Made by a program: the position numbers and the translations under genes. This document shows, piece by piece, positions 1 to 54,361 of a DNA stretch of 54,361 nt. Numbering within the stretch: position 1 is the first letter of the stretch; every line of letters starts with the position of its first letter. Below the pieces are notes generated by a model. The model was not told where the DNA came from. It saw nothing but the letters and a program-made list of their open reading frames with translations, and made no database searches. This DNA comes from Zetaproteobacteria bacterium (GTDB lineage: Bacteria > Pseudomonadota > Zetaproteobacteria > Mariprofundales > Mariprofundaceae): assembly GCA_036985955.1 (NCBI GenBank), contig BTQQ01000001.1, forward strand, positions 1 through 54,361. The letters run 5' to 3'.

Positions 1-121
1 AGCTGTTGTGGTGGGGGATACGGTTGGTGATCCGTTCAAGGACACTTCCGGCCCATCCATGAATATCCTGATCAATGTGATGGCCATTGTATCGCTGGTG
101 ATTGCACCCTTGCTGAGTTAG
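1..121 (+). CDS. hppA: 3' end of membrane proton-translocating pyrophosphatase (partial, runs off the left edge)
   Basis: The frame from nt 2 reads [39 protein letters not shown], then TAG at 119-121. [19 protein letters not shown] is the hallmark C-terminal PPase motif. It is absent from the ORF track because it has no start inside the window. Confidence 0.85.
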
Positions 122-400
122 TGCCCCATCCTGTAAATTTGTGCGCCATCAGAGCCGCGCCAAGGAGCCAAGGCAAGGCGCGTCCCGAAGGCAATGACGC
201 GCCCTTGGCGAGGGATGCAATACCCCAGGGCACCCTCTCTCTCGCAAGCTCGATTCACCTTGCACCGCATTGGTTTCTTGGGACGGCTCCCTTCGGGCGA
301 GTACTGGCGGGCGTGCAGCTGCGTTGCACTCGTTTGAATTGGCTATGGCCAGTCCTGCACTCGCACGCCTTGCCGCACATCCCGCCAGTACTCGCTGATA

Positions 401-1579
401 GTGTACGAATTCACGGGATGGGACACTAGCCCGCTGCAGATACAGGAGGAATTTCCGCTACGTGATGGTCTGATTTATCTTAATCACGCCGCTGTGGGCG
501 TGTGGCCAAGGCGCACCTGCGAAGCGGTCAAGGCTTTTGCCGGGGAGAACATGCGGCAAGGTGCGGCGGATTACCCTCACTGGATGCAGATTGAGCGTGA
601 ACTGCGGAGCAAGCTGCAACGTTTGGTGAATGCGGCCAGTGTGGATGATATTGCGCTCGTTAAAAATACATCCGAAGGATTGTCGCTACTGGCTTACGGG
701 CTGGAATGGCAGCCGGGTGATAATATCGTTTCCACCAACCAGGAATTCCCATCCAATCGCATCGTCTGGGAATCGTTGAAAGGCAAGGGTGTTGCATTGC
801 GTCTTGCCGATATTGTCACCGATAATCCCGAGGCGGTGATATTGGCGCTTTGCGATAAGAATACCCGTCTTCTGACGGTCAGTTCCGTGCAGTATGCTTC
901 CGGCCTTCGGTTGAACCTTGAGCGTTTGGGCGCATTCTGCAGGGATAATGGAATTGTCTTCTGTGTCGATGCCATACAAAGCCTTGGCGCGCTTTGTTTT
1001 GACGCCCAGGCTTGTCGTGCGGATGTGGTGGTGGCGGACGGGCATAAATGGATGCTCGGACCCGAAGGCCTGGCCTTGCTTTACATCAAACCGGAATTGA
1101 GTAGCCACCTGAAACTGAAACAGTATGGCTGGCATATGGTTGAGCACCCCGGTGATTTTGACCGGCGCGACTGGCAGCCGGCAAAAAGTGCCCGCCGTTT
1201 TGAGCCGGGCAGCCCCAATATGCTTGGAATTCACGCACTCAATGCCAGCCTTTCATTGCTGGAAGATGTGGGGATGCAGGAGATTGAACGACGTGTGCTG
1301 GACCGTGCCAAGGTATTGATGGATATAATTCGGGAAGCACCAGAATGTGAACTTTTGACACCGCATGAATCCAGCCGTTTCGGCGGTATCGTGAATTTCC
1401 GATTCAGGGATATCAGCTATGCCGGCCATGAATATGTTTACAGACATCTCATGCAGCAAAAGGTGATTTGTGCTTTCAGGAGCGGTGGTATCCGTTTTTC
1501 ACCACATTTCTATGTTTCTGACGAACATCTTGAAAAGTCAGTCAGGATGGCGGTTCAATTTTCAGCTGCTGCATCATGA
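401..1579 (+). CDS. Class-V (cysteine desulfurase/selenocysteine lyase-like) PLP aminotransferase
   Basis: 392-aa ORF. It has IYLNHAAVG near the N-terminus and the PLP-lysine motif ADGHKWMLGPEG. GTG start at 401 with no clear SD. Confidence 0.8.
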   Translation: MYEFTGWDTSPLQIQEEFPLRDGLIYLNHAAVGVWPRRTCEAVKAFAGENMRQGAADYPHWMQIERELRSKLQRLVNAASVDDIALVKNTSEGLSLLAYGLEWQPGDNIVSTNQEFPSNRIVWESLKGKGVALRLADIVTDNPEAVILALCDKNTRLLTVSSVQYASGLRLNLERLGAFCRDNGIVFCVDAIQSLGALCFDAQACRADVVVADGHKWMLGPEGLALLYIKPELSSHLKLKQYGWHMVEHPGDFDRRDWQPAKSARRFEPGSPNMLGIHALNASLSLLEDVGMQEIERRVLDRAKVLMDIIREAPECELLTPHESSRFGGIVNFRFRDISYAGHEYVYRHLMQQKVICAFRSGGIRFSPHFYVSDEHLEKSVRMAVQFSAAAS

Positions 1580-1658
1580 TTCGCATCTGCTTTTGCGCTT
1601 TGCATGGCATGGTCTGAAGGGTAGGCTGCGCCGCCTTTATTTTCGGAGGTTCTCAGCG

Positions 1659-3443
1659 ATGACACAGCGCACCCGATGTGGTGATTTCGATGCCAAGCAG
1701 ATCGGCCAGAATGTCCGGCTTCATGGCTGGGTTCAGACCAACCGGGACCATGGTGGCGTGATATTTCTCGATGTGCGCGACCGCTTTGGGCTGGTGCAGG
1801 TGGTGGCGCATCCGGATACGCCTGAAATCCATAAGCTGGCCCATAGTCTGCGGCAGCAGGACGTCATTGAAGTGCTGGGAGAAGTCATCCCGCGATCACC
1901 GGAAACCGTCAATTCCAAGCTGGCAACCGGCGCGATTGAAGTGAAAGCCATCGAAATCCTGGTGCTGAACCGGGCAGAAACGCCGCCATTCCAGATTGAA
2001 GATGACTGTGACGCAGGTGAACAGCACCGGCTGGAATATCGCTATCTGGATTTGCGGCGTCCACGGATGCAGTCCAATATGATCCTTAGGCACAAGGTCA
2101 CGCATGCGGCCCGCAACTATCTGGATTCACAGGACTTCATCGAAGTTGAAACGCCGATACTGAACAAGTCGACGCCGGAAGGCGCGCGCGACTATCTGGT
2201 CCCTTCGCGTGTTTATCCGGGATCGTTTTATGCGTTGCCGCAAAGTCCGCAAATCTTCAAACAGTTGTTGATGGTGGCGGGGATGGACCGCTATTATCAG
2301 ATTGCACGCTGTTTTCGCGATGAAGATTTACGTGCGGACCGCCAGCCGGAATTCACTCAGGTTGATCTGGAAATGTCCTTTGTAACGCAGGATGATGTCA
2401 TGAATGTCGCCGAAGGGCTGATATCGACCATGTTTGAGGCAGGGATAGGCACGAAGCTCGAAACACCGTTTTCCCGGATTACCTATCACGAAGCGATAGA
2501 AAAGTATGGTCTGGACCGTCCGGACGTTCGTTTCGGACTGGAACATACAAATATCACTGATTTAATGAAACAGGTTGAATTCAAGGTATTCCGCGACCCT
2601 GCCGACAAGGGTGGGCTGGTGAAAGTGTTACATGTGCCCGGTGGCGGCTCCCTGACGCGCAAACAGATTGACGGTTATACCGATTTTGTCGGTATTTATG
2701 GCGCAAAGGGTCTGGCGTGGATCAAGGTGAATGACGTAACTGATATTCCCGGCGGTTTGCAGTCGCCCATTGTAAAATTCCTGCCGGATTCAGTGTTGGG
2801 CGATTTGTTATCCCGCTGCAACGCGAAGGATGGTGATATTCTATTCTTCGGCGCCGGAGATGCGAAAGTCGTGAATGATGCGCTGGGACACTTGCGGGTA
2901 AAACTTGGCCATGATCTCGGATTGTTTCATGAGGGTGATCACAGTTTTGTATGGGTGGTGGATTTCCCGATGTTCGGGTGGAACAGTGACGAAAAACGTC
3001 CGGAAGCATTGCACCACCCCTTTACCGCACCGGTTCCGGAGGATATGCATTTTCTGAAATCCGAACCTTTGAAGATGCGTTCGCAAGCTTACGATCTGGT
3101 ATGGAATGGAACCGAAATCGGTGGCGGGTCTATTCGTATTCATGATCGGGAAACACAGTCAAAGGTGTTTCAGGCGCTGCAAATCAGCGATAATGAAGCG
3201 GAGAGTAAATTTGGTTTCTTGATGAATGCGTTGCGATATGGCGCACCGCCGCATGGCGGTCTGGCCTTTGGTCTGGATCGTGTACTGGCATTGATGCTGG
3301 GTACGGAATCGATCCGGGATGTCATTGCTTTTCCGAAGACACAACGGGCAGCTGATCTGATGTGCGAAGCGCCATCGGAAGTGGATGATGAGCAGCTAAA
3401 GGAGCTTGGGCTAAGAAAACGCCGGACGGTTGCACCCGCCTGA
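1659..3443 (+). CDS. aspS: Aspartate--tRNA ligase
   Basis: Class II aaRS motifs are present (FRDEDLRADRQPEFTQVD, GGGSIRIH, GLDRV). The ATG at 1659 is preceded by GGAGG at 1646-1650. The track ORF (1470) is an upstream extension that overlaps the previous gene. Confidence 0.95.
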   Translation: MTQRTRCGDFDAKQIGQNVRLHGWVQTNRDHGGVIFLDVRDRFGLVQVVAHPDTPEIHKLAHSLRQQDVIEVLGEVIPRSPETVNSKLATGAIEVKAIEILVLNRAETPPFQIEDDCDAGEQHRLEYRYLDLRRPRMQSNMILRHKVTHAARNYLDSQDFIEVETPILNKSTPEGARDYLVPSRVYPGSFYALPQSPQIFKQLLMVAGMDRYYQIARCFRDEDLRADRQPEFTQVDLEMSFVTQDDVMNVAEGLISTMFEAGIGTKLETPFSRITYHEAIEKYGLDRPDVRFGLEHTNITDLMKQVEFKVFRDPADKGGLVKVLHVPGGGSLTRKQIDGYTDFVGIYGAKGLAWIKVNDVTDIPGGLQSPIVKFLPDSVLGDLLSRCNAKDGDILFFGAGDAKVVNDALGHLRVKLGHDLGLFHEGDHSFVWVVDFPMFGWNSDEKRPEALHHPFTAPVPEDMHFLKSEPLKMRSQAYDLVWNGTEIGGGSIRIHDRETQSKVFQALQISDNEAESKFGFLMNALRYGAPPHGGLAFGLDRVLALMLGTESIRDVIAFPKTQRAADLMCEAPSEVDDEQLKELGLRKRRTVAPA

Positions 3444-3533
3444 TTTGTAACGGCTCGCCATCCTGTTCACGGTGCGCAGCATCAATGAAAGCTCCATCCT
3501 GGATGACCTTTGACAAAGTGTTCCCAACGTCCG

Positions 3534-3824
3534 ATGATGCAAGGTATGCGATGGGGATTATGCATTATAGTGCTCATGCTGGCGGCCTGTGCAACAAGTC
3601 CGCCGGTACAGGAAATGGCGGCTGCGCGTTCGGCTATCAGCATGGCCAGGAGCATTCCCGATGGCGGGCCTAAATCTGCTGCTTCGCTGAAGAGTGCGGA
3701 ACAGGCGCTTGAAGAAGCCGCACGCTCCATTGACGAGGAACGTTATGAAAGGGCGCGCCATCTGGCGGTAGAAGCCAAGCATAAAGCCCAACGGGCGGCA
3801 AAACTCAAACAAAAAGGGCGGTAG
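3534..3824 (+). CDS. Small lipoprotein, DUF4398-like
   Basis: Signal peptide with lipobox LMLAAC, followed by a helical Ala/Glu/Lys-rich domain. The start is ambiguous (TTG 3510, ATG 3534/3537/3546). Confidence 0.6.
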   Translation: MMQGMRWGLCIIVLMLAACATSPPVQEMAAARSAISMARSIPDGGPKSAASLKSAEQALEEAARSIDEERYERARHLAVEAKHKAQRAAKLKQKGR

Positions 3825-3869
3825 CAAGCTATATCAAAATGCTGAATATCATTAGCAGAAGAGGAACAT

Positions 3870-5630
3870 ATGAGTCATCCGGAGATCCAAGCACCTGAAT
3901 TCGGCAAAAAAATTACCATGGGTAAAGATGGGAAATTGAAGGTGCCCGATCAACCCATCGTCACCTTTATCGAGGGTGATGGTATCGGACCGGATATCTG
4001 GCGTGCCACGCAGCGCATTCTTGATGCGGCTGTAGAGAAAGCCTACGACGGCAAGCGTAAAATTGCCTGGATGGAGACCTATGCTGGCGAAAAGGCATGG
4101 AATCGCTATGAGCAGACGGATGATGCCTGGCTGCCGCAGGAAACCCTGGATACTTTACGTGAATATATGGTGGGTCTCAAAGGACCGCTAACCACACCCA
4201 TCGGGGGCGGTATGGGTTCGTTGAATGTCGCGATTCGGCAAGCACTGGATTTGTATGTATGCCTTCGGCCCGTAAAGTATTATGCGGGCGTACCGTCACC
4301 GGTGAAGCGCCCGGAAGACGTGGATATGGCAATTTTTCGTGAGAATACCGAGGATATCTATGCCGGTATTGAGTGGCCGGAAGGTTCCGATGAAGTCAAA
4401 AAGATGATTGCTTTCCTGCAGAATAAAATGGGTGTGAGCAAAATCCGTTTCCCCGATACATCCGGCATTGGCATCAAGCCCGTCAGCCGCGAGGGCACGG
4501 AACGTCTGGTGCGCGCGGCCATTCAGTATGCTATTGATAACAAGCTTGGATCGGTCACGCTGGTTCACAAGGGCAACATCATGAAATACACGGAAGGCGC
4601 GTTCCGTAACTGGGGGTATGAACTGGCCAAACGCGAATTCGATGCCAAAGAGATTGATGGCGGGCCGTGGTGCAAATTGCCAAACGGAATCATCATCAAG
4701 GATGCGATTGCGGACATTGCGTTGCAGCAGGTACTGACACGCGCCAAAGAATTCGATGTGATTGCCACCCTGAACCTGAATGGTGATTATTTATCCGATG
4801 CCCTAGCGGCACAGGTTGGCGGCATTGGTATCGCGCCGGGTGCGAATATCAATTACGACACGGGTTGTGCGGTTTTTGAAGCCACCCACGGAACAGCACC
4901 GAAATATGCTGGCAAGAATATGGTGAATCCTTCCTCCATGTCACTTTCCGGAGCCATGATGCTCCGTTACATGGGATGGGAAGAGGCGGCGGATATGGTC
5001 GAGAAAGGCATTACCGGGGCCATTGCCGCGAAGACGGTGACCTATGATTTTCATCGCTTGATGGAAGGCGCGACCAAACTTTCTACATCGGAGTTTGGAG
5101 ATGCTATTATAGAACATATGGAGGACGACATGGGTAAAAAAGTGGAAGAGGAACAAAAAAAGGAAGAAGACCAATACGACCAGCTGGCAGCACGATTTAA
5201 AGAGCTGTTTGAGTCCGGCACCGAAAAGAGCGCCGAGTTTGCCCATACGGCTCTGGAGAAGGCGCGTCAGCAGTTAACGGCTGCTGGTGCCTTCAGCGAA
5301 GAACAGGGGCAAAAACTCAAAGGTTTTATGGAACGTGATTTTGCACAACTTGCAACGTCCATGCGTGACGAAGCGCGTGAGCGGTTGAATCCGGCGCGTC
5401 TCGGCGCGGGTGCATTGGCATCCATTTCTTCACTCTTGCATGTAGCCAGTTCTCTTTTATCCGATGCGGCCGGGCGTGCTGAAAAAGGCCTTCTCTGCCG
5501 TTCGGGCGAGGTTACCAGCGCGGGCACGCTTAATTGCATTGCCTGTGGGCATGAAATTCATATGAGGAAAACAGGGCGGGTGCCACCATGTCCGAAATGC
5601 CATGCCACGGAGTTTAAGAAGAGTTATTGA
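3870..5630 (+). CDS. icd: NADP-dependent isocitrate dehydrogenase fused in frame to a DUF1451-like zinc-ribbon domain
   Basis: Residues 1-417 match prokaryotic IDH ([31 protein letters not shown] ... [11 protein letters not shown], the usual C-terminus). About 166 further residues follow, with coiled-coil character and a C-terminal CIACG...PPCPKCH pattern. Confidence 0.9.
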
Positions 5631-5633
5631 TTC

Positions 5634-6449
5634 ATGCATGGGGGCTTCGTAAAAAGACGATGGACGGGCTTTTTACGATTTCATGATGTGTTTTTTCCAG
5701 CATTGCTGTGCATCTTGCTTGGCTTTGCGCCAAATGCGGCTTTTGCAGGCTGGATGGATGATGCTTTATCCGGTTTAAACTCGTTTGGGCAGAGCGTCCA
5801 CAGCAAGAAATCAGCATTTTCTCATACGAATACGCTGGCTAACAGCGACATTGCCGAGGGTTTAAAACAGGCATTGCGCAAGGGTGCACGCATTTCTGTC
5901 GATTATCTGGGCCGTGCCGATGGATTCTGGAAACATCCGGATGTGCGAATTCCACTTCCCAGAGCGCTTCAGACACCGGCCCGGTTGCTGCGGCAGGCTG
6001 GTTTGGGATCGTATGCCGAACAATTGCAAAAACGCATGAATCGTGCTGCCGAAAAAGCCGTACCATTGGCCAAGCCCGTGTTCTACGATGCCATTCGTTC
6101 CATGCGTTTTTCCGATGCGCGCCGGATATTGCAGGGGAAGAATGATGCGGCGACGCGTTATTTTGAACGCGAAACAGAATCAAGCCTTACCAGAGCTTTT
6201 TTCCCAATTGTGCACAGGGAGCTTAACCGTTCCGGTGCGGTAAGAAGTTATCGCACATTTTCCAGTCAGTATGCTTCATTGCCCTTTGTGGGCAGCCGCC
6301 TGAATGATAACCTGGATGCTTATGTCACGAAAAAGGCTTTAACTTCGATGTTTGCGGTGCTGGCTCGCGAAGAAGCTAAAATCCGCCAAAATCCTGCCGC
6401 CCGCACGACGCAGCTACTACGCAACGTTTTCAGGCAAACATCACAGTAA
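5634..6449 (+). CDS. Secreted DUF4197 family protein
   Basis: N-terminal signal peptide. Matches the family pattern as I remember it (GLKQALRKG...VDYLGRADGF...VRIPLP...MNRAAEKAVPLAKPVF...YVTKKAL...IRQNPAARTT). Confidence 0.75.
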   Translation: MHGGFVKRRWTGFLRFHDVFFPALLCILLGFAPNAAFAGWMDDALSGLNSFGQSVHSKKSAFSHTNTLANSDIAEGLKQALRKGARISVDYLGRADGFWKHPDVRIPLPRALQTPARLLRQAGLGSYAEQLQKRMNRAAEKAVPLAKPVFYDAIRSMRFSDARRILQGKNDAATRYFERETESSLTRAFFPIVHRELNRSGAVRSYRTFSSQYASLPFVGSRLNDNLDAYVTKKALTSMFAVLAREEAKIRQNPAARTTQLLRNVFRQTSQ

Positions 6450-6573
6450 GTATGTAAAACCTCTACTATACTGAGGTTACGGGTTTTCTGTCGAGGGCAG
6501 CAAGGGATGTCCCGCGAGAGGAACACGCGAATCCATGGGCGAGTTGAAGTTTATACCGGAGTAGCCGCCGCTG

Positions 6574-7812
6574 TTACATTATTTCCTTGGTAAGTGATTC
6601 ACGCAGATGTGTGCTAACTGTGACACCTGTCTGCAAGGTTTTGTGTACCGGACATTTTTCTGCGATTTCCAACAAGCGTTGGCGTTGCGTATCATCAAGA
6701 TTTCCAACCAGTTCCAGTTCCCGATCAATATGATCAAGCATCCCGTTGGTATCCGGGCAATCACGGCAATCGTTGGCATGTACTTTCCGATGTTTTAGAT
6801 GGACATTCACTTCTTTTAAAGGCCACTTCTTGCGATCCGCATACATGCGTAACGTCATGCCGGTGCATGCACCCAGGGCGGCTGCAAGCAGTTCGTAGGG
6901 GCTTGGCCCCAGATTGCCGCCACCAACCGATTCGGGCTCATCTGCATGTAAAACATGTCCGCTGGCGGATATTTCAGTATAAAAGCCCGTGTCTTCCGTA
7001 TGCGTGGAGACCCGGCCTTGTTGTTGCCACCCGGTTGCATTCTGCCCGGAAGGTGTCAGGTACTTGAGCGCCCATGCGGCAATTACAGCGCCGACATAAC
7101 GTGCATCCTCTTCCCGGGTGAGCAGATGATTGGCCCGATCAAGCGAAATAAAGCTTTTGGGATGCATGGCTGCCTCAAAAATGCGGGCAGCGTTGTCCAC
7201 GCCTACGGTATCATCCACGGGTGAATGAAAAACAAGCAGGGCACGGCCCAGTTCGTGAATGACCGTATGCATGTCTACAGCCGCGAAATCCTCCAGTAAT
7301 TGCTTTTTAATGCGGAACTTACGCCCGGCAAGCATTATCTCTGCTTCGCCGTTGCGTTGAATCATTTCATGACTGTCCGCGAACATACGGCTGACATGCG
7401 CGGGTTCAAAAGGGGCTGCAATGGTAGCGACCGCCCGGCATTCCGGAATCCGGCCTGCGGCCATCAGAACCGCCGCACCTCCCAATGAGTGTCCAATCAA
7501 AATGGCCGGTGCTGAATATGATTCACGCATAAAATTAACGGCACTTATTAAATCACTGATATTAGAGGAGAAATTTGTATCAGAGAAATCACCTTCACTT
7601 TCCCCCAAGCCGGTAAAATCAAAACGCAATACAGCGACGCCCTGGCCGGTTAGCGCATGGCTGATGTGGGCAACCGATTTCAAGTTTTTTGAACAGGTGA
7701 AACAGTGTGCAAAGAGAGCGTAAGCACGGGGTTTTTTATCCAGAGGCCAATCCAGCCATGCAGCCAGTTTCTCTCCCTGATTATTTTCAAAATACAGCTT
7801 TTCTCTGCGCAT
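6574..7812 (-). CDS. Bifunctional alpha/beta hydrolase / OsmC-family peroxiredoxin-like protein
   Basis: The N-terminal half has the nucleophile elbow GHSLGG. The C-terminal half is OsmC-like ([19 protein letters not shown]...EKCPVHKTL). ATG at 7812 is preferred over the TTG at 7827. Confidence 0.85.
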
Positions 7813-8150
7813 ACCTTCCACTCTCAATGTTCGTTCATGTTTGGTCTTTGATGCTTACGCCCTTCCGGAAAACAATATATCTCACCGGTTCAAACGGGGA
7901 AGGGTAATACCAGTCTACATCGTTATTGATCACACTTTCGACAACAATATCGTAATAGCTGGTGTCCTGTAAAACCATTGGCCGTCTAAAGCCAGTTTGA
8001 TATATCACCGGGTTTGCCGGAATTGTATCAGGAGGTGCGCCAGCAAACGGAGGCGATTTGTGTGCCGCTGGAGACCGAGGGTTATAGGTTATACTATCCG
8101 TTATGTCGGATGTTGCTCCGACAAAATAGAATCTGGCAGCTTGATCCGGG

Positions 8151-9179
8151 TTAACGATTATTGACAGGAAGAAGGGGGACGGTGGTTTCCTTCCGTTGAC
8201 CGGTGAGGCTGCGGAGGAACATGAGTAAATCCTGTTTTTCCTGCGTATTCAGGTTCAGGGGCAAAAGTTCATTGCCTCTACCAATCCTGTCGCCTCCCCG
8301 ATTATAAAAATCAATGATTTCTACCAGTGATTTCTTTGATCCGTTATGCATATAAGGGGGCGTTATGGCAACGTCTCTCAGTCCTGGCGTCTTGAATGCG
8401 TTGCGGTCCGCCTTCTTACCCGAAATCTCAAAATGCCCGGGGTCAACACTGTTAAGGCCTGTGTTATGAAAAAGTGAGTCCGTAAAGGCCGGGCCGGTAT
8501 GGCAACGTATACAGGCAGCTTTACCCGTAAATAAAACAAACCCTCTTTTGGCGGCATCAGGAATCGCCGTAGCATCGCCATTCAACCAGTGGTCGAATGG
8601 GCTGGAATTTGAAACAACACCACGAAGAAATGTCGCAAGTGCTGCGGAGATACGTTCAAAATTTACCCCCTCCGACCCGAAAGCCAGCGAGAATTCTTTA
8701 CGATATCCGGGCAGAGACGCAATACGGATGACGATATCGCGTGGTGTTTTGGCATTCGACATAGCTGGAGAAAGTATATCCTGACTGACGGCATCCTCCA
8801 GGCTGTTGGCGCGTCCGTCCCAGAAGAATGCCCTGACATAACCGATGTTGATAAGACTTGGCGTATGACGGCCCAGAGCATGTCCTTCTTCTATGGTCCG
8901 TGCCATTGCGTCCGCCCAGCCAAGGCCGGGATGATGGCAAGTGGCGCAAGTTTGTGCCGGGTTTCCGGAAAGGCGTGGGTCGAAAAAGAGTTTTCGGCCT
9001 AATTGTGCCTTAGCGGCGCTGTAGGGATTGGATGAAGGGTAGGAAACCGGAGGAAGTATCCATGCAGCTGCATCAACCGGAGGTCCTGCTACTGCATATG
9101 GGATAGTAAGTATATAAAACAGCAAAAAAGTGGCGGTGCGCAGCAAACATTCCTCCGTATGATAAATTGTTCCCACCAC
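8151..9179 (-). CDS. Di-heme cytochrome c peroxidase (CCP/MauG family)
   Basis: Two CxxCH motifs (CATCHH, CIRCHT). The likely true start is the TTG at 9146, after GGAGGA, which gives the signal peptide MLRTATFLLFYILTIPYAVA. Confidence 0.88.
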   Translation of the reverse strand: MVGTIYHTEECLLRTATFLLFYILTIPYAVAGPPVDAAAWILPPVSYPSSNPYSAAKAQLGRKLFFDPRLSGNPAQTCATCHHPGLGWADAMARTIEEGHALGRHTPSLINIGYVRAFFWDGRANSLEDAVSQDILSPAMSNAKTPRDIVIRIASLPGYRKEFSLAFGSEGVNFERISAALATFLRGVVSNSSPFDHWLNGDATAIPDAAKRGFVLFTGKAACIRCHTGPAFTDSLFHNTGLNSVDPGHFEISGKKADRNAFKTPGLRDVAITPPYMHNGSKKSLVEIIDFYNRGGDRIGRGNELLPLNLNTQEKQDLLMFLRSLTGQRKETTVPLLPVNNR

Positions 9180-9262
9180 CCATTTAACGAAACGCTAATC
9201 GGATTGGGCACGAACGCAAGCATGACTTGTTCTTCGCTGGCGGCTCAGGCGTATGCAATGCT

Positions 9263-9961
9263 TTAATCCGGATAGGAAAGAGGGTCCTTTTCTCCAAGTT
9301 CGGCAAATCCCTGTCGCCGGAATCGGCAGGAATCACAGTGGCCGCATGGCTTACCATTGGGTGCCGGATCATAGCAGGAATGGGTAAGACTATAGTCCAG
9401 CCCCAGACTCAGCCCCAAGGCGATGATTTCGGATTTTTTCATCCCGATAAGTGGCGTTTCGATACTGAAAGGTTGTCCTTCAACTCCCGCTCTGGTTCCC
9501 AATTGCACAGCTTTGCAAAAAGCGTCGAAGAATTCGGGACGGCAATCGGGATAACCTGAATAATCAATAATATTAGCACCGATAATGAGGCGGAATGCTT
9601 TGATACGTTCGGCAAATCCCGCAGCGATGGAAAGAAAAATGAGGTTGCGGGCCGGAACATAAGTCACCGGGATGCCATAGGTATTTTCCTGATCCTTGGG
9701 GACGGCGATTTCACTGGTCAGGGCTGAACCACCGATGGCTGCGAGGTTAACGTGCAAAACACGATGATCCGCAACATTCAGGGATGTTGCTACGCGGGCT
9801 GATGCTTCCAACTCAATACGGTGACGCTGGCCGTAGTCAAAGGCTACACTATGACATTCCCATCCCTGTTTTTTTACAGCCCAGGCGAGAGCAGTGCTAG
9901 AATCCAGACCGCCGGATAGCAATACCACGGCCTTGGTGTTTTGGGATAGAATACGAGTCAT
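9263..9961 (-). CDS. queC: 7-cyano-7-deazaguanine synthase
   Basis: PP-loop VVLLSGGLDSST and C-terminal zinc cysteines CGHCDSC. The ATG at 9961 overlaps the queE stop (ATGA). Confidence 0.93.
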   Translation of the reverse strand: MTRILSQNTKAVVLLSGGLDSSTALAWAVKKQGWECHSVAFDYGQRHRIELEASARVATSLNVADHRVLHVNLAAIGGSALTSEIAVPKDQENTYGIPVTYVPARNLIFLSIAAGFAERIKAFRLIIGANIIDYSGYPDCRPEFFDAFCKAVQLGTRAGVEGQPFSIETPLIGMKKSEIIALGLSLGLDYSLTHSCYDPAPNGKPCGHCDSCRFRRQGFAELGEKDPLSYPD

Positions 9962-10617
9962 ACGCCTGTAGTCTCCGCACCCCAGATGTACTTGTGCAAT
10001 TGTAACTGCATTCGCGCAGGCACGTGATCCTCCAGCATCCACAAGGCCAGATCAGGTGGCTCGACATTGCCCCATGCGGGTGAAAACAGAACGGGTATAA
10101 CAGGCTGGTATTTTCTCAGAATTTTAACAGCCCACACGTAATCATCATGACTGGTAATGACAACCTTGATTTCGTCGCCGTCCTTCAGAAAACGAAAGTT
10201 TTCCCAATGATTGCGTTGACTCTCGCCGCTTCCCGGCGTTTTAATATCCAGTATCCGGCGCACCCTGGAGTCGGTCTGACTGATGTTAAATGCCCCTGAT
10301 GTTTCCAACTGCAGAATGGGACTGACATTTGCCAGCGCAGATAGCAGAGGAAAACATGATTTTTGCGCCAGCGGTTCGCCCCCGCTGACCAGGGTCAGCG
10401 GGCGGTTGTGTTGGCGCACCTCATCAGTTACCTGCTCAATACTGTATTCTTTACCACTGTCAAAAGGCAGTGCTTGTGGTGTATCGCAATAGTTGCAATG
10501 TAAGGGACATCCGGCCAGCCGCACAAGGGTGCATGGCATGCCTGCCAGGGTACTTTCACCCTGAATGCTGTCGTATATTTCGTAAATTCGTACCGGGGAA
10601 GTATCAGAAACAGGCAT
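9958..10617 (-). CDS. queE: 7-carboxy-7-deazaguanine synthase (radical SAM)
   Basis: IQGES motif and a CPLHCNYC CX3CX2C cluster motif. It lies next to queC. Confidence 0.9.
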   Translation of the reverse strand: MPVSDTSPVRIYEIYDSIQGESTLAGMPCTLVRLAGCPLHCNYCDTPQALPFDSGKEYSIEQVTDEVRQHNRPLTLVSGGEPLAQKSCFPLLSALANVSPILQLETSGAFNISQTDSRVRRILDIKTPGSGESQRNHWENFRFLKDGDEIKVVITSHDDYVWAVKILRKYQPVIPVLFSPAWGNVEPPDLALWMLEDHVPARMQLQLHKYIWGAETTGV

Positions 10618-10627
10618 GGCTCCCAGA

Positions 10628-11434
10628 CTACAGCTTCTTTTTCTGCATGAGCCTCAATTGGCTGCGTGCCTGTTCCGCTGCCGCGCTGTCGGAATGTTCC
10701 CGAACAAGGCGCTGCAACGTGGCTCTGGCATTCCGCATACGGGATGCATCCTGATAGGCAAGGCCTAATTTAAGCAAGGCCGCAGCATGTTTGGCGCTCT
10801 TGGGGTAGTGCTTGGCGATTGTTTCAAATGCGTGAATGGCCTGCTTAAGGTTGCGCTGGGCATAATAGCTTTCACCCAGCCAGTACCATGCCTGATCCGC
10901 ATATTCTCCCTTGGGGAATGTCTTCAGCAAGCTTCGAAAACTCCGGGTGGCCTCCTCATAGCGCCCACTTTTGAGTGCCAGATACGCGGCTGTATAATGA
11001 TTCTTTTCTTTTTCTCCACGTTGGACAGGGGATGCTACAACAGATTTTGAAATGGATTTAGCAATTTTATCGAGTTTTTTGACCAGTTTGCGCTTGGTGA
11101 TCTGGCTTGATTTCTTTGATTTGGCGGCAACCGCTTTCAAACGAGTCGTTCTGGTTTGCAATTGCCGGATACTGGCATTCTGGGCATCTATCATGGAAGA
11201 CTGTGCCGTCTGTATTTGTTCAAGCTCAATCATACGTTTTCGCAGATTGTCGATCTTATTCTTCATGGACTGCTGCTCATCCTGCAATTTCTGCATGGAT
11301 GCAATCACAATCTGCTTATCCTGTTGCCATGCATCGGGTTGTTTATTACTCGCACAGGCGGAAATTCCAAGGCATGATACGAACGCAACGGCCACCGGAA
11401 GTACCGGTGGCCGCCTTTTTACTTCATGCCGCAA
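10628..11434 (-). CDS. cpoB: Cell-division coordinator CpoB/YbgF (coiled coil plus TPR)
   Basis: The C-terminal TPR region is typical of YbgF (YTAAYLALKSGRYEEA...YWLGESYYA...LKLGLAY). TTG start at 11434, just after the pal stop, gives a signal peptide/lipobox ISAC. The track ORF is an upstream extension through pal. Confidence 0.85.
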   Translation of the reverse strand: MRHEVKRRPPVLPVAVAFVSCLGISACASNKQPDAWQQDKQIVIASMQKLQDEQQSMKNKIDNLRKRMIELEQIQTAQSSMIDAQNASIRQLQTRTTRLKAVAAKSKKSSQITKRKLVKKLDKIAKSISKSVVASPVQRGEKEKNHYTAAYLALKSGRYEEATRSFRSLLKTFPKGEYADQAWYWLGESYYAQRNLKQAIHAFETIAKHYPKSAKHAAALLKLGLAYQDASRMRNARATLQRLVREHSDSAAAEQARSQLRLMQKKKL

Positions 11435-11438
11435 TGGT

Positions 11439-11942
11439 TTAACGGGCGACAATATCCGCGTGCCGGTTCTGTGCCCAGCAAGCTTCACCTGTTCCCTGAC
11501 AGACAGGGCGTTCCTCACCAAATGAAACGGTACCGATGCCGTCAGCCGGTATGCCCTGGCTCGCAAGGTAATCGCGGACGCTGTCAGCGCGACGCTGACC
11601 CAAGGCCAGATTGTACTCACGACTGCCCCGTTCATCGCAATTGCCCTCAATAGTGATGGAGCTAACAGTATGTGTTTTCAACCATGCTGCATTGGCATCC
11701 AGGATGCCACGCGCAGCCGCATCCAGTTCTGAACTGTCAAATGCGAAATAAACGGTATGCGAGGATGGTTCCTGTGCCGTCGATACGCCTTGAGTTGTTG
11801 CTTCTCCACTTTCTGCGCTGACAGGTGTGCTTTCTTCAACTGTTGTTTTCTTGGCGCAGCCCGCGAATAGCAGGCCTGCGGCGGCCACAAAAGCCAAACC
11901 GATGCTTGAGTATTGTTTTAATTTTAATTGTTTTGATTTCAA
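11439..11942 (-). CDS. pal: Peptidoglycan-associated lipoprotein
   Basis: Lipobox LFAGC and an OmpA-like domain (TIEGNCDERGSREYNLALGQRRADSV). The TTG start at 11942 is preceded by GGGAGG. Confidence 0.9.
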   Translation of the reverse strand: MKSKQLKLKQYSSIGLAFVAAAGLLFAGCAKKTTVEESTPVSAESGEATTQGVSTAQEPSSHTVYFAFDSSELDAAARGILDANAAWLKTHTVSSITIEGNCDERGSREYNLALGQRRADSVRDYLASQGIPADGIGTVSFGEERPVCQGTGEACWAQNRHADIVAR

Positions 11943-11980
11943 TTGGGGTTCCTCCCATTTTTTATAATATCCGCATGGTC

Positions 11981-13240
11981 TTAATGCGACCATGCGGGAT
12001 CTGATGCATCCTCAGGCGGAGTTGTAATGGCTTGTGCCTTTCCACCCCAGCTGGGAACTCTATACACCTTGCGTATACCTTTCACCTCTTTGGAGAATAA
12101 CAGCATTTGCGCATTTGGCGACCATGCAGGTGATTCAATGCGCCCACCCGTAGCGAGATAGCGCACATCGCTTCCATCCAGCCGCATGGTGGCCAAAGCA
12201 TATTCCCATCCCTTACGTGTAATCAAGGCAATTCTGTCTCCGGCGGGCGACCATGCCGGTGAAGTGTTATACGGGCCATTCGTACTGATGCGTTGCACTT
12301 GCCCGTCACTGATGCGAATACGGTAAATCTGGGGCGAACCGCTACGGTCGCTGGTAAAGGCAATCCATTGACTGTCCGGTGACCATGTTGGCGTAGTATC
12401 AATGTCGGGATTGTGTGTGAGTTGCCGCCATGTACGGGTTTTGATATTAAAGATATGGATTTCCGCATTGCCAGTGTGGGACAGGGTTGCGGCGATGAAG
12501 CGGCCATCCGGTGACCATTCCGGTGTGCTGTTCAGTCCCGGAAATGCGCCGAATGTACTGCGCTTGCCATTGGAAAGTTTGAAGGTTTCCAAACGTGGGC
12601 GGTTGCCTACATAGGTATTCAGGGCCACCAGACGATTGTCCGGCGACCAGTCCGGCGAGAGCAGCAGGGTGAAATTACGCCCAACCGCCTGACGGTTTGC
12701 GCCATCCTGATCCATATAAATCAAATCCGCCTTGTCACCATGTTTGCGCACATACAGGATATGACTGCTGAAATAACCGGTGATGCCGGTCGCCGCATGG
12801 TAGATATGGTTGGCGATCTGATGCGCCAGCGGGCGAAGAATCTTACCGGAATAGTCGAGGGTTATTCGGGAAAGCACTTTATTGCGAAAGGGATCATGCA
12901 CTTCGATATAGGCTTTCCAGCCATCCGCACTCTTGTGAAGGCGGGTAATGGCTAGAATATCGGTGCCGATGATACGCCAGTCGCCATAATCAATGTGTGA
13001 CTCCGTTTGCTCGGTATCCGCAAGAAAACTTAAAGGGTTGAGTATCACGAAGGACTGACTGGACTCCAGGTCATGCCGTACCACATTGCGGATCAGATTC
13101 GATGTTACTGTATCTTCAGGTGGCGCATTGACCATCCATGCCAGCTTCAGGGGCTGATATTTGGACTGAAAGATTTCAAATTCAGCAGCCTGTGCCACGT
13201 AAGGGAACAACATGGTAAGGCATACAAGAAAGTTTCGCAT
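11981..13240 (-). CDS. tolB: Tol-Pal system beta-propeller protein TolB
   Basis: Signal peptide plus repeated P.WSPDG-type propeller blades (PEWSPDGRF, PTWSPDSQW, PAWSPAGDR, PAWSPNAQM). Confidence 0.93.
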   Translation of the reverse strand: MRNFLVCLTMLFPYVAQAAEFEIFQSKYQPLKLAWMVNAPPEDTVTSNLIRNVVRHDLESSQSFVILNPLSFLADTEQTESHIDYGDWRIIGTDILAITRLHKSADGWKAYIEVHDPFRNKVLSRITLDYSGKILRPLAHQIANHIYHAATGITGYFSSHILYVRKHGDKADLIYMDQDGANRQAVGRNFTLLLSPDWSPDNRLVALNTYVGNRPRLETFKLSNGKRSTFGAFPGLNSTPEWSPDGRFIAATLSHTGNAEIHIFNIKTRTWRQLTHNPDIDTTPTWSPDSQWIAFTSDRSGSPQIYRIRISDGQVQRISTNGPYNTSPAWSPAGDRIALITRKGWEYALATMRLDGSDVRYLATGGRIESPAWSPNAQMLLFSKEVKGIRKVYRVPSWGGKAQAITTPPEDASDPAWSH

Positions 13241-13410
13241 GGGGGCGGTTTCTAGCTGTGGAAATGAAGGAATGCAAGCGGCAAAGGAGATTTGAACGGT
13301 ACTCCTGATCTGTTGTTGTTAGTATTTGAATTAATCACCGTGTTTATTGGCCCGTGCTTCCATCTCTCAGGGCTTGTGCCGCTCTTGCAAGCGTTCAAAT
13401 TACATGTTTC

Positions 13411-13424
13411 TTGATCTAGATCAA
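13411..13424. promoter_or_regulatory. Perfect FNR/Dnr/NnrR-type (CRP-FNR family) binding box
   Basis: TTGATCTAGATCAA matches the consensus TTGAT-N4-ATCAA exactly. It lies 130 bp upstream of the cytochrome c/HCO operon start, and an AT-rich -10-like stretch follows at about 13439-13450. Confidence 0.6.
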
Positions 13425-13536
13425 ATAAACACTTGAAATATTTATTTTACGGATGCACAGTTCGGCGCGCGGTTGGGTAACGCTAACCATGACGTACCGA
13501 TTTATTAGAAAGATTTATAAGAACTAAATAAATCCT

Positions 13537-13547
13537 GGGGGGGGGGG
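13537..13547. repeat. G11 homopolymer tract
   Basis: Eleven consecutive G residues, counted directly. The tract ends 6 nt before the TTG start at 13554. Confidence 0.95.
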
Positions 13548-13553
13548 TCAAGA

Positions 13554-13934
13554 TTGAGAAAACCATTATTGATTGCTAGTGCGGCAGCTCTGTTACTTGC
13601 GGCATTTCCTGTTCCCAGCGTCCATGCTGGGGCGGAAGCGAAATGCAAGGCGTGCCACAAGTTTACCACCAAAAACAGCGTAGGCCCCGGCTTGCAGGGC
13701 ATTGTAGGACGCAAGGCCGGCACCAATCCCGGCTTCAAGTATAAATTCACCAAGTATATCAAGGGTGATGCATGGACGTGGGATGAAGAAAACCTGCGTG
13801 CATGGATTGACAACAGCAAGAAAGCGGTCAAGAAATTGACCGGCAACAAGAAGGCCAAGACCAAGATGCCGCCGCAGCATGTCAAGGGTGCCACGGCTGA
13901 TGCGGTTATCGTGTTTTTGAAAGGCTTGAAATAA
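13554..13934 (+). CDS. Periplasmic class-I c-type cytochrome
   Basis: Signal peptide (cleavage at ..SVHA/G), a single CKACH heme motif and a distal Met region (KTKMPP). Confidence 0.85.
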   Translation: MRKPLLIASAAALLLAAFPVPSVHAGAEAKCKACHKFTTKNSVGPGLQGIVGRKAGTNPGFKYKFTKYIKGDAWTWDEENLRAWIDNSKKAVKKLTGNKKAKTKMPPQHVKGATADAVIVFLKGLK

Positions 13935-13964
13935 ATTATGGAAATCACAAGAGGAGGGTATTAA

Positions 13965-14720
13965 ATGAGCGAAGAAATCAAACACTATACTATCCACTGG
14001 CATGGCAGTCCGTTCCCCCTAATGGTGGGATTCGGTACGGGTCTGTTTCTGCCGTGGGCGTTTATGCTGCAATTTAACTATACACAGCCAACCGCCGCGC
14101 TGGTTTGTCTGGTTATTGGGGGCGCATTGACCATCGCCGGAGGACTTGGCTGGGCCAGTGAGACCATTGGCGTGATTGATGATGAGAACTGGAGCCCGTC
14201 AGCCATGTTAATGTTTATTGGCACCGAGATTATGACCCTTGGTGCTATTCTGGCCGGTTACTGGGTTGCCCGTCTGGGCGCAGACGTATGGCCGCCTGCG
14301 GGTACGCCGGAGATTGGTGCGTCAGGACCGTTGATTGCAACCATTATTCTGATTACTTCCAGTATCACAATTGGTCTGGCGCGCAAACGGGAGATGGAAG
14401 GCAACTCATCCGGTTTTGCCATGATGGTATTGTTATCAGCCGCGATCTGGGTGGTCTTCATGGTGATGACCATTTCCGACTGGAGTGTTCTGGGAAGTGA
14501 GGGCTTTACCATTGGTGTGAATGCCTACGCAACCGCGCTTTACGGCTTTACCGGTATCCACATAGCCCATATCGTGATTGGTCTGCTGGTGATGTTGACC
14601 TGCGTGCCGAGCGCCTTTAAGGGAAAGCTGAGTTTTTCCTACACGCGCGCCATGACGATGTATGTCCACTTCGTGAACGTACTCGGCATCTGGGTGCTGT
14701 TACAGATTTACTACTGGTAA
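13965..14720 (+). CDS. Heme-copper oxidase subunit III-like membrane protein
   Basis: Polytopic, with subunit III-like motifs (LYGFTGIHIAHIV, MYVHFVNVLGIWV). RBS GAGGAGGG lies upstream. Confidence 0.8.
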   Translation: MSEEIKHYTIHWHGSPFPLMVGFGTGLFLPWAFMLQFNYTQPTAALVCLVIGGALTIAGGLGWASETIGVIDDENWSPSAMLMFIGTEIMTLGAILAGYWVARLGADVWPPAGTPEIGASGPLIATIILITSSITIGLARKREMEGNSSGFAMMVLLSAAIWVVFMVMTISDWSVLGSEGFTIGVNAYATALYGFTGIHIAHIVIGLLVMLTCVPSAFKGKLSFSYTRAMTMYVHFVNVLGIWVLLQIYYW

Positions 14721-14740
14721 GTACTGGACAGCCTGTAGCT

Positions 14741-15649
14741 ATGCGGAATTCACTCATGCCTTCCATACGGAACGGGGCCATACTGTACTGGAGCCGGCTT
14801 CGGCTGGTTCCGGCTCTGGCCTGCCTGTTTGCAGCCTTGGGGGCTGGATCAATCATGACTCCCGGAACTGCTCAGGCAGCCTATGGCAATGTGACCAAGG
14901 ATTCACAGATTGATCCGGCCATTTTCCGCATCAATGAGAAGAAATTTCTGGGCGGAAAGACTGACGGGAATTACGTACTTGAGGACGCATTTGGGAACAA
15001 TTTCAAGCTGAGCGATCTGTTCGGTAAGCCGCTGATTCTGGTGTTGTCCTACTTTACCTGTGATGGCGCCTGTTCGGTGATCAATCGTACGCTGGCCAAT
15101 ACCCTGAAAGGGGTGGATCGCTGGAAGATCGGCAAGGACTACAATGTTCTGACCGTATCCTTTGATCAGCATGACACGCCGGCAACGATGCGTGAATTCC
15201 GGGAAAAGATGGGGTTTGAGAAGTTGCCGCAAGGATGGCGCATGGCAACCATGCGGAACAGGAAGGATATTGACCGGCTTGCCGAATCGATCGGTTTCAA
15301 GTTCTTCTGGTCACCAAGGGATCGTATTTTCCTGCATCCCAGTGTTTATACAGTGCTGTCTCCCACGGGTCAGATTACGCGCTATCTGTATGCAGGCAAG
15401 GTGGATGCGGATGATGTGAAACTGGCGCTTACCAAAGCAATGGGCGGGGAAGTTTCCCCGGTAAACATCATTGATTTTGTGGTGGCCGCCTGTCACAGCT
15501 ACAACTACAAGGATGGAAAATACAAGCTCAACATTCCCCTGTTCGTGGCTCTTGGCGGACTCGTGGCCGGAGTGATACTGATGGTCGGGGGGTTCATGAT
15601 TATAAAACGCAAGAGAGGCAGAATCAGGAAGGATATGGTTACTGTATAA
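14741..15649 (+). CDS. SCO1/SenC-like thioredoxin-fold protein (variant CDGAC motif, C-terminal TM anchor)
   Basis: SCO-like core (LILVLSYFTCDGACSVI ... TVSFDQHDTP ... HPSVYTVLSPTGQI) and a C-terminal hydrophobic helix followed by KRKRGRIRK. Confidence 0.75.
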   Translation: MRNSLMPSIRNGAILYWSRLRLVPALACLFAALGAGSIMTPGTAQAAYGNVTKDSQIDPAIFRINEKKFLGGKTDGNYVLEDAFGNNFKLSDLFGKPLILVLSYFTCDGACSVINRTLANTLKGVDRWKIGKDYNVLTVSFDQHDTPATMREFREKMGFEKLPQGWRMATMRNRKDIDRLAESIGFKFFWSPRDRIFLHPSVYTVLSPTGQITRYLYAGKVDADDVKLALTKAMGGEVSPVNIIDFVVAACHSYNYKDGKYKLNIPLFVALGGLVAGVILMVGGFMIIKRKRGRIRKDMVTV

Positions 15650-15709
15650 ATAGTTGTATGAAGTAAGTTGAAGATATTATGAAATGACAAAAACACAGGA
15701 GGGAAAGAG

Positions 15710-16522
15710 ATGAAAATAAAATCGTTCAGCTATAAGGCGCTGGGAGCGTTGCTTGCACTACCTTTAATTCCCACGCTGGCCTATGCATTCCAGATGGAGA
15801 TAGCGACCAGGAATAATTATAAGGGTTTGACACCGCAGGCCCACTGGGAGGAGATGTGGACAGAGGTGATGTGGGATATCACGATTCTCGGCGTGGTTTA
15901 TTTTATCATAGCCCTGTTTTTTCTATTCAGGTACAGGAGGACAGGCCATGATCAGGTTGGCGAATCACCCAAGCTTTCCGCACAGGCTATCCTTGGCTGG
16001 GTCATCATTCCCTGCATGTTGTTCCTAGGGGATGACCTGTTCCTGTATGCCAAGGGTTTCGCGCTGCACAAGCATATGCGTCAGGTGCCGGCCAATGCCC
16101 AGACCATCAAGGTGACTGGTTCCATGTGGAACTGGAATTACGATTATGGCAATGGCGTGGATACGGACAATGAACTGCGCGTGCCGGTTGGCAAGCCAGT
16201 CGTATTTCGTATGACCAGTGACGATGTCGTACATTCCCATTACCTGAACGGTTACCACGTTACTGAAGATGTGATGCCGGGCCGTGTGACCTGGGAATGG
16301 ATCATGCCGGTCAAGGTTGGCGAATCGGTGATTACCTGCCGTGAATACTGCGGTGCGAATCACTCCAAGATGTACGGCAAGCTCATCGTAATGAAACAGG
16401 CCGATTACGATGCCTGGATGACCCAGGCTCTTGCTGATGCCAAGGCTGAATCAGGGCGTCAGATTGCCATGGTCAGTAAACCAAGAATTTCAAGTAATAC
16501 TAATAATGGAGGGAAACTATGA
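15710..16522 (+). CDS. Heme-copper oxidase subunit II with CuA centre
   Basis: Two N-terminal TM helices and the CuA ligands DVVHSH ... CREYCGANHSKM. Confidence 0.9.
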   Translation: MKIKSFSYKALGALLALPLIPTLAYAFQMEIATRNNYKGLTPQAHWEEMWTEVMWDITILGVVYFIIALFFLFRYRRTGHDQVGESPKLSAQAILGWVIIPCMLFLGDDLFLYAKGFALHKHMRQVPANAQTIKVTGSMWNWNYDYGNGVDTDNELRVPVGKPVVFRMTSDDVVHSHYLNGYHVTEDVMPGRVTWEWIMPVKVGESVITCREYCGANHSKMYGKLIVMKQADYDAWMTQALADAKAESGRQIAMVSKPRISSNTNNGGKL

Positions 16523-18216
16523 CTGGTGAACATTTTATGGGTTTTGTAGGGCATGAGCCAAAGGGCAAGCCCGGTTGGCCGAAAACAGCCAAGGAGTGGC
16601 TGTTCACGATTGATCATAAGGTTATCGGTGTCTGGTATCTAATCGGCTCCCTTGCATCCTTTGCCGTGGCCGGTCTTGCCGCCATGTTGATGCGTATCGA
16701 ACTGGGCAGCGTGGGTCCGGATATTACCAGTGACGGCAACGTCTATAATTTGTGGCTGACCATGCACGGCGCGGTGATGATTCTGGGGTTCCAGATTCCG
16801 GCTCTGCTGGGCTTTGTCGCCAACTATGCCGTACCCATCATGATTGGGGCCAAGGATATGGCCTTTCCGCGCGTCAATGCGCTGAGCGTATGGCTATTGT
16901 GGTCCGGCATTCTGCTGGCCCTGGCTAACCTCGTCATTCCGGATTCCTTCAACGGCATGTGGACCGGCTATCCGCCCTATTCCACTTCGGATGCTGCGGG
17001 CAATACGGCGCTGTATTCACTGGTGGTCATCGTGCTTGGCATGTCCTCCGTATTTGGTGCGGTAAATCTGGCTTGTACGGTGGTTTTCATGCGTTGCAAG
17101 GGCCTGGGTTGGTTCCAGTTGCCGATGACGGTTTGGTGCGTGTTCACGGCCAATATCATTCAGTTGATCTTTGTACCGGTACTGGCTGCTTCGGTGCTGC
17201 TGCTCTCACTGGATAAATATCTGGGCTTTGGCTTCTACAATCCGGAAACGGGCGGCGACGTGCTGCTATATCAAAACCTGTTCTGGTTCTATTCGCATCC
17301 GGCTGTGTACGTAATTTTGCTGCCGTTTTGTGGCATCATTTTTGAGCTATTCTCGGTATCAGCCAAAAACATGGTGTTCAGTTACAAGGTGGCGGTCCTG
17401 TCCGTACTGGCCTTTATTCCGGCCAGCGCCGACGTCTGGGCGCATCATGCCTTCGTAGCGGGTCTGCCGGACTGGTTTAACATGCTGATGTCGTTCACCA
17501 CATTGCTGATTTCATTGCCCTTTGGTCTGATGATGCTAAGTATGGTGGGTACGCTGTACAAGGGTGCCATCCGCTATTCCGGCCCGATGATCTGGGCTCT
17601 GGGTGCTTGGGTGATGCTTATTTTCGGTGGTTTGACCGGCATTCCGAACGCCCTAGCCGCTGTGGACTACGGTATTTCGGATTCTTATGCCATCATGAGC
17701 CACTTTCATTATGTGATGGCGGTAGCCGGAGCCATGGCTACCTTTGGGGGCGTGTTCTACTGGTTCCCGAAGCTGACCGGTCGGATATGCAGCGAAATGT
17801 TGACCAAGCTCTCGGGCATTAGCTTCTTTATCGGCATGAATGTGGTGATGGCGCCGCTGTATATCGCCGGTGTCGAGGGTATGCCGCGCCGCTATATGGA
17901 TTATCAGCAGTTTGCCGATAATGCCACCATCGTCGGTGCGCAACACTGGTCCACGATCGGTGCCTTTATTACCTTCCTCAGCGTATTGCTGATGCTGGTG
18001 GCGTGGATTCACGGCATGCTCAAGGGTGAGAAGTCATCTCAGAACCCCTGGGGATCGCAATCGCTGGAATGGACGTCTACTGCACTTATTGCCGGACAGG
18101 GTAATTTCCCGACTCCGGTGGAGGTTGCCGAAAACTGGCATCCGTACAATTACATTGATAATCCGAAGCCGACGTTCGAGGCTCACCCGTGGGGTCAGCC
18201 TGACCCAGCAAAGTAG
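16519..18216 (+). CDS. Heme-copper oxidase subunit I (A-family-like, YS variant)
   Basis: Heme/CuB ligands TMHG, FWFYSHPAVY, AHHAFVAG and SHFHYVMA. The ATG overlaps the subunit II stop (ATGA). Confidence 0.93.
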   Translation: MTGEHFMGFVGHEPKGKPGWPKTAKEWLFTIDHKVIGVWYLIGSLASFAVAGLAAMLMRIELGSVGPDITSDGNVYNLWLTMHGAVMILGFQIPALLGFVANYAVPIMIGAKDMAFPRVNALSVWLLWSGILLALANLVIPDSFNGMWTGYPPYSTSDAAGNTALYSLVVIVLGMSSVFGAVNLACTVVFMRCKGLGWFQLPMTVWCVFTANIIQLIFVPVLAASVLLLSLDKYLGFGFYNPETGGDVLLYQNLFWFYSHPAVYVILLPFCGIIFELFSVSAKNMVFSYKVAVLSVLAFIPASADVWAHHAFVAGLPDWFNMLMSFTTLLISLPFGLMMLSMVGTLYKGAIRYSGPMIWALGAWVMLIFGGLTGIPNALAAVDYGISDSYAIMSHFHYVMAVAGAMATFGGVFYWFPKLTGRICSEMLTKLSGISFFIGMNVVMAPLYIAGVEGMPRRYMDYQQFADNATIVGAQHWSTIGAFITFLSVLLMLVAWIHGMLKGEKSSQNPWGSQSLEWTSTALIAGQGNFPTPVEVAENWHPYNYIDNPKPTFEAHPWGQPDPAK

Positions 18217-18253
18217 CCTCACCAAAGGGGCACTGAAGCTAGAACGAACCTGA

Positions 18254-18300
18254 GGATGTGCACCCCCCCAGTATGTCGGGGTGTGCATCCTTGCGGTTTT
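18254..18300 (+). terminator. Putative intrinsic terminator after HCO subunit I
   Basis: 13-bp stem GGATGTGCACCCC / GGGGTGTGCATCC (two G.U pairs), followed by TTGCGGTTTT. Confidence 0.45.
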
Positions 18301-18307
18301 GCATAAA

Positions 18308-18321
18308 TTGATTCAGGTCAA
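18308..18321. promoter_or_regulatory. Near-consensus FNR-type box upstream of ctaB
   Basis: TTGATTCAGGTCAA matches 9 of the 10 consensus half-site positions. It lies about 75 bp upstream of the ctaB ATG. Confidence 0.4.
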
Positions 18322-18395
18322 TGCCAAATTGGCAATCAACAGGAGAATGCGCCTAGTTAGAAGCCAGCGAAGCTGGGCAGATCGTGGGGGGATCA

Positions 18396-19307
18396 ATGCG
18401 AGAACAGTCGCTAGAAATAGAAAATACCGCAACCGGTAAAAATAGCCGAGTAAAGACTGCTATCGCCGGGTTGTTCGAATTGGCCAAGCCCGGCATTGTC
18501 GGCCTGACGCTGGTGGCTGCATTAACAGGTGTTTATTTCGGCAACCATGGTGTGATGCCTCACTGGGATCTTATCTTCTGGACTTTTTTGACCTTGGGAC
18601 TGGCGACTGCCGGATCCTGTATGCTAAACAATTATTACGATCGTGACATTGACAAGCTTATGCGCCGTACGCGTTCGCGGGCACTGGCGGCCGGACTGGT
18701 ATCCAATCGGCTTGTACTGAGTGTTGCATTAATTCTGGCAGTTCCATCGCTTGCCCTGATGGCCTGGATGGTCAATCCGCTTGCAGCGCTGGTAACGGCA
18801 GTGGGCGTGATTGGTTATGTTGGCGTCTATACCATGTTGATGAAGCGTTCGACGCCGTGGGCCAACCAGTTTGGCGGTATTGCGGGCGCTGTGCCACCTA
18901 TGGTCGGCTATGCTGCGGTGACAGGAGATTTGGGCGCCCCGGCATGGATTCTATTTGCCATCATGGTGGTCTGGCAGCAGCCGCATGCCTTGAGTCTGGC
19001 TTTGAAGTATCGTGAGGATTATGCCCGAGCCAACGTGCCGGTTATTCCCGTGGCCTGTGGCGTCCAGGCAACCAAGATACGTATTGTTGCTTATGCGCTT
19101 GCATTGATTCCCGTGGCCATACTGCCTTATGTGTTTGACATGGCAGGTATCTGGTATTTGGTGACTTCAATTCTGTTGGGCTCCATGTTCCTGTTTATGG
19201 GTGTGCGTTTTCTGCGTTCGGAACGGGATTGTGATATGCGTGTGTTTGCATTCTCCATCGTGTATTTGATTCTTCTGTTCGGCGTGATGGTACTTGATTC
19301 GATATAA
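18396..19307 (+). CDS. ctaB: Protoheme IX farnesyltransferase (heme O synthase)
   Basis: UbiA-family motif NNYYDRDIDKLMRRT in a polytopic protein. ATG at 18396, after a G-rich SD, is preferred over the GTG at 18384. Confidence 0.9.
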   Translation: MREQSLEIENTATGKNSRVKTAIAGLFELAKPGIVGLTLVAALTGVYFGNHGVMPHWDLIFWTFLTLGLATAGSCMLNNYYDRDIDKLMRRTRSRALAAGLVSNRLVLSVALILAVPSLALMAWMVNPLAALVTAVGVIGYVGVYTMLMKRSTPWANQFGGIAGAVPPMVGYAAVTGDLGAPAWILFAIMVVWQQPHALSLALKYREDYARANVPVIPVACGVQATKIRIVAYALALIPVAILPYVFDMAGIWYLVTSILLGSMFLFMGVRFLRSERDCDMRVFAFSIVYLILLFGVMVLDSI

Positions 19308-19356
19308 ATCTTTACCGAGAATCTACATTCAAATGCAGGAAATCACATCGTTCCAG

Positions 19357-20253
19357 ATGAAACGTAGCATAGCCCTTTTTCTCGTATGCACTGCGATGGC
19401 TTGGTATATCAACCCGGCATATGCTGGAGTGAGCGTTGAACATGCATGGGTGCGCATCCCGCCACCGGTTGCTGACACGGCTGCAGCCTATATGACTTTG
19501 CGCAACGGGGGTGACCGGGACGTTGTGATTGTCCGTGTCAGTTCTGATGTATCCAAAACCTCTGGAATTCACTTGATGCGGAAGCAGGGTGCAGTGATGC
19601 GTATGTCGGTGGTCAACAATATAACCGTTCCCGCGCATGGTTTTGTGGAACTGGAGCCTGGCGGCATGCATCTCATGCTTACCGGTCTGAAGCGGGTACT
19701 GAAACAGGGCCAGAGGGTAAACCTTGCATTGCATTTCACGAATGGTAAAACAGTCGAGATTGTTGCTCCCGTCCGCGGCCCAGGGTCAATACAGGAACCC
19801 GCTAGCCAGATCTATAAACAGGCCATGAGCCTTGTCAGGAAGGAAAACACTACGGATGCGGCCACGCTATTCCAACAGGCCGCCGAGAAAGGGAACAGGC
19901 GAGCTCAATATCAGCTGGGCTTGTTGTACGCGCGTGGCGACGGTGTGCAAAAGAACCTGGTAAAGGCGAGGGAATGGCTACGCAAGGCTGCGATGCAGGG
20001 CCATCCCAAAGCACAATTTTACCTTGGCCAGATGTATGTGTTTGGTGACGGGGGCGAGAAGGATAATGTGAAGGCGACTACGTGGTTCTGGCTTGCCAAG
20101 ACGCTGGGCGATCGTTTTGCCGGGGATAGCCTGCAGGTCATGAGCGGCAAGGTTTCTCCGCTTGAACTGGCCGAAGCGGAAAAGCGGGCCAAAGCCTTGT
20201 GGCAGAAAATGCCACACGATATGAAAATTGAACACAGTGCGGCGATGCATTGA
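19357..20253 (+). CDS. Copper chaperone PCu(A)C domain fused to Sel1-like repeats
   Basis: Signal peptide, then a PCuAC-like domain (AAAYMTLRNGG ... HLMRKQGAVMRM ... EPGGMHLMLTGL), then Sel1 repeats (AQYQLGLLYARGDGVQKNLVKAREWLRKAA, AQFYLGQMYVFGDGGEKDNVKA). Confidence 0.8.
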   Translation: MKRSIALFLVCTAMAWYINPAYAGVSVEHAWVRIPPPVADTAAAYMTLRNGGDRDVVIVRVSSDVSKTSGIHLMRKQGAVMRMSVVNNITVPAHGFVELEPGGMHLMLTGLKRVLKQGQRVNLALHFTNGKTVEIVAPVRGPGSIQEPASQIYKQAMSLVRKENTTDAATLFQQAAEKGNRRAQYQLGLLYARGDGVQKNLVKAREWLRKAAMQGHPKAQFYLGQMYVFGDGGEKDNVKATTWFWLAKTLGDRFAGDSLQVMSGKVSPLELAEAEKRAKALWQKMPHDMKIEHSAAMH

Positions 20254-20284
20254 TAATGGCCATCAGCTGGAAGAAGGATGAAAT

Positions 20285-20407
20285 ATGAATGACCCACTTA
20301 AGGAAGAGAAACAAAGGGAACGTAAAAAAGTGATTGGAGGGCTGGTGCTCACCCTCATTATTTTTGTATGGTTTCTGTATTACCTGATTTCCCATATTCC
20401 GGGTTAA
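20285..20407 (+). CDS. Possible 40-aa single-TM protein (cytochrome oxidase small assembly protein-like)
   Basis: MNDPLKEEKQRERKKVIGGLVLTLIIFVWFLYYLISHIPG. It is too short for the ORF track. GAAGGA lies upstream. A charged N-terminus plus one TM helix resembles small proteins found in oxidase operons. Confidence 0.4.
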   Translation: MNDPLKEEKQRERKKVIGGLVLTLIIFVWFLYYLISHIPG

Positions 20408-20480
20408 CCATATATTCAGGGTGTCCTGATTTTCCGCTAGATTTTTACATGGAAGGATTTCGTTCTTTGGAGGTTTTTTA

Positions 20481-21074
20481 ATGCGTATCAACGCAACTAC
20501 GCGCGTATTGCATTATTGCCTGATTATGACAGTTGTATTTCAACTGCTTAGTTCAGAGTTTATGAGGGTGTTGGAGCCGGGAAAAATGGAAGGCTTTGAT
20601 ACAGTGCTTTTTACACTGCATATAATGATTTTTGGCTGGGGAGCATTTCTGATCAGTTCAGTTTATATCCTTATCCTGCATGATGATAAGGATGCTTGGG
20701 CGCGAATGGTGCCCTGGTTTTCAGCCAGTCACCGCGCAGCATTATTCAAATCGGTACGTAAAGATATTTTCGCCATGTTCCAGGGATGTCTGCCTCATCC
20801 TGAGGAGAAAGGAGCCATAGCCGGTGTGACGCATGGGCTTGGTATCCTGCTGCTGCTTGCTCAGGGATTTACCGGCGCCTATGTAATGTTCGGCGTTCGC
20901 TCGGATGGCACCATGCGCACTGATACACTGCTGGTACTTGATTTTCATGCGATCTTTGCAAAGCTGCTTTGGATATTTCTGATTGGGCATATTTGCATGT
21001 TTATTATTCATCTGATGTTTGGCCATCGTGAGATTCTGGATGTATTCCGGCGCGTACATATCCCATGGAAATAA
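20481..21074 (+). CDS. Cytochrome b561 family protein (CybB-like)
   Basis: 197 aa, four TM helices with conserved His residues (VLHY, TLHIM, VTHG, GHICM..HLM). Confidence 0.8.
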   Translation: MRINATTRVLHYCLIMTVVFQLLSSEFMRVLEPGKMEGFDTVLFTLHIMIFGWGAFLISSVYILILHDDKDAWARMVPWFSASHRAALFKSVRKDIFAMFQGCLPHPEEKGAIAGVTHGLGILLLLAQGFTGAYVMFGVRSDGTMRTDTLLVLDFHAIFAKLLWIFLIGHICMFIIHLMFGHREILDVFRRVHIPWK

Positions 21075-21081
21075 AAAACAC

Positions 21082-21942
21082 ATGAATACTAAGTTTCCTA
21101 CACTCTCCGCGATGATATTGTTTGCGTTCTCAATGTTGTCCCCTTCCTTGGGTATGACTGCTGGTGAAAACTCGGATCATCAGGCAGACATCTCATCAAA
21201 TCAGACTGAACGGCTGCAACATCCCCGGTTTGGTGACAAAATGACTGAGCCAGTGCTGGGGATGCAGTTTGTCTATATTGAGCCAGGTAGTTTTGTGATG
21301 GGTAGCCCCGAGAGTGAACTCAATCGTTACCCGGATGAGAAGCAGCACAAGGTGCAGATCAAGTCCGGATTCTGGATGGGTAAATATGAGGTGACGTTTG
21401 AACAGTACGATGCTTTTGCCAAGGCCACACACCATGCAAAACCGCTTGATGAGTTATGGGGACGCGGTAAACGGCCTGTGATAGATGTCAAATGGTTCGA
21501 AGCCACAGATTTTGCCCGATGGTTAAGCAAAAAATCAGGGTATCATTATCGTTTACCTACCGAAGCGGAGTGGGAATACGCGGCGCGTGCAGGTACAACA
21601 ACGGCCTATTCATGGGGTGACAACCCCTCAGATTTTCCCGATTATGCCTGGAACACTACCAATGCGAACAATCAGACACATCCTGTCGGGCTGAAGAAGC
21701 CCAATCCGTGGGGGCTGTATGATATGCATGGCAATGTATGGGAATGGACTGCATCGACATATGCCAGGGAGTACGATGGCAGCGAACTAAAAGGCAGTAG
21801 CCAAAAATCAAAAGCACTACGCTCTGTACGCGGTGGTTCCTGGTATTTTTACCCCAAAGGCATGCGCTCTGCGGATCGCCGTATTTACAGTCCGTGGTTG
21901 CACTGGTCCTACATAGGATTTCGTCTGGTTCGCGACCCGTAA
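21082..21942 (+). CDS. Formylglycine-generating-enzyme (SUMF1/FGE) family protein, NirV-like
   Basis: Signal peptide and FGE motifs (RLPTEAEWEYAARAGT, HGNVWEWT, RGGSW). The ATG at 21082 lies 8 nt after the b561 stop. Confidence 0.85.
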   Translation: MNTKFPTLSAMILFAFSMLSPSLGMTAGENSDHQADISSNQTERLQHPRFGDKMTEPVLGMQFVYIEPGSFVMGSPESELNRYPDEKQHKVQIKSGFWMGKYEVTFEQYDAFAKATHHAKPLDELWGRGKRPVIDVKWFEATDFARWLSKKSGYHYRLPTEAEWEYAARAGTTTAYSWGDNPSDFPDYAWNTTNANNQTHPVGLKKPNPWGLYDMHGNVWEWTASTYAREYDGSELKGSSQKSKALRSVRGGSWYFYPKGMRSADRRIYSPWLHWSYIGFRLVRDP

Positions 21943-21970
21943 ATCTAATGCAAGAGCATAAGATATTTTA

Positions 21971-22244
21971 CCACAAAGACATCAGGTGAATTTCGCTGGC
22001 GAAAGAGAGCATCCCCTAGGGGACAAAGGCACGAAAAAATTAGACGCTTATAAAAGCTCACCATAGGGATACAGAGGAAGAATTTCAGACACAGATTAAC
22101 GCAGATCAGGTTTCACCATATAGGCATAAAATATGATGACAAGGATAGATTGATTCAGAGATGACGATTGGAAGCATCGTCAGATGATGCCTCCGCAGAT
22201 CACTAAAAAATTGGTTATACCTTTGTGTCTTGGTGCCTTTGTGG
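21971..22244. repeat. Non-coding segment bounded by imperfect inverted copies of a CCACAAAG(A/G)CA(T/C)CA motif (MITE-like?)
   Basis: CCACAAAGACATCAGG at 21971-21986 matches the reverse complement of 22229-22244 (CCACAAAGGCACCAAG) at 13 of 16 positions. Further copies lie at 22022-22035 and 22218-22230. A 12-bp palindrome, TCCCCTAGGGGA, lies at 22012-22023. Confidence 0.4.
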
Positions 22245-22301
22245 TGCAATCTTTTCTTGTTTGGTTCCGGCTATCCGTGTTCGTCTCTTCCCTGCAAAAT
22301 C

Positions 22302-22853
22302 TTACTTGCGGATGCCCAACTGATATTCCTTGACGCCATTCGGGTGATAGATTTCCAAGGCTGGCAGCACGAGTGTGTAATGGTTTGTTTTCGCCCATTC
22401 TTTCATGGCTTCATAGGCTTTGTATGAGCCGAGCAGTGTTCCTCCCGAGAATGTCGCAACAACGGCTTCCCGCTTTGGGAATATTTCTTCGTCAAGTGGC
22501 GCGGGTACAAAATCACTATGTTTAAGCAAATACCCGACTTTAGCCCGGCGCTGGCTTTCAGGAGTCTTCCCGGTATCGTCGAGAAACAGGGCGCACGGGG
22601 TGTCTGCTTCGATACCGGCTTTTTTCAAATATTTCCCGGCTTTTTCAATAGAGGGTTCGATACTGTTATAGGCCCCGGTATGAAATAGATATGCGATACG
22701 GTATGGAGGGGCGGAAATCTGGGCAACCGTAACTTCCGAAAACATTCCCAGATAATACATGACCCCAACGCCACCGAAGAGTGTCGTGAGTAATCCGACA
22801 ATGATGATGCTGAGAAATTTGTTGGAGGGATGTTGGGGTTGTTCCGGCGGCAT
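22302..22853 (-). CDS. Membrane-anchored GyrI-like/SOUL-like small-molecule-binding domain protein (tentative)
   Basis: N-terminal TM helix, then about 140 aa with a GyrI-like pattern (YRIAYLFHTGAY ... GSYKAYEAMKEWA ... ALEIYHPNG). The assignment is by eye only. Confidence 0.5.
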   Translation of the reverse strand: MPPEQPQHPSNKFLSIIIVGLLTTLFGGVGVMYYLGMFSEVTVAQISAPPYRIAYLFHTGAYNSIEPSIEKAGKYLKKAGIEADTPCALFLDDTGKTPESQRRAKVGYLLKHSDFVPAPLDEEIFPKREAVVATFSGGTLLGSYKAYEAMKEWAKTNHYTLVLPALEIYHPNGVKEYQLGIRK

Positions 22854-22985
22854 AAAGGTTTCCTGTATGGTTTAGTCTTGACGGCATACTGTTTGCGCTA
22901 TGATATTTCACCTGCCTGTGCGGGTAAAGGGATACAGGATGGTGCGTGCAGTGCCGCCATATAAGTCGTATCGTTGAGGTTATTA

Positions 22986-23522
22986 ATGGAAACAAATTCA
23001 GTACCAGAAAAGAAGCGGGTGAATAAAGGCCTTTTTCTCCTGATCGCAGCGCTGGCAACCGTAGTGATCGGGGCGTTTACCATGAAAGTAATTACCAGCA
23101 GGCCGGATATAAAAGTGACTAAACAGAAAATCACCCGTGCCGAACGGGCTGGATTCAAGGAAAAGGTCGACTTGATGGTGGCGCGTTACACGGTTCGCAG
23201 AGAAGGGGATATGCCCATTATCCATCCCCCGGCCGGCTCCGATATTTATCTGCTGGCACGAAACTATGATTGGGGAAAGTTCATCCTTGAACTGGAAAAA
23301 GGGAAATCGTACCGCCTGCACTTGGCAAGCCTGGACATGCGCCATGCCATTGTTGTGCATGAACTGGAACTGATGAACCGCATTAAACCTGATGAATTCA
23401 AGGTTATCGAATTTACGCCCGGCAAGGCGGGGCGTTTCAGGTTAATCTGTGGCGAATGGTGCGGTACGGGACATGCCGGCATGGTGGGTACAATCATTGT
23501 TACCGAACCTGCCGGCAAATAA
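22986..23522 (+). CDS. Single-TM cupredoxin subunit II-like protein with CuA ligands (ba3/B-family-like)
   Basis: One TM helix, then HAIVVHE ... CGEWCGTGHAGM, which fits the CuA signature C.E.C...H..M. ATG at 22986 follows GAGG. Confidence 0.8.
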   Translation: METNSVPEKKRVNKGLFLLIAALATVVIGAFTMKVITSRPDIKVTKQKITRAERAGFKEKVDLMVARYTVRREGDMPIIHPPAGSDIYLLARNYDWGKFILELEKGKSYRLHLASLDMRHAIVVHELELMNRIKPDEFKVIEFTPGKAGRFRLICGEWCGTGHAGMVGTIIVTEPAGK

Positions 23523-23554
23523 AGATTCGTTGAGCCAGAGCCTGTTAACAGACC

Positions 23555-24148
23555 CTAGTCTCCGTGGTTTTTTCCTAATCTGAACATTTCGTGCAATATC
23601 TTATGGCCTTTAAGTTCATGTACCAGGGCCATTCCGGCATGTCCGGCTACAAAAACCAACATCATTGTGGCCATAATACTATGATATTCCCAGATCATCT
23701 TGATATCGGGAGTCATATCTCCATGAGGCCCGATGCCCAGAAATAACATGGACCCGGTGAGCCCCAGAAAGAGCGCAAGCGTGATGCCTGTTCCATGAAT
23801 CGCGCCAGAAATGAAATGGCGTTCCCCGGGGGGGAGAAGCTTGCCATGCAGCCAGCCCGGAATGTCCCGGCGTATTTCCAGCCAGAGGCTATTGCGTCCT
23901 GCTGCATTCATCCACGGAAACAGCCGTTCCCGGCCTGCAACTTCATCCAGAACTACAATTAAATAAACACAGACAAGAACTAAAGAGATCGAACCGATAC
24001 CTTCATGAATGCCGATGAAAAGCGTTTCAATGACATGTCTGGGATGCCCGGGTTCCGGAAAGCCCACCAGTTTTTCGCCAAATATTTGTAACAGTACGGA
24101 TGCCATGATACCAAAGTGCAGGATGCGTATGGTGCGATCATATTTCAT
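23555..24148 (-). CDS. Cytochrome b561 family protein (paralog of 20481-21074)
   Basis: 197 aa with the same His/TM layout as the first copy (ILHF, GIHEG, AIHG, GHAGM..HEL). Confidence 0.8.
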   Translation of the reverse strand: MKYDRTIRILHFGIMASVLLQIFGEKLVGFPEPGHPRHVIETLFIGIHEGIGSISLVLVCVYLIVVLDEVAGRERLFPWMNAAGRNSLWLEIRRDIPGWLHGKLLPPGERHFISGAIHGTGITLALFLGLTGSMLFLGIGPHGDMTPDIKMIWEYHSIMATMMLVFVAGHAGMALVHELKGHKILHEMFRLGKNHGD

Positions 24149-24267
24149 GGGCGAATAGTCTCATAAATAAATCTTGTGGGGAACGCCGACCTGCACGATA
24201 AACCTGCTGCATCGGGAAAGAACCAGTGCTAAGGTTCGCCGCGAAATGCCGCATCAAGGATACATCT

Positions 24268-25635
24268 ATGACAACAAAATATACATTACCACTTACTGAT
24301 ACACCACAACTCCGGCTTGCGGTCGGCTGGTTATGTGTCGCAGTGGGTTTCCTGCTGGCTTCGGGTATTTATCCACTCCTGTTGGCATTGGCACGCACCA
24401 CTTACGAAATGCCATGGAAGGATTTTTTCTATACGGCGCTGGTGCTGCATGTGGATTTTACCGTGTTGTGGTGGCTGTTGGCGATTGCCGGGGTGTTCTG
24501 GAGTCTGAATTCGACATCCCGTGCCATTTCAACGGGGTGGGCTGCTCTGATGCTGGTCGTGGCGGGGGGGATACTCGTCGGCATCTCGCCATTGACCGGG
24601 GCTGCCAATCCGCTCACCAACAATTATGTGCCAATGTTGGAAAACCATTATTTTATCAAGGGGCTGCTTGTTTTCGGTGGTGGCATTTTACTGCTGGTTT
24701 TACGCAGCCTTATGGCAACGCCCATGTCTCTTGTTTTTGCTTCAAATCATGAGGCAGCGATGCGCTTTGGTATATGGAGCGCTGCTGTCGCAACGCTGGC
24801 TGCGCTGCTGGCCCTGTTATGGAGTTTTGGCCACATGCCGGAAGGACTGGAACATCGCGCCTATTATGAGCCCCTGTTCTGGGCCGGGGGTCATATCCTT
24901 CAATTTGCGCATACGATATTACTGTGCATCTGCTGGCTGTGGTTGGCACAGGTCTGTGGCGTTGCAACGCCTGTTCATCCCCGCGTGGTGATAGCTGTAT
25001 TTGCCATTGCCATAACCTCTGTGCTGTTTGCCCTGATTCCCTTTATTCAACATAAGGTGGGGGATGCTGAATTTGCCCGCTGGTTTGTATGGTTAATGCG
25101 TGACGGAAACGGTATCGCCCCCTTTGTTATTGGTATCGCAGTCATGTGGGGGATTGTCAGTGGCGGGGTGCCGACAAAGGATCAGCGGCATCTGTATCTC
25201 GCACTGCTATTTTCAATCATTCTTTTTGCAACGGGTGGTATTCTGGGGTTGTTTATTGGTGAAAGCAGCACCCTGATTACGGCCCATTACCATGGTTCGA
25301 TTGTTTCAGTGACCATGGCTTTCATGGCCATGACCTATTACTGGCTGCCCCGTTTCAGCTTCGCCACGCCTAACCTGAAATGGGCCAGGATTCAGGTGTA
25401 TGCTTATGCCGTCGGTCAAATGCTTCACATTATCGGCCTGGCGTGGGGCGGCGGTCATGGCATGAAGCGTAAGGTCGTGGGCACGACGCAGGATATCGGC
25501 GTTCACGCCTGGCTTACACCGCAGGATTTGGTCGGACTGGGCGGCGTCATCGCTGTGTTGAGCGGAATTCTGTTCGCCATCGTGGTGTTGCCCGTGATGT
25601 TTAAAGGAAGAAGCGAGGGAAGAGCGCATGCCTGA
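24268..25635 (+). CDS. Divergent heme-copper oxidase subunit I-like protein
   Basis: About 12 TM helices. It has HCO-like landmarks: LVLHVDF (helix II His), LFWAGGHILQF (helix VI His) and AHYHGS (helix X His-x-His). FIQHK stands where the HH pair is expected, and there is no Tyr after the helix VI His. ATG at 24268 follows AAGGA. Confidence 0.75.
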   Translation: MTTKYTLPLTDTPQLRLAVGWLCVAVGFLLASGIYPLLLALARTTYEMPWKDFFYTALVLHVDFTVLWWLLAIAGVFWSLNSTSRAISTGWAALMLVVAGGILVGISPLTGAANPLTNNYVPMLENHYFIKGLLVFGGGILLLVLRSLMATPMSLVFASNHEAAMRFGIWSAAVATLAALLALLWSFGHMPEGLEHRAYYEPLFWAGGHILQFAHTILLCICWLWLAQVCGVATPVHPRVVIAVFAIAITSVLFALIPFIQHKVGDAEFARWFVWLMRDGNGIAPFVIGIAVMWGIVSGGVPTKDQRHLYLALLFSIILFATGGILGLFIGESSTLITAHYHGSIVSVTMAFMAMTYYWLPRFSFATPNLKWARIQVYAYAVGQMLHIIGLAWGGGHGMKRKVVGTTQDIGVHAWLTPQDLVGLGGVIAVLSGILFAIVVLPVMFKGRSEGRAHA

Positions 25636-26656
25636 CGAAACCCGAAAAAACAGACAGATTGCCATCTGGCTGCTGTGTGTCTGTGCCGCAATTTTTGTCA
25701 TGCTGGTGATTGGTGGCGCCACTCGCTTAACACATTCAGGTTTGTCGATGATGACCTGGGATCCGTTGATGGGCTGGATTCCACCCTTAAATCAGGCGCA
25801 GTGGCTCGATTCCTTTGAACACTACAAAAAAATTCCCGAATTTTATGAACTGAATCCCGATATGGATGTGGAAGGATATAAGAATATTTTTATGCTCGAA
25901 TATATCCACCGCGTCTGGGGCCGGTTAATCGGGCTCTTCTTTTTGCTGCCGTTTCTGTATTTCCTGATGGCCGGGAAGATAGCAAAATCATTCCGTCCCA
26001 AACTGATCATAATGTTTGTGCTGGGCGGCATGCAGGGCGTACTGGGCTGGTACATGGTCAGCAGCGGCTTTGATAATCCCCATGTTAGCCAGTATCGGTT
26101 GACAGCACATCTGTCGGCGGCTTTCATCATTTACGGATATATATTGTGGGTAGCGATGGGTCTGCTTTTCCCAGACAGGGATGCTTCCCTGTATGATGTC
26201 AGACCGCTAAGACGGCTGGCATTGGGCCTAACCGGCCTGATTGCGCTAACAGTCGTGGCTGGAGGTTTGGTGGCAGGGCTGAAGGCGGGATTCGCCTACA
26301 ACACATTCCCGTTAATGGAAGGGCACTTTATCCCGGAAGGCTATGCCATGCTTACCCCTTTTTACCTCAATTTCTTTGAAAACATTGCAGCGGTTCAGTT
26401 CGATCATCGCATTCTGGCCGAGACGCTGTTGTTGTGCGTATTCGGGTTGTGGTGGTATGCGCGAAAATTTACGCTATCGGACCGGGCGCGCATGGCATTC
26501 AATTTACTGTTGGGCATGGTTGTGCTGCAAGTATCTTTGGGTATCGCCACGCTGGTGATGGTGGTGCCCACATGGCTTGCCGTAACACATCAGGGTAGTG
26601 CCATGCTTTTGTTTACTGCCGCACTGTTTACCAATCACACACTACGCAGGAACTGA
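25628..26656 (+). CDS. ctaA: Heme A synthase (COX15/CtaA)
   Basis: GGATRLTHSGLSM, EYIHRVWGR and a HQGSAM region. The gene overlaps the preceding one by 8 nt. Confidence 0.9.
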   Translation: MPDETRKNRQIAIWLLCVCAAIFVMLVIGGATRLTHSGLSMMTWDPLMGWIPPLNQAQWLDSFEHYKKIPEFYELNPDMDVEGYKNIFMLEYIHRVWGRLIGLFFLLPFLYFLMAGKIAKSFRPKLIIMFVLGGMQGVLGWYMVSSGFDNPHVSQYRLTAHLSAAFIIYGYILWVAMGLLFPDRDASLYDVRPLRRLALGLTGLIALTVVAGGLVAGLKAGFAYNTFPLMEGHFIPEGYAMLTPFYLNFFENIAAVQFDHRILAETLLLCVFGLWWYARKFTLSDRARMAFNLLLGMVVLQVSLGIATLVMVVPTWLAVTHQGSAMLLFTAALFTNHTLRRN

Positions 26657-26660
26657 GGGT

Positions 26661-28010
26661 ATGCAAAACAGCGGATTAAGAAACATGTTGCCACTGGTTG
26701 GAATCTATGCCCTGCGTATGCTCGGCTTGTTTATGATTTTGCCTGTGTTTGCACTGTATGCCGAACATTTGCATGGCAGCACCCCCATGCTGGCCGGCTT
26801 GGCACTGGGTGCATACGGCCTGACCATGGCCTTACTGCAGATTCCATTTGGCATGCTATCGGACCGTTTCGGGCGAAAGCCGGTGATTGCCGCCGGGTTA
26901 CTGTTATTCGCGTTGGGCGGGGTGGTTGCGGCTATGTCCGATTCGGTGACTGGCGTAATTGCAGGCAGGTTGCTGCAAGGCTCAGGAGCCATTGCAGCGG
27001 CTGTGATGGCGCTGATTGCCGATCTGACTGATGAATCTCAGCGTACCAAGGCCATGGCGGTATTCGGTATAGGAATTGGCGCTTCATTTACCTTCGCCCT
27101 GATCCTTGGTCCCATGCTGGATAGCTATATCGGCGTGGATGGTTTGTTCTGGCTTGCATCTGTATTTGGTATCGTCGGTATCGTCATTCTCTATCTGTTT
27201 GTGCCAAATCCTCAACACAGTCATATGCATCGTGATGTTGAAGTAGAGCCGATGAAACTCAAGCAGATATTAGCCAACCGGCAATTGCTACGTATGGATT
27301 CCGGCATCTTTTTTCTTCACACGATGATGACATCCACGTTCATTGCTTTGCCCTTTGCCCTGCGCAATGATGTGCATTTGCCAACGGAAGCGCATGTGTG
27401 GTTCTACCTCCCCATTCTGCTGGCTTCCGTAGCCGGTATGATTCCTCTGATTATTGTGGCAGAGAAATACGGGAAGATGAAACAGATTTTCACGGGATGT
27501 GTTGTTGCCCTGATTGTGGCGGAAGGGTTACTGGCGACGACACATCATTTCATGGCCGGACTCGTGGCCGGTACGTTTATCTATTTCGTGGCTTTCAATG
27601 CGCTCGAAGCAAGCCTGCCATCGCTGGTATCACGTATGGCCCCCGCGGCAGGAAAAGGGACTGCCATGGGTGTGTATTCTACCTCCCAGTTCTTCGGTGC
27701 ATTCTGCGGAGGTGTTTCCGGTGGCGTGATGTACGGAGCATTTGGTGTTGGCGGCGTATTCATGGTTAGCGCTGGCCTGGCGCTGATCTGGCTACTGGTT
27801 TGTCGTGGCATGCGTTTTCCCATGAACCTATCAAGCAAAATGATTCCTGTCGGTAGCATCAATCAGGTGGAAGCCGAAGCACTTGCTGGAAAGCTGAAGC
27901 AGGTACGCGGTGTCGAGGATGTTACGATAGCTCAGGAAGAGGGTGTGGCCTATCTGAAGGTGGATGAAAATCAGTATAACCCGGATGTAATTCCCGAATT
28001 GCTTAAGTGA
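26661..28010 (+). CDS. MFS transporter with a soluble C-terminal extension of about 60 aa
   Basis: MFS signature GMLSDRFGRKPVI and 12 predicted TM helices. The C-terminal tail reads INQVEAEALAGKLKQVRGVEDVTIAQEEGVAYLKVD. ATG at 26661 follows GAGGG. Confidence 0.85.
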   Translation: MQNSGLRNMLPLVGIYALRMLGLFMILPVFALYAEHLHGSTPMLAGLALGAYGLTMALLQIPFGMLSDRFGRKPVIAAGLLLFALGGVVAAMSDSVTGVIAGRLLQGSGAIAAAVMALIADLTDESQRTKAMAVFGIGIGASFTFALILGPMLDSYIGVDGLFWLASVFGIVGIVILYLFVPNPQHSHMHRDVEVEPMKLKQILANRQLLRMDSGIFFLHTMMTSTFIALPFALRNDVHLPTEAHVWFYLPILLASVAGMIPLIIVAEKYGKMKQIFTGCVVALIVAEGLLATTHHFMAGLVAGTFIYFVAFNALEASLPSLVSRMAPAAGKGTAMGVYSTSQFFGAFCGGVSGGVMYGAFGVGGVFMVSAGLALIWLLVCRGMRFPMNLSSKMIPVGSINQVEAEALAGKLKQVRGVEDVTIAQEEGVAYLKVDENQYNPDVIPELLK

Positions 28011-28100
28011 TGGTGATTTTCCAAAAAAACACCATTACATGCACGGACGGACTTTTTATGATGGAATCAAATGATTAGTTTGTATGGGGATTTGTGAAAA

Positions 28101-29276
28101 ATGCAGGTTAGCGCGTTCGCACTGTTTCGGCTCGGGTTTCGACCGTTTTTTCTGACTGCGGTATTGTTCTCGGTTATAGTCATGAGTATCTGGATGCTGC
28201 AACTTGTTTTTTCTATCAAAGTTCTTCCATCCGATATTACGCCAATGTTCTGGCATGCGCATGAAATGATTTATGGCTATGCGTTGGCGGTTGTGGCGGG
28301 TTTTCTCCTCACCGCTGTCAGAAACTGGACCAGGATTCAAACCATCCATGGCCTGCCTCTGCAATTGTTGCTTCTGTTCTGGGTTCTGGCCCGAATTGCA
28401 TCGCTGATTCCCGGTCCGCATGCCCTGATTGCAGGAGTGATTATGGATAATATATTCATCGCTTCTCTGTCACTTGCCATCACGATACCGGTTGTCCGGG
28501 CAAGGTTATGGAAGAATATGAGTGTGGTGTCCAAAATTTATTTTCTTCTGATTGGGAATATTATTTATTCTCTTGGCCTTCTCGGTATGTTTTCCGGCGG
28601 GGAACGCATCGGGATTTATATTGGGCTGTATATGATTCTCTCTCTGATTCTTGTGTTGTCACGCAGGGTTATGCCGATGTTCATTGAGGGAGGAGTGGGT
28701 TATACCGTATCCCTGAAAAATCATTTATGGGTGGATATCTCAGGATTCCTTCTATTTCTCACTTTTGCGGTCTCCGATACTTTCTTTACTACCCCCGCGT
28801 TGACCGCATGGCTGGCGGCCGCATTATTTATTCTACACTGTATTCGACTTTGGGGATGGCATACACATGGTATATGGGATAAACCATTACTGTGGGTGCT
28901 GTATCTTGCTTATGCATGGATCATCCTCGGTTTTGGGCTAAAATTTGTTGCTTTCATAGCCGGTATTCCGCCCTCGCTGGCGGTTCACGCGTTTACTGTT
29001 GGAGGCATCGGCATGATGACGCTGGGCATGATGGCGCGGGTGTCTCTGGGGCATACCGGAAGAAATATCATGCAGCCGCCATCCGGGCTTGGCCCGATAT
29101 TTTTCATGTTGTTTCTCGGCGCATTCGTGCGGGTTGTTTTTCCGCTGATGTTCGCGGGTCACTACCTGTTATGGATTGGAATATCGCAAGTGTTCTGGAT
29201 CGGGGCCTTTTCATTATTCCTGTATATCTATGCACCCATCCTGATACGCCCGCGTATCGATGGACAATGGGGTTAA
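28101..29276 (+). CDS. nnrS: NnrS family heme/copper membrane protein
   Basis: FRPFFL, WHAHEMIYGYALAVVAGFLLTAVRNWT and HAFTVGGIG, typical of NnrS. Confidence 0.85.
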   Translation: MQVSAFALFRLGFRPFFLTAVLFSVIVMSIWMLQLVFSIKVLPSDITPMFWHAHEMIYGYALAVVAGFLLTAVRNWTRIQTIHGLPLQLLLLFWVLARIASLIPGPHALIAGVIMDNIFIASLSLAITIPVVRARLWKNMSVVSKIYFLLIGNIIYSLGLLGMFSGGERIGIYIGLYMILSLILVLSRRVMPMFIEGGVGYTVSLKNHLWVDISGFLLFLTFAVSDTFFTTPALTAWLAAALFILHCIRLWGWHTHGIWDKPLLWVLYLAYAWIILGFGLKFVAFIAGIPPSLAVHAFTVGGIGMMTLGMMARVSLGHTGRNIMQPPSGLGPIFFMLFLGAFVRVVFPLMFAGHYLLWIGISQVFWIGAFSLFLYIYAPILIRPRIDGQWG

Positions 29277-29410
29277 CGTTACAACCATCCGGTGAGCCGT
29301 TTACTGACTATCTGCTCCCGTTGTGGTTTCTTGCAAGAAGAGCAAGCATTACTGCGGGAGCGCACCTTGTACCTGACCGGCTTGCAACTCGTTGAAGAGC
29401 GATTTCAGCG

Positions 29411-30004
29411 CTAGGTCCAGCGCAGCCAGTGGCGAATCGTGTTTGCGATATCTTCCGGTTTACTGGTGTGGCTCATGAGTTTGTCGAGGTTGCCATCCGG
29501 GCGGACAATGATGATGAAGGAAGCATGGCTGACGGTATAGTTACCCTTCTTGTCCGGTGCTTCTTTTTTATAGCCTGATAAAAAAGATTTCGCGGCGGCC
29601 TCAATCTCTTTTGAGTTACCGCTTAGCCCCACGATATGAGGATTAAAATGCCGGGCATATTTTGCCATCACTTCAGGAGTATCACGATCCGGGTCCGTGG
29701 TGATAAATACCGGTAGAACTTTGGCCAATTCATCTGAATCCAGCAACTTGAGTGCTGCTCCGATTCTAACCAGTGTGCCAGGGCAGACGTCGGGGCAATG
29801 GGTATAACCGAAGTAAATCACGCCAACCTTGCCCAGCATATCCTTGGAAGTGACTGGGCCATCGACACTATGTAGGGAAAATTTACCATGGATATCAGGA
29901 TAATGGCTGGGAGGCATCCTGTTCATGCTGTATATACCGAAGCCAAAAAAAGCTGCGGTAAGTCCGAGAAGGATGAAAGGAAAAATGTTGCGTTTGCGGC
30001 TCAT
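29411..30004 (-). CDS. SCO family copper chaperone/thiol-disulfide protein
   Basis: Canonical FGYTHCPDVCP motif, a distal His (VSHAS) and an N-terminal TM anchor. Confidence 0.9.
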   Translation of the reverse strand: MSRKRNIFPFILLGLTAAFFGFGIYSMNRMPPSHYPDIHGKFSLHSVDGPVTSKDMLGKVGVIYFGYTHCPDVCPGTLVRIGAALKLLDSDELAKVLPVFITTDPDRDTPEVMAKYARHFNPHIVGLSGNSKEIEAAAKSFLSGYKKEAPDKKGNYTVSHASFIIIVRPDGNLDKLMSHTSKPEDIANTIRHWLRWT

Positions 30005-30127
30005 AAATAGATGGCTCCATTGATAGTGGAATGGTATTTGCGACGAAGCATATCATCGGGGATGGTTTGTTACAGGGAATGCAGCTTCGGCTAAAATAAA
30101 TGTATTATCTAATGCAGGTGAAATTCT

Positions 30128-30541
30128 CTAAAATTGTTTCAGATATTCGATAATTTCCGTTCGTTCTTTCTCAGATTTAATACCCGGTATTGCCATAAGC
30201 GTGCTGGGCTTGATTCCGGTCGGGTCTTTCAACCACTGTCCCAGAGATTTTTCATCCCATTTTTTAAAGGGGACGCCTGATATGCTGGGGGCACGGCCAA
30301 CGATGCCCTTCAGGGGAGGCCCTACTTTGCTGATATTTCTGTCCATATAATGGCACGTGCCACATTTCTCATGGGCCAGTTTAGCGCCGGGAAGTGATTC
30401 TCTTGCCAAATTTTCAAGGGTTGAACTGATAATGCCGCTTGACGGGTGTTCTTCTTTATTCTGGCCGCATGCGGCCACATTCATGACCAGTATGACAGGC
30501 AGGATTCTGATAACAAAACGGCACATGAATAACCCTCTCAT
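30128..30541 (-). CDS. c-type cytochrome lipoprotein
   Basis: Lipobox NVAAC, heme motif CGTCH and a distal Met (STLMAIPG). It resembles the cytochrome at 13554. Confidence 0.8.
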   Translation of the reverse strand: MRGLFMCRFVIRILPVILVMNVAACGQNKEEHPSSGIISSTLENLARESLPGAKLAHEKCGTCHYMDRNISKVGPPLKGIVGRAPSISGVPFKKWDEKSLGQWLKDPTGIKPSTLMAIPGIKSEKERTEIIEYLKQF

Positions 30542-30600
30542 CTCTTGATAACAATGTTCATGATGAATGGTAGCACAAAGATATCCTACATATTAGAGGT

Positions 30601-30628
30601 TTGCTTTTGGCTGTGGAGGTGCTATAAA
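30601..30628 (+). promoter_or_regulatory. Putative sigma-70 promoter of the riboswitch-led operon
   Basis: TTGCTT, a 16-nt spacer, then TATAAA. It lies about 20 nt upstream of the riboswitch P1 stem. Confidence 0.4.
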
Positions 30629-30651
30629 TCGCAGTTGAAAATTTGATCCGG

Positions 30652-30780
30652 CTTTATCAAGAGCAGTGGAGGGTTTCAGGCCCTGTGAAACTGCGGCAAC
30701 CGGCCAACGATGTTAAAGTAAAACGTCCGAGGCGTCCGGTGCCAATGCCTGCTTCCTGATTGAAAGGAAGAGCGATGAGG
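30652..30780 (+). promoter_or_regulatory. SAM-I (S-box) riboswitch aptamer
   Basis: CUUUAUCAAGAGCAGUGGAGGGUUUCAGGCCCUGUGAAACUGCGGCAACC ... GGUGCCAAUGCCUGC ... AGCGAUGAGG matches the conserved S-box blocks (UAUCAAGAG, GGAGGG, GGCCC..UGAA, GCAACC, GGUGCCAAU.CC.GC, AG.GAUGAG). P1 closes as CUUUAUC/GAUGAGG. Confidence 0.9.
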
Positions 30781-30816
30781 TGCGGTTGTCAATGTTCGTG
30801 GATTTTACGCGCATAC

Positions 30817-30848
30817 AACCTCGCTTTATTCAGGCGGGGTTTCTTTTT
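30817..30848 (+). terminator. Riboswitch expression platform: intrinsic terminator
   Basis: Stem CCUCGC / GCGGGG with loop UUUAUUCAG, followed by UUUCUUUUU. The 5' arm (ACCUC) can alternatively pair with the P1 3' strand (GAGGU), which gives an anti-terminator logic. Confidence 0.75.
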
Positions 30849-30889
30849 GCCTGTTCTTCTTGATATCTCCGGTATTGGAGCTGTTTAAA

Positions 30890-32143
30890 ATGAGCAAGAG
30901 TATTGCGCGGGCACTGAAATGCCGGGAATGCGGCCAGGAATATGACATTGCGCCGGAGCATGTGTGCGAGTTCTGTTTCGGGCCGCTGGAAGTGGCCTAT
31001 GATTACGATAAGCTGGCCGGAAAATTCACCCGTGAATTGATTGAGTCACGCCCGCAAACAATGTGGCGCTATAAGGAATTGCTGCCGGTGGACGGCGATC
31101 CGACAGTGGGCGTACAGAATGGATTCACGCCACTGGTGCGTGCCCGTAACCTGGAAAAGGCGTTGGGCGTATCCGAGTTGTATATCAAGAATGATTCCGT
31201 GTGTTATCCAACACTGTCGTTTAAGGATCGTGTGGTTTCCGTGGCGTTGTCCAAGGCGGTGGAGTTTGGCTACAAAACCGTAGCCTGTGCTTCTACGGGC
31301 AATCTGGCCGGTTCGGTGGCGGCCAACGCAGCAGCTGCCGGACTCAAGTCCTATGTGTTCATTCCGCATGATCTGGAACGGGGTAAAGTGCTGGGCGCTG
31401 CCATTTATGGAACCACGATGATTGGTATCAAAGGCAATTATGACGATGTGAACCGCCTTTGCTCCGAAATCGCCGGAAAGTACGACTGGGCCTTTGTAAA
31501 CGTAAATGTGCGGCCATTCTATGCCGAAGGATCGAAAACGCTCTGTTATGAAGTGATGGAACAACTGGGCTGGCGCGCGCCGAAACATGTGGTGGTGCCG
31601 ATGGCATCGGGCTCGCTGTGCACCAAAATTCATAAGGCCATTAAGGAATTTGTTCAGCTCGGGCTGGTGGAGGATGTCGAGACCAGAATGTATGGTGCGC
31701 AAGCTACGGGTTGTTCACCAATTTCCAAATCGGTCAAGGAGGGGACGGACCTGATTCATCCGGTACGGCCTGATACCATTGCCAAATCGCTGGCCATTGG
31801 TAATCCGGCAGATGGTTATTATGCCAATCGGGTGATACGTGAAACCGGTGGATGGTCCGAGGATGTATCTGATGATGAAATTGTGGCAGCAATGCGCCTG
31901 CTGGCCGAAACCGAGGGCATCTTCACGGAAACTGCCGGGGGCGTTACCCTTGGTGTGGCGAAGAAGCTGATTGAGCAGGGCCGTATTCCGCGTGACGAAT
32001 CAATTGTCCTGTGTGTGACGGGCAACGGCCTGAAGACGCAGGAAGCGATTGCCGGTAAGGTGGCGGAACCACGTATTATAGGTCCAAGCCTGGATGAGTT
32101 TGATGCGCTGGCTGAGGCGGATGCGGCGCAGCTGGCGGCATAA
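30890..32143 (+). CDS. Threonine synthase-like PLP enzyme with N-terminal zinc ribbon (MetM-like candidate)
   Basis: CRECGQEY...CEFCFGPLE zinc ribbon, PLP-lysine motif LSFKDRVVSVAL and a fold-type II PLP core. ATG at 30890 follows GGAG. Confidence 0.85.
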   Translation: MSKSIARALKCRECGQEYDIAPEHVCEFCFGPLEVAYDYDKLAGKFTRELIESRPQTMWRYKELLPVDGDPTVGVQNGFTPLVRARNLEKALGVSELYIKNDSVCYPTLSFKDRVVSVALSKAVEFGYKTVACASTGNLAGSVAANAAAAGLKSYVFIPHDLERGKVLGAAIYGTTMIGIKGNYDDVNRLCSEIAGKYDWAFVNVNVRPFYAEGSKTLCYEVMEQLGWRAPKHVVVPMASGSLCTKIHKAIKEFVQLGLVEDVETRMYGAQATGCSPISKSVKEGTDLIHPVRPDTIAKSLAIGNPADGYYANRVIRETGGWSEDVSDDEIVAAMRLLAETEGIFTETAGGVTLGVAKKLIEQGRIPRDESIVLCVTGNGLKTQEAIAGKVAEPRIIGPSLDEFDALAEADAAQLAA

Positions 32144-32176
32144 TGTTAAGAAACAGCGAATAACAGGAGTGATAAC

Positions 32177-32458
32177 ATGAGTGTAACCGTACGTATCCCA
32201 ACCCCGTTGCGTAAGTTGACAGGTGGCACCGATGAGGTATCGGTTGATGCGGCCAACGTGGGTGAAATGATTGAGAATCTGGAGAGCGCACATGCCGGGT
32301 TGAAGGAGCGATTATGCGATGAATCCGGCGATATTCGACGTTTCGTGAACATTTATGTGAACGACGAAGATGTACGTTTCCTTCAAGGTAAAGATACGCC
32401 GCTGGCAGACAATGATCAGGTGTCCATTGTGCCCGCCATTGCAGGCGGGAACGCCTGA
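32177..32458 (+). CDS. CysO/MoaD/ThiS-family sulfur-carrier protein
   Basis: MSVTVRIPTPLRKLTGG ... RFVNIYVNDEDVRF ... VSIVPAIAGG-NA. It closely resembles CysO-type carriers. The Gly-Gly is followed by two extra residues. Confidence 0.85.
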   Translation: MSVTVRIPTPLRKLTGGTDEVSVDAANVGEMIENLESAHAGLKERLCDESGDIRRFVNIYVNDEDVRFLQGKDTPLADNDQVSIVPAIAGGNA

Positions 32459-32474
32459 GTATTCGGAGAAAGCT

Positions 32475-32714
32475 TTGAAACAGCGTGTTTATCTGACGTT
32501 TTCAAGAGAAACGGTACGTGAACCTCTGATCTGGAAGGTAGGGCGGGAGTTTGACGTGATTACCAATATCCGCACCGCTGAGGTGAAAGAGGACATGGGT
32601 CTCGTCGGACTGGAGCTTGAGGGTACACAGGATACCGTTGAGCAGGCTCTGGCCTGGCTTAAAGCACAGGGCGTACACGTCGAACCCATCGAGCAGAACA
32701 TTATCGAAGGCTGA
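32475..32714 (+). CDS. Stand-alone NIL-domain protein
   Basis: 79 aa, starting at a TTG after GGAG. The pattern EPLIWKVGREFDVITNIRTAEVKEDMGLVGLELEG..DTVEQALAWLKAQGVHVE is typical of the NIL (MetN C-terminal) fold. It contains no Cys. Confidence 0.7.
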   Translation: MKQRVYLTFSRETVREPLIWKVGREFDVITNIRTAEVKEDMGLVGLELEGTQDTVEQALAWLKAQGVHVEPIEQNIIEG

Positions 32715-32802
32715 GCATACATTATGGCTCGGGGTTTCCTTGTGCTATAAAGTACAGTAATATTGTTGTTGAAATAATTATTTACAGCATATGAGGTGTA
32801 TT

Positions 32803-33735
32803 ATGGTTATATTTAATAATATCGCGGAAACAGTGGGGCATACCCCCCTGGTGCGCTTGCAACGCATGGGTGGTGAGTTAAAGGCTGAAATTCTATTGAA
32901 GCTGGAATTCCGAAATCCACTGAACTCCGTTAAGGACCGTATTGGCAAGGCAATGATTGAGGCTGCCGAAGCGGATGGAAGCCTCAAACCGGGTGGCGTG
33001 ATTGTCGAACCGACCAGTGGCAATACAGGGATTGCGCTGGCATTCGTTGCGCGCGCCAAGGGGTATCGCTGTATATTGACCATGCCGGAATCCATGAGTC
33101 TGGAACGGCGCAAGTTGTTGAAATTACTGGGTGCGGAACTGCAATTAACACCGGCGGAAAAGGGCATGAAGGGTGCAATTGAAAAGGCAACTGAGATTGT
33201 CAGCAAGACCGAGGGCGCATTCATGCCACAGCAGTTTGAAAATCCGGCCAATCCGGAGATCCATCGCAAAACGACTGCGGAGGAAATCTGGGCGGATACG
33301 GATGGGAATGTCGATGCGATTATCGCGGGTGTAGGCACGGGTGGCACCATTACCGGTGTGGCCGAAGTGATTAAATCGCGTAATCCCGATTTTCAGGCTA
33401 TTGCGGTAGAGCCTGCTGATTCGCCTGTCATTTCCGGAGGCAAACCGGGACCGCACAAAATACAGGGTATTGGCGCGGGCTTTATTCCGAAGAATCTGAA
33501 CGTGGATATCGTTGATAGCGTGGAACAGGTCAGCAACGAAGATGCCTTGAGTACGGCACGTCGCTTATCGGATGAGGAAGGCATTGCCGGTGGCATTTCC
33601 TCCGGTGCGGCTATGGCCGCGGCACTGAAAGTGGCGGCAAGACCGGATATGGAAGGCAAACGTATCGTGGTCATCCTGCCATCCATGGCAGAACGCTATA
33701 TGTCCACGGATTTGTTTAAAGGAATTGAAGTTTAA
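32803..33735 (+). CDS. cysK: Cysteine synthase A (O-acetylserine sulfhydrylase)
   Basis: NSVKDR PLP lysine, [20 protein letters not shown] and C-terminal ERYMSTDLF. It is collinear with E. coli CysK. Confidence 0.92.
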
Positions 33736-33754
33736 CAGTAACCGGAGGGTGTAA

Positions 33755-34579
33755 GTGATTGATTTTACAGAAGAACAAATTGAGCGCTATTCGCGCCATA
33801 TTATCCTGCCAGAGGTTGGCGGTGAGGGACAGTCAAGGTTGCTTGAGTCCAAGGTGTTTATGATTGGTGCAGGTGGACTGGGCAGTCCCGTGGCCTATTA
33901 TCTGGCGGCAGCAGGCGTGGGAACCATTGGCATCGCCGATGCCGATGTGGTGGATATGTCCAATCTCCAGCGCCAGATTATTCATAACAATGAACGTATT
34001 GGCATGGAAAAGGTGGAGAGCGCGAAAAAGACCATACAAGCGCTGAATCCGGATGTGAATGTTATTACCTACACCGAGCGTGTCACCGAGGAAAATGTGC
34101 GCGAGATTATTCGTGATTACGATCTGATTGTGGACGGTTGTGATAATTTCCCGACCCGTTTTCTGGTCAACGATGCCTGTTTTTTCGAGCAGAGAACACT
34201 GGTTTCAGGCGCGATGTTCCGCTTCGAAGGGCAAGTGACGACATTCAAGCCCCATACGGACAGGGAAGGCCCGTGCTATCGCTGCCTGTATCCCGAGCCG
34301 CCTCCGGCAGGTCTGGTACCAAGCTGTTCCGAAGCCGGGATTCTGGGCGCATTGGCCGGATCTGTAGGCACAATTCAGGCTGTGGAAGTGATTAAGGAGT
34401 TATTGGGTATTGGCAATTCCCTGTCCGGCTATCTTATGACCTTTGATGCGCTACGCATGGAGTGGCGTAAACTGAAGCTTCGCAAGGATCCGGCCTGCCC
34501 GTTGTGCTCGGAAAAAGCGACCATCAAGGATTTGATTACTTATGATGAGGCGTGTGAATTGCGCGCCGCTCAAGCCTGA
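33755..34579 (+). CDS. ThiF/MoeB-family E1-like adenylyltransferase (no rhodanese domain)
   Basis: RYSRHIILPEVG, GAGGLGS and two CxxC pairs (CYRC, CPLC). The GTG start follows GGAGGG. Confidence 0.88.
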   Translation: MIDFTEEQIERYSRHIILPEVGGEGQSRLLESKVFMIGAGGLGSPVAYYLAAAGVGTIGIADADVVDMSNLQRQIIHNNERIGMEKVESAKKTIQALNPDVNVITYTERVTEENVREIIRDYDLIVDGCDNFPTRFLVNDACFFEQRTLVSGAMFRFEGQVTTFKPHTDREGPCYRCLYPEPPPAGLVPSCSEAGILGALAGSVGTIQAVEVIKELLGIGNSLSGYLMTFDALRMEWRKLKLRKDPACPLCSEKATIKDLITYDEACELRAAQA

Positions 34580-34590
34580 GGAGCAGGAAC

Positions 34591-36924
34591 ATGGCAGCAG
34601 CTGAACCGATAAATTTCGCCAGTGAAGGCGATATTGAGGAATATGAAGCAGGATTAAAGGCATTCCTGGACGGGCGTATGCCCGAGGAACGCTTTACGCC
34701 GTTCCGGTTGCAAATGGGTGTGTATGGCCAGCGGCAGGATGGTGTGCAGATGATGCGCATAAAACTACCCGGTGGCTGTTTGACGCCCGCGCAACTGGAT
34801 GTGATTGCTGATATTGTGGACCAGTATGCTGGTGAGCTTGGCGCACCCAAGCTGGCACATGTGACAACGCGGCAGGATATTCAGGCGCATTTTCTGCGTC
34901 TGGAGGATACGCCTGCCATCCTGCGTAAGCTGGCCAAAGCTGGTATGACCACGCGCGAGGCTTGCGGCAATACTGTACGCAACGTGACATCATGTTTCCT
35001 GTCCGGTGTATGCCCCGCCGAACATGCCAATGTTAATGTGCATGCTCAGCGTTTTGCCGATTTTTATTTACGGCATCCATTGACGCAGCAATTTCCACGT
35101 AAATTCAAGGTTACCTTTTCAGGTTGTGCCACGGACTGCGGGCTTTCGGCTATGCATGACATCGGCTTTATAGCGAAAACGGAAAACGGCAACCATGGTT
35201 TTGAGGTCTGGGCGGCCGGTGGGTTGTCCACCCATCCGGTTTCGGCCATTAAACTCGAAGACTTTATCGAGGAGAAAGAACTCCTGCTGGTTGGTGAAGC
35301 GCTGATGCGCATTCATTTCAAGTATTCGGACCGCAAACATCGTGCGCGGGCGCGCATGAAATATGTATTGATGAAGCTCGGCGCTGAAGGCTTTATTGAC
35401 CTGTATCGCAAGGAACGTGCGGCTGTGGAAAAGGCGCACGGTACTGATTCGGGGTATCCCGAAGCGAACTGGCGTGAACCGTCCGGCCCGCTTCCGTTTC
35501 ATGGTGACCCAGTAGTGGATCAGCATGATAGTCGCAAGGCTGTGCTGCTCAATCTGTTCCGTGGTGATCTGACACCGGCGCAGTGCCATGCCGTAGCAGA
35601 GGCGGCACGTGTGGGTGGTAGCAATGATATTCGCGTTACGCCCGAACAGGGCGTGGTCGTTACCGGTGTTGTACCGGAAAAAACGGATGAGGTAATAGCT
35701 ATTCTGGATGCCGCCAGGATTACAACCAGGCATGCACGTGGTATTTCCGATGTGACGGCGTGCCCCGGTGTGGAATCCTGCCGGTTGGCCATTACCAATT
35801 CCTATGGACTGGCCGATACCATTAAACCGGAGCTTGAAAAGTTGACCGTGAACTATCCCGATCTTGCCGGGATACAGGTTAAAATTTCGGGGTGCCAACA
35901 CTCCTGTGGCCAACATCATATCGCCGATCTCGGGTTCCACGGCCTGGCGAAGAAGATCGAGAGCAGGGCCGTGCCACATTATCAATTGCATGTTGGCGGT
36001 TCAGGTAAGGCGGGCGAGGCTTTTGGTTATGCCACGAATCCCGTACCAGCCAAGCGTGCGCCGGAAGCGGGAATCGCCGTGCTTCGTACCTATCAGGAGG
36101 AGCGGGAAACGGATGAAAGCGTGCATGATTGGGCGGCCCGCGTTGGCAAGGATGGCATCAATGCTATTTTGGCACCATTTTCCGCCGGTGAGGGCGAGGT
36201 TGAAGGGTTGATGTATGACTGGAGCGAGAATCAGCCCTTCTCGACCAAAGATAACAAGCCGGGCGAGTGCGCCGCCGCCGTGGTTGGCATGACCGATGCG
36301 CTGGTCGCCGAGGCTCAATATGAATTGCGTGTCGGCACTGCCCATCTGGATTCCATGTTCTGGGCTGAGGCATTGGAGGGCTACAAGCAGTCCGCCATCT
36401 CTGCCGCACGAGCCTTTCTGGTCGTCTACGGTGAAAAGCCGGAGGATGATGCGCAAGTTTTTGGCCTGCTGGCTGGCCTTGCCGTGGCCGACAAGGAGGT
36501 CTCCGGCGGCTTGGCCAAGGCAACATCGGCATTAATGAACGTCAATATCGCCGATCCTGCGCCGGGTGTCACCGCCTTGCGGGATGTGGTTGAAGCATTT
36601 GTTGATCTTGCGTCCGTCCGGTTTGCACCGGTGCCTCAGGAAGAATCCAAAGCACCGGATGCACCTGCCGCGAAACAGACATCAGCCGGAGATGGAGAAC
36701 CGATTCTGCTAGACCTCACAGGTGTGGCCTGTCCGATGAATTTCGTCAAGACTAAACTGAAACTGGAAACGCTGCCGGCTGGCGCGCGTCTGTCAGTGAT
36801 TCTTGATGATGGCGAACCCATCGAGAATGTTCCGCGTTCCCTGGAAGAACAGGGGCAGAAGGTACTTGCGCAGGAGAAAATTTCTGACAGCCAGTGGAAG
36901 ATTCTGGTGGAGAAGTCTGCCTAA
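34591..36924 (+). CDS. Ferredoxin-type sulfite (nitrite) reductase fused to a helical linker domain and a C-terminal TusA/SirA domain
   Basis: Siroheme/4Fe-4S motifs are CPGVESC and GCQHSCGQH. The last 73 aa (36703-36921) read LDLTGVACPMNFVKTKLKLETL..., which is TusA-like. Confidence 0.85.
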   Translation: MAAAEPINFASEGDIEEYEAGLKAFLDGRMPEERFTPFRLQMGVYGQRQDGVQMMRIKLPGGCLTPAQLDVIADIVDQYAGELGAPKLAHVTTRQDIQAHFLRLEDTPAILRKLAKAGMTTREACGNTVRNVTSCFLSGVCPAEHANVNVHAQRFADFYLRHPLTQQFPRKFKVTFSGCATDCGLSAMHDIGFIAKTENGNHGFEVWAAGGLSTHPVSAIKLEDFIEEKELLLVGEALMRIHFKYSDRKHRARARMKYVLMKLGAEGFIDLYRKERAAVEKAHGTDSGYPEANWREPSGPLPFHGDPVVDQHDSRKAVLLNLFRGDLTPAQCHAVAEAARVGGSNDIRVTPEQGVVVTGVVPEKTDEVIAILDAARITTRHARGISDVTACPGVESCRLAITNSYGLADTIKPELEKLTVNYPDLAGIQVKISGCQHSCGQHHIADLGFHGLAKKIESRAVPHYQLHVGGSGKAGEAFGYATNPVPAKRAPEAGIAVLRTYQEERETDESVHDWAARVGKDGINAILAPFSAGEGEVEGLMYDWSENQPFSTKDNKPGECAAAVVGMTDALVAEAQYELRVGTAHLDSMFWAEALEGYKQSAISAARAFLVVYGEKPEDDAQVFGLLAGLAVADKEVSGGLAKATSALMNVNIADPAPGVTALRDVVEAFVDLASVRFAPVPQEESKAPDAPAAKQTSAGDGEPILLDLTGVACPMNFVKTKLKLETLPAGARLSVILDDGEPIENVPRSLEEQGQKVLAQEKISDSQWKILVEKSA

Positions 36925-36939
36925 ACAGCGGCCAAAATC

Positions 36940-38166
36940 ATGACGATTTTTGATAATTCCGGCCGTACCAAGTTGGCCCTGGTGACGCACGGCGTAACGC
37001 TTCCCGATGGTTTGCCACAGGCCTCTCACTGGATTTCCCAGGCCAATGCCGTGGAAACGGTACTGGATATGCGCCTTCCCAGTGGGCACTTTGCAACCGT
37101 TCCTGTAGCCCAGCCGTTTACGGAGAAGAGTCCGATTGCACTGCATGTTACGGAAGATGGATGTGAACTGGCACACGAAGGTGAGAGGCTGCACGTGGAA
37201 TTGCTTGCGGCGCCTAAATATTACCATCGGACGACACGCGCCGGTGCCCGTATGGGGAGCTTCTCGTCGCTGCATGATAAATTACTGATTTTGCATCCGC
37301 TGATGGGCTGTGGGTTTTTCGCCGATCAGGGGAAGGCCTGCCAGTACTGTCAGTATGATTCGATGCTGAATGAAGCGATCCCACCGTTACGCGATCCGCT
37401 GGAACTGGTGGAGGTGGTGCGGGCGGCGCTGGCCGAGCGTGAAGTGGACACGGTGTATCTGTACAATGGTCATGTGCCGGGGGATCAGGCGGGACTGGAT
37501 CGTCTGATTTCGCTAATTGCACTGTTGCGCCGTCACCTGGGGCATCGTCAAATTGCATTGGAAACCGTAGCGCCACGCGATACCTCCATGATCGACGACC
37601 TGTATGCCGCAGGGCTGGATGTGCTGATTTGCAATCTTGAATTATTCGATGAAGAACGATTTGCCACTGTCTGTCCCGGCAAACAGGCCGAAGGCGGTCA
37701 GGAAGCGATATGGCGCGCGCTTGGGCATGCTGCTTCGGTATTCCGCGAGGGAGCGGTTGTCAGCCACCTGATTTTGGGTCTGGAACCGGTGAAATCGACG
37801 ATTTCCGGCATGGAAGCCCTGGTGGAACATGGCGTGGTGCCGTTGTTGATTCCCTTTCGCCCATTGCCAGGGACGCCTTTGGAACATACGGCCCTTCCGG
37901 ATATGGATGCCGCCGAGGAAGCCTTTCTCGCATTGTATGACATTCTGGCGGCATCCGGTTTGCCGACGCATCGTTTGCGCGATATGGGGCGTGTGCTTAC
38001 GCCAATGGAAAGCAGGGTGCTGGTAGGGCGAGAGGTATCCTTGCCGGAACGCCTGACGTTGACTCCTGTGGGCAGAAAGATGGGTGGATGGTTCGATGCC
38101 TTGCGGCGTACACTCAGAGTACAATATACCGATTCAGAAACGGGACGGGGCGGGACAGGACACTAG
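36940..38166 (+). CDS. Uncharacterised radical-SAM-like protein with a C-X9-C-X2-C motif
   Basis: CGFFADQGKACQYCQY (C124, C134, C137), followed by TIM-barrel-like alternating segments (VYLYNG, ALETV, VLICNLELFDE, HLILGL, PLLIPFRP). No family could be assigned by eye. Confidence 0.55.
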   Translation: MTIFDNSGRTKLALVTHGVTLPDGLPQASHWISQANAVETVLDMRLPSGHFATVPVAQPFTEKSPIALHVTEDGCELAHEGERLHVELLAAPKYYHRTTRAGARMGSFSSLHDKLLILHPLMGCGFFADQGKACQYCQYDSMLNEAIPPLRDPLELVEVVRAALAEREVDTVYLYNGHVPGDQAGLDRLISLIALLRRHLGHRQIALETVAPRDTSMIDDLYAAGLDVLICNLELFDEERFATVCPGKQAEGGQEAIWRALGHAASVFREGAVVSHLILGLEPVKSTISGMEALVEHGVVPLLIPFRPLPGTPLEHTALPDMDAAEEAFLALYDILAASGLPTHRLRDMGRVLTPMESRVLVGREVSLPERLTLTPVGRKMGGWFDALRRTLRVQYTDSETGRGGTGH

Positions 38167-38167
38167 G

Positions 38168-39595
38168 ATGCCAGTCATTTTTGATAACCGGCCCATGCAC
38201 GTATTGCTGGCGCAGAAGGGACTGCCGTTTGCGGCACTGGCTTTCCTTGCGGTGATAGCATGGTGGGCGGTGGGACAAGAGGTGCCTGCCGGATTGAGTC
38301 ATTCTGGCTGGCGCGCCATCATTGTTTTTACCCTTTGTCTTGTTCTCTGGATATCCCAATTATTGCCATTAGCGGTTACTGCTATCCTGGGACTGGCTTT
38401 GCTGCCCTTACTGGATGTGATGCCGGCTAATGAAACCTTTGCCTTGTTCGGTAACCCTGCCGTGTTTTTTATTCTGGGCGCATTTATGCTGGCTGCGGGC
38501 GTGATCAAGTCCGGGCTCTCCGAACATCTTGCTCTGGCCTTGCTGGAACGGGTGGGATCAAGTCCCCGGCGATTACTGCTGGCAATGCTGTTGTTGCCCG
38601 CATTCATGGCTTTCTTTATGCCTGAACATGCCGTGGCAGCGGTATTTCTTCCGCTTGCATGGGAGGTTGTCCGGGCGCTTGGGCTCAAGCCGGGAGACCG
38701 GTATGCACAATCGGTGTTTCTTGCTATGGCATGGGGCGCCATCGTAGGCGGCGTTGCCACCTTGCTGGGTGGTGCACGCGGACCGCTGGCCATGGCGCTG
38801 GTACAGGAATTAGCCGGTAAATCATTTTCGTTCCTTGACTGGACCATCGCCGCAGCACCACTGGTTGCCGGTATGCTGGCCGTCGGTGCTGTATTGCTTC
38901 TTTTGGTTACGCCAGTTCATGGGATTGATGTTGGGTCCGTCCGCGAAACAATTGAGAAGAAACGGCTGGAATCCGGTTTGCTTAATTGGCAAGGGCGTAT
39001 CATGGCTCTGTTGATGGTTGTGACCATCATCGCATGGCTGTTTGCAGGGCATGCGGTCGGACTTGCCAGTATTGCTCTAATCAGCGTCGTATGCATGTTT
39101 GCACTGCGGCTGGTTTCATGGAAAGAAATTCAGGCAAACGTAAGCTGGGATGTGGTCTTGCTATACGGTGGGGCGATAGCCATCGGCAAGGCGATTGCCG
39201 TGACGGGCGCGGGCGCATGGTTGGCTTCATGGTTGTTGCCAGTGGGTGCAGCGGGTTTGGGATTATTATTTCTGATGGCGTTGGCGACTTTGCTGTTAAC
39301 CGAGGGGGTAAGCAATTCTGCCGCCGTGGCCATTATGTTGCCTGTGGCGATTCCGGCAGGGCTGGCTGCAGGCATGAATCTCGTGACTGTATCCATGGCC
39401 GTTGGAATTGTTGCGGGATTTGCCTTCATGTTACCCATGGGAACGCCGCCCAATGCCATGATTTTTGCTACAGGCTACGTGAAAACTGCCACAATGTTGC
39501 GCTATGGAGCTCTCATGTCTGTCGCGGCATTCACCCTGTTTGCATTGACGGTCTGGTTGTGGTGGCCTCTTGCAGGCATTGGAGTGATGAAGTGA
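38168..39595 (+). CDS. SLC13/DASS-family anion permease (probable sulfate transporter)
   Basis: Polytopic 475-aa protein with DASS-like repeated hairpin regions (TEGVSNSAAVAIMLP, MLPMGTPPNAMIF). The ATG lies 1 nt after the preceding stop. Confidence 0.8.
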   Translation: MPVIFDNRPMHVLLAQKGLPFAALAFLAVIAWWAVGQEVPAGLSHSGWRAIIVFTLCLVLWISQLLPLAVTAILGLALLPLLDVMPANETFALFGNPAVFFILGAFMLAAGVIKSGLSEHLALALLERVGSSPRRLLLAMLLLPAFMAFFMPEHAVAAVFLPLAWEVVRALGLKPGDRYAQSVFLAMAWGAIVGGVATLLGGARGPLAMALVQELAGKSFSFLDWTIAAAPLVAGMLAVGAVLLLLVTPVHGIDVGSVRETIEKKRLESGLLNWQGRIMALLMVVTIIAWLFAGHAVGLASIALISVVCMFALRLVSWKEIQANVSWDVVLLYGGAIAIGKAIAVTGAGAWLASWLLPVGAAGLGLLFLMALATLLLTEGVSNSAAVAIMLPVAIPAGLAAGMNLVTVSMAVGIVAGFAFMLPMGTPPNAMIFATGYVKTATMLRYGALMSVAAFTLFALTVWLWWPLAGIGVMK

Positions 39596-40314
39596 ACACA
39601 TCGGCATTGATTGAGTCCACCGTAGCACTACTGCGGCAAGCCAGAGACAAACATGGCGACCGTCTGATTTACCCCTGTGCCATGGGTTCGGAAGGAATGG
39701 TTCAGATTGATCTGATCTGCAAACAGGTCACCGGAATTCGTATTATGACGCTGGACACGGGTCGCCTGCCACAGGCTACCTATGAATTGATGCAGAAAGT
39801 GCGCGAGCATTATGGTATTGATCTGGAAATCATGTTTCCAGACCGGGATGAGGTTGAGGCCATGGTGCGCGAACGCGGAGTGAACCTGTTTTATCACTCG
39901 GTTGAAAACCGCAAACTTTGCTGTGGTATACGCAAAGTGCACCCGCTTAAACGGGCGCTTACCGGTATGGAAGCATGGATCACGGGACGACGCCGGGATC
40001 AATCGGAGAACCGTGCGGTAGTTCAACCGGTTGAGGATGATCCGGTTTTTGGCCTGATAAAGTATAATCCCATGCTTGACTGGACGGAAAGCGATATCTG
40101 GGCCTATATCCGGGAGCATGATGTGCCTTATAACCGCTTACACGATGAACATTATGTCTCGATTGGATGCGAATGTTGTACCCGTGCCATTACCGCCGGA
40201 GAAGACCCGCGCGCCGGGCGCTGGTGGTGGGAGAACGAAGACACCCTGGCTGAATGCGGGCTGCATGTCAGTTCACTGAATGCGGGTGAAGGAGAGGCGG
40301 GTGAGGGGATATAG
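39592..40314 (+). CDS. cysH: Assimilatory adenylyl-sulfate (APS) reductase, Fe-S type
   Basis: KLCCGIRK plus GCECC cysteines and the C-terminal ECGLH. The GTG start overlaps the permease stop (GTGA), after GGAG. The track ORF (38986) is an artefactual upstream extension. Confidence 0.9.
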   Translation: MNTSALIESTVALLRQARDKHGDRLIYPCAMGSEGMVQIDLICKQVTGIRIMTLDTGRLPQATYELMQKVREHYGIDLEIMFPDRDEVEAMVRERGVNLFYHSVENRKLCCGIRKVHPLKRALTGMEAWITGRRRDQSENRAVVQPVEDDPVFGLIKYNPMLDWTESDIWAYIREHDVPYNRLHDEHYVSIGCECCTRAITAGEDPRAGRWWWENEDTLAECGLHVSSLNAGEGEAGEGI

Positions 40315-40323
40315 GAGAAACAA

Positions 40324-41232
40324 ATGAGTGAACACAGACTCACGCAACTCAAGACGCTGGAAGCGGAGTCCATCCACATCATGCGGGAAGTGGTGGCCGA
40401 GTTTCGCAATCCGGTCATGCTTTATTCCATTGGTAAGGATTCCAGTGTGATGTTGCATCTGGCACGCAAGGCTTTTTATCCTGCGCCGTTGCCATTTCCA
40501 CTGTTGCATGTGGATACTGCCTATAAGTTTCCCGAGATGTATGAATTTCGTGAATGGTTTGTGAAGGAAATTGGTGCGGAGTTGATTGTCAGGCGTAATG
40601 AAGACGCTATCAATAAGGGAATGAATCCCAAGGAATACGGCGTGGCGCGATGCTGCGGTGCATTGAAGACGCAGGGTCTGCTGGATGCGCTGGAAGAGGG
40701 GAATTACGATGCCGCTTTTGGCGGTGCGCGGCGCGACGAGGAGCGCAGCCGTGCCAAGGAGCGCGTGTTTTCCATTCGTGATGAATTCGGTCAGTGGGAT
40801 CCGAAGAACCAGCGGCCTGAATTGTGGGATATCTACAATGGCCGTATCCATGAGGGCGAGAGTGTACGCGTATTCCCCTTGTCCAACTGGACGGAAATGG
40901 ATATCTGGCTCTATATCCGCGAAGAAAATATCCCGATCGTGCCGTTGTATTATGCCAAAAAGCGGCCGATGGTGGAACGGGGAAGTCTGCTGATTCCGTA
41001 TTATGAAGAAACAAAGGATCAGCTTTTGAAAGGCGAAGAACCAACAATGGTGATGAGCCGTTTCCGAACACTGGGCTGTATGCCATGCACGGGGGCTGTG
41101 CGTTCCAATGCTACTACGATTGATGAAATCGTGGCGGAGGCCGCTGCTGCGCGCAGAAGCGAGCGCGAAACACGCATTATCGATCATGGCGCCAATACCA
41201 TGGAAGACAAGAAGAAAGAAGGGTATTTTTAG
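40324..41232 (+). CDS. cysD: Sulfate adenylyltransferase subunit 2
   Basis: 302 aa with PAPS-reductase-fold motifs ([23 protein letters not shown]). Confidence 0.95.
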
Positions 41233-41234
41233 AG

Positions 41235-42509
41235 ATGACAGCAAATATCAATTTTAAACTCAGCCAGACTATCCAACTGCTGCGACTGGCTACGGTAGGC
41301 AGTGTAGATGATGGCAAATCAACCCTGATTGGCCGTCTTCTGGTGGATACCAAAGGAGCTTTTGAGGATCAGTTGCTTTCAGTAACGCGCAAGAAAGGTG
41401 CTGCATCAGAGGCTGAAGTAGATCTTGCCATGTTGACGGATGGTTTATCCGCCGAACGCGAACAGGGCATCACGATTGATGTCGCATACCGTTATTTTGC
41501 TACGCCGAAACGAAAATTTATCATGGCTGACTGTCCAGGCCACGAGCAATACACACGCAATATGGTAACAGGGGCTTCTACGGCCAATGCCGCCATCATC
41601 CTGATTGACGCTCGCAATGGGGTCATGCCGCAAACCAAAAGGCATACGCATATCCTGGGCCTGCTGGGAACGCCTCATCTGGTTGTTGCCATCAATAAAA
41701 TGGACATGGTGGAGTATGATCAGGGTATATTTGAGAAAATTCGTACCGATATCAACGCTTATTGTGAAAAACAGGGGATCAAGGATCTGAGTTGTATTCC
41801 AATATCGGCTTTGCATGGCGATATGGTAGTTACGCGCGGCGATTCCATGCCCTGGTATAAAGACAGAACATTGCTGGAAACACTTGAATCGATTGAAGTA
41901 ACCGACCATATCGAGCGCTTGCCGTTCCGTTTTGCAGTGCAATATGTCAATCGTCCGCAAACAGAAAATCTACCAGACTTCCGGGGTTATTGCGGCCGCA
42001 TCAATTCCGGCACTGTACGTGTCGGTGATACGGTAGCGTTATTACCAAGCGGCAAGACATCCCGCATTAAGGAAATTGTCACGTTTGACGGAAATCCGGA
42101 TGAAGCATTTGCACCACAGAGTGTAACACTGACATTGGCGGATGATATTGATATTTCACGTGGTGATATGATTGTACATTCAGACCCAATACCTGAAATA
42201 CGCAAGGAAATTGAAGGAATAGTCTGCTGGATAGGTGATGAACCGTTGGAAGTACGCAAAAAATATATCATTAAGCAAACTACGAACTCAGTGCGGGCCG
42301 TTGCAACGGATATTGTTTATCGCACCGATATTCACACCTTGAATCGAGATGATGCAGACGAACTGGGAGTCAATGAAATTGGCCGGGTGAGCTTTAAACT
42401 GGCACAGCCAATTTATTGCGATACGTATGCGGACAATCGCGCCACCGGCAGCTTTATCATTATTGATACGTTTACCAATATTACGGTTGGCGCCGGCATG
42501 ATTTGTTGA
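41235..42509 (+). CDS. cysN: Sulfate adenylyltransferase subunit 1 (GTPase, no APS-kinase domain)
   Basis: G-domain motifs GSVDDGKST, DCPGH and NKMD. At 424 aa it lacks a CysC fusion. Confidence 0.93.
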   Translation: MTANINFKLSQTIQLLRLATVGSVDDGKSTLIGRLLVDTKGAFEDQLLSVTRKKGAASEAEVDLAMLTDGLSAEREQGITIDVAYRYFATPKRKFIMADCPGHEQYTRNMVTGASTANAAIILIDARNGVMPQTKRHTHILGLLGTPHLVVAINKMDMVEYDQGIFEKIRTDINAYCEKQGIKDLSCIPISALHGDMVVTRGDSMPWYKDRTLLETLESIEVTDHIERLPFRFAVQYVNRPQTENLPDFRGYCGRINSGTVRVGDTVALLPSGKTSRIKEIVTFDGNPDEAFAPQSVTLTLADDIDISRGDMIVHSDPIPEIRKEIEGIVCWIGDEPLEVRKKYIIKQTTNSVRAVATDIVYRTDIHTLNRDDADELGVNEIGRVSFKLAQPIYCDTYADNRATGSFIIIDTFTNITVGAGMIC

Positions 42510-42516
42510 CTGTATC

Positions 42517-42566
42517 TTGACAACAACGGGATCTGACCTAAAATCCTGACCGATTGGTTGGTCAGG
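42517..42566 (+). promoter_or_regulatory. Near-consensus sigma-70 promoter plus palindromic candidate TetR operator
   Basis: TTGACA (42517-42522), a 16-nt spacer, then TAAAAT (42539-42544). An inverted repeat CCTGACC/GGTCAGG (42545-42551 / 42560-42566) overlaps the leader and SD of the TetR gene. Confidence 0.5.
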
Positions 42567-42574
42567 AGAAAGCG

Positions 42575-43192
42575 ATGGTACGGGTATCAAACGGTGAAAA
42601 GCGCATTCTGGAAGCGGCGGAAAACTTGTTTTCCAGACATGGCTTTGATGCTGTTTCCATCCAGAAAATCGCTACGCAGGCAGGCGTGTCCAAGGCTACG
42701 ATCTTCCATCACTTTTCCAGTAAACAGGAACTTTATATCACCATATTGAAGCAGGCCTGCCTCGATATTGGCACTATTTTGCAATCTCTGGAGAAAGAAC
42801 CCTGTACATCCGTTAAGCCACTGCGCGACTTCGCCAGCGCCCATTTGAAAAATATGTTCGACCAGCAGGATGTGTCCCGCCTGATTCTGCGCGAGATGAC
42901 GGATGGAGATATCAAACAGGGCCAGGCATTGGCTGTTGAAGTGTTTGGTGAACATTTTTCACGGCTGATTGTGTTGATTCAAAGCGGACAACAGGAAGGG
43001 GTGTTGCGCAAGAATATGGATGCGGCTGACGCAGCGGCCGCTATTGTGGGATTGAATGTTTTTATGTTCCAGTCATGGTCGGTGCTTCAGCATTTGCCGG
43101 CAACATCTTTTACAGATCCGGCTCATACCGGGGAACGCTGGCTCCGTTTATTGCTTCTGGGCATTACGGACAAGGAAGAAACTGCAGCATGA
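42575..43192 (+). CDS. TetR/AcrR family transcriptional regulator
   Basis: HTH VSIQKIATQAGVSKATIFHHFSSKQELY. ATG at 42575 follows AGGAG. Confidence 0.9.
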   Translation: MVRVSNGEKRILEAAENLFSRHGFDAVSIQKIATQAGVSKATIFHHFSSKQELYITILKQACLDIGTILQSLEKEPCTSVKPLRDFASAHLKNMFDQQDVSRLILREMTDGDIKQGQALAVEVFGEHFSRLIVLIQSGQQEGVLRKNMDAADAAAAIVGLNVFMFQSWSVLQHLPATSFTDPAHTGERWLRLLLLGITDKEETAA

Positions 43193-44289
43193 TATGGCGA
43201 GTGGCGCTGATCATGTTCATTTCGTTGATCTCTGCATGTGGAAGTGAAAAAACGGATATTCCGGCAACGATAAGAACCGTCAATATTACGACTCGGACGG
43301 CAGAGCTTCGGGATGTGCAAATCATGGAATCCGCTGTCGGCAGGATACTGAATCCACGTTCGGTCACCGTATCGGCTGAAGTGCCGGCGAAGGTCGCGTG
43401 GATTGGCGTGGATGTTGGTAGCCCCGTTAATAAAAACGATGTGCTGGTACGTCTGGTCAGCAACGATTTCAAGGAGCAGGCAACAGCCGCCAAGGCAAAA
43501 ATCGCCAGTCTGGAGGCCAGAATACCAGCCCAGAGACGTCTGGTGCAGCGATACCGGAAACTTGCTGCCGACCAGTTTGTTTCACCTACCATGCTGGATC
43601 AATCGGAAGCGGAACTGGCCACGCTCATACAATCAAAACGTGCCTCTGTGGCCGAATATGCACGAGCCCGGCTGAATGTAGCGCACACCGTCGTAAGGGC
43701 ACCCATATCCGGGCAGGTGCAACAGCGCTTCATTGCCGCAGGTGATTATGTAAAAGTCGGGATGCGACTGGTTGATATTGTGGCTGGTGGCCGACTCACC
43801 ATCAGCCTTCCATTTCCGGAAACCAAAGCAGGCGTGATACGTGTGGGACAAAATGTTCGCCTGATCCTGCCATCGGGCGGGCAGGTTCTGCACGCACTCA
43901 TCCGTGATCTGTCCCCCATGATTGGCCAGAGTTCCGGTGCGTTCGAGGCACGGCTCGAAGTAACAAATCCCGGTGGCTGGCGGCCTGGTGGCAGCGTGTT
44001 CGCTGACGTTCAGGTTGCGGAGCACAAGCAGGCTGTCGTGGTTCCCGATGCCAGTGTGGTTCTGCGGCCGAGGGGTGAGGTGGTGTATGTCATTAGCAAT
44101 GGAAAAGCCTCTGAACGGCCCGTACGAAGTGGCGTACATACAGATGGCGGCGTGGAAATTGTTCGCGGGCTTAAAGCGGGTGAAACCGTTGCTGTGGATG
44201 GTGCTTCATTCCTGAGCAGCGGCGCAGCCGTTCATGTCATCCATGCCGGAAACAGATCTTCGGAAAAAGAAGATAAAGTAAGCGAATAA
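43189..44289 (+). CDS. RND efflux periplasmic adaptor (membrane fusion) lipoprotein
   Basis: Lipobox LISAC and coiled-coil/lipoyl/beta-barrel segments. ATGA overlap with the TetR stop. Confidence 0.88.
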   Translation: MIWRVALIMFISLISACGSEKTDIPATIRTVNITTRTAELRDVQIMESAVGRILNPRSVTVSAEVPAKVAWIGVDVGSPVNKNDVLVRLVSNDFKEQATAAKAKIASLEARIPAQRRLVQRYRKLAADQFVSPTMLDQSEAELATLIQSKRASVAEYARARLNVAHTVVRAPISGQVQQRFIAAGDYVKVGMRLVDIVAGGRLTISLPFPETKAGVIRVGQNVRLILPSGGQVLHALIRDLSPMIGQSSGAFEARLEVTNPGGWRPGGSVFADVQVAEHKQAVVVPDASVVLRPRGEVVYVISNGKASERPVRSGVHTDGGVEIVRGLKAGETVAVDGASFLSSGAAVHVIHAGNRSSEKEDKVSE

Positions 44290-47200
44290 TGACACTGCCT
44301 GAACTGTCCATCAAACGTCATGTACTGGCCTGGATGCTGTCCGGCGTACTGATGCTGTTTGGTATCATAGCGTATAACCGAATCGGGGTGGATCGGTTCC
44401 CTGATATTGATTTTCCGATGGTGTCCGTTACCACGGTGCTGGAAGGCGCGCAGCCGGATGTGGTGGATGCTTCAATTACGTCCTTTATCGAGGAAAAGGT
44501 CAACAGCGTCCCCGGCATTGAGCACGTCATTTCCCAATCCTCTCCGGGCGTATCTATCGTCAATGTGCAGTTTGATCTGAAAAAGGATATAGATGTCGCC
44601 TTCAACGAGGTGCAGGCCAAGGTGAATCAGGTATTGCGCAAGCTGCCCGATGGCGTTGATCCACCGGTGGTCGCCAAAGTCGAAGTGGGTGCCGCACCCA
44701 TCATGTGGCTGGTCCTGACCGGCAACCGTACCTTGCAGCAGCTTAATCAATATGCACGCAATGTGATTAAAAAGCGTTTGGAAAACATTGATGGTGTAGG
44801 CGAGATTCGTATTGGCGGTGAGCGGGAGCGAACCATTCGGATATGGCTCAACCTGGAACGCATGCATGCATTGAATGTAACCGTACCTGATGTGATTCGC
44901 TCCTTTCGCAGCGAACATGTCCAGTTTCCGGGAGGTTTTCTGGTTGGCGGCAGGCGTGAATATCTGATCAGGCTGGATATGGAATTCCATCATATCCGCA
45001 AATTGCGCACTATGGTGATGGCCGCCCATCCGGGTGGCCGGGTCCAGTTGGGCGATATAGCCAGGATCGAGGATGGGCTGGCTGATAACCGCCAATTCTC
45101 ACGATACAACGGTCAACCCAGTGTCGGTCTGGGTATCGTACGAATCACGGGCGCTAACACCGTGGCTATTGCCAGTGAGGTCAAACGCCGTCTTAAGCAG
45201 GAGATTCTTCCTGCACTTCCGCCCGGCATACATCTTGATATTGCGACCAATGATGCTGAAATTGTTGAAGGCATTGTCGATGGTCTGAAAGAACATCTGT
45301 ACGAATCGGTATTCCTGGCGGCATTGATCGTATTTATTTTTCTCAAGAATCTGCGGGCTACGGCGATTATTTCGCTTGCCATCCCCGTATCACTGCTGGC
45401 GGCGATTGCGGCGGCTTTTTTCCTTCACTACACATTAAATTTAATGACCTTACTGGCGCTCTTGTTGCTGATTGGCGTAGTGGTGGATGATGCCATCGTG
45501 GTGTTGGAAAATATTTATCGGCATCGGGAAACGGGATTGGAGCCGGATGCGCGCGAAGCTGCGATCAAAGGAAGCCGTCAGGTGGCCTTTGCCGTTATAG
45601 CGGCCAGTCTTACCCTGGTTGCAATTTTTGCCCCGGTCATTTTTCTGGGTGGTCTGGTCGGACGTTTTTTTCAGGCCTTTGCCGTAGTAGTTGTTTTTGG
45701 TGTTTTGACGTCCATGCTGGTTGCCCTGACATTAACCCCCATGCTTTGCTCGCGTCATCTTAACGTCGAAAAAAAGCATGGGCGTATTTATGGTTTCTTT
45801 GATGCTGCATTCCTTGCTCTGGACCGGTTTTACAGGCACGTACTGGCTTGGGTGCTGGCATATCGCTGGAGCGTATTGGCGCTGGCAGCACTCATCTTTA
45901 TTGCCAGCACCTATCTGTTCTCAATCGTGGGGAAGGGGTTTGTTCCGCAAGAGGACGAAAATCGCTTCATGGTAATCTTTAAGTCGCCGTTGGGCGCTTC
46001 CATTGAAGATACCCGTCATAAGGTACAGGCAATGGAAGTTGTTTTGCGTAGCACGCCGCATGTGGTCAATGTCTTCACTACGGTGGGTTTGGGTACGGCA
46101 GGGCAAGTGAATCAAGGCATTGCCTTCGTGCATTTGACGCCCAAGGCCACACGCACCATTCGCCAATGGGACATCATTGCCGCTGTGCAAAAGAAATTAC
46201 TCAAAATACCGGGTTTGCGCGCCTTTGTTGTTCGTGTGCCGATTATCGGCGGGCAGCGTGGAGAACCGTTGCAGTTTGGTCTCACAGGGCCGAATCTGGA
46301 TAAAACCGCACAACTGTCCTATGCATTGCTGAAGCGATTGCAAGAAACGCCCGGCATCGGTCATGCAGATCTGGATTTGCAACTGAATCTGCCGGAATTA
46401 ACGTTACAGGTGGATCGTATCCGGGCGCGTGACCTGGGGATCACGGCGCAAGATGCAGCGCTGGCCGTGAATGTGCTGGCAGGTGGTTTGAATGTAGCGA
46501 AATACAATGATATTCCGGGCGATGGTAATCGCTACGATATTCGCCTGAAGGCCAACCCTGACGCATTAAGGCACCCTGAGGATTTGAGTAAAATATATGT
46601 GCGTTCCGTTAGCGGCGAACTGATTCGTCTGGATACGGTTGCCCGTTGGGAAAAGCATCTCGGTCCCGCAGTGATTCCAAAAATGGATTTGCGTTATGCC
46701 GGTATGTTTTACAGCAGGCCAACCATGCCGCTCGGCAATGCAGTGGAAATTGTTCGCCAAGAGGCGAAGGAAATCCTGCCTCCCGGCTACGGAATTACAT
46801 TTTTGGGCCAAGCCTCTGAATTTGGCAAAACGCTGAAGAATATCGTGTTTGCCTTCAGCATGGCTATGATTCTTGTTTATATGGTGCTGGCCAGCCAGTT
46901 CAATTCGTTTTTGCAGCCATGGGTGTTGATGCTGGCGCAACCGCTGGCCGTAATAGGTGGTGTAGCGGCTTTGTGGATAAGCGGAAATACTCTGAACATC
47001 TTTTCCATGATCGGACTGGTTTTGCTGGTGGGGCTGGTGGCCAAGAATTCTATTTTGCTGGTCGATTTTACCAATCAGTTGCGCGCCAAAGGCGCAAGTA
47101 TTGACGAAGCGCTCGAACAGGCATGCCCGATCCGGATGCGTCCGGTGCTCATGACATCGCTGACGATTATTTTTGCACTGCTTCCCGCAGCTCTTGGCCT

Positions 47201-47357
47201 TGGCAGGGGTAGTGAGATGACCATTCCCATGGCAGTGGCCGTGGTGGGCGGTATGATTTCTTCCACTTTGTTGACTCTGGTGGTTGTACCCGCAGCTTAC
47301 TCCCTGCTCGAACACGGCATCACCCATTTCAGGCAATGGCGCGGGCGAACCGTATGA
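44289..47357 (+). CDS. RND efflux permease (AcrB/HAE family)
   Basis: 1022 aa with a 12-TM architecture, two large periplasmic loops and the conserved VVDDAIVVLENI motif. Confidence 0.95.
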   Translation: MTLPELSIKRHVLAWMLSGVLMLFGIIAYNRIGVDRFPDIDFPMVSVTTVLEGAQPDVVDASITSFIEEKVNSVPGIEHVISQSSPGVSIVNVQFDLKKDIDVAFNEVQAKVNQVLRKLPDGVDPPVVAKVEVGAAPIMWLVLTGNRTLQQLNQYARNVIKKRLENIDGVGEIRIGGERERTIRIWLNLERMHALNVTVPDVIRSFRSEHVQFPGGFLVGGRREYLIRLDMEFHHIRKLRTMVMAAHPGGRVQLGDIARIEDGLADNRQFSRYNGQPSVGLGIVRITGANTVAIASEVKRRLKQEILPALPPGIHLDIATNDAEIVEGIVDGLKEHLYESVFLAALIVFIFLKNLRATAIISLAIPVSLLAAIAAAFFLHYTLNLMTLLALLLLIGVVVDDAIVVLENIYRHRETGLEPDAREAAIKGSRQVAFAVIAASLTLVAIFAPVIFLGGLVGRFFQAFAVVVVFGVLTSMLVALTLTPMLCSRHLNVEKKHGRIYGFFDAAFLALDRFYRHVLAWVLAYRWSVLALAALIFIASTYLFSIVGKGFVPQEDENRFMVIFKSPLGASIEDTRHKVQAMEVVLRSTPHVVNVFTTVGLGTAGQVNQGIAFVHLTPKATRTIRQWDIIAAVQKKLLKIPGLRAFVVRVPIIGGQRGEPLQFGLTGPNLDKTAQLSYALLKRLQETPGIGHADLDLQLNLPELTLQVDRIRARDLGITAQDAALAVNVLAGGLNVAKYNDIPGDGNRYDIRLKANPDALRHPEDLSKIYVRSVSGELIRLDTVARWEKHLGPAVIPKMDLRYAGMFYSRPTMPLGNAVEIVRQEAKEILPPGYGITFLGQASEFGKTLKNIVFAFSMAMILVYMVLASQFNSFLQPWVLMLAQPLAVIGGVAALWISGNTLNIFSMIGLVLLVGLVAKNSILLVDFTNQLRAKGASIDEALEQACPIRMRPVLMTSLTIIFALLPAALGLGRGSEMTIPMAVAVVGGMISSTLLTLVVVPAAYSLLEHGITHFRQWRGRTV

Positions 47358-48724
47358 GATATGTGCTGATGATGGGCACCGCCTTGTTTTCCTGCATGGC
47401 CATTGCCGAGGCCGGAACCATGCTGAACCTGGATGCGGCGGCGCGCATGGCCCTGGAGCGCGCCCCCGCCTTCGCGGCGGCGCTGGCGGCCAGGGATGCC
47501 TCACTGGAAGATAAAAACCTGGGACTTGCGGGTCTGCTGCCCTTCATCAAGGGTACGGGTGAATTCAGCCATTTCAAGCAGAAGTATTCCTATACCCAGC
47601 CCAAGAGTTTCCTGGCCTCAAACGTGGTGTACAACCGCTTCCAGTTCGGTGCGACGCTTGTACAGCCTTTATACCGCCTGGACCGGTGGGCCGGGTTCGC
47701 GAAAGGCAAACTGGCCGCGGAAATCGGCGAACTCAAACTCTCGCTGGCGCGGCAGGCTTTGTTGATGGATGTGGCCCGGGCTTATACCGACGTGCTTGTC
47801 ACTCTTGAGGATGTGGCCGCGGCCAGGATCCAGGAAAAAGCCGTGTCAACGTTGCGCGTGCAGGCCGCGACCGCCTTTCAGGCGGGTACGGCCACGGTTA
47901 ATGACGCCCTGGAGGCCGACAGCAGGATCGATCTGGTCCGTGCCGACCGGATTCAGTCGGAAAACAATCTGGCTACGGCACGGGCTCGTTTCGAGTCCCT
48001 GGTTGGCAACGCTCATGTTGAACCGGTTCCCTTCGCCCGTCATCTGCATGCGGGTAGGCCCAGACCGGACGACGGCGGGCACTGGCGGGAGGCAGGCATG
48101 CATCATGCCCTGTCCGTGTTGATTTCCGAAAAAAAGCGGGCGGTTGCAAAACAGGAGGTGACACGATCTCTCGGTGTGGCATTGCCGGGGATCGATGCGG
48201 TGGCAAGCCTGGGGAGAGAAAAAGAGACCAACAGCCTGTTTGCTACCGGCTACACAATAAGAACCGAGCAACTGGGTATTCAGATGGAGGTTCCGCTGTA
48301 CGCAGGCGGTGGTACCCGAGCCCAATTGCGCAAGGCCAGAAAGTTGCAGGTGGAGGCGGATTATGAACTGGGAGATACGCGCCGAAAAGCTGGCCTGGTG
48401 GCCAACAATGCATACCTCAGCGTGAAATCCGCGGCGGCGCGTATGCGCGCCTTCGAGCACGGAGTTGTTTCGGCGGAAATGGCCAGACGGGCGGCGCAGG
48501 CGGGATATGAAGTCGGATTGCGTACCATTGTTGAACGCCTGGATGCGGAAGACCGCCTTGCCAGCGCGCGCCGTGATCTGGTCCGGGCCAAGGCAGAATA
48601 TTTACTTGCCAGACTGCAATTGCCTGCCGCCGTAGGCAGGCTGAACCTGACGGAGATTGAGAAAGTAAACAGTATACTGCTGCGGGCGGGAGAGCGTGGG
48701 GATGAAAAAAATGGGGGCGGTTAA
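47354..48724 (+). CDS. TolC-family outer-membrane efflux protein
   Basis: Signal peptide plus a repeated alpha-helical/beta-barrel TolC pattern. ATGA overlap with the RND stop. Confidence 0.88.
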   Translation: MRYVLMMGTALFSCMAIAEAGTMLNLDAAARMALERAPAFAAALAARDASLEDKNLGLAGLLPFIKGTGEFSHFKQKYSYTQPKSFLASNVVYNRFQFGATLVQPLYRLDRWAGFAKGKLAAEIGELKLSLARQALLMDVARAYTDVLVTLEDVAAARIQEKAVSTLRVQAATAFQAGTATVNDALEADSRIDLVRADRIQSENNLATARARFESLVGNAHVEPVPFARHLHAGRPRPDDGGHWREAGMHHALSVLISEKKRAVAKQEVTRSLGVALPGIDAVASLGREKETNSLFATGYTIRTEQLGIQMEVPLYAGGGTRAQLRKARKLQVEADYELGDTRRKAGLVANNAYLSVKSAAARMRAFEHGVVSAEMARRAAQAGYEVGLRTIVERLDAEDRLASARRDLVRAKAEYLLARLQLPAAVGRLNLTEIEKVNSILLRAGERGDEKNGGG

Positions 48725-48744
48725 TTTCCTTCCCACGGAAAGAG

Positions 48745-48772
48745 TGAAACGGTCTCCCGTTTTCGTTCCTTT
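48745..48772. terminator. Possible bidirectional terminator between the tolC-like gene and trxA
   Basis: GAAACGG-TCTC-CCGTTTC hairpin followed by a T-rich run on the plus strand. It sits between convergent genes. Confidence 0.45.
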
Positions 48773-48791
48773 TTCTATATGTGCGGATACT

Positions 48792-49124
48792 TCAGTCGAG
48801 ATGCTCGTTGATGAGTTCGACCAGCTTGGCTTTATTAATGGCGCCAACCTTGGTGCCCTGTACATTGCCACCGCTAAACAGCATGAGCGTAGGGATACCG
48901 CGCACCCCATATTTTCCGGGTGTATTCGGGTTATCATCAATATTTATTTTAGCGATGGTAATCCGGTCGTGCATCTCAGTTGCAACTTCATCCAGTATGG
49001 GCGCGATTTGCTTGCAGGGGCCGCACCACGGAGCCCAGAAATCAACCAGTACGGGTCCAGAGGCTTTCAATACGTCATTTTCAAAGCTGTCATCGCTGAC
49101 ATGCGTGATATGTTCAGATGCCAT
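48792..49124 (-). CDS. trxA: Thioredoxin
   Basis: 110 aa with the WCGPC active site. GGGAGG SD lies upstream. Confidence 0.95.
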
Positions 49125-49149
49125 TTAACATGCCTCCCATTTCAAATCA

Positions 49150-49221
49150 AAAAACGGGAACAGTTTACTTTCTTCCCCGGCAAAGCCGAACACGGGAAAA
49201 AGTGAAACTGTTCCCGTTTTT
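49150..49221. promoter_or_regulatory. Long perfect hairpin (terminator-like) in the trxA/midA divergent region
   Basis: 17-bp perfect stem between 49150-49166 and 49205-49221 (AAAAACGGGAACAGTTT / AAACTGTTCCCGTTTTT), flanked by A and T runs. The 38-nt loop has internal pairing (TTCCC/GGGAA, CGGC/GCCG). Confidence 0.5.
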
Positions 49222-49251
49222 CGATTTGTGATGGTGCATACCGTAGCCGCA

Positions 49252-49261
49252 GGGGGGGGGG
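49252..49261. repeat. G10 homopolymer tract
   Basis: Ten consecutive G residues, counted directly. The tract ends 10 nt before the ATG at 49272. Confidence 0.95.
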
Positions 49262-49271
49262 ATCGTCAACC

Positions 49272-50423
49272 ATGTCCGATACGCTGACTAACAGTATCCG
49301 GAAACGTATCGACCGTGCAGGCGGGTGGCTGCCATTCGATGTATTTATGCGCGATGCCTTGTATGCGCCCGAATCTGGCTATTATGAATCCGCTGAAGTA
49401 TTTGGAGAACCGGGCGATTTTGTTACCGGACCGGATATTGGCCCATGGCTTGCGCTGGCATTGGCTGACCTGATTCACTGGGGTTGGCAACAAATGGGGT
49501 GTCCGGCGGACTGGAGTCTGATTGAGCAGGGAGGCGGGAGCGGGCGTCTGATGTGCGAACTCGTCCACTTACTTGATCGGTTGGGATGCCCGCTGCCTGC
49601 AAGAATTATAACGGTGGAAACCAGTGAACATATGCGCCGCCGACAACACATATTGTATCAGCGCGAAGGCATGGATGTGCACCAGGTTTCGAGCCTGACC
49701 GAACTGGACCCCTGTGAAAATGGCCTGTATTTCTGCAATGAATTGCCCGATGCTTTCCCTGTGCGATGTTTTGTCTGGCGCCAGCATCTGATGTTTGAAC
49801 GGGGTGTCGGCTGGGATGGCGAACGGTTTGCGTGGAGCGAACACTCGCTGGAAGAGCCGCCTGAGATTGGTCCAGCTTATATACAAACGTGGCCGGATGA
49901 TTATATCAGCGAATGGAATCCATATCTGGCTTCATGGCAATCGGATATTGCCGAATGCATGCAAAGGGGCTATGTCTTTTGTGTGGATTATGGGTATGCC
50001 GCGAGTGAATATTACCGTCCGGATCGCCGGGAAGGGACGCTGCTGGCTCACCTGAACCACCAGGCGTTGGAAGATGTGCTCACCGATCCCGGCAGCCGGG
50101 ATATTACAGCTCATGTTGATTTTACCGCTTTGGGTAGAGCGGGTATGGAATCAGGTCTGGATGTGGGTTGCTGGATGACTCAGGGTGCGTGGCTGGCCCA
50201 GAGCCCGTCTGTTCAGAAACATCTTCAGCAATTGGCTGTATCTGCTGATATAAAAAGCGTGAAGGCTATATCAGGGGCTAAACGCATGATGATGCCGCAG
50301 GGGATGGGAGAATTGTTCAAACTGTGCGTTCAGTCACTGAATGTTCCGGCAAAACCACCATTCTTTCTTGCCCGGTTTAATCGGGTGCAGGCACTTGGCC
50401 TGACACCCATGAACCGGTATTGA
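49272..50423 (+). CDS. MidA/NDUFAF7-family (DUF185) SAM-dependent methyltransferase
   Basis: FMRDALYAPESGYY...GDFVTGPDIGPW...EQGGGSGRL, typical of the family. Confidence 0.8.
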   Translation: MSDTLTNSIRKRIDRAGGWLPFDVFMRDALYAPESGYYESAEVFGEPGDFVTGPDIGPWLALALADLIHWGWQQMGCPADWSLIEQGGGSGRLMCELVHLLDRLGCPLPARIITVETSEHMRRRQHILYQREGMDVHQVSSLTELDPCENGLYFCNELPDAFPVRCFVWRQHLMFERGVGWDGERFAWSEHSLEEPPEIGPAYIQTWPDDYISEWNPYLASWQSDIAECMQRGYVFCVDYGYAASEYYRPDRREGTLLAHLNHQALEDVLTDPGSRDITAHVDFTALGRAGMESGLDVGCWMTQGAWLAQSPSVQKHLQQLAVSADIKSVKAISGAKRMMMPQGMGELFKLCVQSLNVPAKPPFFLARFNRVQALGLTPMNRY

Positions 50424-50517
50424 ATGTGGATGCGGCATGCGCCGCATGTCAATGCCGGATCCCGGGTGACACATACGCCTTGACATGGAGTGATACCAGT
50501 TAACAATCAAGCTTGCG

Positions 50518-52488
50518 ATGCATTGTCCATCCTGTAATGCCCAGACTCCCAAAGCGCAAGGCTTTTGCAAGCACTGCGGCACAGCCCTGTTCAGTGGAGA
50601 CGAAGCGCCTCACATAGGCCCCTACAGACTTGAAGCCAAGTTGGGGGAAGGAGGCATGGGCGTGGTCTATCGCGCCACGGATAAAAAATTAAACCGCGAG
50701 GTGGCGGTTAAGATTCTACATCCACAGATGTTGAAACAGGAAAGCCTGATGGAGCGGTTCCGTCGTGAAGCGCGCATGCACGCAAAAATTATTCATCCCA
50801 ATATCGTTACTTTATTATCGCTTTACGAAGACGAAGGACACATGGCGCTGGTCATGGAAATGGTGCATGGACAGAACCTGCGGGAATACCTGCGTCAGAA
50901 CCCCCGGCCCGCGCAGCTTGACGTGATTCGCATTACCGAAGCGGTTTGTTCGGGACTTGAAGCGGCACACAAACTGGGCGTGGTGCATCGTGACCTCAAG
51001 CCCGCCAACATTCTCCTGGCGACAGATGGCGCCATCAAACTGATGGATTTTGGCCTGGCCAAGCCCAAGCAGGGTGATGATGATTTAACCCAAAGTGGTG
51101 CGACGGTTGGATCGTTCCGATACATGGCGCCGGAGCAAATCCTCAATCAGCCGATTGACGCCCGTACGGATCTGTATGCACTTGGCATACTGATGTATCA
51201 GATGACGACTGGAAAACTTCCTTTCAATGCCTCAGCGGAAGGCGGTGGTGAGTTCGAAATTATGGAAAAACAGGTTCGTTATAATCCCGAACCTCCACAC
51301 AAGTTGAATCCTACATTGTCGCCAGCCATGTCCGATCTGATTATGGCTCTTCTTGCCAAGGATCCGAATGAAAGGCCGGCCAGTTGTGAATCAGTGCATA
51401 AAATGTTGGCGAGCGTTGCCCGGCAAGCTGAACATCCGCAGGTAAATATCAGTTATTCCAACAATTCCAGTTCCCAGAATAACGTGGAAATCGCCAAGGG
51501 TTTGCTGCATTCGTGGAGCCGACGGACACTGCGCTTGTTATGGCGGGGATGCTTGTATATCAAAGCCTGTGTGCTGGACATTCCTTTCCGATGGCTTAAA
51601 GGGAAATTGTGGCCACTTCTGGCCAAACGCATGAATCTCCCTGATCGGTTCCAGGCTCCGCTGGTGTGGGGACTGATTTTCATATTGATTGGCGGTCTGG
51701 GATGGGGGTTGACCAGCCTGATCCGGATGTCTGAGCATGCATCACCCGCTTCCGAGGTGAAACGTGAGGCTTCCAAGCCGCCCGTGCCTGCGTCAGCACA
51801 GAAAAAGACCGGTCAGGCTGCCAAAAAGGTACAAACGGCAACGCCACGGCAAGCCTCCGCTAAAGTTAAAGCTGCCCCTGTGAAAAAGAGCGTATCGCCT
51901 AATTTAAAGCACAAAGCAGTTGTTAAATCCCCTCCATCGGTGCAATCAAGTTCACTTCGGAAGAAACCAGTTCAATCAAAAAAGAAGATTCCGGTTAAAC
52001 ATAAAATATCCACCAGGTCCACGCATGTATCCAAGGCTGCCCGAACGACTGCCAAGCCGATTACCTACCGCGTATCACACCGGCTGGTACGCAGTGACGG
52101 TAGCAGAACCAGTGGCGGCAAACATGAATTCCGTGGAGGTAGTCGCGTCTATTTCAAGGGTTTGGCCGATTATATGTTTAAGGATAAGATGCGCTTATTC
52201 AAGAGCGGCTGGATTCGCTTGTACCTGAAAAAGCCGGTTAAACTTTCGAGCATTGTTATTCATCGGGCCAGTGTAGGGAAACGGACGTTCAAGGATGGAG
52301 AAATAAGGCTTGAGGTACAGGATCATAAAGGACATTGGCAGACGCTTCTGCTACGCAAGGATCGCGATATTGACAGTCCGTTGACCATTCGCAAGCCAAA
52401 GAAGGTGCTTGCCGATGTCAAAGGCGTGAAGTTCAAGTTCAAGACGTCCGAACCCATCACTATTGGTCCGATTGATCTGCTTCCCTAG
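50518..52488 (+). CDS. Membrane Ser/Thr protein kinase with N-terminal zinc ribbon, Lys-rich extracytoplasmic linker and an uncharacterised C-terminal beta-rich domain
   Basis: CPSCN...CKHCG zinc ribbon; kinase motifs GEGGMGVVY, VAVK, HRDLKPANILL, DFGLA and APE; one TM helix (LVWGLIFILIGGLGWGLTSLI). Confidence 0.9.
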   Translation: MHCPSCNAQTPKAQGFCKHCGTALFSGDEAPHIGPYRLEAKLGEGGMGVVYRATDKKLNREVAVKILHPQMLKQESLMERFRREARMHAKIIHPNIVTLLSLYEDEGHMALVMEMVHGQNLREYLRQNPRPAQLDVIRITEAVCSGLEAAHKLGVVHRDLKPANILLATDGAIKLMDFGLAKPKQGDDDLTQSGATVGSFRYMAPEQILNQPIDARTDLYALGILMYQMTTGKLPFNASAEGGGEFEIMEKQVRYNPEPPHKLNPTLSPAMSDLIMALLAKDPNERPASCESVHKMLASVARQAEHPQVNISYSNNSSSQNNVEIAKGLLHSWSRRTLRLLWRGCLYIKACVLDIPFRWLKGKLWPLLAKRMNLPDRFQAPLVWGLIFILIGGLGWGLTSLIRMSEHASPASEVKREASKPPVPASAQKKTGQAAKKVQTATPRQASAKVKAAPVKKSVSPNLKHKAVVKSPPSVQSSSLRKKPVQSKKKIPVKHKISTRSTHVSKAARTTAKPITYRVSHRLVRSDGSRTSGGKHEFRGGSRVYFKGLADYMFKDKMRLFKSGWIRLYLKKPVKLSSIVIHRASVGKRTFKDGEIRLEVQDHKGHWQTLLLRKDRDIDSPLTIRKPKKVLADVKGVKFKFKTSEPITIGPIDLLP

Positions 52489-52498
52489 CCTGGACTAA

Positions 52499-53779
52499 GT
52501 GGAGGCGCAGCCGCTGATTTCAGGCTATGCCGAGCGTCTTCTTCCGGGAGGCGAGGCGCTTGTCCGCAATCAGAACAAGCAGTTCCTGATAAGTAATGCC
52601 GTACCGGGTGATACCGTCCAATGCCGGATTGAAGGCAAGCGACGCGGCATGCTTCGGGGCCGTGTGGAGGCCCGGATTCACGCTTCCACAATGCGCGTGG
52701 AGGCCAATTGTGAAGTGGCCGGGAAATGTGGGGGCTGTGCCCTTCAGTTTCTTGACCCGGCCTGTCACGCAGCGGTCAAATCAGCATGGGTCAGGGAGGC
52801 ATTTTCATCCTTTTTTGATCCGGAGACTGTATGGCGCCCTATTCACGGAAAGGCCGAATGCGGGCAGCGCCGACGTGCCCGCTGGTGGAGAGCTGAAGAT
52901 TCCGACGGGATTTTCCTGGGTTTTCGTGCAAGAGGCAGTCATGAGGTTGTACGCGCACCGACCTGTCAAATGGTTAGTCCGGAAATAGATGCGCTTCGCC
53001 TGCATATCCAGCATGGCATTCCGGACAGTGTCGAATCCGTTCAGGTAACGCGGCTTTCGGACGGAATGCATGTGGTCTTTGAAGCACGGGCAGAAGATGT
53101 TGATACCGATACTGCTCGGCATTTGGCAACATCCATGATGGAACTTTCGCTTGCTGTTCCCATTATTCCATGGTGGCGCAGTTCTTCGGCAACCGTTCCA
53201 TTACATCATCCGGTAAAAATACTGCACGACCGGGTTCCGGCAGGCGATACGCTGATTCAACTGCCTGTCGGTCCCGATGATTTTGTCCAGGGGCATGCCA
53301 CAGACAATGCGGATATGGTGCAGCAGGTGCAGGAATGGGCCGGAAGCCCACGCTTTGTAGCAGACTTTTTTTGTGGAATCGGGAACCTGTCGCTGCCACT
53401 GGCTTACCACGCCAACACCGGGGTGCGGGGGGCGGATGCTACTGTATCCAGCATTCGACTGGCCAATGCCAGCGCAAAAAAACTTGGTGTGGATGCACAT
53501 TATGAAGCTATCAATCTCTTTGAGGCCTTTGATATCAGCGCTTTTGCCGGTGCTGACGTGCTGATTCTCGATCCGCCGCGAAAGGGTGCGAAAAGAATTT
53601 GCCGGAGCATGGGCACGTTGCTTCCAGCCAGTATTATCATGGTGAATTGTGATGTGGCTTCCGGCGCTCGCGATGCGAGCGAGCTTTACAAAACGGGTTA
53701 TCGTTTGCGGGCGCTTCGGGCCTTCGATCTGTTTCCCTATAGCGGACATGTGGAAGCGATGAGCTTGTGGCGGCGGTGA
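52499..53779 (+). CDS. rlmD: 23S rRNA (uracil-C5)-methyltransferase, RlmD/RumA family
   Basis: N-terminal TRAM-like region, Fe-S cysteines (C..CGGCALQ), and the SAM-MTase motifs ILDPPRKGA and VNCDVASGARD. GTG start. Confidence 0.85.
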   Translation: MEAQPLISGYAERLLPGGEALVRNQNKQFLISNAVPGDTVQCRIEGKRRGMLRGRVEARIHASTMRVEANCEVAGKCGGCALQFLDPACHAAVKSAWVREAFSSFFDPETVWRPIHGKAECGQRRRARWWRAEDSDGIFLGFRARGSHEVVRAPTCQMVSPEIDALRLHIQHGIPDSVESVQVTRLSDGMHVVFEARAEDVDTDTARHLATSMMELSLAVPIIPWWRSSSATVPLHHPVKILHDRVPAGDTLIQLPVGPDDFVQGHATDNADMVQQVQEWAGSPRFVADFFCGIGNLSLPLAYHANTGVRGADATVSSIRLANASAKKLGVDAHYEAINLFEAFDISAFAGADVLILDPPRKGAKRICRSMGTLLPASIIMVNCDVASGARDASELYKTGYRLRALRAFDLFPYSGHVEAMSLWRR

Positions 53780-53781
53780 TA

Positions 53782-54361
53782 ATGAGGCGTTTTCTGTTTT
53801 CCCTCTCCCTGTTATTGATGGTATCAGCTTGTCAGCAATCAATACCGGGACAAAACGAGATTCGCATCGGGCTGGCGCAAACACCCATGACTCTGGATCC
53901 CCGCTACGCTACGGATGCAGCTTCGCACCGCGTACAGGAGTTGTTGCATCGCGGTCTTGTAAAACTGGATGCGCATTTCGAACCGCAACCGGATGCTGCC
54001 GAGCGATGGGAACATCCTGATGCCTTAGCGTGGCGTTTTTTTATACGTCCCGGACTGAAATTTAGCGATGGTACGCCGGTGCGGGCAGCGGATGCGGCCG
54101 CAACGCTGAACTCCATCATGGATGCGGATAAGGCGAGTCCGCTGCGCGCCGGTTTTGCAGCGATTCGCAAGGTGGAGGCCGTGTCGGAACGGGAGCTTGT
54201 CATCCGGCTCATCAAGCCAGATGCATCACTGCTGACCCGCTTATCTATCGGCATCATTCCGGCACAATTGGCGGCCAAAGCCCAGCAACCGCGTAAGATT
54301 ATCGGCTGTGGACCATGTCATTTAGTAAGCTGGGATCAGCATGGCCTTCTATTGGAGCAAT
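53782..54361 (+). CDS. ABC transporter substrate-binding lipoprotein, family 5 (peptide/nickel type), 5' part (runs off the right edge)
   Basis: The ATG at 53782 gives MRRFLFSLSLLLMVSAC (lipobox), then IRIGLAQTPMTLDPRYATDAASHRV...ERWEHPDALAWRFFIRPGLKFSDGTPV. It is open to the end of the window and is not on the ORF track because it has no stop. Confidence 0.8.
   Translation, partial: MRRFLFSLSLLLMVSACQQSIPGQNEIRIGLAQTPMTLDPRYATDAASHRVQELLHRGLVKLDAHFEPQPDAAERWEHPDALAWRFFIRPGLKFSDGTPVRAADAAATLNSIMDADKASPLRAGFAAIRKVEAVSERELVIRLIKPDASLLTRLSIGIIPAQLAAKAQQPRKIIGCGPCHLVSWDQHGLLLEQ

Follow-up and report, generated by a model that had tools for sequence, protein, structure and literature searches.

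The locus considered here raises the question of what a protein resembling subunit I of the heme-copper oxidases (HCOs) does when its second metal site is gone and its gene is joined to one for heme A synthase. It lies in a window (the whole stretch of DNA analysed, 54,361 nucleotides of contig BTQQ01000001.1 from a Zetaproteobacteria bacterium) in which an earlier note, made from the sequence alone, had seen a free-standing, divergent oxidase pair of a CuA subunit and a subunit I homologue. That view gave way on comparison: both genes derive from the eNOR system, and the subunit I-like gene, here called COX1L, usually sits among biogenesis genes. The eNORs, nitric oxide reductases that depend on CuA and descend from B-family oxidases, contain heme As in each of their two sites (Murali et al., 2024, PMC11214002).

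Gene content of the locus and its CuA protein

COX1L (24268..25635, + strand; Pfam COX1, 50 bits, E 2e-13) encodes a paralogue of eNOR subunit I with 455 aa and 12 helices and is preceded by the ribosome-binding site AAGGA, 7 nt 5' of its ATG at 24268. Its stop overlaps the start of ctaA (25628..26656, + strand) by 8 nt (ATGCCTGA, read directly in the sequence). The ctaA product is identified as a heme A synthase by a full-length match to the Pfam family COX15-CtaA (347.6 bits, profile positions 1-321 of 322); against the NCBIfam heme A synthase model it scores 296 bits, under the equivalog cut-off of 550. Upstream lies a gene (22986..23522, + strand) whose 178-aa product, a CuA cupredoxin protein with a single helix, is homologous to eNOR subunit II over its full length; between this gene and COX1L is an antisense gene for a cytochrome b561 family membrane protein (23555..24148, - strand; Pfam Ni_hydr_CYTB, 63 bits). 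The open reading frames, motifs, CuA signature and ctaA overlap that the earlier note quoted are all present in the sequence.

Directly 3' of ctaA is an MFS transporter gene with a C-terminal YAM domain (26598..28010, + strand; Pfam MFS_1, 168 bits, and YajR_YAM), whose true start is probably an ATG near 26661. It is followed by NnrS, from a family of heme/copper membrane proteins associated with NO stress (28101..29276, + strand; Pfam NnrS, 333 bits), and by a SCO1/SenC copper chaperone (29411..30004, - strand; Pfam SCO1-SenC, 133 bits). In the 5' direction, Pfam matches define an A-family heme A oxidase operon of COX3, a SCO-like gene, COX2, COX1 and the heme O synthase gene ctaB (13965..19307, + strand); between this operon and the CuA gene are genes for a PCuAC-Sel1 copper chaperone, a second b561 protein and an FGE-sulfatase-family protein (19294..21942, + strand; Pfam). 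The COX1 of the operon contains the SHPAVY, HH and HFH motifs, and its top match among solved structures is the caa3 oxidase (2yev_A, E 1e-102). The heme A produced through ctaA probably goes to this neighbouring oxidase.

The CuA signature of the 178-aa protein is complete (H120...C155GEWC159GTGH163AGM166), and its ligands H120, C155, C159, H163 and M166 do not vary across 23 sequences, eNOR II included, or among Zetaproteobacterial orthologues of 48% to 88% identity. An AF2 model (pLDDT 88) consists of one helix and a beta-sandwich, and the top Foldseek match is ba3 subunit II (2qpe_B, E 1.8e-11), which agrees with the resemblance first noticed by eye. With its CxExCGxxHxxM set, cupredoxin domain and N-terminal anchor, the protein is a CuA subunit II of the B-family/eNOR II type. 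Like subunit II of Thermus thermophilus ba3 it joins a single helix to a cupredoxin domain with the full CuA ligand set; unlike that protein it groups with eNOR II by sequence and neighbours a subunit I-like protein without a metal-B site. Its nearest relatives outside the Zetaproteobacteria adjoin genes for 562-564-aa COX1 proteins in eNOR-type operons.

Heme sites and the metal-B site of COX1L

As modelled by AF2 (12 long helices, pLDDT 80.7, pTM 0.87), COX1L has the 12-helix fold of HCO superfamily subunit I, and Foldseek matches the model to subunit I of the bovine, E. coli bo3 and ba3 oxidases with TM scores of 0.69-0.77 and a probability of 1.00. Three motifs stand out in the sequence: LVLH61VDF, FWAGGH209ILQF and AH340YH342GS. 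The low-spin heme ligands H61 and H342 are kept in 161 and 160 of 162 family members and the proximal ligand of the high-spin heme, H340, in 160; H61, H342 and H340 align to eNOR H91, H409 and H407. H209 and W205 occur in every member, Q212, E201 and M277 are, like H209, almost invariant, and the propionate-binding Arg/Lys pair is retained as R401 (157/162) and K402 (158/162). These kept residues suggest that COX1L binds heme, and its cofactor may be heme A.

The metal-B site presents a different picture. The segment FIQ261H262K lies 53 residues past H209, and across the 162 members position 262 is occupied by Tyr (73), His (16), Phe (14), Leu (10), Thr (9) or Gly (8), among others, so that the commonest residue, Tyr, accounts for 45%; at position 261 the commonest, Ala, reaches just 17%. 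Because both positions vary among members, both helix VII histidines are lost family-wide, and of the three CuB/FeB histidine ligands H209 alone is conserved. An HMMER alignment of COX1L to 7deg_A places no His opposite the HH pair, and HMMER and HH-suite alignments agree that the residues facing this pair are not His. In the sequence the cross-link tyrosine is likewise absent from its place, position +4 from H209 (F213 here) being Phe in 129 of 162 members. Further, eNOR residues H302/H303, Q257, N259, H263, Y268, E282, S285, R286, Y292, D307, H333 and E342 fall opposite COX1L positions that vary and in many cases are hydrophobic. Taken together, the residue patterns suggest that COX1L kept both heme pockets and lost the second, FeB/CuB metal site. 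The residue survey thus bears out the prediction of an altered or absent CuB/FeB site without the cross-link tyrosine, and the alignments uphold the by-eye placement on which it was based. The single missing CuB histidine that had been proposed is a real loss, larger in extent than thought, and the Gln-His pair of the window is specific to its lineage, position 262 being mostly non-His, rather than a family pattern; relatives more typically carry Ala or Ser followed by Tyr.

Among the profiles tested, eNOR subunit I is the family nearest to COX1L. Aligned by hhalign with 33 eNOR I sequences, COX1L gives a probability of 99.7% (E 5e-27, 420 columns), and with profiles of four sequences eNOR I reaches E 2.9e-23 over 421 columns versus 6e-9 over 180 columns for the A-family. 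Both have the ligands of the low- and high-spin hemes and, besides W205/H209, a Gln three residues past the helix VI His (Q212), S316, Q376 and the region of the Arg pair; neither has the cross-link tyrosine, and COX1L is usually encoded in an eNOR operon. However, H302/H303, Q257 and the polar residues conserved in helices VI-VIII are missing from COX1L, which has some 110-135 fewer residues and occurs without eNOR I in Zetaproteobacteria and Nitrospirae. Placement among HCO families yields a relative that has lost conserved eNOR I residues, a paralogue and not eNOR subunit I itself, whose three metal-B histidines and polar helix VI-VIII set (eNOR I set used) COX1L does not have. The gNORs resemble COX1L in belonging to the HCO superfamily with a depleted metal-B site and no tyrosine, but they replace one His by Asp and have a subunit II without CuA, whereas COX1L has two histidines replaced by non-ligand residues. 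Assignment to gNOR was rejected, as no Asp is conserved at positions 261/262 and the neighbouring subunit II-like protein has all CuA ligands. The active-site pattern fits none of the described HCO families, as the earlier note had supposed; according to Murali et al. (2024, PMC11214002), no HCO family before gNOR had been found with so much as a single active-site His replaced.

Conservation and gene neighbourhoods

COX1L is not a rare gene. Homologues sharing words with it number 210, 1,678 clusters at 50% identity are matched at E <= 1e-3, with the family itself comprising about 1,300, and species-representative genomes hold at least 593 loci. Identity across Zetaproteobacteria is 60-90%, and mean identity to the copy at one eNOR-linked reference locus (L038) is 56.7% for COX1L, 58.9% for heme O synthase and 69.6% for eNOR I. 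COX1L is under purifying selection, and in eNOR operons its constraint is close to that of heme O synthase. A decaying relic of eNOR subunit I, or an alignment error concealing three histidines, might be suspected from the low Pfam COX1 score and from the missing eNOR I gene at Zetaproteobacterial loci. Such a reading is very improbable and is contradicted by the conservation data: hundreds of species keep full-length open reading frames with many invariant residues and no frameshifts at near heme O synthase constraint, which agrees with the initial argument against a pseudogene, and the equivalent in Ferrigenium straubiae, described below, is detected as protein. Misalignment is opposed by the HMMER and HH-suite results and by the only other conserved His of COX1L, H387 (134/162), which lies in helix XI, presumably on the low-spin heme side as judged from HCO structures in general.

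Neighbourhoods were inspected for the best 80 of the at least 593 loci, and neighbour counts refer to 50 loci from outside the Zetaproteobacteria that have 6.5 kb or more of upstream sequence. Near COX1L these encode heme O synthase (46/50), SCO (48/50), eNOR I (43/50) and CtaA (20/50), and in Beta- and Gammaproteobacteria COX1L usually closes an eNOR operon at its 3' end, preceded by heme O synthase and SCO. Divergent from the eNOR genes, CtaA, SCO1 and COX1L follow in series on one strand at two loci (L048, L050), and the layout is less complete at two more (L037, L069). In Nitrospirae (L009, L011) the order is A-type oxidase operon, UbiA, COX1L. One eNOR II-I operon contains a COX1L joined to heme O synthase as a fusion (P0247/L083); other COX1L proteins are fused to TPR domains or follow a cytochrome b domain (P0121). 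Since eNOR operons without COX1L exist, COX1L is not required by eNOR itself. Crp/FNR-type and PAS regulators also occur among the neighbours.

Genes for CytbFeS and a 183-aa protein lie 5' of COX1L at 43-45 of the 50 loci, often with a second CytbFeS gene 3' of it. A preprint named a F. straubiae gene (IMG 2878407321), located in the eNOR operon 3' of heme O synthase, Sco1, cytochrome b/FeS and a hypothetical gene, "eNOR scaffold protein of unknown function" and proposed a supercomplex; the product of this positional equivalent appears in the proteome at 28.0, versus 31.6 for eNOR I and II, and its transcripts lie several-fold below those of eNOR I under denitrifying conditions (bioRxiv 10.64898/2026.01.22.701106). 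That protein is COX1-like and annotated K02274, as is COX1L, and COX1L homologues of 39-45% identity hold the scaffold-gene position at 43 of the 50 loci, including that of the congener Ca. Ferrigenium bremense (L028; 42% identity). From synteny in this congener we infer that the F. straubiae protein is the COX1L equivalent; the gene family had thus been noticed under that name, though without study. The copy in the window differs in lying outside an eNOR operon, coupled to ctaA and beside an A-family oxidase.

These observations could mean that COX1L is a structural or electron-wiring scaffold that joins cytochrome b-type modules (CytbFeS, b561) to an eNOR or aa3 supercomplex and takes no part in cofactor synthesis or catalysis. 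The kept heme sites and propionate-binding pair, the cytochrome b fusion and the preprint authors' name and supercomplex all accord with this. We nevertheless consider it unlikely, as CytbFeS is also found in eNOR operons without COX1L, Zetaproteobacteria and Nitrospirae have COX1L without CytbFeS, and the ctaA coupling and heme O synthase fusion are left unexplained.

The Zetaproteobacterial loci are organised differently. COX1L and ctaA overlap or abut in M. ferrinatatus and at all Zetaproteobacterial loci that extend past COX1L, so that the coupling first noticed in the window is conserved; ctaA follows COX1L in this way at all seven Zetaproteobacterial loci. An A-family oxidase operon lies 5' of COX1L at five loci (L001, L002, L004, L005, L081), a SCO gene is nearby in four of the five with enough flank, and an MFS transporter follows ctaA at seven (L001, L002, L004-L007, L081), its place being taken by NnrS in L003. 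The b561 gene is a variable neighbour: the antisense arrangement described for the window is correct there, while b561 is found near COX1L in L001, L002, L004, L006 and L081 and is absent from two of seven loci, L005 and L007. At these two the CuA gene lies 116-127 nt 5' of COX1L, in the usual II-I order. No eNOR I gene was found in the flanks (up to about 8-10 kb) of seven Zetaproteobacterial loci and M. ferrinatatus.

Candidate roles of COX1L

The II-I gene order, the lack of eNOR I in these flanks, the invariant CuA ligands of the divergent orthologues and the near-invariance of the distal residues H209, Q212 and E201 raise the prospect that the CuA protein and COX1L form a two-subunit redox enzyme. 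Its active site would consist of heme only (the high-spin heme with His209, Gln212 and Tyr/His262), and periplasmic cytochrome c would reduce CuA for turnover of NO, O2 or a related small molecule. NO reduction at a single heme is chemically possible, P450nor being a precedent, and NnrS, the regulators named above and eNOR ancestry lend the system an NO/O2 flavour. Such an enzyme would add a thirteenth functional family, one without metal B, to the heme-copper superfamily. We regard it as rather unlikely: the polar helix VI-VIII residues of eNOR and both metal-B histidines are gone, no one residue is fixed at position 262 (Y, H, F, L, T and G all occur), the F. straubiae equivalent is scarcer than eNOR I and II, and in most genomes COX1L comes after biogenesis genes, lacks a dedicated CuA gene and in some cases is joined to heme O synthase as a fusion.

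We favour, tentatively and at somewhat less than an even chance, the view that COX1L is a non-catalytic paralogue of eNOR I that acts as an accessory membrane hemoprotein in supplying heme A to true heme-copper enzymes. A role in biogenesis is suggested by its gene neighbours. An ancestral eNOR catalytic subunit would have lost catalysis while keeping two heme pockets and one distal His, and COX1L would now assist in the supply of heme A, made from heme O, to HCO enzymes, the recipient being eNOR in Beta- and Gammaproteobacteria and the adjacent A-family oxidase in this Zetaproteobacterium. It might hold heme O or A in its subunit I-like pockets for hand-off, or might relay electrons to heme A synthase, delivered here by the CuA protein and elsewhere by cytochrome b/FeS proteins. 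In keeping with this view, COX1L occurs with two HCO families whose members use heme A (eNOR and A-family), and constraint and expression levels fit an accessory factor.

A pure chaperone role does not explain why an intact CuA protein persists beside COX1L in Zetaproteobacteria without eNOR I in the flanks (about 8-10 kb), nor the near-invariance of H209, Q212, E201 and M277; moreover, the cytochrome b fusions and the b561 and CytbFeS neighbours point to electron transfer. NO-related neighbours also count against heme A supply: besides those in the window, NnrS adjoins eNOR II in L082 and lies 3' of COX1L in L066 and L070, on an unrelated contig an FGE-sulfatase gene lies 5' of eNOR II/I and a multicopper oxidase gene, and eNOR II itself belongs to this group. 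A further point against this view is one COX1L (L062) with no recognisable partner within 8 kb on each side. A broader formulation makes the CuA protein and COX1L a redox-active, metal-B-less HCO member in which electrons from cytochrome c would travel by way of CuA and a pair of hemes, ending either at heme A synthase or at NO/O2 in a heme-only site; this seems to us unlikely. If correct, either destination would define a functional class undescribed in the superfamily, and in the former case COX1L would be the electron-donating partner of bacterial CtaA.

As a heme A supply factor, COX1L would fill a gap named in a 2022 review of oxidase assembly, which lists no such factor and calls the route of heme A from CtaA to subunit I unknown (PMC9145763). 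By analogy, its proposed job, between heme A synthase and subunit I, would be that of Surf1/Shy1 and CbaX, which insert heme a into A- and B-family oxidases, and it shares with them a genetic link to oxidase and heme A genes. In sequence and fold COX1L appears unrelated to these factors: a periplasmic domain and two transmembrane helices make up Surf1, while COX1L copies the 12-helix build of subunit I, and COX1 is the one family that Pfam reports on it.

Active site and relatives of COX1L

COX1L, the 455-aa subunit-I-like protein encoded on the plus strand at 24268-25635 of the window, matches the Pfam COX1 family weakly (50 bits, E 2e-13). Its AlphaFold model, built with 25 homologues (pLDDT 80.7, pTM 0.87), contains twelve long helices and aligns with subunit I of the bovine, bacterial aa3, bo3, and ba3 oxidases at TM scores of about 0.7-0.77. 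The motifs quoted in the earlier note are all present: H61, H209, H340-x-H342, the Q261-H262 pair 53 residues past H209, and F213 at +4. Across 162 family members (25 from a word-based search and 137 representatives at 50% identity), H209 and W205 are kept in every sequence, H61 in 161, and H340 and H342 in 160 each. Q212 (161/162) and M277 (160/162) are conserved to the same degree, and R401 (157/162) and K402 (158/162) occupy the site of the GxPRR heme-propionate pair. The only other conserved histidine, H387 (134/162), lies in helix XI, which we take from known structures of heme-copper oxidoreductases (HCOs) to be on the low-spin heme side.

Position 262 varies across the family (Y 73, H 16, F 14, L 10, T 9, G 8), and position 261 is even more variable. 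Non-His residues stand opposite the canonical HH pair both in the HMMER alignment with 7deg_A, the Aquifex B-family oxidase, and in the HH-suite alignment with subunit I of eNOR, the CuA-dependent NO reductase family. Together, these two independent alignments and the variability at 261/262 indicate that the COX1L family has one of the three histidines that normally bind the second active-site metal (metal-B, CuB or FeB). The site is thus depleted, as had been proposed, but the loss is larger than the single histidine envisaged, leaving one ligand rather than two. Gln-His did not prove to be a family pattern; in the 25-sequence alignment it occurs only in the window protein and its 87%-identical relative. 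The absence of a tyrosine four residues after the helix VI histidine does extend to the family, with Phe there in 129/162 members.

The closest named homologue of COX1L is 87% identical, and the names of the homologues point to the Mariprofundaceae (Zetaproteobacteria) as the source of the window. An exhaustive profile search returned 1,678 clusters at 50% identity at E <= 1e-3 and 1,301 at E <= 1e-10, far below the number for canonical oxidases, and the family is thus distinct. At least 593 loci were found in a scan of species-representative genomes, and carriers include Zetaproteobacteria, Gallionella/Ferrigenium, many Burkholderiales, sulfur- and iron-oxidizing Gammaproteobacteria, and Nitrospirae. 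Cultured carriers include Noviherbaspirillum sp. ST 5-3, Piscinibacter caeni MQ-18, and Pelomicrobium sp. G1. Searched against solved structures at the sequence level, the family profile matched only 7deg_A at E 0.08, so placement by this route is not possible. Profile-profile comparison with 33 subunit I sequences of eNOR type, taken from these same loci, gave a probability of 99.7% and E 5e-27 over 420 columns. With four-sequence profiles, the match to eNOR I (E 2.9e-23 over 421 columns) is far stronger than that to the A-family COX1 of the window (E 6e-9 over 180 columns). The 560-590-aa eNOR I proteins carry GHSSQQ, HH, and HFH motifs and have ba3 as their best solved relative; they are assigned to eNOR on these motifs, the ba3 match, and a syntenic Ferrigenium operon described as eNOR.

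Compared position by position, COX1L agrees with eNOR I in the heme ligands, W205/H209, Q212, W223, S316, M353, Y357, Q376, and the Arg pair region, but has lost eNOR I H302/H303, Q257, N259, H263, Y268, and E282, as well as S285, R286, Y292, D307, H333, and E342. The lost residues are the eNOR I metal-B ligands and conserved polar residues of helices VI-VIII. The gNOR family was the first HCO family found with even one active-site histidine replaced (Murali et al. 2024, PMC11214002). Apart from gNOR, which replaces one, every described HCO family retains all three metal-B histidines. COX1L loses two yet retains both heme pockets, and the earlier suspicion that its active-site pattern falls outside described families holds on this comparison.

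Such losses do not reflect a decaying gene. Measured against the copy in locus L038 over 44 eNOR-operon loci, identity averaged 69.6% for eNOR I, 62.3% for eNOR II, 58.9% for heme O synthase, 56.7% for COX1L, 50.8% for CytbFeS (a cytochrome b/2x[4Fe-4S]/FlpD protein), and 43.8% for a 183-aa protein. The value for COX1L lies near that of heme O synthase, in keeping with the earlier argument against a pseudogene; COX1L is under purifying selection comparable to that on accessory or biogenesis genes. Misalignment and gene decay are effectively excluded as explanations of COX1L.

The Zetaproteobacterial gene cluster

Four open reading frames were found laid out as first described: the 178-aa CuA protein (22986-23522, plus strand), an antisense cytochrome b561 gene (23555-24148, minus strand), COX1L, and the heme A synthase gene ctaA (25628-26656, plus strand, 348 bits). 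An AAGGA ribosome-binding site lies 7 nt ahead of the COX1L ATG, and the COX1L stop and ctaA start do share the reported 8 nt (ATGCCTGA). Upstream, an A-family oxidase operon (13965-19307) runs in the order COX3, SCO-like, COX2, COX1, and CtaB, where the SCO-like ORF (302 aa) has a weak SCO1 match and the GHPEVY motif of COX1 reads SHPAVY. A single 319-aa ORF (19294-20253) fuses a PCuAC copper chaperone domain to Sel1/TPR repeats; in Mariprofundus ferrinatatus, separate SCO1 and Sel1 genes are called as its counterpart. A second b561 gene and an FGE-sulfatase-family gene, which overlaps the b561 end, occupy 20481-21942. No second ctaA is present in the cluster, so the copy coupled to COX1L presumably supplies the A-family oxidase. 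No Cox11/CtaG or Surf1 was found among the ORFs scanned between 13965 and 30004. Scanning 21900-30200 gave 16 promoter-like sites (11.9 ± 3.5 expected) and 17 terminator-like sites (9.4 ± 3.9 expected), and neither set is of use in delimiting operons.

Downstream of ctaA, 26598-28010 encodes an MFS transporter whose C-terminus carries a YajR-type YAM domain. The copper supply of some oxidases depends on MFS transporters (PMC10588857, PMC5829832), and a CcoA-type copper importer was considered here, but by eye the sequence looks YajR-like instead, given its YAM domain.

The arrangement was compared across seven Zetaproteobacterial genome loci plus the isolate M. ferrinatatus, whose genome is complete, with layout scored where contigs reach. 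The upstream part comprises the A-family operon, copper chaperones, an opposite-strand GyrI-like gene, and the CuA gene, sometimes followed by cNMP-binding and PAS regulators and the antisense b561; the 3' part comprises COX1L, ctaA, and, in most cases, the MFS gene, and both NnrS and SCO1 lie close by. The MFS-YAM gene lies 3' of ctaA in seven loci besides the window (L001, L002, L004-L007, and L081), and NnrS takes that place in L003. In M. ferrinatatus, Mariprofundus sp. KV, and L006, the CuA gene is separated from b561 by a cNMP-binding (Crp/FNR-like) gene and a PAS-domain gene (L004 5273-7245; L081 7277-9239), both missing from the window. They hint at O2- or NO-responsive control. No eNOR I gene was found inside the flanks of any of these seven loci or of that in M. 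ferrinatatus.

Elsewhere, the window encodes a 777-aa ORF (34591-36924) joining NIR_SIR nitrite/sulfite reductase domains to a C-terminal TusA sulfurtransferase domain, an isocitrate/isopropylmalate dehydrogenase domain fused with a DUF1451 zinc-ribbon domain (3870-5630), and a di-heme cytochrome c peroxidase (8151-9179, minus strand).

Genomic context in other lineages

Outside Zetaproteobacteria, context was counted in 50 loci whose sequence extends 6.5 kb or more 5' of COX1L. SCO is present in 48 of these, heme O synthase in 46, CytbFeS in 45, eNOR I and the 183-aa protein in 43 each, and a CtaA-type gene in 20. COX1L usually stands last, in a series that runs CuA subunit II, eNOR I, heme O synthase, SCO, CytbFeS, and the 183-aa gene before it. 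In L048 and L050, CtaA, SCO1, and COX1L follow one another on one strand, divergent from eNOR (less completely in L037 and L069), and in L008, L012, and L032 an opposite-strand CtaA gene precedes COX1L and SCO1. Nitrospirae loci L009 and L011, together with L010, have an A-type oxidase operon first, followed by heme O synthase and then COX1L; the A-type COX1 has HPAVY and HH motifs in L009 and L010 (the L011 match is not long enough to include them). One solitary copy occurs among the best 80 of the at least 593 loci, in a Thiotrichaceae MAG (L062, 8001-9386), where no oxidase, heme, or copper gene lies within 8 kb on either side and COX1L is flanked by genes for a phasin, a short-chain dehydrogenase, and a sigma-54 two-component pair.

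CytbFeS occurs in eNOR operons with or without COX1L (L038 5775-7451; L082, in the stretch 13335-15583). In COX1L loci it is usually followed by the 183-aa single-helix protein (L038 7387-7938), which has a conserved motif, CRer..EELAkL..nmR....CPReRspv, and no Pfam match. A degenerate subunit II was rejected as its origin (hhalign probability 1.7%, no detectable homology). L082 has in its place an unannotated 235-aa protein. The nirV gene, which adjoins nirK, belongs to the FGE-sulfatase family; the unrelated P0363 contig carries an FGE-sulfatase gene 5' of genes for a two-domain multicopper oxidase (possibly NirK), a cytochrome c, UbiA, and eNOR II/I.

In the eNOR operon of Ferrigenium straubiae, gene 2878407321, annotated as hypothetical/K02274, has been named 'eNOR scaffold protein' (bioRxiv 10.64898/2026.01.22.701106). 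It was detected in the proteome at 28.0, versus 31.6 for eNOR I and II, and its transcripts were several-fold below those of eNOR I under denitrifying conditions (bioRxiv 10.64898/2026.01.22.701106). The order of this operon is that usual for COX1L-eNOR operons, and in the congener Ca. F. bremense (L028) the position of 2878407321 is taken by COX1L, from which we infer by synteny that the two are equivalent.

Possible roles of COX1L

The most economical reading, which we put forward tentatively, is that COX1L is a non-catalytic heme-binding paralogue involved in heme A supply. This suggestion draws on the retention of two-heme residues alongside the loss of metal-B and polar helix VI-VIII residues, and on co-location with SCO and the synthases of heme O and heme A. 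In one lineage COX1L is fused to heme O synthase, within an eNOR II-I operon. COX1L also occurs in operons of two HCO families with heme A-using members, and eNOR itself does not need it, as some eNOR operons lack COX1L. The protein could act as a subunit-I-shaped holder of heme O or A or, alternatively, could pass electrons on to heme A synthase; the reductant of bacterial CtaA is, to our knowledge, an open question. If non-catalytic, COX1L would represent a subunit I scaffold reused for a task other than reducing O2 or NO.

Heme supply does not fully account for the intact CuA protein retained beside COX1L in Zetaproteobacteria. Homologous to eNOR II over its full length, this protein has every ligand invariant and bears the whole CuA signature claimed for it; its model best matches ba3 subunit II, and its closest non-Zetaproteobacterial relatives adjoin 562-564-aa COX1 proteins in eNOR-type operons. 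COX1L might instead be a CuA-fed, heme-only enzyme, which we consider rather unlikely, or, more doubtful still, a supercomplex subunit with a wiring or scaffold function. Heme supply also falls short of a full explanation for the cytochrome b partners of COX1L, which include a cytochrome b-COX1L fusion (several COX1L-TPR fusions also occur), and for the near-invariant H209, Q212, E201, and M277. Like the CuA protein, these partners and residues fit a redox-active protein, and both alternatives therefore stand.

As a heme supply factor, COX1L, coupled or fused to heme A and heme O synthases, would be a concrete candidate for the transfer of heme A from CtaA to subunit I. A 2022 review of oxidase assembly lists no COX1L-like factor and describes the heme A insertion route as unknown (PMC9145763). 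Our literature search on CuB-less subunit-I-like proteins and Mariprofundus heme A genes found nothing beyond the 2026 Ferrigenium preprint, the only mention found, which names that gene without analysis. The loss of two histidines with both heme sites kept, the spread beyond eNOR operons, the fusions, and the Zetaproteobacterial CuA-COX1L-ctaA arrangement appear undescribed.

The Zetaproteobacterial 'eNOR' expression of PMC8114936 may reflect misannotated COX1L; the genes concerned could not be identified from the McAllister et al. supplements. Automatic annotation names COX1L 'cbb3-type cytochrome c oxidase subunit I' (NCBI) or K02274, coxA (KEGG), and both names are wrong for a protein that lacks a metal-B site. 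Such misnaming can inflate counts of terminal oxidases and NO reductases in the genomes of iron and sulfur oxidizers and could distort metabolic reconstructions.

Follow-up and report, generated by a model that had tools for sequence, protein, structure and literature searches.

In Streptomyces albulus, O-phosphohomoserine is converted to homocysteine by MetM, a homologue of ThrC, together with the thiocarboxylate of MetO, and MetM is described as frequently mislabelled threonine synthase (Hasebe et al. 2024, as cited in bioRxiv 10.1101/2024.10.14.618325). MetO is activated by MoeZ and matured by Mec in this organism, as summarized in the same preprint (bioRxiv 10.1101/2024.10.14.618325), and a SAM riboswitch is described upstream of metM (Hasebe et al. 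2024, Appl Environ Microbiol 90:e01247-24, as cited in PMC12172450). A homologue from Microcystis is reported to be 51.6% identical to MetM (PMC12172450). The ThrC of Bacillus subtilis is reported to be 33% identical to MetM.

The window, by which is meant the whole stretch of 54,361 nucleotides that was analysed, derives from a member of the Zetaproteobacteria. As far as the S. albulus locus is described in the sources cited above, it resembles the window in the order of its elements: a SAM riboswitch, immediately followed by a ThrC-homologous gene and then by a small gene encoding a GG-terminated carrier. Since the published riboswitch-metM-metO layout is matched by the layout in the window, the pair of genes in the window is read as MetM/MetO-like. 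The two loci differ in that the window pair is part of a string of genes encoding a NIL-domain protein, CysK, an E1-like protein that has no rhodanese domain, a sulfite reductase-TusA fusion, a radical SAM protein, a symporter and CysHDN. The best match found in annotated collections was a locus of the actinomycete Nonomuraea gerenzanensis, where a SAM-I aptamer (68.7 bits) is followed by a Zn-ribbon ThrC-like gene and then by a gene for a GG-terminated carrier. The ThrC-like proteins of Nonomuraea and the window are 56% identical over 407 aa and the carriers 55% identical. The Nonomuraea aptamer ends approximately 20 nt before the gene, abutting the start codon, whereas the expression platform in the window is of the terminator type. 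The link proposed between the window pair and the characterised MetM is drawn through this actinomycete locus, taken as a proxy, and through gene context. The whole reading, to which a probability of about 0.85 is assigned, is that a SAM-I terminator switch would control a sulfur-assimilation and methionine operon headed by a MetM/MetO-type pair.

The RNA itself is comparable to the S-box leaders of B. subtilis and the metF aptamer of Thermoanaerobacter tengcongensis, which have the same P1-P4 junction, k-turn sequence in P2, pseudoknot and core blocks. The window switch also resembles SAM-I/S-box leaders in the terminator and anti-terminator that share the 3' strand of P1 and in the SAM-OFF logic imposed on sulfur and methionine genes. 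It differs from them in that its host belongs to the Zetaproteobacteria and not to the Firmicutes, in the greater length of the distal P3 hairpin, in a conserved AUCCGG by which P1 can be extended, and in its position at the head of a probable operon of approximately 11.9 kb.

The likeness of the window to the carrier-protein pathways of Wolinella and Mycobacterium is more distant than that to the S. albulus system. Mycobacterium tuberculosis produces cysteine from O-phosphoserine by the CysM-type enzyme of the CysO-CysM-MoeZ-Mec system. The CysO pathway is like that proposed for the window in that the carrier has an additional residue after GG, the activator is E1-like, and the thiocarboxylate is used by a PLP enzyme; however, the product is cysteine, and Mec is present there whereas the window genes checked include no homologue of Mec. 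The Wolinella carrier has a C-terminal tail in need of trimming, and the gene cluster also encodes an E1-like activator and a sulfite reductase. In Wolinella succinogenes, the HcyS/MetY system is described as obtaining the sulfur of homocysteine from a ThiS-like thiocarboxylate (Krishnamoorthy & Begley 2011, Tran et al. 2011; as cited in PMC5764234 and PMC8191291). The PLP enzyme described in these sources is a MetY-type O-acetylhomoserine sulfhydrylase, whereas the enzyme encoded in the window belongs to the ThrC family and would use O-phosphohomoserine if MetM-like.

The ThrC-like gene and its neighbours

Eleven genes on the plus strand follow the leader.

30890-32143, plus strand: ThrC-family PLP enzyme with an N-terminal Cys4 Zn-ribbon, proposed to be MetM-like (profile matches)
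32177-32458, plus strand: ThiS/MoaD-like sulfur carrier of 93 aa, proposed to be MetO-like (PF02597, 62.7 bits)
32475-32714, plus strand: stand-alone NIL-domain protein of 79 aa (PF09383; TTG start, GGAG RBS at 32465-68)
32791-33735, plus strand: CysK-type cysteine synthase (TIGR01139, 460 bits versus a cut-off of 351)
33755-34579, plus strand: MoeB/ThiF-family E1-like adenylyltransferase, proposed carrier activator (PF00899, 280 bits)
34591-36924, plus strand: NirA/sulfite-reductase-type sirohaem enzyme with a C-terminal TusA domain (profile matches)
36940-38166, plus strand: variant radical-SAM protein
38084-39595, plus strand: Na+/sulfate symporter, the frame overlapping the radical-SAM gene
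~39610-40314, plus strand: CysH-like protein
40324-41232, plus strand: CysD-like protein
41235-42509, plus strand: CysN-like protein, probable end of the transcription unit

The product of the first gene matched PF00291 (PALP) with 231.8 bits and the thrC profile TIGR00260 with 286 bits, well above the cut-off of 167. The initial annotation, made from the sequence alone, had called the target thrC-like and noteworthy; the assignment to the ThrC family was borne out by both profiles, and such a target is already explained by the published MetM system. The identity of a cysteate synthase was also considered, and fails because the score against TIGR03844 (60.6 bits) is below the cut-off of 324.9.

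A target of this family could be taken for an ordinary threonine synthase, with the riboswitch tuning the branch point between threonine and methionine. The TIGR00260 score is in favour of this reading, public records label all relatives of the gene 'threonine synthase', the closest solved structures are true ThrCs, and the Microcystis homologue has threonine synthase and deaminase activities in vitro (PMC12172450). However, the match to NF006050 (286.7) is below the cut-off of 303, and the protein contains the extra Zn-ribbon, an N-terminal segment of approximately 55 residues that has no counterpart in the four closest solved threonine synthases. The solved ThrCs align with the product only over residues ~54-404, a region in which the PLP-lysine motif SFKDR is retained. 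The protein is 56-72% identical to carrier-linked homologues in other phyla versus only 33-38% to the products of genes annotated thrC in the annotated collections. Linkage to a gene encoding a GG-terminated ThiS-like carrier extends across many phyla, and the neighbours in the window encode an E1-like enzyme and proteins of sulfur reduction, all of which argue against threonine synthesis. Moreover, SAM-OFF control of threonine synthesis would have no metabolic logic in bacteria, while control of metM by a SAM riboswitch is already published, as cited in PMC12172450. An ordinary threonine synthase is therefore considered improbable. By analogy with the S. albulus system, the first gene is likely to encode a MetM-like O-phosphohomoserine-dependent homocysteine synthase, in which case the ThrC-family PLP enzyme would turn O-phosphohomoserine into homocysteine.

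The carrier gene begins 33 nt after the ThrC-like gene and the encoded protein ends in PAIAGG-NA. Of 80 loci, 76 extended past the ThrC-like gene, and each of these contained a ThiS-like gene nearby, usually directly downstream. These linked loci include metagenome-assembled genomes labelled Planctomycetota, Verrucomicrobia, Polyangia, Binatia, Thermodesulfobacteriota and Omnitrophota. The homologous carriers end in PAIAGG plus zero to four variable residues, most often a single Cys, and a short tail after GG is characteristic of carriers that undergo maturation by a Mec-type hydrolase (bioRxiv 10.1101/2024.10.14.618325). Among the genes scanned, which take in those of the window except approximately 16 ORFs before 18.4 kb, none was seen to encode a JAMM/Mec-type protease of the kind needed to remove the GG-NA tail. 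The E1-like protein covers only positions 121-384 of the 387 in NF006444 and, unlike MoeZ, has no rhodanese domain. In the proposed pathway the MoeB/ThiF-like E1 would activate the carrier, the sulfur would come from the co-encoded genes of sulfate reduction, and the carrier thiocarboxylate would supply the sulfur for homocysteine.

Neighbouring genes of the operon are separated by short gaps, no longer than 76 nt, or overlap. A scan of the plus strand for terminators up to 42509, leader hairpins aside, revealed only weak intragenic patterns at or below the number expected from shuffled sequence, and a strong promoter-like site is located at 42517-42544, just past the CysN-like gene. The gene order is kept up to the sulfite reductase or further in Zetaproteobacteria loci and up to cysN in the cultured M. 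erugo. An orthologue of the NIL protein, also 79 aa long, is present in M. erugo, and in at least one locus outside of the Zetaproteobacteria the NIL domain and the ThiS-like protein form a fusion. The radical-SAM protein and the symporter are encoded by a single fused ORF of 879 aa in M. erugo. A single transcript of approximately 11.9 kb under SAM control is plausible, the extent being that suggested by gene spacing, scans and gene order. More tentatively, and with the odds rather against it, one SAM-I riboswitch might be the master cis-regulator of an 11-gene transcript of this length that combines a MetM/MetO-type route with the whole assimilatory sulfate pathway, such that SAM and not a cysteine or O-acetylserine signal would gate all sulfur assimilation, and the sulfite reductase-TusA fusion might pass sulfur directly to the ThiS-like carrier.

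The SAM-I aptamer and its conservation

The whole window was scanned with the covariance models of Rfam 15 (cmscan), and the only match above its gathering score was to RF00162. The elements of the aptamer are as follows.

30651-30781, plus strand: SAM-I (S-box leader, RF00162) aptamer (covariance-model match)
30651-58/30774-81, plus strand: P1 (minimum free energy fold)
30663-67/30690-94 and 30671-73/30681-83, plus strand: P2, the latter block in the Rfam register
30695-30705/30731-30743, plus strand: P3, with a distal hairpin longer than the consensus
30747/30773 and 30752-57/30765-70, plus strand: P4
30677-80 with 30748-51, plus strand: pseudoknot between the P2 loop (CAGG) and J3/4 (CCUG), complementary at the position of the pseudoknot in the family

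The match was full-length (model positions 1-108 of 108) with an E value of 9.9e-16 and a score of 74.6 bits versus the gathering score of 44.4, and within clan CL00012 RF00162 was the best member at 30651-30781. The initial annotation had placed an S-box at 30652-30780, in agreement within one base, and had proposed the covariance-model score as a check, which came out above rather than below the gathering score. The minimum free energy fold of 30651-30781 alone is a four-way junction of P1-P4. The P2 bulges GGA and UGAA, which are k-turn-like, agree with the consensus sequence of RF00162. The sole clear departure from the consensus in the scan is an insert in distal P3 that is 26 nt long, versus 5 nt in the model. 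The usually conserved A after GAGGG is replaced by U in the window and in every relative from the Zetaproteobacteria, and the other conserved core blocks are intact.

The closest relatives of the first gene, up to 98% identical at the protein level, are all Zetaproteobacteria (Mariprofundaceae); the host is therefore neither a beta- nor a gammaproteobacterium. It follows that the comparison made in the initial annotation with the MetJ/MetR control of methionine genes in beta- and gammaproteobacteria does not apply to this organism. An RF00162 element was found directly upstream of the orthologous gene in 24 of the 24 Zetaproteobacteria loci scanned, with scores of 58-75 bits, and a SAM-I element upstream of the gene cluster in 6 of 16 loci from other phyla. 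A chance match is excluded by the E value, which is of the order of 1e-15, and by the occurrence of the element at a constant position in all 24 Zetaproteobacteria loci.

Leaders from 25 Zetaproteobacteria were aligned with MAFFT, and 20 were used for comparison of the promoter and P1 extension. The aptamer core is invariant in the alignment of 25 and the flanks are variable. The aptamer helices are 86-100% paired in the 25 relatives versus 36-54% of cells in controls with slid partners. Twelve aptamer pairs, located in P1, P2 and P4, are changed on both sides, a number matched in none of 500 shuffles. The pseudoknot is paired in 100% of the 25 sequences and includes one swap of C-G to U-A, and P3 differs in length among the relatives. 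Strong purifying selection on the element is visible in these 25 lineages, whose leaders are otherwise widely divergent. The segment at 30651-30781 is almost certainly a functional SAM-I aptamer, with SAM binding predicted from its sequence and fold.

SAM-I elements are common in many bacterial groups, and the cases in alpha- and gammaproteobacteria are sporadic (PMC2258182). The importance that the initial annotation attached to the element and to its target was accordingly overstated: as an RNA the element is an ordinary member of RF00162, and for a target that looks odd an explanation has already been published. What is less common in Pseudomonadota is the terminator-type platform, which is typical of Firmicutes and found in a minority of Pseudomonadota riboswitches, approximately 10% (PMC12452182). 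Among the papers searched, none names riboswitches together with Mariprofundus, and two name both Zetaproteobacteria and riboswitches.

Putative promoter, terminator and anti-terminator

The remaining elements of the leader are given below.

30601-30628, plus strand: putative sigma70-type promoter (conservation in aligned leaders)
30644-30650, plus strand: 5' strand (UGAUCCG) of a possible P1 extension (constrained fold)
30774-30830, plus strand: anti-terminator hairpin (fold energies, pairing in relatives)
30817-30848, plus strand: predicted intrinsic terminator (consensus scan, fold, conservation)
30878-30892, plus strand: Shine-Dalgarno sequence GGAG (30878-81) and ATG start (30890) of the first gene (read from the sequence)

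The putative promoter consists of a -35-like TTGCTT (30601-30606), a spacer of 16 nt and a -10-like TATAAA (30623-30628). The TTGC and the A-rich -10-like positions are invariant in 20 of the 20 aligned Zetaproteobacteria leaders, approximately 25-50 nt upstream of the aptamer. A scan with a strict promoter consensus called none between 30300 and 31000. The pair of hexamers is probably the promoter of the leader, with transcription probably starting near 30635, and a promoter at 30601-30628 explains why the initial annotation began the element at 30601. Among sequencing runs, the sequence was found only as contigs of metagenome runs or runs of unknown type. Four of these, aligned to 30300-32300, gave fragmented contigs from several strains with a peak of depth over 30635-30701; this peak was considered as a sign of RNA ends and rejected, as it reflects conservation of the aptamer core between strains. 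At the other end of the leader, alignments of homologues begin at the Met encoded at 30890, and the Shine-Dalgarno sequence lies approximately 97 nt past P1, outside both of the alternative helices.

The terminator has a stem of 10 pairs (30817-26/30832-41; AACCUCGCUU-UAUUC-AGGCGGGGUU) closed by the loop UAUUC, with an energy of -13.0 kcal/mol, and is followed by the U-tract UUUCUUUUU at 30840-30848. The consensus scan called a terminator at 30817-30841 and then UCUUUUU. The core of the stem, CCUCGC/GCGGGG, corresponds to the GC-rich hairpin of 6 bp that the initial annotation had reported together with a run ending at 30848, and its further proposal that the 5' arm can pair instead with the 3' strand of P1 is supported by an anti-terminator at 30774-30830 with a local energy of -23.2 kcal/mol. 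In this hairpin GAUGAGGUG (30774-30782, the 3' strand of P1 plus one base) pairs with CGCUUUAUU (30822-30830), and a second block, GGUUGU (30784-30789), pairs with ACAACC (30815-30820). The anti-terminator thus shares both the 3' strand of P1 and the 5' arm of the terminator, and the terminator and anti-terminator helices are mutually exclusive. The hairpin was also considered as the terminator of the upstream cytochrome c gene, a role ruled out by the position of that gene, which is encoded on the minus strand and has its end at 30128.

The anti-terminator is the thermodynamically favoured fold of the leader without ligand. For the whole leader, the energy was -72.6 kcal/mol with the anti-terminator (ON) versus -66.7 kcal/mol with P1 and the terminator (OFF), and with the 5' flank included it was -76.0 versus -73.0 kcal/mol; the ligand-free states are separated by a small gap of 3-6 kcal/mol, and neither tertiary structure nor kinetics is taken into account in such thermodynamic predictions. 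Among transcripts truncated at successive 3' ends, P1 was part of the minimum free energy fold up to an end at approximately 30830, beyond which the anti-terminator was favoured. The folding model suggests a decision window of approximately 50 nt, which would be the classical kinetic SAM-OFF design. When the 5' flank was included, P1 was formed together with an extension of seven pairs between 30644-50 and 30783-91, by which the start of the anti-terminator strand would be sequestered. The sequence ATCCGG in this segment is unchanged in 20 of the 20 leaders; covariation offers no test of the extension because nothing varies there.

Both helices of the platform are conserved in the relatives. 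The anti-terminator is paired in 81.7% of cells in the 25 leaders, with a near-invariant GGUUGU/ACAACC core. The terminator was paired in only 57.6% when counted by column on the MAFFT alignment versus 100% when recounted from the anchored end, and the lower value was attributed to a register shift of one column. In the end-anchored count all 25 leaders contain 9-13 nested canonical pairs followed by a U-tract, and the exchanges among leaders include A-U/G-C, C-G/G-C and U-A/C-G.

It could still be supposed that the aptamer is real but acts mainly on translation, by occlusion of the RBS, or through Rho, the hairpin and U-run being incidental. Terminators are used by only about a tenth of the riboswitches in Pseudomonadota, as noted above, two Planctomycetota loci (L080 and L072) have no convincing terminator after the aptamer, the Nonomuraea aptamer ends close to its gene, and a weak hairpin of 4 bp in the window (CUCC/GGAG, 30868-71/30878-81) could mask the Shine-Dalgarno sequence. 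Against this stand the terminator and U-tract in every one of the 25 Zetaproteobacteria leaders, with compensatory changes, the likewise conserved anti-terminator that overlaps P1 and the terminator arm, and the distance of the Shine-Dalgarno sequence from P1 and its absence from either alternative helix. Mainly translational or Rho-dependent control is thus very unlikely, and the conserved platform argues that the riboswitch very likely works by transcription termination.

In the proposed termination mechanism, plentiful SAM would bind the four-way junction and lock P1 (30651-58/30774-81), which would probably be lengthened by pairing of 30644-50 with 30783-91. With 30774-30791 occupied, the hairpin at 30817-30841 would form and RNA polymerase would stop in the U-tract at approximately 30846-30850. 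When SAM is scarce, the 3' strand of P1 and GGUUGU would pair with the 5' arm of the terminator and with ACAACC, allowing read-through into the operon. At the level of sequence, the SAM-OFF attenuation design proposed in the initial annotation is upheld by the score against RF00162, by the energies of the predicted folds and by conservation in relatives that includes covariation. It could also be supposed that the S-box has decayed or been re-purposed, such that SAM is no longer sensed and the element is constitutive or responsive to another ligand. The P3 insert and the U after GAGGG would be consistent with this, but it is very unlikely given the score 30 bits over gathering, the otherwise intact core blocks, the retained pseudoknot and k-turn sequences, the strong purifying selection across 25 lineages, and regulated genes that fit SAM logic.

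Significance for the Zetaproteobacteria and other phyla

The results show that a reader of sequence alone was able to call a riboswitch and its expression platform correctly. The terminator-type SAM-I switch is conserved across the 25 Zetaproteobacteria leaders examined, although the design is a minority among proteobacterial riboswitches. The riboswitch serves as a functional label, marking the 'threonine synthase' of Zetaproteobacteria and several other phyla as an enzyme of the methionine pathway, most likely of the MetM/MetO type. If true, a widespread misannotation would be corrected and gaps in the methionine pathway would be filled in metabolic models of iron-oxidising autotrophs. The value of the finding would lie in extending the MetM/MetO pathway and its riboswitch to the Zetaproteobacteria and several other phyla.

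Variation in the riboswitch leader

The AUCCGG sequence directly 5' of P1 (window 30643-30650) was unchanged in all 20 of the aligned Zetaproteobacteria leaders. A constrained fold predicts that this segment pairs with 30783-30791, where the anti-terminator strand begins, and so lengthens P1; the sequence being invariant, the pairing is without covariation. The aptamer of one close relative (locus L004, 2709-2901) spans 193 nt, with approximately 70 nt more in distal P3 than the window has, owing to an insertion, and nevertheless scored 68.5 bits.

Regulation outside the Zetaproteobacteria

A search of the fetched flanks revealed no Rfam riboswitch match at 10 of the 16 loci from other phyla that contain the ThrC-like/ThiS-like pair (L073, L074, L075, L077, L078, L066, L067, L068, L071 and L063). 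The lack of a match indicates that the module is controlled differently in these lineages. The gene order cysK-moeB-thrC-like-thiS-like was found in several of the 10 loci.

Genes of the operon and its surroundings

Respiratory and copper-handling genes are abundant upstream of the operon, and a regulator, an efflux system and a kinase lie downstream:
13965-20253 and 24226-30541, COX3, SCO1-like, COX2, COX1, a UbiA-family protein (haem O synthase-like) and a PCuAC-Sel1 protein, with two cytochrome b561, NnrS, SCO1/SenC and a small cytochrome c
24226-25635, a second, divergent COX1-like ORF adjoining CtaA, with just 50 bits to PF00115
42554-52488, past the sulfur operon, a TetR regulator with an RND efflux system (HlyD-like, AcrB-like and outer-membrane factor components), then a protein kinase
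50518-52488, the kinase, of the eukaryote-type Ser/Thr family

Within the operon, a variant radical-SAM protein and a Na+/sulfate symporter (36940-39595) are encoded by two ORFs in different frames with an 83-nt overlap, and tblastn placed the frame switch near 38075-38148. The counterpart in Mariprofundus erugo (locus L082, 16486-19125) is a single ORF of 879 aa. The window genes could be truly split or only appear so through an assembly frameshift, or the radical-SAM::transporter fusion, odd as it is, could be genuine.

The carrier C-terminus and NIL fusion

The ThiS-like carrier of the window terminates in GG-Asn-Ala (32453-32458), and the carriers of most relatives end in GG-Cys, GG-Arg or GG-Lys. 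A scan of the window genes beyond the first 18 kb showed no protease of the JAMM/Mec type, and the enzyme trimming this carrier must therefore be encoded elsewhere or within those first 18 kb.

In some 'Deltaproteobacteria' MAG loci the carrier is fused to the NIL domain via its GG motif, with a junction reading …AIAGG-ADTTRKIYLTF…:
L066, a locus outside the Zetaproteobacteria, about 6110-6622, ThiS-like::NIL fusion, also present in at least one other such locus

Such a fusion points to a possible joint role for the carrier and the NIL protein.

Follow-up and report, generated by a model that had tools for sequence, protein, structure and literature searches.

An eleven-gene sulfur-assimilation row behind a SAM-I riboswitch, conserved across the Zetaproteobacteria

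Eleven co-directional genes of sulfur assimilation, lying downstream of a SAM-I riboswitch in a Zetaproteobacteria bacterium, form a real, class-wide operon-like unit. Apart from a conserved, uncharacterised radical-SAM/transporter pair, the parts of this row are individually known, and their combination in one row of eleven genes is new. The first to last genes occupy positions 30890-42509 (+ strand) of the window, by which we mean the whole stretch of DNA analysed (54,361 nt of contig BTQQ01000001.1, assembly GCA_036985955.1). The explanation that we prefer, with a probability of about 0.55, is a single riboswitch-led operon that would carry sulfate through to cysteine and homocysteine and would possess an extra internal promoter. 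Judged from sequence, SAM gating of the whole operon is plausible.

The gene row and its leader

The features of the locus are as follows.

30601-30628, + strand: operon promoter, read from the sequence, with -35 TTGCTT (30601-30606), a 16-nt spacer and an extended -10 TGcTATAAA (30620-30628)
30651-30781, + strand: SAM-I (S-box) riboswitch aptamer, Rfam RF00162 (74.6 bits, gathering score 44.4, E 1e-15)
30772-30849, + strand: expression platform, an antiterminator competing with a terminator hairpin and T-run
30890-32143, + strand: metM-like gene, ThrC-family PLP enzyme with an N-terminal CxxC...CxxC zinc ribbon (PALP 232 bits, TIGR00260 286 bits)
32177-32458, + strand: metO-like sulfur carrier of ThiS/MoaD/SAMP fold, 93 aa (PF02597 62.7 bits), ending ...SIVPAIAGG-NA
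32475-32714, + strand: free-standing NIL-domain protein, 79 aa, TTG start (PF09383 53.4 bits)
32715-32802, + strand: gap of 88 nt between NIL and cysK, with a candidate extended -10, GTGCTATAAA, at 32742-32751
32803-33735, + strand: cysK, O-acetylserine sulfhydrylase A type (TIGR01139 460 bits, cut-off 351)
33755-34579, + strand: E1 adenylyltransferase, ThiF/MoeB family, 274 aa (PF00899 280 bits)
34591-36924, + strand: SiR-TusA, a NirA-type sulfite reductase hemoprotein with C-terminal TusA (residues 707-775); NIR_SIR, NIR_SIR_ferr and TusA matches
36940-38166, + strand: variant radical-SAM gene, 408 aa (NF045502 182 bits, PF04055 35.4 bits)
38168-39595, + strand: DASS/SLC13 anion symporter (PF00939 189.5 bits, TIGR00785 258 bits)
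39592-40314, + strand: cysH, Fe-S type APS reductase (TIGR02055 247.8 bits, cut-off 235.3)
40324-41232, + strand: cysD, ATP sulfurylase small subunit (PF01507 180 bits)
41235-42509, + strand: cysN, ATP sulfurylase GTPase subunit, 424 aa (TIGR02034 549 bits)
42517-42544: promoter of the TetR unit, TTGACA-16-TAAAAT, read before the TetR gene that follows cysN

An earlier note on this DNA had described the row as one SAM-gated super-operon running from sulfate uptake to cysteine and homocysteine synthesis. The co-directional row of eleven stands, in the gene order given above and not in the order in which the note had listed its steps; those steps match the domain assignments, but the radical-SAM gene had been omitted. 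Re-measuring the ORF coordinates returned exactly the gaps that it gave, in order 33, 16, 88, 19, 11, 15, 1, -4, 9 and 2 nt, and the promoter that it placed ahead of the next unit is indeed present before the TetR gene. Terminator-like sites between 30000 and 43500 number 13, against 13.9 expected from shuffles; none lies in any gap between the eleven genes, and those on the + strand fall inside genes, except for two overlapping matches in the leader, which bears out the view that no terminator is seen until the TetR unit.

The match to RF00162 spans the full model (1-108 of 108) and is the sole Rfam match in the window. Homologous aptamers score above the gathering threshold in all seven relatives tested, one per locus at 59-75 bits, and these relatives include four cultured strains (PV-1, M. 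erugo, sp. KV and M. micogutta are the relatives named); nhmmer finds the riboswitch sequence in approximately 60 loci. Some 30 nt upstream of the aptamer is a conserved sigma-70 promoter, whose pattern TTGC(G/T)T-N16-18-(G/T)ATAA(T/A) takes the same position in approximately 60 Zetaproteobacterial loci, with a mean leader promoter score of 10.6 compared to 8.2 for shuffles, and a score of at least 10 in 53 of 60. Downstream, the 3' strand of P1, GCGAUGAGGU, pairs with ACCUCGCUU in an antiterminator helix seen by RNAfold of the 3' part, and the terminator scan places a competing hairpin at 30817-30841, with arms AACCTCGCTT and AGGCGGGGTT, followed by a T-run to 30849. This terminator is present in 62/62 relatives, with compensatory changes in the stem.

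The leader is a transcription-terminating SAM-I riboswitch with a predicted response to SAM. With SAM bound, P1 would keep its 3' strand, the terminator (30817-30849) would fold and transcription would end; when SAM is low, the P1 3' strand would pair with the 5' arm of the terminator and RNA polymerase would continue.

Transcription of the row

Comparative genomics, which the earlier note had put forward as a check, reveals that the eleven-gene order is conserved across the Zetaproteobacteria. Approximately 60 related loci, including Mariprofundus ferrooxydans PV-1, have the same order, promoter, riboswitch and terminator, and the gene order does not vary among loci of the class that are long enough to show it. 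Internal gaps of at least 50 nt in these relatives have promoter scores at the level of shuffles, with no sigma-70-like excess in a consensus scan that is blind to activator-dependent (CysB-type) promoters, and a strict terminator occurs in only 12 of 231 internal gaps of at least 40 nt. Because leader and gene order are conserved, gap promoters do not rise above shuffles and terminators are few, one long SAM-gated transcript is the simplest reading. Such a transcript would start at the single sigma-70 promoter (30601-30628) with the riboswitch as its leader and, as the 11.7 kb that follow contain no terminator, read-through of all eleven genes is most likely; we infer that they are co-transcribed.

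Hence, the riboswitch, terminator, promoter, gene order and gap statistics favour the super-operon as first described, which is supported in part; what qualifies it is a candidate SAM-independent -10 before cysK. The 10-mer GTGCTATAAA in the NIL-cysK gap is identical to the extended -10 element of the main promoter, and these are its only two copies in 54 kb, where 0.11 would be expected and where 0/100 shuffles give two. In the subclade to which the window belongs, the gap also contains a conserved block, AAAGTACAG...TTGTT...AACA...GAGGTGT, in which RNAalifold finds no consensus RNA structure; the block, in its own right, hints at separate regulation upstream of cysK. Because the gap repeats the 10-mer of the main promoter, an internal, SAM-independent entry before cysK is plausible in this window, so that an internal promoter which the earlier note had merely allowed for is now positively suggested by the repeat and the conserved block. 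In this strain, the second entry (32742-32751) would probably give the eight genes from cysK onward an additional basal level of expression.

A stronger role for that entry is conceivable, although we consider it clearly the less probable arrangement. There would then be two regulatory units, the riboswitch effectively governing metM, metO and NIL only, and cysK to cysN being expressed mainly from a promoter in the 88-nt gap, possibly with the TTGTT...AACA block as the binding site of a protein that senses sulfur or cysteine; sulfate assimilation would thereby be uncoupled from SAM, an outcome that we regard as equally doubtful. The rarity of the repeated 10-mer favours two units, as does a subclade-conserved block without RNA structure, which is how a DNA site would appear, and the Bacillus subtilis cysH operon, with its S-box leader, is reportedly controlled chiefly at initiation. 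However, no terminator separates NIL from cysK, so read-through from the riboswitch-controlled promoter would reach cysK in any case. The -35 region in the gap is poor (TGGCTC), the promoter score of the gap across approximately 48 loci is not above that of shuffles (8.33 versus 8.48), and the domain scan of window ORFs finds no regulator gene adjoining the row. In five relatives (L050, L052, L017, L010 and L012) the gap is 1-33 nt long, too short to accommodate a promoter.

The single riboswitch-led operon also has to be weighed against a conserved neighbourhood that is not an operon, in which several promoters invisible to the scan would produce short transcripts, and co-inheritance or complex assembly would keep the genes in order. 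We think this improbable. At five junctions the median gap in relatives is indeed 59-101 nt, many relatives contain gaps of 100-300 nt with long palindromes, and the absence of cysH from the cluster in 8 relatives indicates that the row tolerates rearrangement. Against this, junctions in the window are short, nine of ten being put at 19 nt or less (the listed gaps also include 33 nt), and those that overlap or leave 1-2 nt are typical of translational coupling; colinearity is strict throughout the class, terminators are scarce in gaps and universal in the leader, and there is one strong conserved promoter only. Separately, the long palindromes in the gaps of relatives might influence transcription or mRNA stability.

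Predicted pathway

The gene set for assimilatory sulfate reduction by the APS route is complete, comprising CysD, CysN, Fe-S type CysH and siroheme SiR, with no APS kinase. CysN matches the 632-position CysN/CysC model over positions 18-430 alone and so lacks the APS-kinase domain; CysD is 85-99% identical in relatives. The translation of cysH shows CC...CxxC and ECGLH motifs, that of SiR a readable CxxxxxC...CxxxC, and both the SiR-TusA fusion and its active-site CPM cysteine are kept in 40/40 complete relatives. We propose that an anion, presumably sulfate, would be taken up by the DASS transporter with its radical-SAM partner, activated to APS by CysDN, reduced to sulfite by CysH and reduced to sulfide by the ferredoxin-type SiR, after which the sulfur would enter two branches.

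In the first branch CysK would form cysteine from O-acetylserine. The best solved relatives of the cysK product are 3zei (O-acetylserine sulfhydrylase) and 2q3b (cysteine synthase A, which we take to be M. tuberculosis CysK1), at approximately 410 bits each. As CysK is of the standard sulfide-using type, at least part of the sulfide made by SiR must be set free, and a strict channelling model is therefore weakened.

In the second branch the E1, which is without a rhodanese domain and whose alignment to the rhodanese-containing model PRK08762 is confined to positions 121-384, would adenylate MetO, thiocarboxylation following probably by way of the TusA fused to SiR; in deltaproteobacterial MAGs, TusA and a small SiR are flanked by MetM and MetO. 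MetM, a predicted homocysteine synthase, would then convert the MetO thiocarboxylate and O-phosphohomoserine to homocysteine. Three features of the MetM/MetO pathway are present here: a ThrC-type PLP gene beside a carrier ending in GG, a SAM riboswitch upstream and a ThiF-family E1. In relatives the metM-like gene always stands between the riboswitch on its upstream side and the carrier gene on its downstream side; the riboswitch also lies ahead of MetM homologues in one deltaproteobacterial, one verrucomicrobial and one Gemmataceae MAG. The NIL gene holds the same position in all Zetaproteobacterial loci; it is fused to the C-terminus of the carrier in L067 and, judged by a shared reading frame, in L068.

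The metM-like protein scores above the NCBIfam thrC threshold (TIGR00260, 286 versus 167 bits) and its best solved relatives are threonine synthases, but that it is an ordinary threonine synthase, in a row making cysteine and not homocysteine, with the carrier, E1 and TusA serving molybdopterin or thiamine, is very hard to credit, given a SAM riboswitch and not a threonine signal upstream in five phylum-level lineages, a ThiS-like carrier gene always alongside, and no MoaE, ThiG or ThiH partners among the window ORFs.

One point we count against the preferred explanation. In relatives, 0-7 variable residues come after the C-terminal GG of the carrier; the predicted MetO needs trimming and the MetO-homocysteine adduct needs hydrolysis, and no JAB/Mec peptidase for either task is encoded in the cluster or the window, the Prok-JAB domain being absent from all 47 ORFs scanned across it. 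Such a peptidase may be encoded elsewhere in the genome; two clusters from outside the Zetaproteobacteria, L064 and L067, do contain a JAB gene. The domain scan likewise finds no cysE, siroheme synthesis or cysB genes within the 54-kb window; with these outside it, and with cysH missing from the cluster of 8 relatives, the tie of all sulfur acquisition to the SAM pool that the earlier note had drawn reaches further than the window shows.

The radical-SAM/DASS pair

The most novel element of the row is a conserved, uncharacterised pair formed by the radical-SAM gene and the DASS transporter, the latter presumed from its family to be a sulfate importer. The radical-SAM motif is a non-canonical Cx9Cx2C (C124/C134/C137), nearly invariant in the alignment, and an AF2 model (pLDDT 85.7) adopts a radical-SAM barrel nearest to HydE, BioB, LipA and ThiH. 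The two proteins are fused in 26/37 loci, most Zetaproteobacteria having them as a single polypeptide, and in other phyla the radical-SAM gene adjoins carrier, E1, JAB and DASS genes. We tentatively raise the idea, with the odds against it, that the pair is an undescribed two-part unit of carrier-protein sulfur assimilation and not a plain sulfate permease. The radical-SAM domain may gate the transporter by sensing SAM or Fe-S, which if true would give a second, protein-level SAM control over sulfur entry, or it may be a new sulfur-mobilising enzyme feeding the MetO-type carrier. Combined with the fusion of SiR to TusA, such a unit could mean that sulfur is handed over from protein to protein during assimilation.

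Comparison with known systems

The idea of SAM-sensed sulfate assimilation has precedents in MetM/MetO, in carrier/E1/TusA neighbourhoods and in the B. subtilis cysH operon. Streptomyces albulus makes homocysteine by a MetM/MetO thiocarboxylate route with a SAM riboswitch upstream (Hasebe et al. 2024, as relayed in the GapMind 2026 preprint and in PMC12172450). Insofar as that account describes it, this system shares a ThrC-like PLP enzyme beside a ThiS-like carrier, the riboswitch, an E1 that activates the carrier, and residues after the carrier GG that make C-terminal maturation necessary. On the same account, and likened by gene family and context, the pair here differs in heading an eleven-gene row with the whole sulfate-reduction pathway; its E1 lacks the rhodanese domain of MoeZ, TusA being fused to SiR instead, no Mec/JAB peptidase is nearby, and the NIL protein and radical-SAM/DASS pair are additional.

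Neighbourhoods of ThiS/MoaD, JAB, E1 and SirA with sulfate-assimilation genes (class 4e) were described in Wolinella, Geobacter metallireducens and several Firmicutes, and TusA (SirA) was predicted to stand in for rhodanese in them (Iyer, Burroughs and Aravind 2006). They resemble the present row in combining a carrier and rhodanese-less E1 with SirA/TusA, beside a sulfate transporter, ATP sulfurylase, (P)APS reductase and sulfite reductase, and in the prediction that sulfate sulfur ends on the carrier. In contrast, the homocysteine enzyme here is MetM (ThrC-like) and not an O-acetylhomoserine sulfhydrylase, TusA is fused to SiR, JAB and APS kinase are missing, the transporter is of DASS and not ABC type, and a SAM riboswitch heads the unit. 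The HcyS/HcyF/HcyD/MetY pathway of Wolinella is a related carrier-based system.

The B. subtilis cysH operon likewise places sulfate uptake, activation and reduction genes behind a SAM-I-type leader, reportedly of minor importance in regulation, but has no carrier/MetM module, SiR or cysK, and its host is a Firmicute and not a proteobacterium. In the CysO-CysM-Mec-MoeZ system of M. tuberculosis, an E1 thiocarboxylates a ubiquitin-like carrier, on which a PLP enzyme then draws to make cysteine; the carrier/E1/PLP logic and its link to sulfate assimilation are alike, whereas the PLP partner here is predicted to form homocysteine, CysK is of standard type and Mec is absent. The methanogen genes MA1821/MA1822, ThrC-like and NIL-ferredoxin respectively, serve homocysteine synthesis and similarly couple a ThrC-family enzyme to a NIL protein; here, however, the NIL protein has 79 aa and no ferredoxin domain, a ThiS-like carrier and E1 are present, and the presumed substrate is O-phosphohomoserine and not aspartate semialdehyde.

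Significance

Two main genome papers on the Zetaproteobacteria do not discuss sulfur assimilation, and the row defines the sulfur-assimilation system of this whole class of marine iron-oxidising bacteria. It extends the recently described MetM/MetO route to homocysteine to the Proteobacteria, and draws attention to the conserved pairing of a radical-SAM protein with an anion transporter, seen alongside ubiquitin-like sulfur carriers in at least three lineages. In addition, a single RNA that senses a metabolite may here determine how strongly a whole element-assimilation pathway is expressed.

A riboswitch-led row of eleven genes

Eleven open reading frames run in one direction along 30890–42509, as the earlier note had claimed, and the intergenic distances that it gave (33, 16, 88, 19, 11, 15, 1, -4, 9 and 2 nt) were exact on recomputation; its list of encoded steps was also correct as given, the one omission being the radical-SAM gene. 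The features of the row and its flanks are as follows, genes being assigned with Pfam and NCBIfam models except where a single model is named.

30601–30628, + strand: main promoter, read from sequence (-35 TTGCTT at 30601–30606; TGcTATAAA at 30620–30628)
30817–30841, + strand: leader terminator hairpin followed by a T-run, downstream of the riboswitch (terminator scan)
30890–32143, + strand: ThrC-family PLP enzyme with N-terminal zinc ribbon (MetM-like)
32177–32458, + strand: ThiS/MoaD-type carrier, 93 aa, ending AGG-NA (MetO-like)
32475–32714, + strand: NIL protein, 79 aa
32803–33735, + strand: cysK (TIGR01139, 460 bits)
33755–34579, + strand: ThiF/MoeB E1 without rhodanese domain
34591–36924, + strand: NirA-type sulfite reductase (SiR) with C-terminal TusA domain
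36940–38166, + strand: 'variant radical SAM' protein, 408 aa (NF045502, 182 bits)
38168–39595, + strand: DASS/SLC13 transporter
39592–40314, + strand: Fe-S type APS reductase (cysH)
40324–41232, + strand: cysD
41235–42509, + strand: cysN, kinase-less
42517–42544: promoter of the next unit (TTGACA-16-TAAAAT), preceding a TetR gene and RND efflux set

The cysK product was considered as a carrier-dependent, CysM-type enzyme and this was rejected, since it lies over the cysK equivalog cut-off and under those for CysM, and the solved proteins closest to it, which carry the labels O-acetylserine sulfhydrylase and cysteine synthase A, are standard O-acetylserine sulfhydrylases. Within the SiR-TusA protein, both SiR halves contain cysteine motifs, and the roughly 170 residues that separate the SiR core from TusA (residues ~530–700) match no Pfam family. 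Domain scans found no JAB peptidase, cysE, cysB/LysR-type regulator or thrB within the 54-kb window, the remainder of which carries cytochrome oxidase and copper-chaperone genes, NnrS, transporters, a Ser/Thr kinase and others. Elsewhere, a 586-aa ORF at 3870–5630 combines an isocitrate/isopropylmalate dehydrogenase domain with a DUF1451 zinc-ribbon at its C-terminus, and is either an unusual fusion or else two genes in one frame.

The leader and its conservation

The sole Rfam match within the window is a SAM-I riboswitch at 30651–30781 on the + strand (74.6 bits against a gathering score of 44.4). Folding pairs the 3' strand of P1 with the 5' arm of the terminator, which is the classical alternative structure. 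First-gene homologues in the Zetaproteobacteria (Mariprofundaceae) are 80–98% identical. Our locus scan took one genome per species and yielded 80 loci. The riboswitch sequence occurs once per locus, immediately 5' of the first gene, in approximately 60 loci, and exceeded the Rfam threshold in all seven loci tested; no second riboswitch or other known cis-regulatory RNA was found by Rfam inside the cluster in the window or in seven relatives. A terminator hairpin is present in 62/62 leaders, with compensatory changes between its arms (among them AACCTCGC/GCGGGGTT, AACCTTCGC/GCGGAGGTT and AGCCTTCGC/GCGGAGGCT), and a sigma-70-type promoter, TTGC(G/T)T-N16-18-(G/T)ATAA(T/A), lies about 30 nt 5' of the aptamer throughout the class.

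Gene order is likewise kept in Zetaproteobacterial loci of sufficient length, including M. ferrooxydans PV-1 (L051), M. erugo (L040), M. micogutta (L056) and strain KV (L033). The promoter, riboswitch, terminator and gene set, and their conservation, are established here. In eight Zetaproteobacterial loci (L015, L019, L029, L036, L040, L043, L053 and L063), M. erugo included, cysH is missing between the DASS gene and cysD, so that in those genomes the step reducing APS is either encoded away from the riboswitch-led row or absent. Many Mariprofundus intergenic gaps, such as those between NIL and cysK in L015, L018, L033, L039, L058, L063 and others, contain long GC-poor inverted repeats of a common type (e.g. 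CACCACAAAGACACAGAGGCACAAAG...CTTTGTGCC...GTGGTG), resembling REP-like elements inserted between operon genes.

One transcription unit or several

The best sigma-70-like site in each internal gap of at least 50 nt was scored across the Zetaproteobacterial loci and compared with shuffles, using a consensus scan that is blind to activator-dependent promoters. Mean scores were at shuffle level (8.0–8.5 against 8.1–8.7) at eight of nine junction types, the five SiR-radical-SAM gaps scoring higher (9.2 against 8.07); upstream of the riboswitch the mean was 10.6 against 8.2, reaching at least 10 in 53/60 loci. Strict terminators were found in 12 of 231 internal gaps of at least 40 nt (about 3 expected), compared with every one of the leaders. 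In the window, scanning 30000–43500 returned 13 terminator-like sites where shuffles predict 13.9, and those on the + strand, apart from two overlapping leader hits, all fall within genes, with none in the gaps between the eleven genes. Since promoter scores in the gaps are at shuffle level, and terminators are rare there and universal in leaders, these statistics favour a single entry point with read-through.

Against this stands a possible second start before cysK, which the earlier note had been unable to exclude and for which the 88-nt NIL-cysK gap (32715–32802) supplies a candidate -10. The 10-mer GTGCTATAAA has two copies in the 54-kb window, one in the main promoter -10 and the other at 32742–32751, where 0.11 are expected by chance and none of 100 shuffles reached two. 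The gap also contains sequence that is conserved within the window's subclade, a block at 32742–32802 (AAAGTACAG...TTGTT...AACA...GAGGTGT) in which TTGTT-N-AACA has dyad symmetry. RNA structure was rejected for this block, RNAalifold predicting no consensus pairs, and it may be a protein-binding site. An additional, SAM-independent start before cysK is therefore plausible; as no terminator lies between NIL and cysK, transcripts under riboswitch control should still reach cysK. An identical carrier protein was found in a 3.3-kb Logan contig alone. L001 (Logan run DRR500112) is a 3.3-kb contig whose proteins are 99–100% identical to those of the window, starting inside the leader just 5' of the terminator and ending within the E1 gene; if DRR500112 were RNA, it would be direct evidence of transcription across this gap.

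The gene row for which the earlier note put forward a SAM-gated super-operon is real and conserved, and that interpretation is partly supported: the promoter and terminator statistics favour one entry, and the second -10-like site before cysK counts against it. Gating of the whole operon by SAM is the best-supported reading but unproven, given the plausible start before cysK and the blindness of the scan to activator-dependent promoters. At the far end of the row, a near-perfect inverted repeat (TCCTGACC-GATTGGTT-GGTCAGGA, 42544–42567) overlaps the TetR start codon just 3' of the strong promoter and is probably a TetR operator. No + strand terminator lies between cysN and this repeat, and operon transcripts may therefore continue into the TetR-RND genes.

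Proposed pathway and sulfur transfer

Judging from what is known of these families, the DASS protein would presumably import sulfate, CysDN would form APS, CysH would reduce APS to sulfite and SiR would reduce sulfite to sulfide, from which CysK would make cysteine with O-acetylserine. The E1 would adenylate the carrier, which would then be thiocarboxylated, and the ThrC-like enzyme would combine O-phosphohomoserine with the carrier thiocarboxylate to give homocysteine. Homocysteine formation from a thiocarboxylate has been described for MetM/MetO of Streptomyces albulus (PMC12172450 and the GapMind 2026 preprint, both summarising Hasebe et al. 2024), with a SAM riboswitch likewise 5' of metM.

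The rhodanese function that the E1 lacks probably comes from the TusA domain on SiR, on three grounds: rhodanese-less E1s in carrier and sulfate-assimilation neighbourhoods always occur with SirA (= TusA) (Iyer and colleagues, 2006); between MetM and MetO, deltaproteobacterial MAGs encode a free-standing TusA and a small protein resembling SiR; and 40/40 SiR-TusA fusions keep the TusA cysteine (CPM) unchanged. The carrier C-terminus, ...SIVPAIAGG, is followed in 78 loci by 0–7 variable residues, mostly C, R or K and, in the window (32447–32458), NA, which implies that a processing peptidase is needed; the same peptidase would be required to free homocysteine from its adduct. JAB genes are present in equivalent clusters of other phyla. 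In one deltaproteobacterial MAG (L067, 11833–12348) the MetO-like carrier and NIL form a single 171-aa ORF with ThiS and NIL matches, NIL following the GG motif as in a ubiquitin-fusion precursor, which ties NIL functionally to the carrier; in L068 (~4346–4858) the two share a reading frame.

Precedents

In Bacillus subtilis, an S-box leader precedes the cysH operon. SAM riboswitches ahead of methionine genes are standard, deltaproteobacteria included, and they are known ahead of metM-metO as well; cysteine biosynthesis is listed among the functions of genes regulated by RNA motifs, and a role in cysteine or methionine metabolism has been suggested for unassigned SAM-riboswitch-controlled genes of Bacillales, Clostridiaceae and Chloroflexi. 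Carrier/E1/TusA/sulfate-assimilation neighbourhoods were catalogued in 2006 (Iyer). What is new is that these components all come together in a single riboswitch-led row of eleven genes, with MetM replacing O-acetylhomoserine sulfhydrylase, a SiR-TusA fusion, a radical-SAM/DASS pair and no JAB, and the conservation of this arrangement across a proteobacterial class, the main genome papers on which do not discuss sulfur assimilation.

The radical-SAM/DASS pair

The radical-SAM protein had no significant match in a sequence search of the PDB. Its AlphaFold model (pLDDT 85.7) is a radical-SAM barrel with a nearly invariant Cx9Cx2C motif, and fold searching placed it nearest to HydE, biotin synthase, lipoyl synthase and ThiH, neighbours too generic for a specific function to be assigned. 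Radical-SAM and DASS form one ORF in 26/37 Zetaproteobacterial loci, including PV-1 (894 aa; L051 16456–19140), and are separate genes, 1 nt apart, in the window's subclade (36940–39595 in the window). A full-library search returned 1168 representatives, the nearest outside the Zetaproteobacteria at ~30–35% identity, and in one relative (P0199) JAB and radical SAM are fused. Five contexts were examined, from Binatia, deltaproteobacterial MAGs and unclassified metagenome contigs (L083–L086 among them): the gene lies beside a ThiS-like carrier with E1, JAB or both in all five, is followed directly by a DASS gene in four, and is accompanied by a MetM-like gene and second PLP enzyme in two, one of which adds NIL. 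A Pseudomonadota MAG (L064) has the order JAB-MetO-radical SAM-DASS. A literature search found no paper on the pair. From these fusions and recurrent carrier contexts, we infer that the radical-SAM/DASS pair is a conserved, uncharacterised member of carrier-based sulfur assimilation, and it is the lead most deserving of follow-up.

Follow-up and report, generated by a model that had tools for sequence, protein, structure and literature searches.

A SAM-I riboswitch precedes an eleven-gene sulfur array

The window analyzed here is a stretch of 54,361 nt of zetaproteobacterial DNA (contig BTQQ01000001.1, positions 1 to 54,361). It holds an array of 11 genes, from the metM-like gene at 30890 through the end of cysN at 42509, with a SAM-I riboswitch and its expression platform in front. 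The features are as follows.

30651..30781, + strand: SAM-I riboswitch aptamer (RF00162), full-length match to the Rfam model
30817..30850, + strand: expression platform, an intrinsic terminator hairpin (30817-30841) followed by the U-run TCTTTTTG
30890..32143, + strand: metM-like gene, ThrC-fold PLP enzyme with a zinc ribbon (PALP and ThrC-structure matches)
32177..32458, + strand: metO-like gene, CysO-type ubiquitin-like sulfur carrier (ThiS and CysO matches)
32475..32714, + strand: stand-alone NIL-domain protein, Cys-free and ACT-like (PF09383)
32803..33735, + strand: cysK, O-acetylserine sulfhydrylase A type (TIGR01139, 460 bits; cut-off 351)
33755..34579, + strand: MoeB/ThiF-type E1 adenylyltransferase (ThiF domain at residues 12-249 of 274)
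34591..36924, + strand: NirA-type sulfite reductase with a C-terminal TusA (SirA) domain (NIR_SIR, NIR_SIR_ferr; TusA at residues 707-775)
36940..38166, + strand: variant radical SAM protein (NF045502, 182 bits)
38168..39595, + strand: DASS-family anion symporter, likely a sulfate importer (domain match)
39592..40314, + strand: cysH, APS/PAPS reductase (PAPS_reduct, 162.5 bits)
40324-41232, + strand: cysD, sulfate adenylyltransferase subunit (domain match)
41235-42509, + strand: cysN, sulfate adenylyltransferase subunit (domain match)

The first-pass annotation had described a ThrC-like zinc-ribbon enzyme, a CysO-type carrier and a Cys-free NIL protein behind a SAM riboswitch, with a 33-nt gap between enzyme and carrier and a 16-nt gap between carrier and NIL gene, and all of this was confirmed. 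The cluster was found to continue beyond 32714 to 42509 with cysK, the E1, the sulfite reductase-TusA fusion and the sulfate-assimilation genes.

In the Rfam search, RF00162 matched positions 30651-30781 of the forward strand with 74.6 bits (gathering score 44.4, E = 9.9e-16). The ligand-free minimum-free-energy fold pairs 30771-30781, the 3' strand of P1, with 30817-30826, which gives an antiterminator alternative. At high SAM, P1 would form and leave 30817-30826 free for the terminator, so that transcription would stop before metM; at low SAM, the antiterminator would allow the array to be transcribed.

All junctions within the array measured 33 nt or less or were overlapping, except for the 88 nt before cysK. 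The DASS gene starts with an ATG 1 nt past the radical SAM stop codon, and the GTG start of cysH overlaps the DASS stop codon. The 88-nt spacer is AT-rich and could house a second promoter, in which case SAM control may not extend to the whole array. The same cluster, including the riboswitch, was present in the cultured Mariprofundus erugo, where the sulfite reductase-TusA fusion also occurs and the radical SAM protein is fused to the DASS transporter.

The first gene encodes a MetM-like enzyme

The metM-like ORF starts with an ATG at 30890 after GGAG, ends at 32143 and encodes 417 aa. The protein matched PALP with 231.7 bits and the ThrC structure 2ZSJ with E = 1.8e-59; it carries an N-terminal CxxC...CxxC zinc ribbon, and K112, at the Schiff-base Lys position, lies within an invariant SFKDR motif. 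The simplest reading would be an ordinary threonine synthase that sits beside sulfur genes, with the riboswitch serving those genes. The PLP Lys and the ASTGN phosphate loop are indeed common to this protein and ThrC, the public records all name it threonine synthase, and a cyanobacterial homologue has threonine-related activities (PMC12172450). The protein also passed the NCBIfam threonine synthase model TIGR00260 with 285.9 bits against a cut-off of 167.1, and passing this cut-off accounts for the routine mis-annotation of MetM as threonine synthase (10.1101/2024.10.14.618325).

Closer comparison nevertheless separated the protein from ThrC. It was only 38-40% identical to crystallized ThrCs, in contrast to 55-82% for carrier-linked or SAM-linked homologues, and in a neighbor-joining tree against bona fide ThrC it stood apart from the four crystallized ThrCs and grouped with carrier-linked proteins. 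Its family motifs depart from ThrC at the EGQKT segment (RP[FY]YAEGSKT versus NP[YH]R[IL]EGQKT) and the ASTGNT segment (ASTGNLA versus ASTGNTS), and motif comparison did not find the GNAGN loop of ThrC in the family. Among 81 loci from many phyla retrieved with a MetM alignment, a MetO-like carrier was present in 76, and a SAM-I riboswitch lay directly upstream of metM in 40 by profile search, with Rfam in agreement at 14 of 14 loci checked. Repression of threonine synthesis by SAM would moreover be physiologically illogical.

The MetM/MetO pathway of Streptomyces albulus was reportedly described by Hasebe et al. (2024, Appl Environ Microbiol 90:e01247-24). S. albulus makes homocysteine from O-phosphohomoserine with MetM, MetO, Mec and MoeZ (10.1101/2024.10.14.618325), MetO being a sulfur-carrier protein and MetM a ThrC homologue (10.1101/2024.10.14.618325; PMC12172450), and a SAM riboswitch lies upstream of metM (PMC12172450). 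The characterized enzyme is thus a homocysteine synthase, and an ordinary threonine synthase at our locus is very improbable. The ThrC-like PLP enzyme, the ThiS/MoaD-type carrier, the SAM riboswitch and the E1, which is needed for thiocarboxylation, are common to S. albulus and the window. Comparison with S. albulus MetM was made through proxies, namely an Actinoplanes locus and published cyanobacterial identities: our protein was 56% identical to the Actinoplanes homologue, itself directly behind a SAM-I riboswitch, and 59-61% identical to cyanobacterial homologues, and for one of the latter, from Microcystis, an identity of 51.6% with S. albulus MetM is reported (PMC12172450). A homology search from the actinobacterial representative gave matches only in Micromonosporaceae.

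The metM-like product is predicted to be a homocysteine synthase which uses a carrier thiocarboxylate and O-phosphohomoserine. The Streptomyces precedent on O-phosphohomoserine that the first-pass annotation had named was borne out (10.1101/2024.10.14.618325; PMC12172450). The annotation had left undecided whether MetO is the carrier or the NIL-type protein; it is the carrier, and NIL is neither MetM nor MetO (10.1101/2024.10.14.618325; PMC12172450). Its proposal of a SAM-controlled thiocarboxylate route to homocysteine through a ThrC-like enzyme gained support, and it matches the MetM/MetO pathway. A MetM/MetO route under SAM control is very likely here.

The MetO-like carrier ends in a blocked C-terminus

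The carrier has 93 aa, matched the ThiS family with 62.7 bits and aligned over its whole length with M. tuberculosis CysO (3DWG_C, E = 2.7e-24). Its C-terminus reads ...AIAGG-NA, with two residues past GG, and this NA tail would have to be trimmed before adenylation of the Gly-Gly. Of the 51 ORF calls of the window, 49 were scanned (all but the two shortest, 121-429 and 3510-3824), and none showed a JAB/Mov34 (JAMM/Mec) domain; a JAMM/Mec gene was likewise not found in the M. erugo cluster. The E1 encoded at 33755-34579 is predicted to activate the carrier; it contains ThiF only and no rhodanese domain. A JAMM/Mec hydrolase and a rhodanese partner could be encoded elsewhere in the genome, and TusA may replace the rhodanese.

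CysO is the nearest solved relative of the carrier, and a cysteine synthase gene comes after NIL. The carrier and E1 might therefore serve mainly cysteine or another product, with a different MetM substrate, such as O-phosphoserine or O-acyl-homoserine. In many related clusters a CysM-like PALP enzyme lies between MetO and NIL, and a single carrier may thus supply both enzymes. However, the cysteine synthase of the window is of the CysK1/OASS-A type rather than the CysM type: its best PDB match was M. tuberculosis CysK1 (2Q3B, 410 bits), and CysM (3DWG_A) was absent among its best 60 PDB matches. The carrier is invariably linked to MetM and not to CysK, SAM control argues for methionine, and the substrate of S. 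albulus MetM is O-phosphohomoserine (10.1101/2024.10.14.618325). A main role in cysteine synthesis, or another MetM substrate, is thus unlikely, and homocysteine from O-phosphohomoserine is the preferred reading. The same 49 window ORFs contained no match to MetY, the O-acetylhomoserine sulfhydrylase.

The NIL protein resembles the methionine-binding domain of MetN

The NIL gene starts with a TTG 5 nt past GGAGA and encodes 79 aa without any Cys. PF09383 matched with 52 bits (cut-off 24) and was the sole Pfam match on this protein. A search found 345 homologues, and 79 aa was the length of most of the 120 listed. An ATG-started ORF at 32370 was rejected as the NIL gene, as it overlaps the carrier and most of the listed homologues have 79 aa. 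That MetO and NIL are joined by read-through here was also rejected, the two ORFs being in different frames ((32475-32177) mod 3 = 1).

The AF2 model of the protein (pLDDT 85.4) has a beta-alpha-beta-beta-alpha-beta fold and superposed on the C2 domain of E. coli MetN (3TUI_D) with a TM score of 0.87, an rmsd of 0.8 Å and 31% identity. N31 and A35 aligned with MetN N295 and A299, on the same beta-strand; in MetN these two residues make contact with L-methionine and determine the register of the dimer (PMC6233128). N31 is kept in 81% and A35 in 93% of 43 NIL sequences, and both lie within TNIRxAxV, the best conserved motif of NIL. A redox or persulfide carrier role was rejected, as Cys is conserved nowhere.

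The fold and the N295/A299 equivalents are thus those of MetN C2 (3DHW, 3DHX, 3TUI, 3TUZ), whereas the NIL protein of the window stands alone, with no ABC ATPase attached, and relatives are also fused behind a ubiquitin-like carrier. In the examined loci NIL was never found on an ABC ATPase; it was stand-alone or fused to MetO instead. A NIL domain is likewise tied to a non-canonical homocysteine route in the NIL/ferredoxin protein (MA1822, DvMF_0262) of the DUF39 pathway, but our protein lacks both the ferredoxin domain and Cys. The DUF39 route runs via aspartate semialdehyde, while the route of the window is predicted to run via O-phosphohomoserine, and the Pfam matches of the window ORFs scanned included neither DUF39 nor its COG2122 partner.

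NIL accompanies MetM and MetO across many phyla

The ORFs at the head of the array have hundreds to thousands of homologues each, with a gene order conserved across phyla, so the metM-like, carrier and NIL ORFs are not chance ORFs. NIL was present in 43 of the 81 MetM loci, in many phyla including Verrucomicrobiota, Planctomycetota, Nitrospirota, Desulfobacterota and Acidobacteriota. A NIL-anchored metagenome scan was run with a 6-sequence alignment, and MetM and MetO were both found in 33/33 loci with at least 2.8 kb of upstream sequence. MetO and NIL formed a single polypeptide at 11 loci, in the form ...AIAGG-linker-NIL. A JAMM protease gene lay near 10 of these 11 fusions, and the eleventh locus is incomplete; for the eight fusions in genome loci, the linkage to JAMM gave a nominal Fisher p of 2.7e-7, the loci being phylogenetically non-independent.

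A blocked carrier C-terminus was seen in 20/43 loci with NIL versus 3/33 without it, and in 44 of 50 carriers from NIL-anchored loci. NIL presence showed no association with the riboswitch (24/19/16/22, nominal p = 0.27, the loci being phylogenetically non-independent), and a role of NIL as a stand-in for riboswitch control was rejected on this p value. NIL was absent from 15/15 cyanobacterial loci and from beside the one actinobacterial homologue examined, which indicates that it is dispensable for the chemistry.

These results suggest that NIL is very likely a genuine functional component of the MetM/MetO route. As a structural partner of the carrier, in the way of MoaE to MoaD, NIL could shield or deliver the thiocarboxylate or be needed for catalysis rather than act as a sensor. 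MetO-NIL fusions do occur, and ThiS-ThiG and MoaD-MoaE fusions, which unite carriers with sulfur-transfer partners, are a precedent for such a union (PMC1779556). Homocysteine synthesis in Desulfovibrio genetically requires the NIL/ferredoxin protein (PMC5764234), and NIL presence tracks the state of the carrier C-terminus and not the riboswitch. On the other side, NIL has neither Cys nor a cofactor motif, the cyanobacterial and actinobacterial systems do without it, and its sole characterized relatives are regulatory methionine-binding domains. We consider the structural-partner role a serious but rather unlikely candidate.

The idea of the first-pass annotation that NIL is a feedback sensor or adaptor gains real support from the MetO-NIL fusions, the strict co-occurrence with MetM and MetO and the retained methionine-site residues of MetN. 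NIL may work through an amino-acid ligand, for regulation or for adduct handling, and we put this forward tentatively, at a little less than an even chance. Two roles seem likeliest: as a feedback sensor of methionine or homocysteine it would gate maturation or use of the carrier; alternatively, it would be a partner that handles the C-terminal residue of the carrier or the homocysteine adduct. A bolder version, which we regard as improbable though worth stating, is that the ancestral or fused NIL is a sensor pro-domain released by JAMM, and that a ligand-driven dimer shift like that of MetN C2 gates carrier maturation, thiocarboxylation or adduct release.

Discussion

Taken together, the array is probably a SAM-repressed operon leading from sulfate to homocysteine and probably cysteine, with a MetM/MetO thiocarboxylate route at its head. 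The steps are predicted from homology and published precedents. The DASS symporter would import sulfate, CysDN would activate it, and CysH and the sulfite reductase would reduce it. The MoeB-like E1 would adenylate the Gly-Gly of MetO once the NA tail had been trimmed by a peptidase encoded outside the window. Sulfide, or sulfur passed on by the C-terminal TusA domain of the sulfite reductase, would then turn the acyl-adenylate into MetO-COSH, the fused TusA replacing the missing rhodanese. MetM would remove phosphate from O-phosphohomoserine and add the thiocarboxylate at C-gamma, and by analogy with CysO/CysM/Mec an S-to-N acyl shift and hydrolysis would free homocysteine. In parallel, CysK would form cysteine from sulfide.

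Compared with S. albulus, where MoeZ joins an adenylyltransferase to a rhodanese, the E1 of the window has no rhodanese and TusA sits on the sulfite reductase; no Mec/JAMM gene is nearby despite the GG-NA tail; NIL and a full sulfate-assimilation array are added; and the lineage is Zetaproteobacteria. In 2006, Iyer et al. described operons in which ThiS/MoaD occurs together with an E1 lacking the rhodanese, SirA and genes of sulfate assimilation (PMC1779556). Their 'type 4e' (PMC1779556) and the HcyS/HcyD/HcyF/MetY system of Wolinella succinogenes share with the window a tailed carrier, a rhodanese-less E1 and SirA/TusA, as well as clustered sulfite reductase, PAPS reductase and ATP sulfurylase, and homocysteine as the end product, which is predicted for the window. 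Wolinella MetY acts on O-acetylhomoserine, whereas the window has a fold-type II ThrC homologue with O-phosphohomoserine as its predicted substrate, and the window cluster lacks the JAB gene and has NIL. The CysO/CysM/Mec/MoeZ system of M. tuberculosis follows the same logic, in which a thiocarboxylate attacks a PLP-bound intermediate derived from a phospho-amino acid; the window differs in its predicted product, homocysteine, its CysK1-type neighbor and the lack of a Mec gene.

The first-pass annotation had called the three-gene combination little explored. This holds for the NIL part and not for the MetM/MetO core, which entered the literature in 2024 and is already covered by GapMind. No mention of NIL was found in the accounts of the MetM/MetO pathway consulted, although a recent paper on it may exist, and NIL appears to be the new element here. 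It is a probable third conserved component of the pathway in many phyla. The MetO-NIL fusions with JAMM, together with the link between NIL and the blocked C-terminus, offer a handle on carrier maturation and regulation, and the occurrence of NIL in two unrelated non-canonical homocysteine routes (MetM/MetO and DUF39) suggests a common recognition of homocysteine or methionine. No description of a protein-level feedback loop of this kind was found for the MetM/MetO pathway; a JAMM-released NIL sensor pro-domain, if true, would be protein-level feedback on a prokaryotic ubiquitin-like sulfur carrier, parallel to ubiquitin-fusion precursors. For the organisms themselves, the MetM/MetO route would explain how zetaproteobacterial iron oxidizers, the cultured Mariprofundus erugo among them, could synthesize methionine, and their 'threonine synthase' annotation is probably wrong, which bears on metabolic reconstructions and auxotrophy predictions.

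A SAM-I riboswitch heads the gene cluster

The following elements were found at the head of the cluster:

30651-30781, + strand: full-length SAM-I riboswitch (Rfam, 74.6 bits against a gathering score of 44.4)
30817-30841: hairpin with a U-run, 3' of the riboswitch
30890-32143, + strand: ThrC-like protein, 417 aa, ATG behind GGAG (PALP, 231.7 bits)
32177-32458, + strand: carrier, 93 aa, after a 33-nt gap (ThiS family, 62.7 bits)
32475-32714, + strand: NIL protein, 79 aa, no Cys, after a 16-nt gap (PF09383, 52 bits)

This directly observed gene content agreed, in ORFs and gaps alike, with the first-pass annotation, which had placed a ThrC-like enzyme, a carrier and a Cys-free NIL protein behind a SAM riboswitch. 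The ThrC-like protein begins with a zinc ribbon (CxxC-x11-CxxC), and the NIL gene starts with TTG, 5 nt downstream of GGAGA. Judged by the names of its database hits, the window belongs to Zetaproteobacteria/Mariprofundaceae.

SAM-I was the sole Rfam family matched in a search of the whole window. The minimum-free-energy fold computed without ligand pairs the 3' strand of P1 (30771-30781) with 30817-30826, and in this model the pairing is the antiterminator expected of a transcriptional OFF switch. By precedent, SAM would cause termination upstream of metM. Directly 5' of the riboswitch lies a respiratory gene group (24226-30541; divergent COX1-like, CtaA, MFS transporter, NnrS, SCO1 and cytochrome c); another occupies 13965-20253 (COX3, SCO1-like, COX2, COX1, UbiA/CtaB and PCuAC-Sel1). 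Elsewhere in the window, a 586-aa ORF (3870-5630) combines an isocitrate/isopropylmalate dehydrogenase domain with a C-terminal DUF1451 zinc-ribbon domain.

The ThrC-like enzyme resembles MetM

The GapMind text describes S. albulus MetM as a ThrC homologue "often misannotated as such" and MetO as a sulfur-carrier protein, and reports that MetM, MetO, Mec and MoeZ together convert O-phosphohomoserine to homocysteine (10.1101/2024.10.14.618325). A SAM riboswitch 5' of S. albulus metM is reported in PMC12172450. Whether MetO is the carrier or the NIL-type protein had been left undecided in the first-pass annotation; two papers citing Hasebe et al. 2024 identify it as the carrier.

The window protein exceeds the NCBIfam thrC cut-off, which explains the public annotation as threonine synthase. 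Its identity to four crystallised bacterial ThrCs was only 38-40%, and in an NJ tree it fell into a clade separate from them. Unlike ThrC, the family carries the motifs RP[FY]YAEGSKT and ASTGNLA and lacks the GNAGN loop. The low identity, the separate clade, these motifs and the linkage to a carrier and a riboswitch argue against an ordinary ThrC.

A scan with the MetM alignment, taking one genome per species, returned 80 loci with 59-82% identity from Verrucomicrobiota, Planctomycetota, Nitrospirota, Cyanobacteria, Desulfobacterota, Acidobacteriota and other phyla; with the twin of the window, these made up a set of 81 MetM loci. A CysO-like carrier gene was present in 76 of the 81, and a SAM-I riboswitch lay immediately 5' of metM in 40, with Rfam concordant with our riboswitch calls for 5/5 positives and 9/9 negatives. 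An Actinoplanes homologue, 56% identical to the window enzyme, likewise stands behind a SAM-I riboswitch. The case for orthology of the window enzyme to the characterised S. albulus MetM is strong but indirect. Five loci (L010, L011, L025, L030, L041), all lacking the SAM riboswitch, have an Rrf2-family regulator gene (PF02082, 141 bits) 5' of metM, which may represent an alternative mode of regulation in riboswitch-less loci.

The carrier is followed by a sulfate-assimilation array

The window carrier aligned over its full length with M. tuberculosis CysO (E 2.7e-24) and ends in AIAGG-NA, two residues past GG. By analogy, this tail would have to come off prior to adenylation; Wolinella HcyS-Ala, trimmed by the protease HcyD, is a precedent. 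Domain searches of 49 of the 51 ORFs called in the window detected no gene for a JAMM (Prok-JAB/Mec-type) protease. In three Verrucomicrobiota loci (L018, L020, L034), two tandem MetO-like ORFs, each ending in GG, lie 3' of MetM and before NIL.

The gene cluster extends beyond the three head genes, with all downstream genes on the + strand:

32803-33735, + strand: cysK (TIGR01139, 460 bits; best structure match M. tuberculosis CysK1)
33755-34579, + strand: MoeB/ThiF-type E1 without a rhodanese domain
34591-36924, + strand: NirA-type sulfite reductase with C-terminal TusA
36940-38166, + strand: variant radical SAM protein (NF045502)
38168-39595, + strand: DASS symporter
39592-40314, + strand: cysH
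40324-41232, + strand: cysD
41235-42509, + strand: cysN

The measured junctions are at most 33 nt or overlapping, except for the AT-rich 88 nt between NIL and cysK (32715-32802). A TAATAT box in this spacer (32758-32763) could be an internal promoter, which leaves it uncertain whether the riboswitch controls cysK to cysN. The cultured Mariprofundus erugo shares this array together with the riboswitch, and its carrier ends in GG-C. The radical SAM gene, placed between those for the sulfite reductase and the DASS symporter, ends 1 nt before the DASS start; in the M. erugo cluster (L163 16486-19125) the two form a single 879-aa ORF (Radical_SAM + Na_sulph_symp).

The arrangement is like that of Wolinella-type sulfur-assimilation operons, but with MetM where those have MetY. 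In the latter, the E1s are rhodanese-less and a SirA/TusA protein is always there (PMC1779556). The TusA/SirA domain of the assimilatory, NirA-type sulfite reductase spans residues 707-775, and the fusion is kept in M. erugo (L163 14126-16486). Given this fusion and an E1 without rhodanese, sulfur may pass directly from sulfite reduction to the thiocarboxylation of the carrier. By precedent, the E1 would adenylate trimmed MetO, sulfide or TusA would supply its sulfur, MetM would catalyse gamma-replacement on O-phosphohomoserine, and hydrolysis would finally free homocysteine. Nine loci (L029, L037, L050, L057, L059, L062, L065, L077, L080), mostly Planctomycetota and most without NIL, carry a class-V aminotransferase/cysteine desulfurase gene (PF00266, 282 bits) about 4 kb 3' of MetM; this enzyme may be an alternative sulfur donor to the carrier.

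NIL is conserved alongside MetM and MetO

NIL was present in 43 of the 81 MetM loci, mostly right behind MetO, including 13/16 Verrucomicrobiota loci and every Zetaproteobacteria, Tepidisphaeraceae, Nitrospirota-type and Desulfobacterota-type locus of the set; it occurred in none of the 15 cyanobacterial and none of the three Gemmata-type (Gemmataceae/Gemmatales) loci. A NIL-anchored metagenome scan yielded 80 loci, and MetM and MetO were present in every one of the 33 that had 2.8 kb or more of upstream sequence. Conservation of the triad was seen directly. The second common layout was E1-MetM-MetO-CysM-like-NIL. Many such soil-metagenome clusters (within L083-L162) have a short (~220-265 aa), weakly scoring E1-like gene after NIL (for example L108 4238-4891, L133 3054-3851 and L107 1845-2546); its product, possibly a degenerate paralogue of the E1, retains the MoeB N-terminal motif and a C-terminal CxxC.

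MetO and NIL were found as single ORFs in eight genome and three metagenome loci, with the layout ...AIAGG, a basic linker of 3-25 residues, then NIL. One such natural fusion comes from Ca. Acidulodesulfobacterium (locus L035). A Prok-JAB protease gene was in the cluster of 10 of these 11 fusions (the contig of the 11th is cut off), compared with only 3/73 unfused genome loci (nominal p = 2.7e-7 for the eight genome fusions, ignoring kinship among loci). Blocked carrier C-termini, with residues beyond GG, occurred in 20/43 NIL loci versus 3/33 NIL-less loci (p = 4e-4, kinship again ignored), and in 44 of 50 carriers of the NIL-anchored set.

The AF2 model of NIL (pLDDT 85.4) showed a beta-alpha-beta-beta-alpha-beta domain, whose best PDB matches were E. 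coli MetN C2 domains (TM 0.87, rmsd 0.8 Å), with ACT domains ranking next. Conservation peaks in strand 2 at the motif TNIRxAxV, in which N31 and A35 correspond to N295 and A299 of MetN in the alignment. In the MetN C2 dimer, bound L-methionine hydrogen-bonds N295 across the dimer, N295A abolishes binding, and A299 marks a beta-sheet register switch (PMC6233128). The NIL alignment contained no conserved Cys, which ruled out a redox role. We tentatively regard NIL as an accessory subunit that binds a Met/Hcy-like amino acid and acts on or with the carrier C-terminal end, as a feedback sensor or as a handler of the terminal residue or a homocysteine adduct. The main rival, a purely structural, MoaE-like partner, is somewhat less likely.

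"NIL" does not occur in the GapMind 2026 text (10.1101/2024.10.14.618325), the literature searched gave no report linking NIL to MetM/MetO, and an NCBIfam search returned no dedicated model for the stand-alone protein. The window core is, judged by homology, a member of the already published MetM/MetO pathway. What appears new is the occurrence of this pathway in Zetaproteobacteria, along with NIL as a conserved component, the MetO-NIL fusions linked to JAMM genes, and a sulfite reductase carrying TusA.
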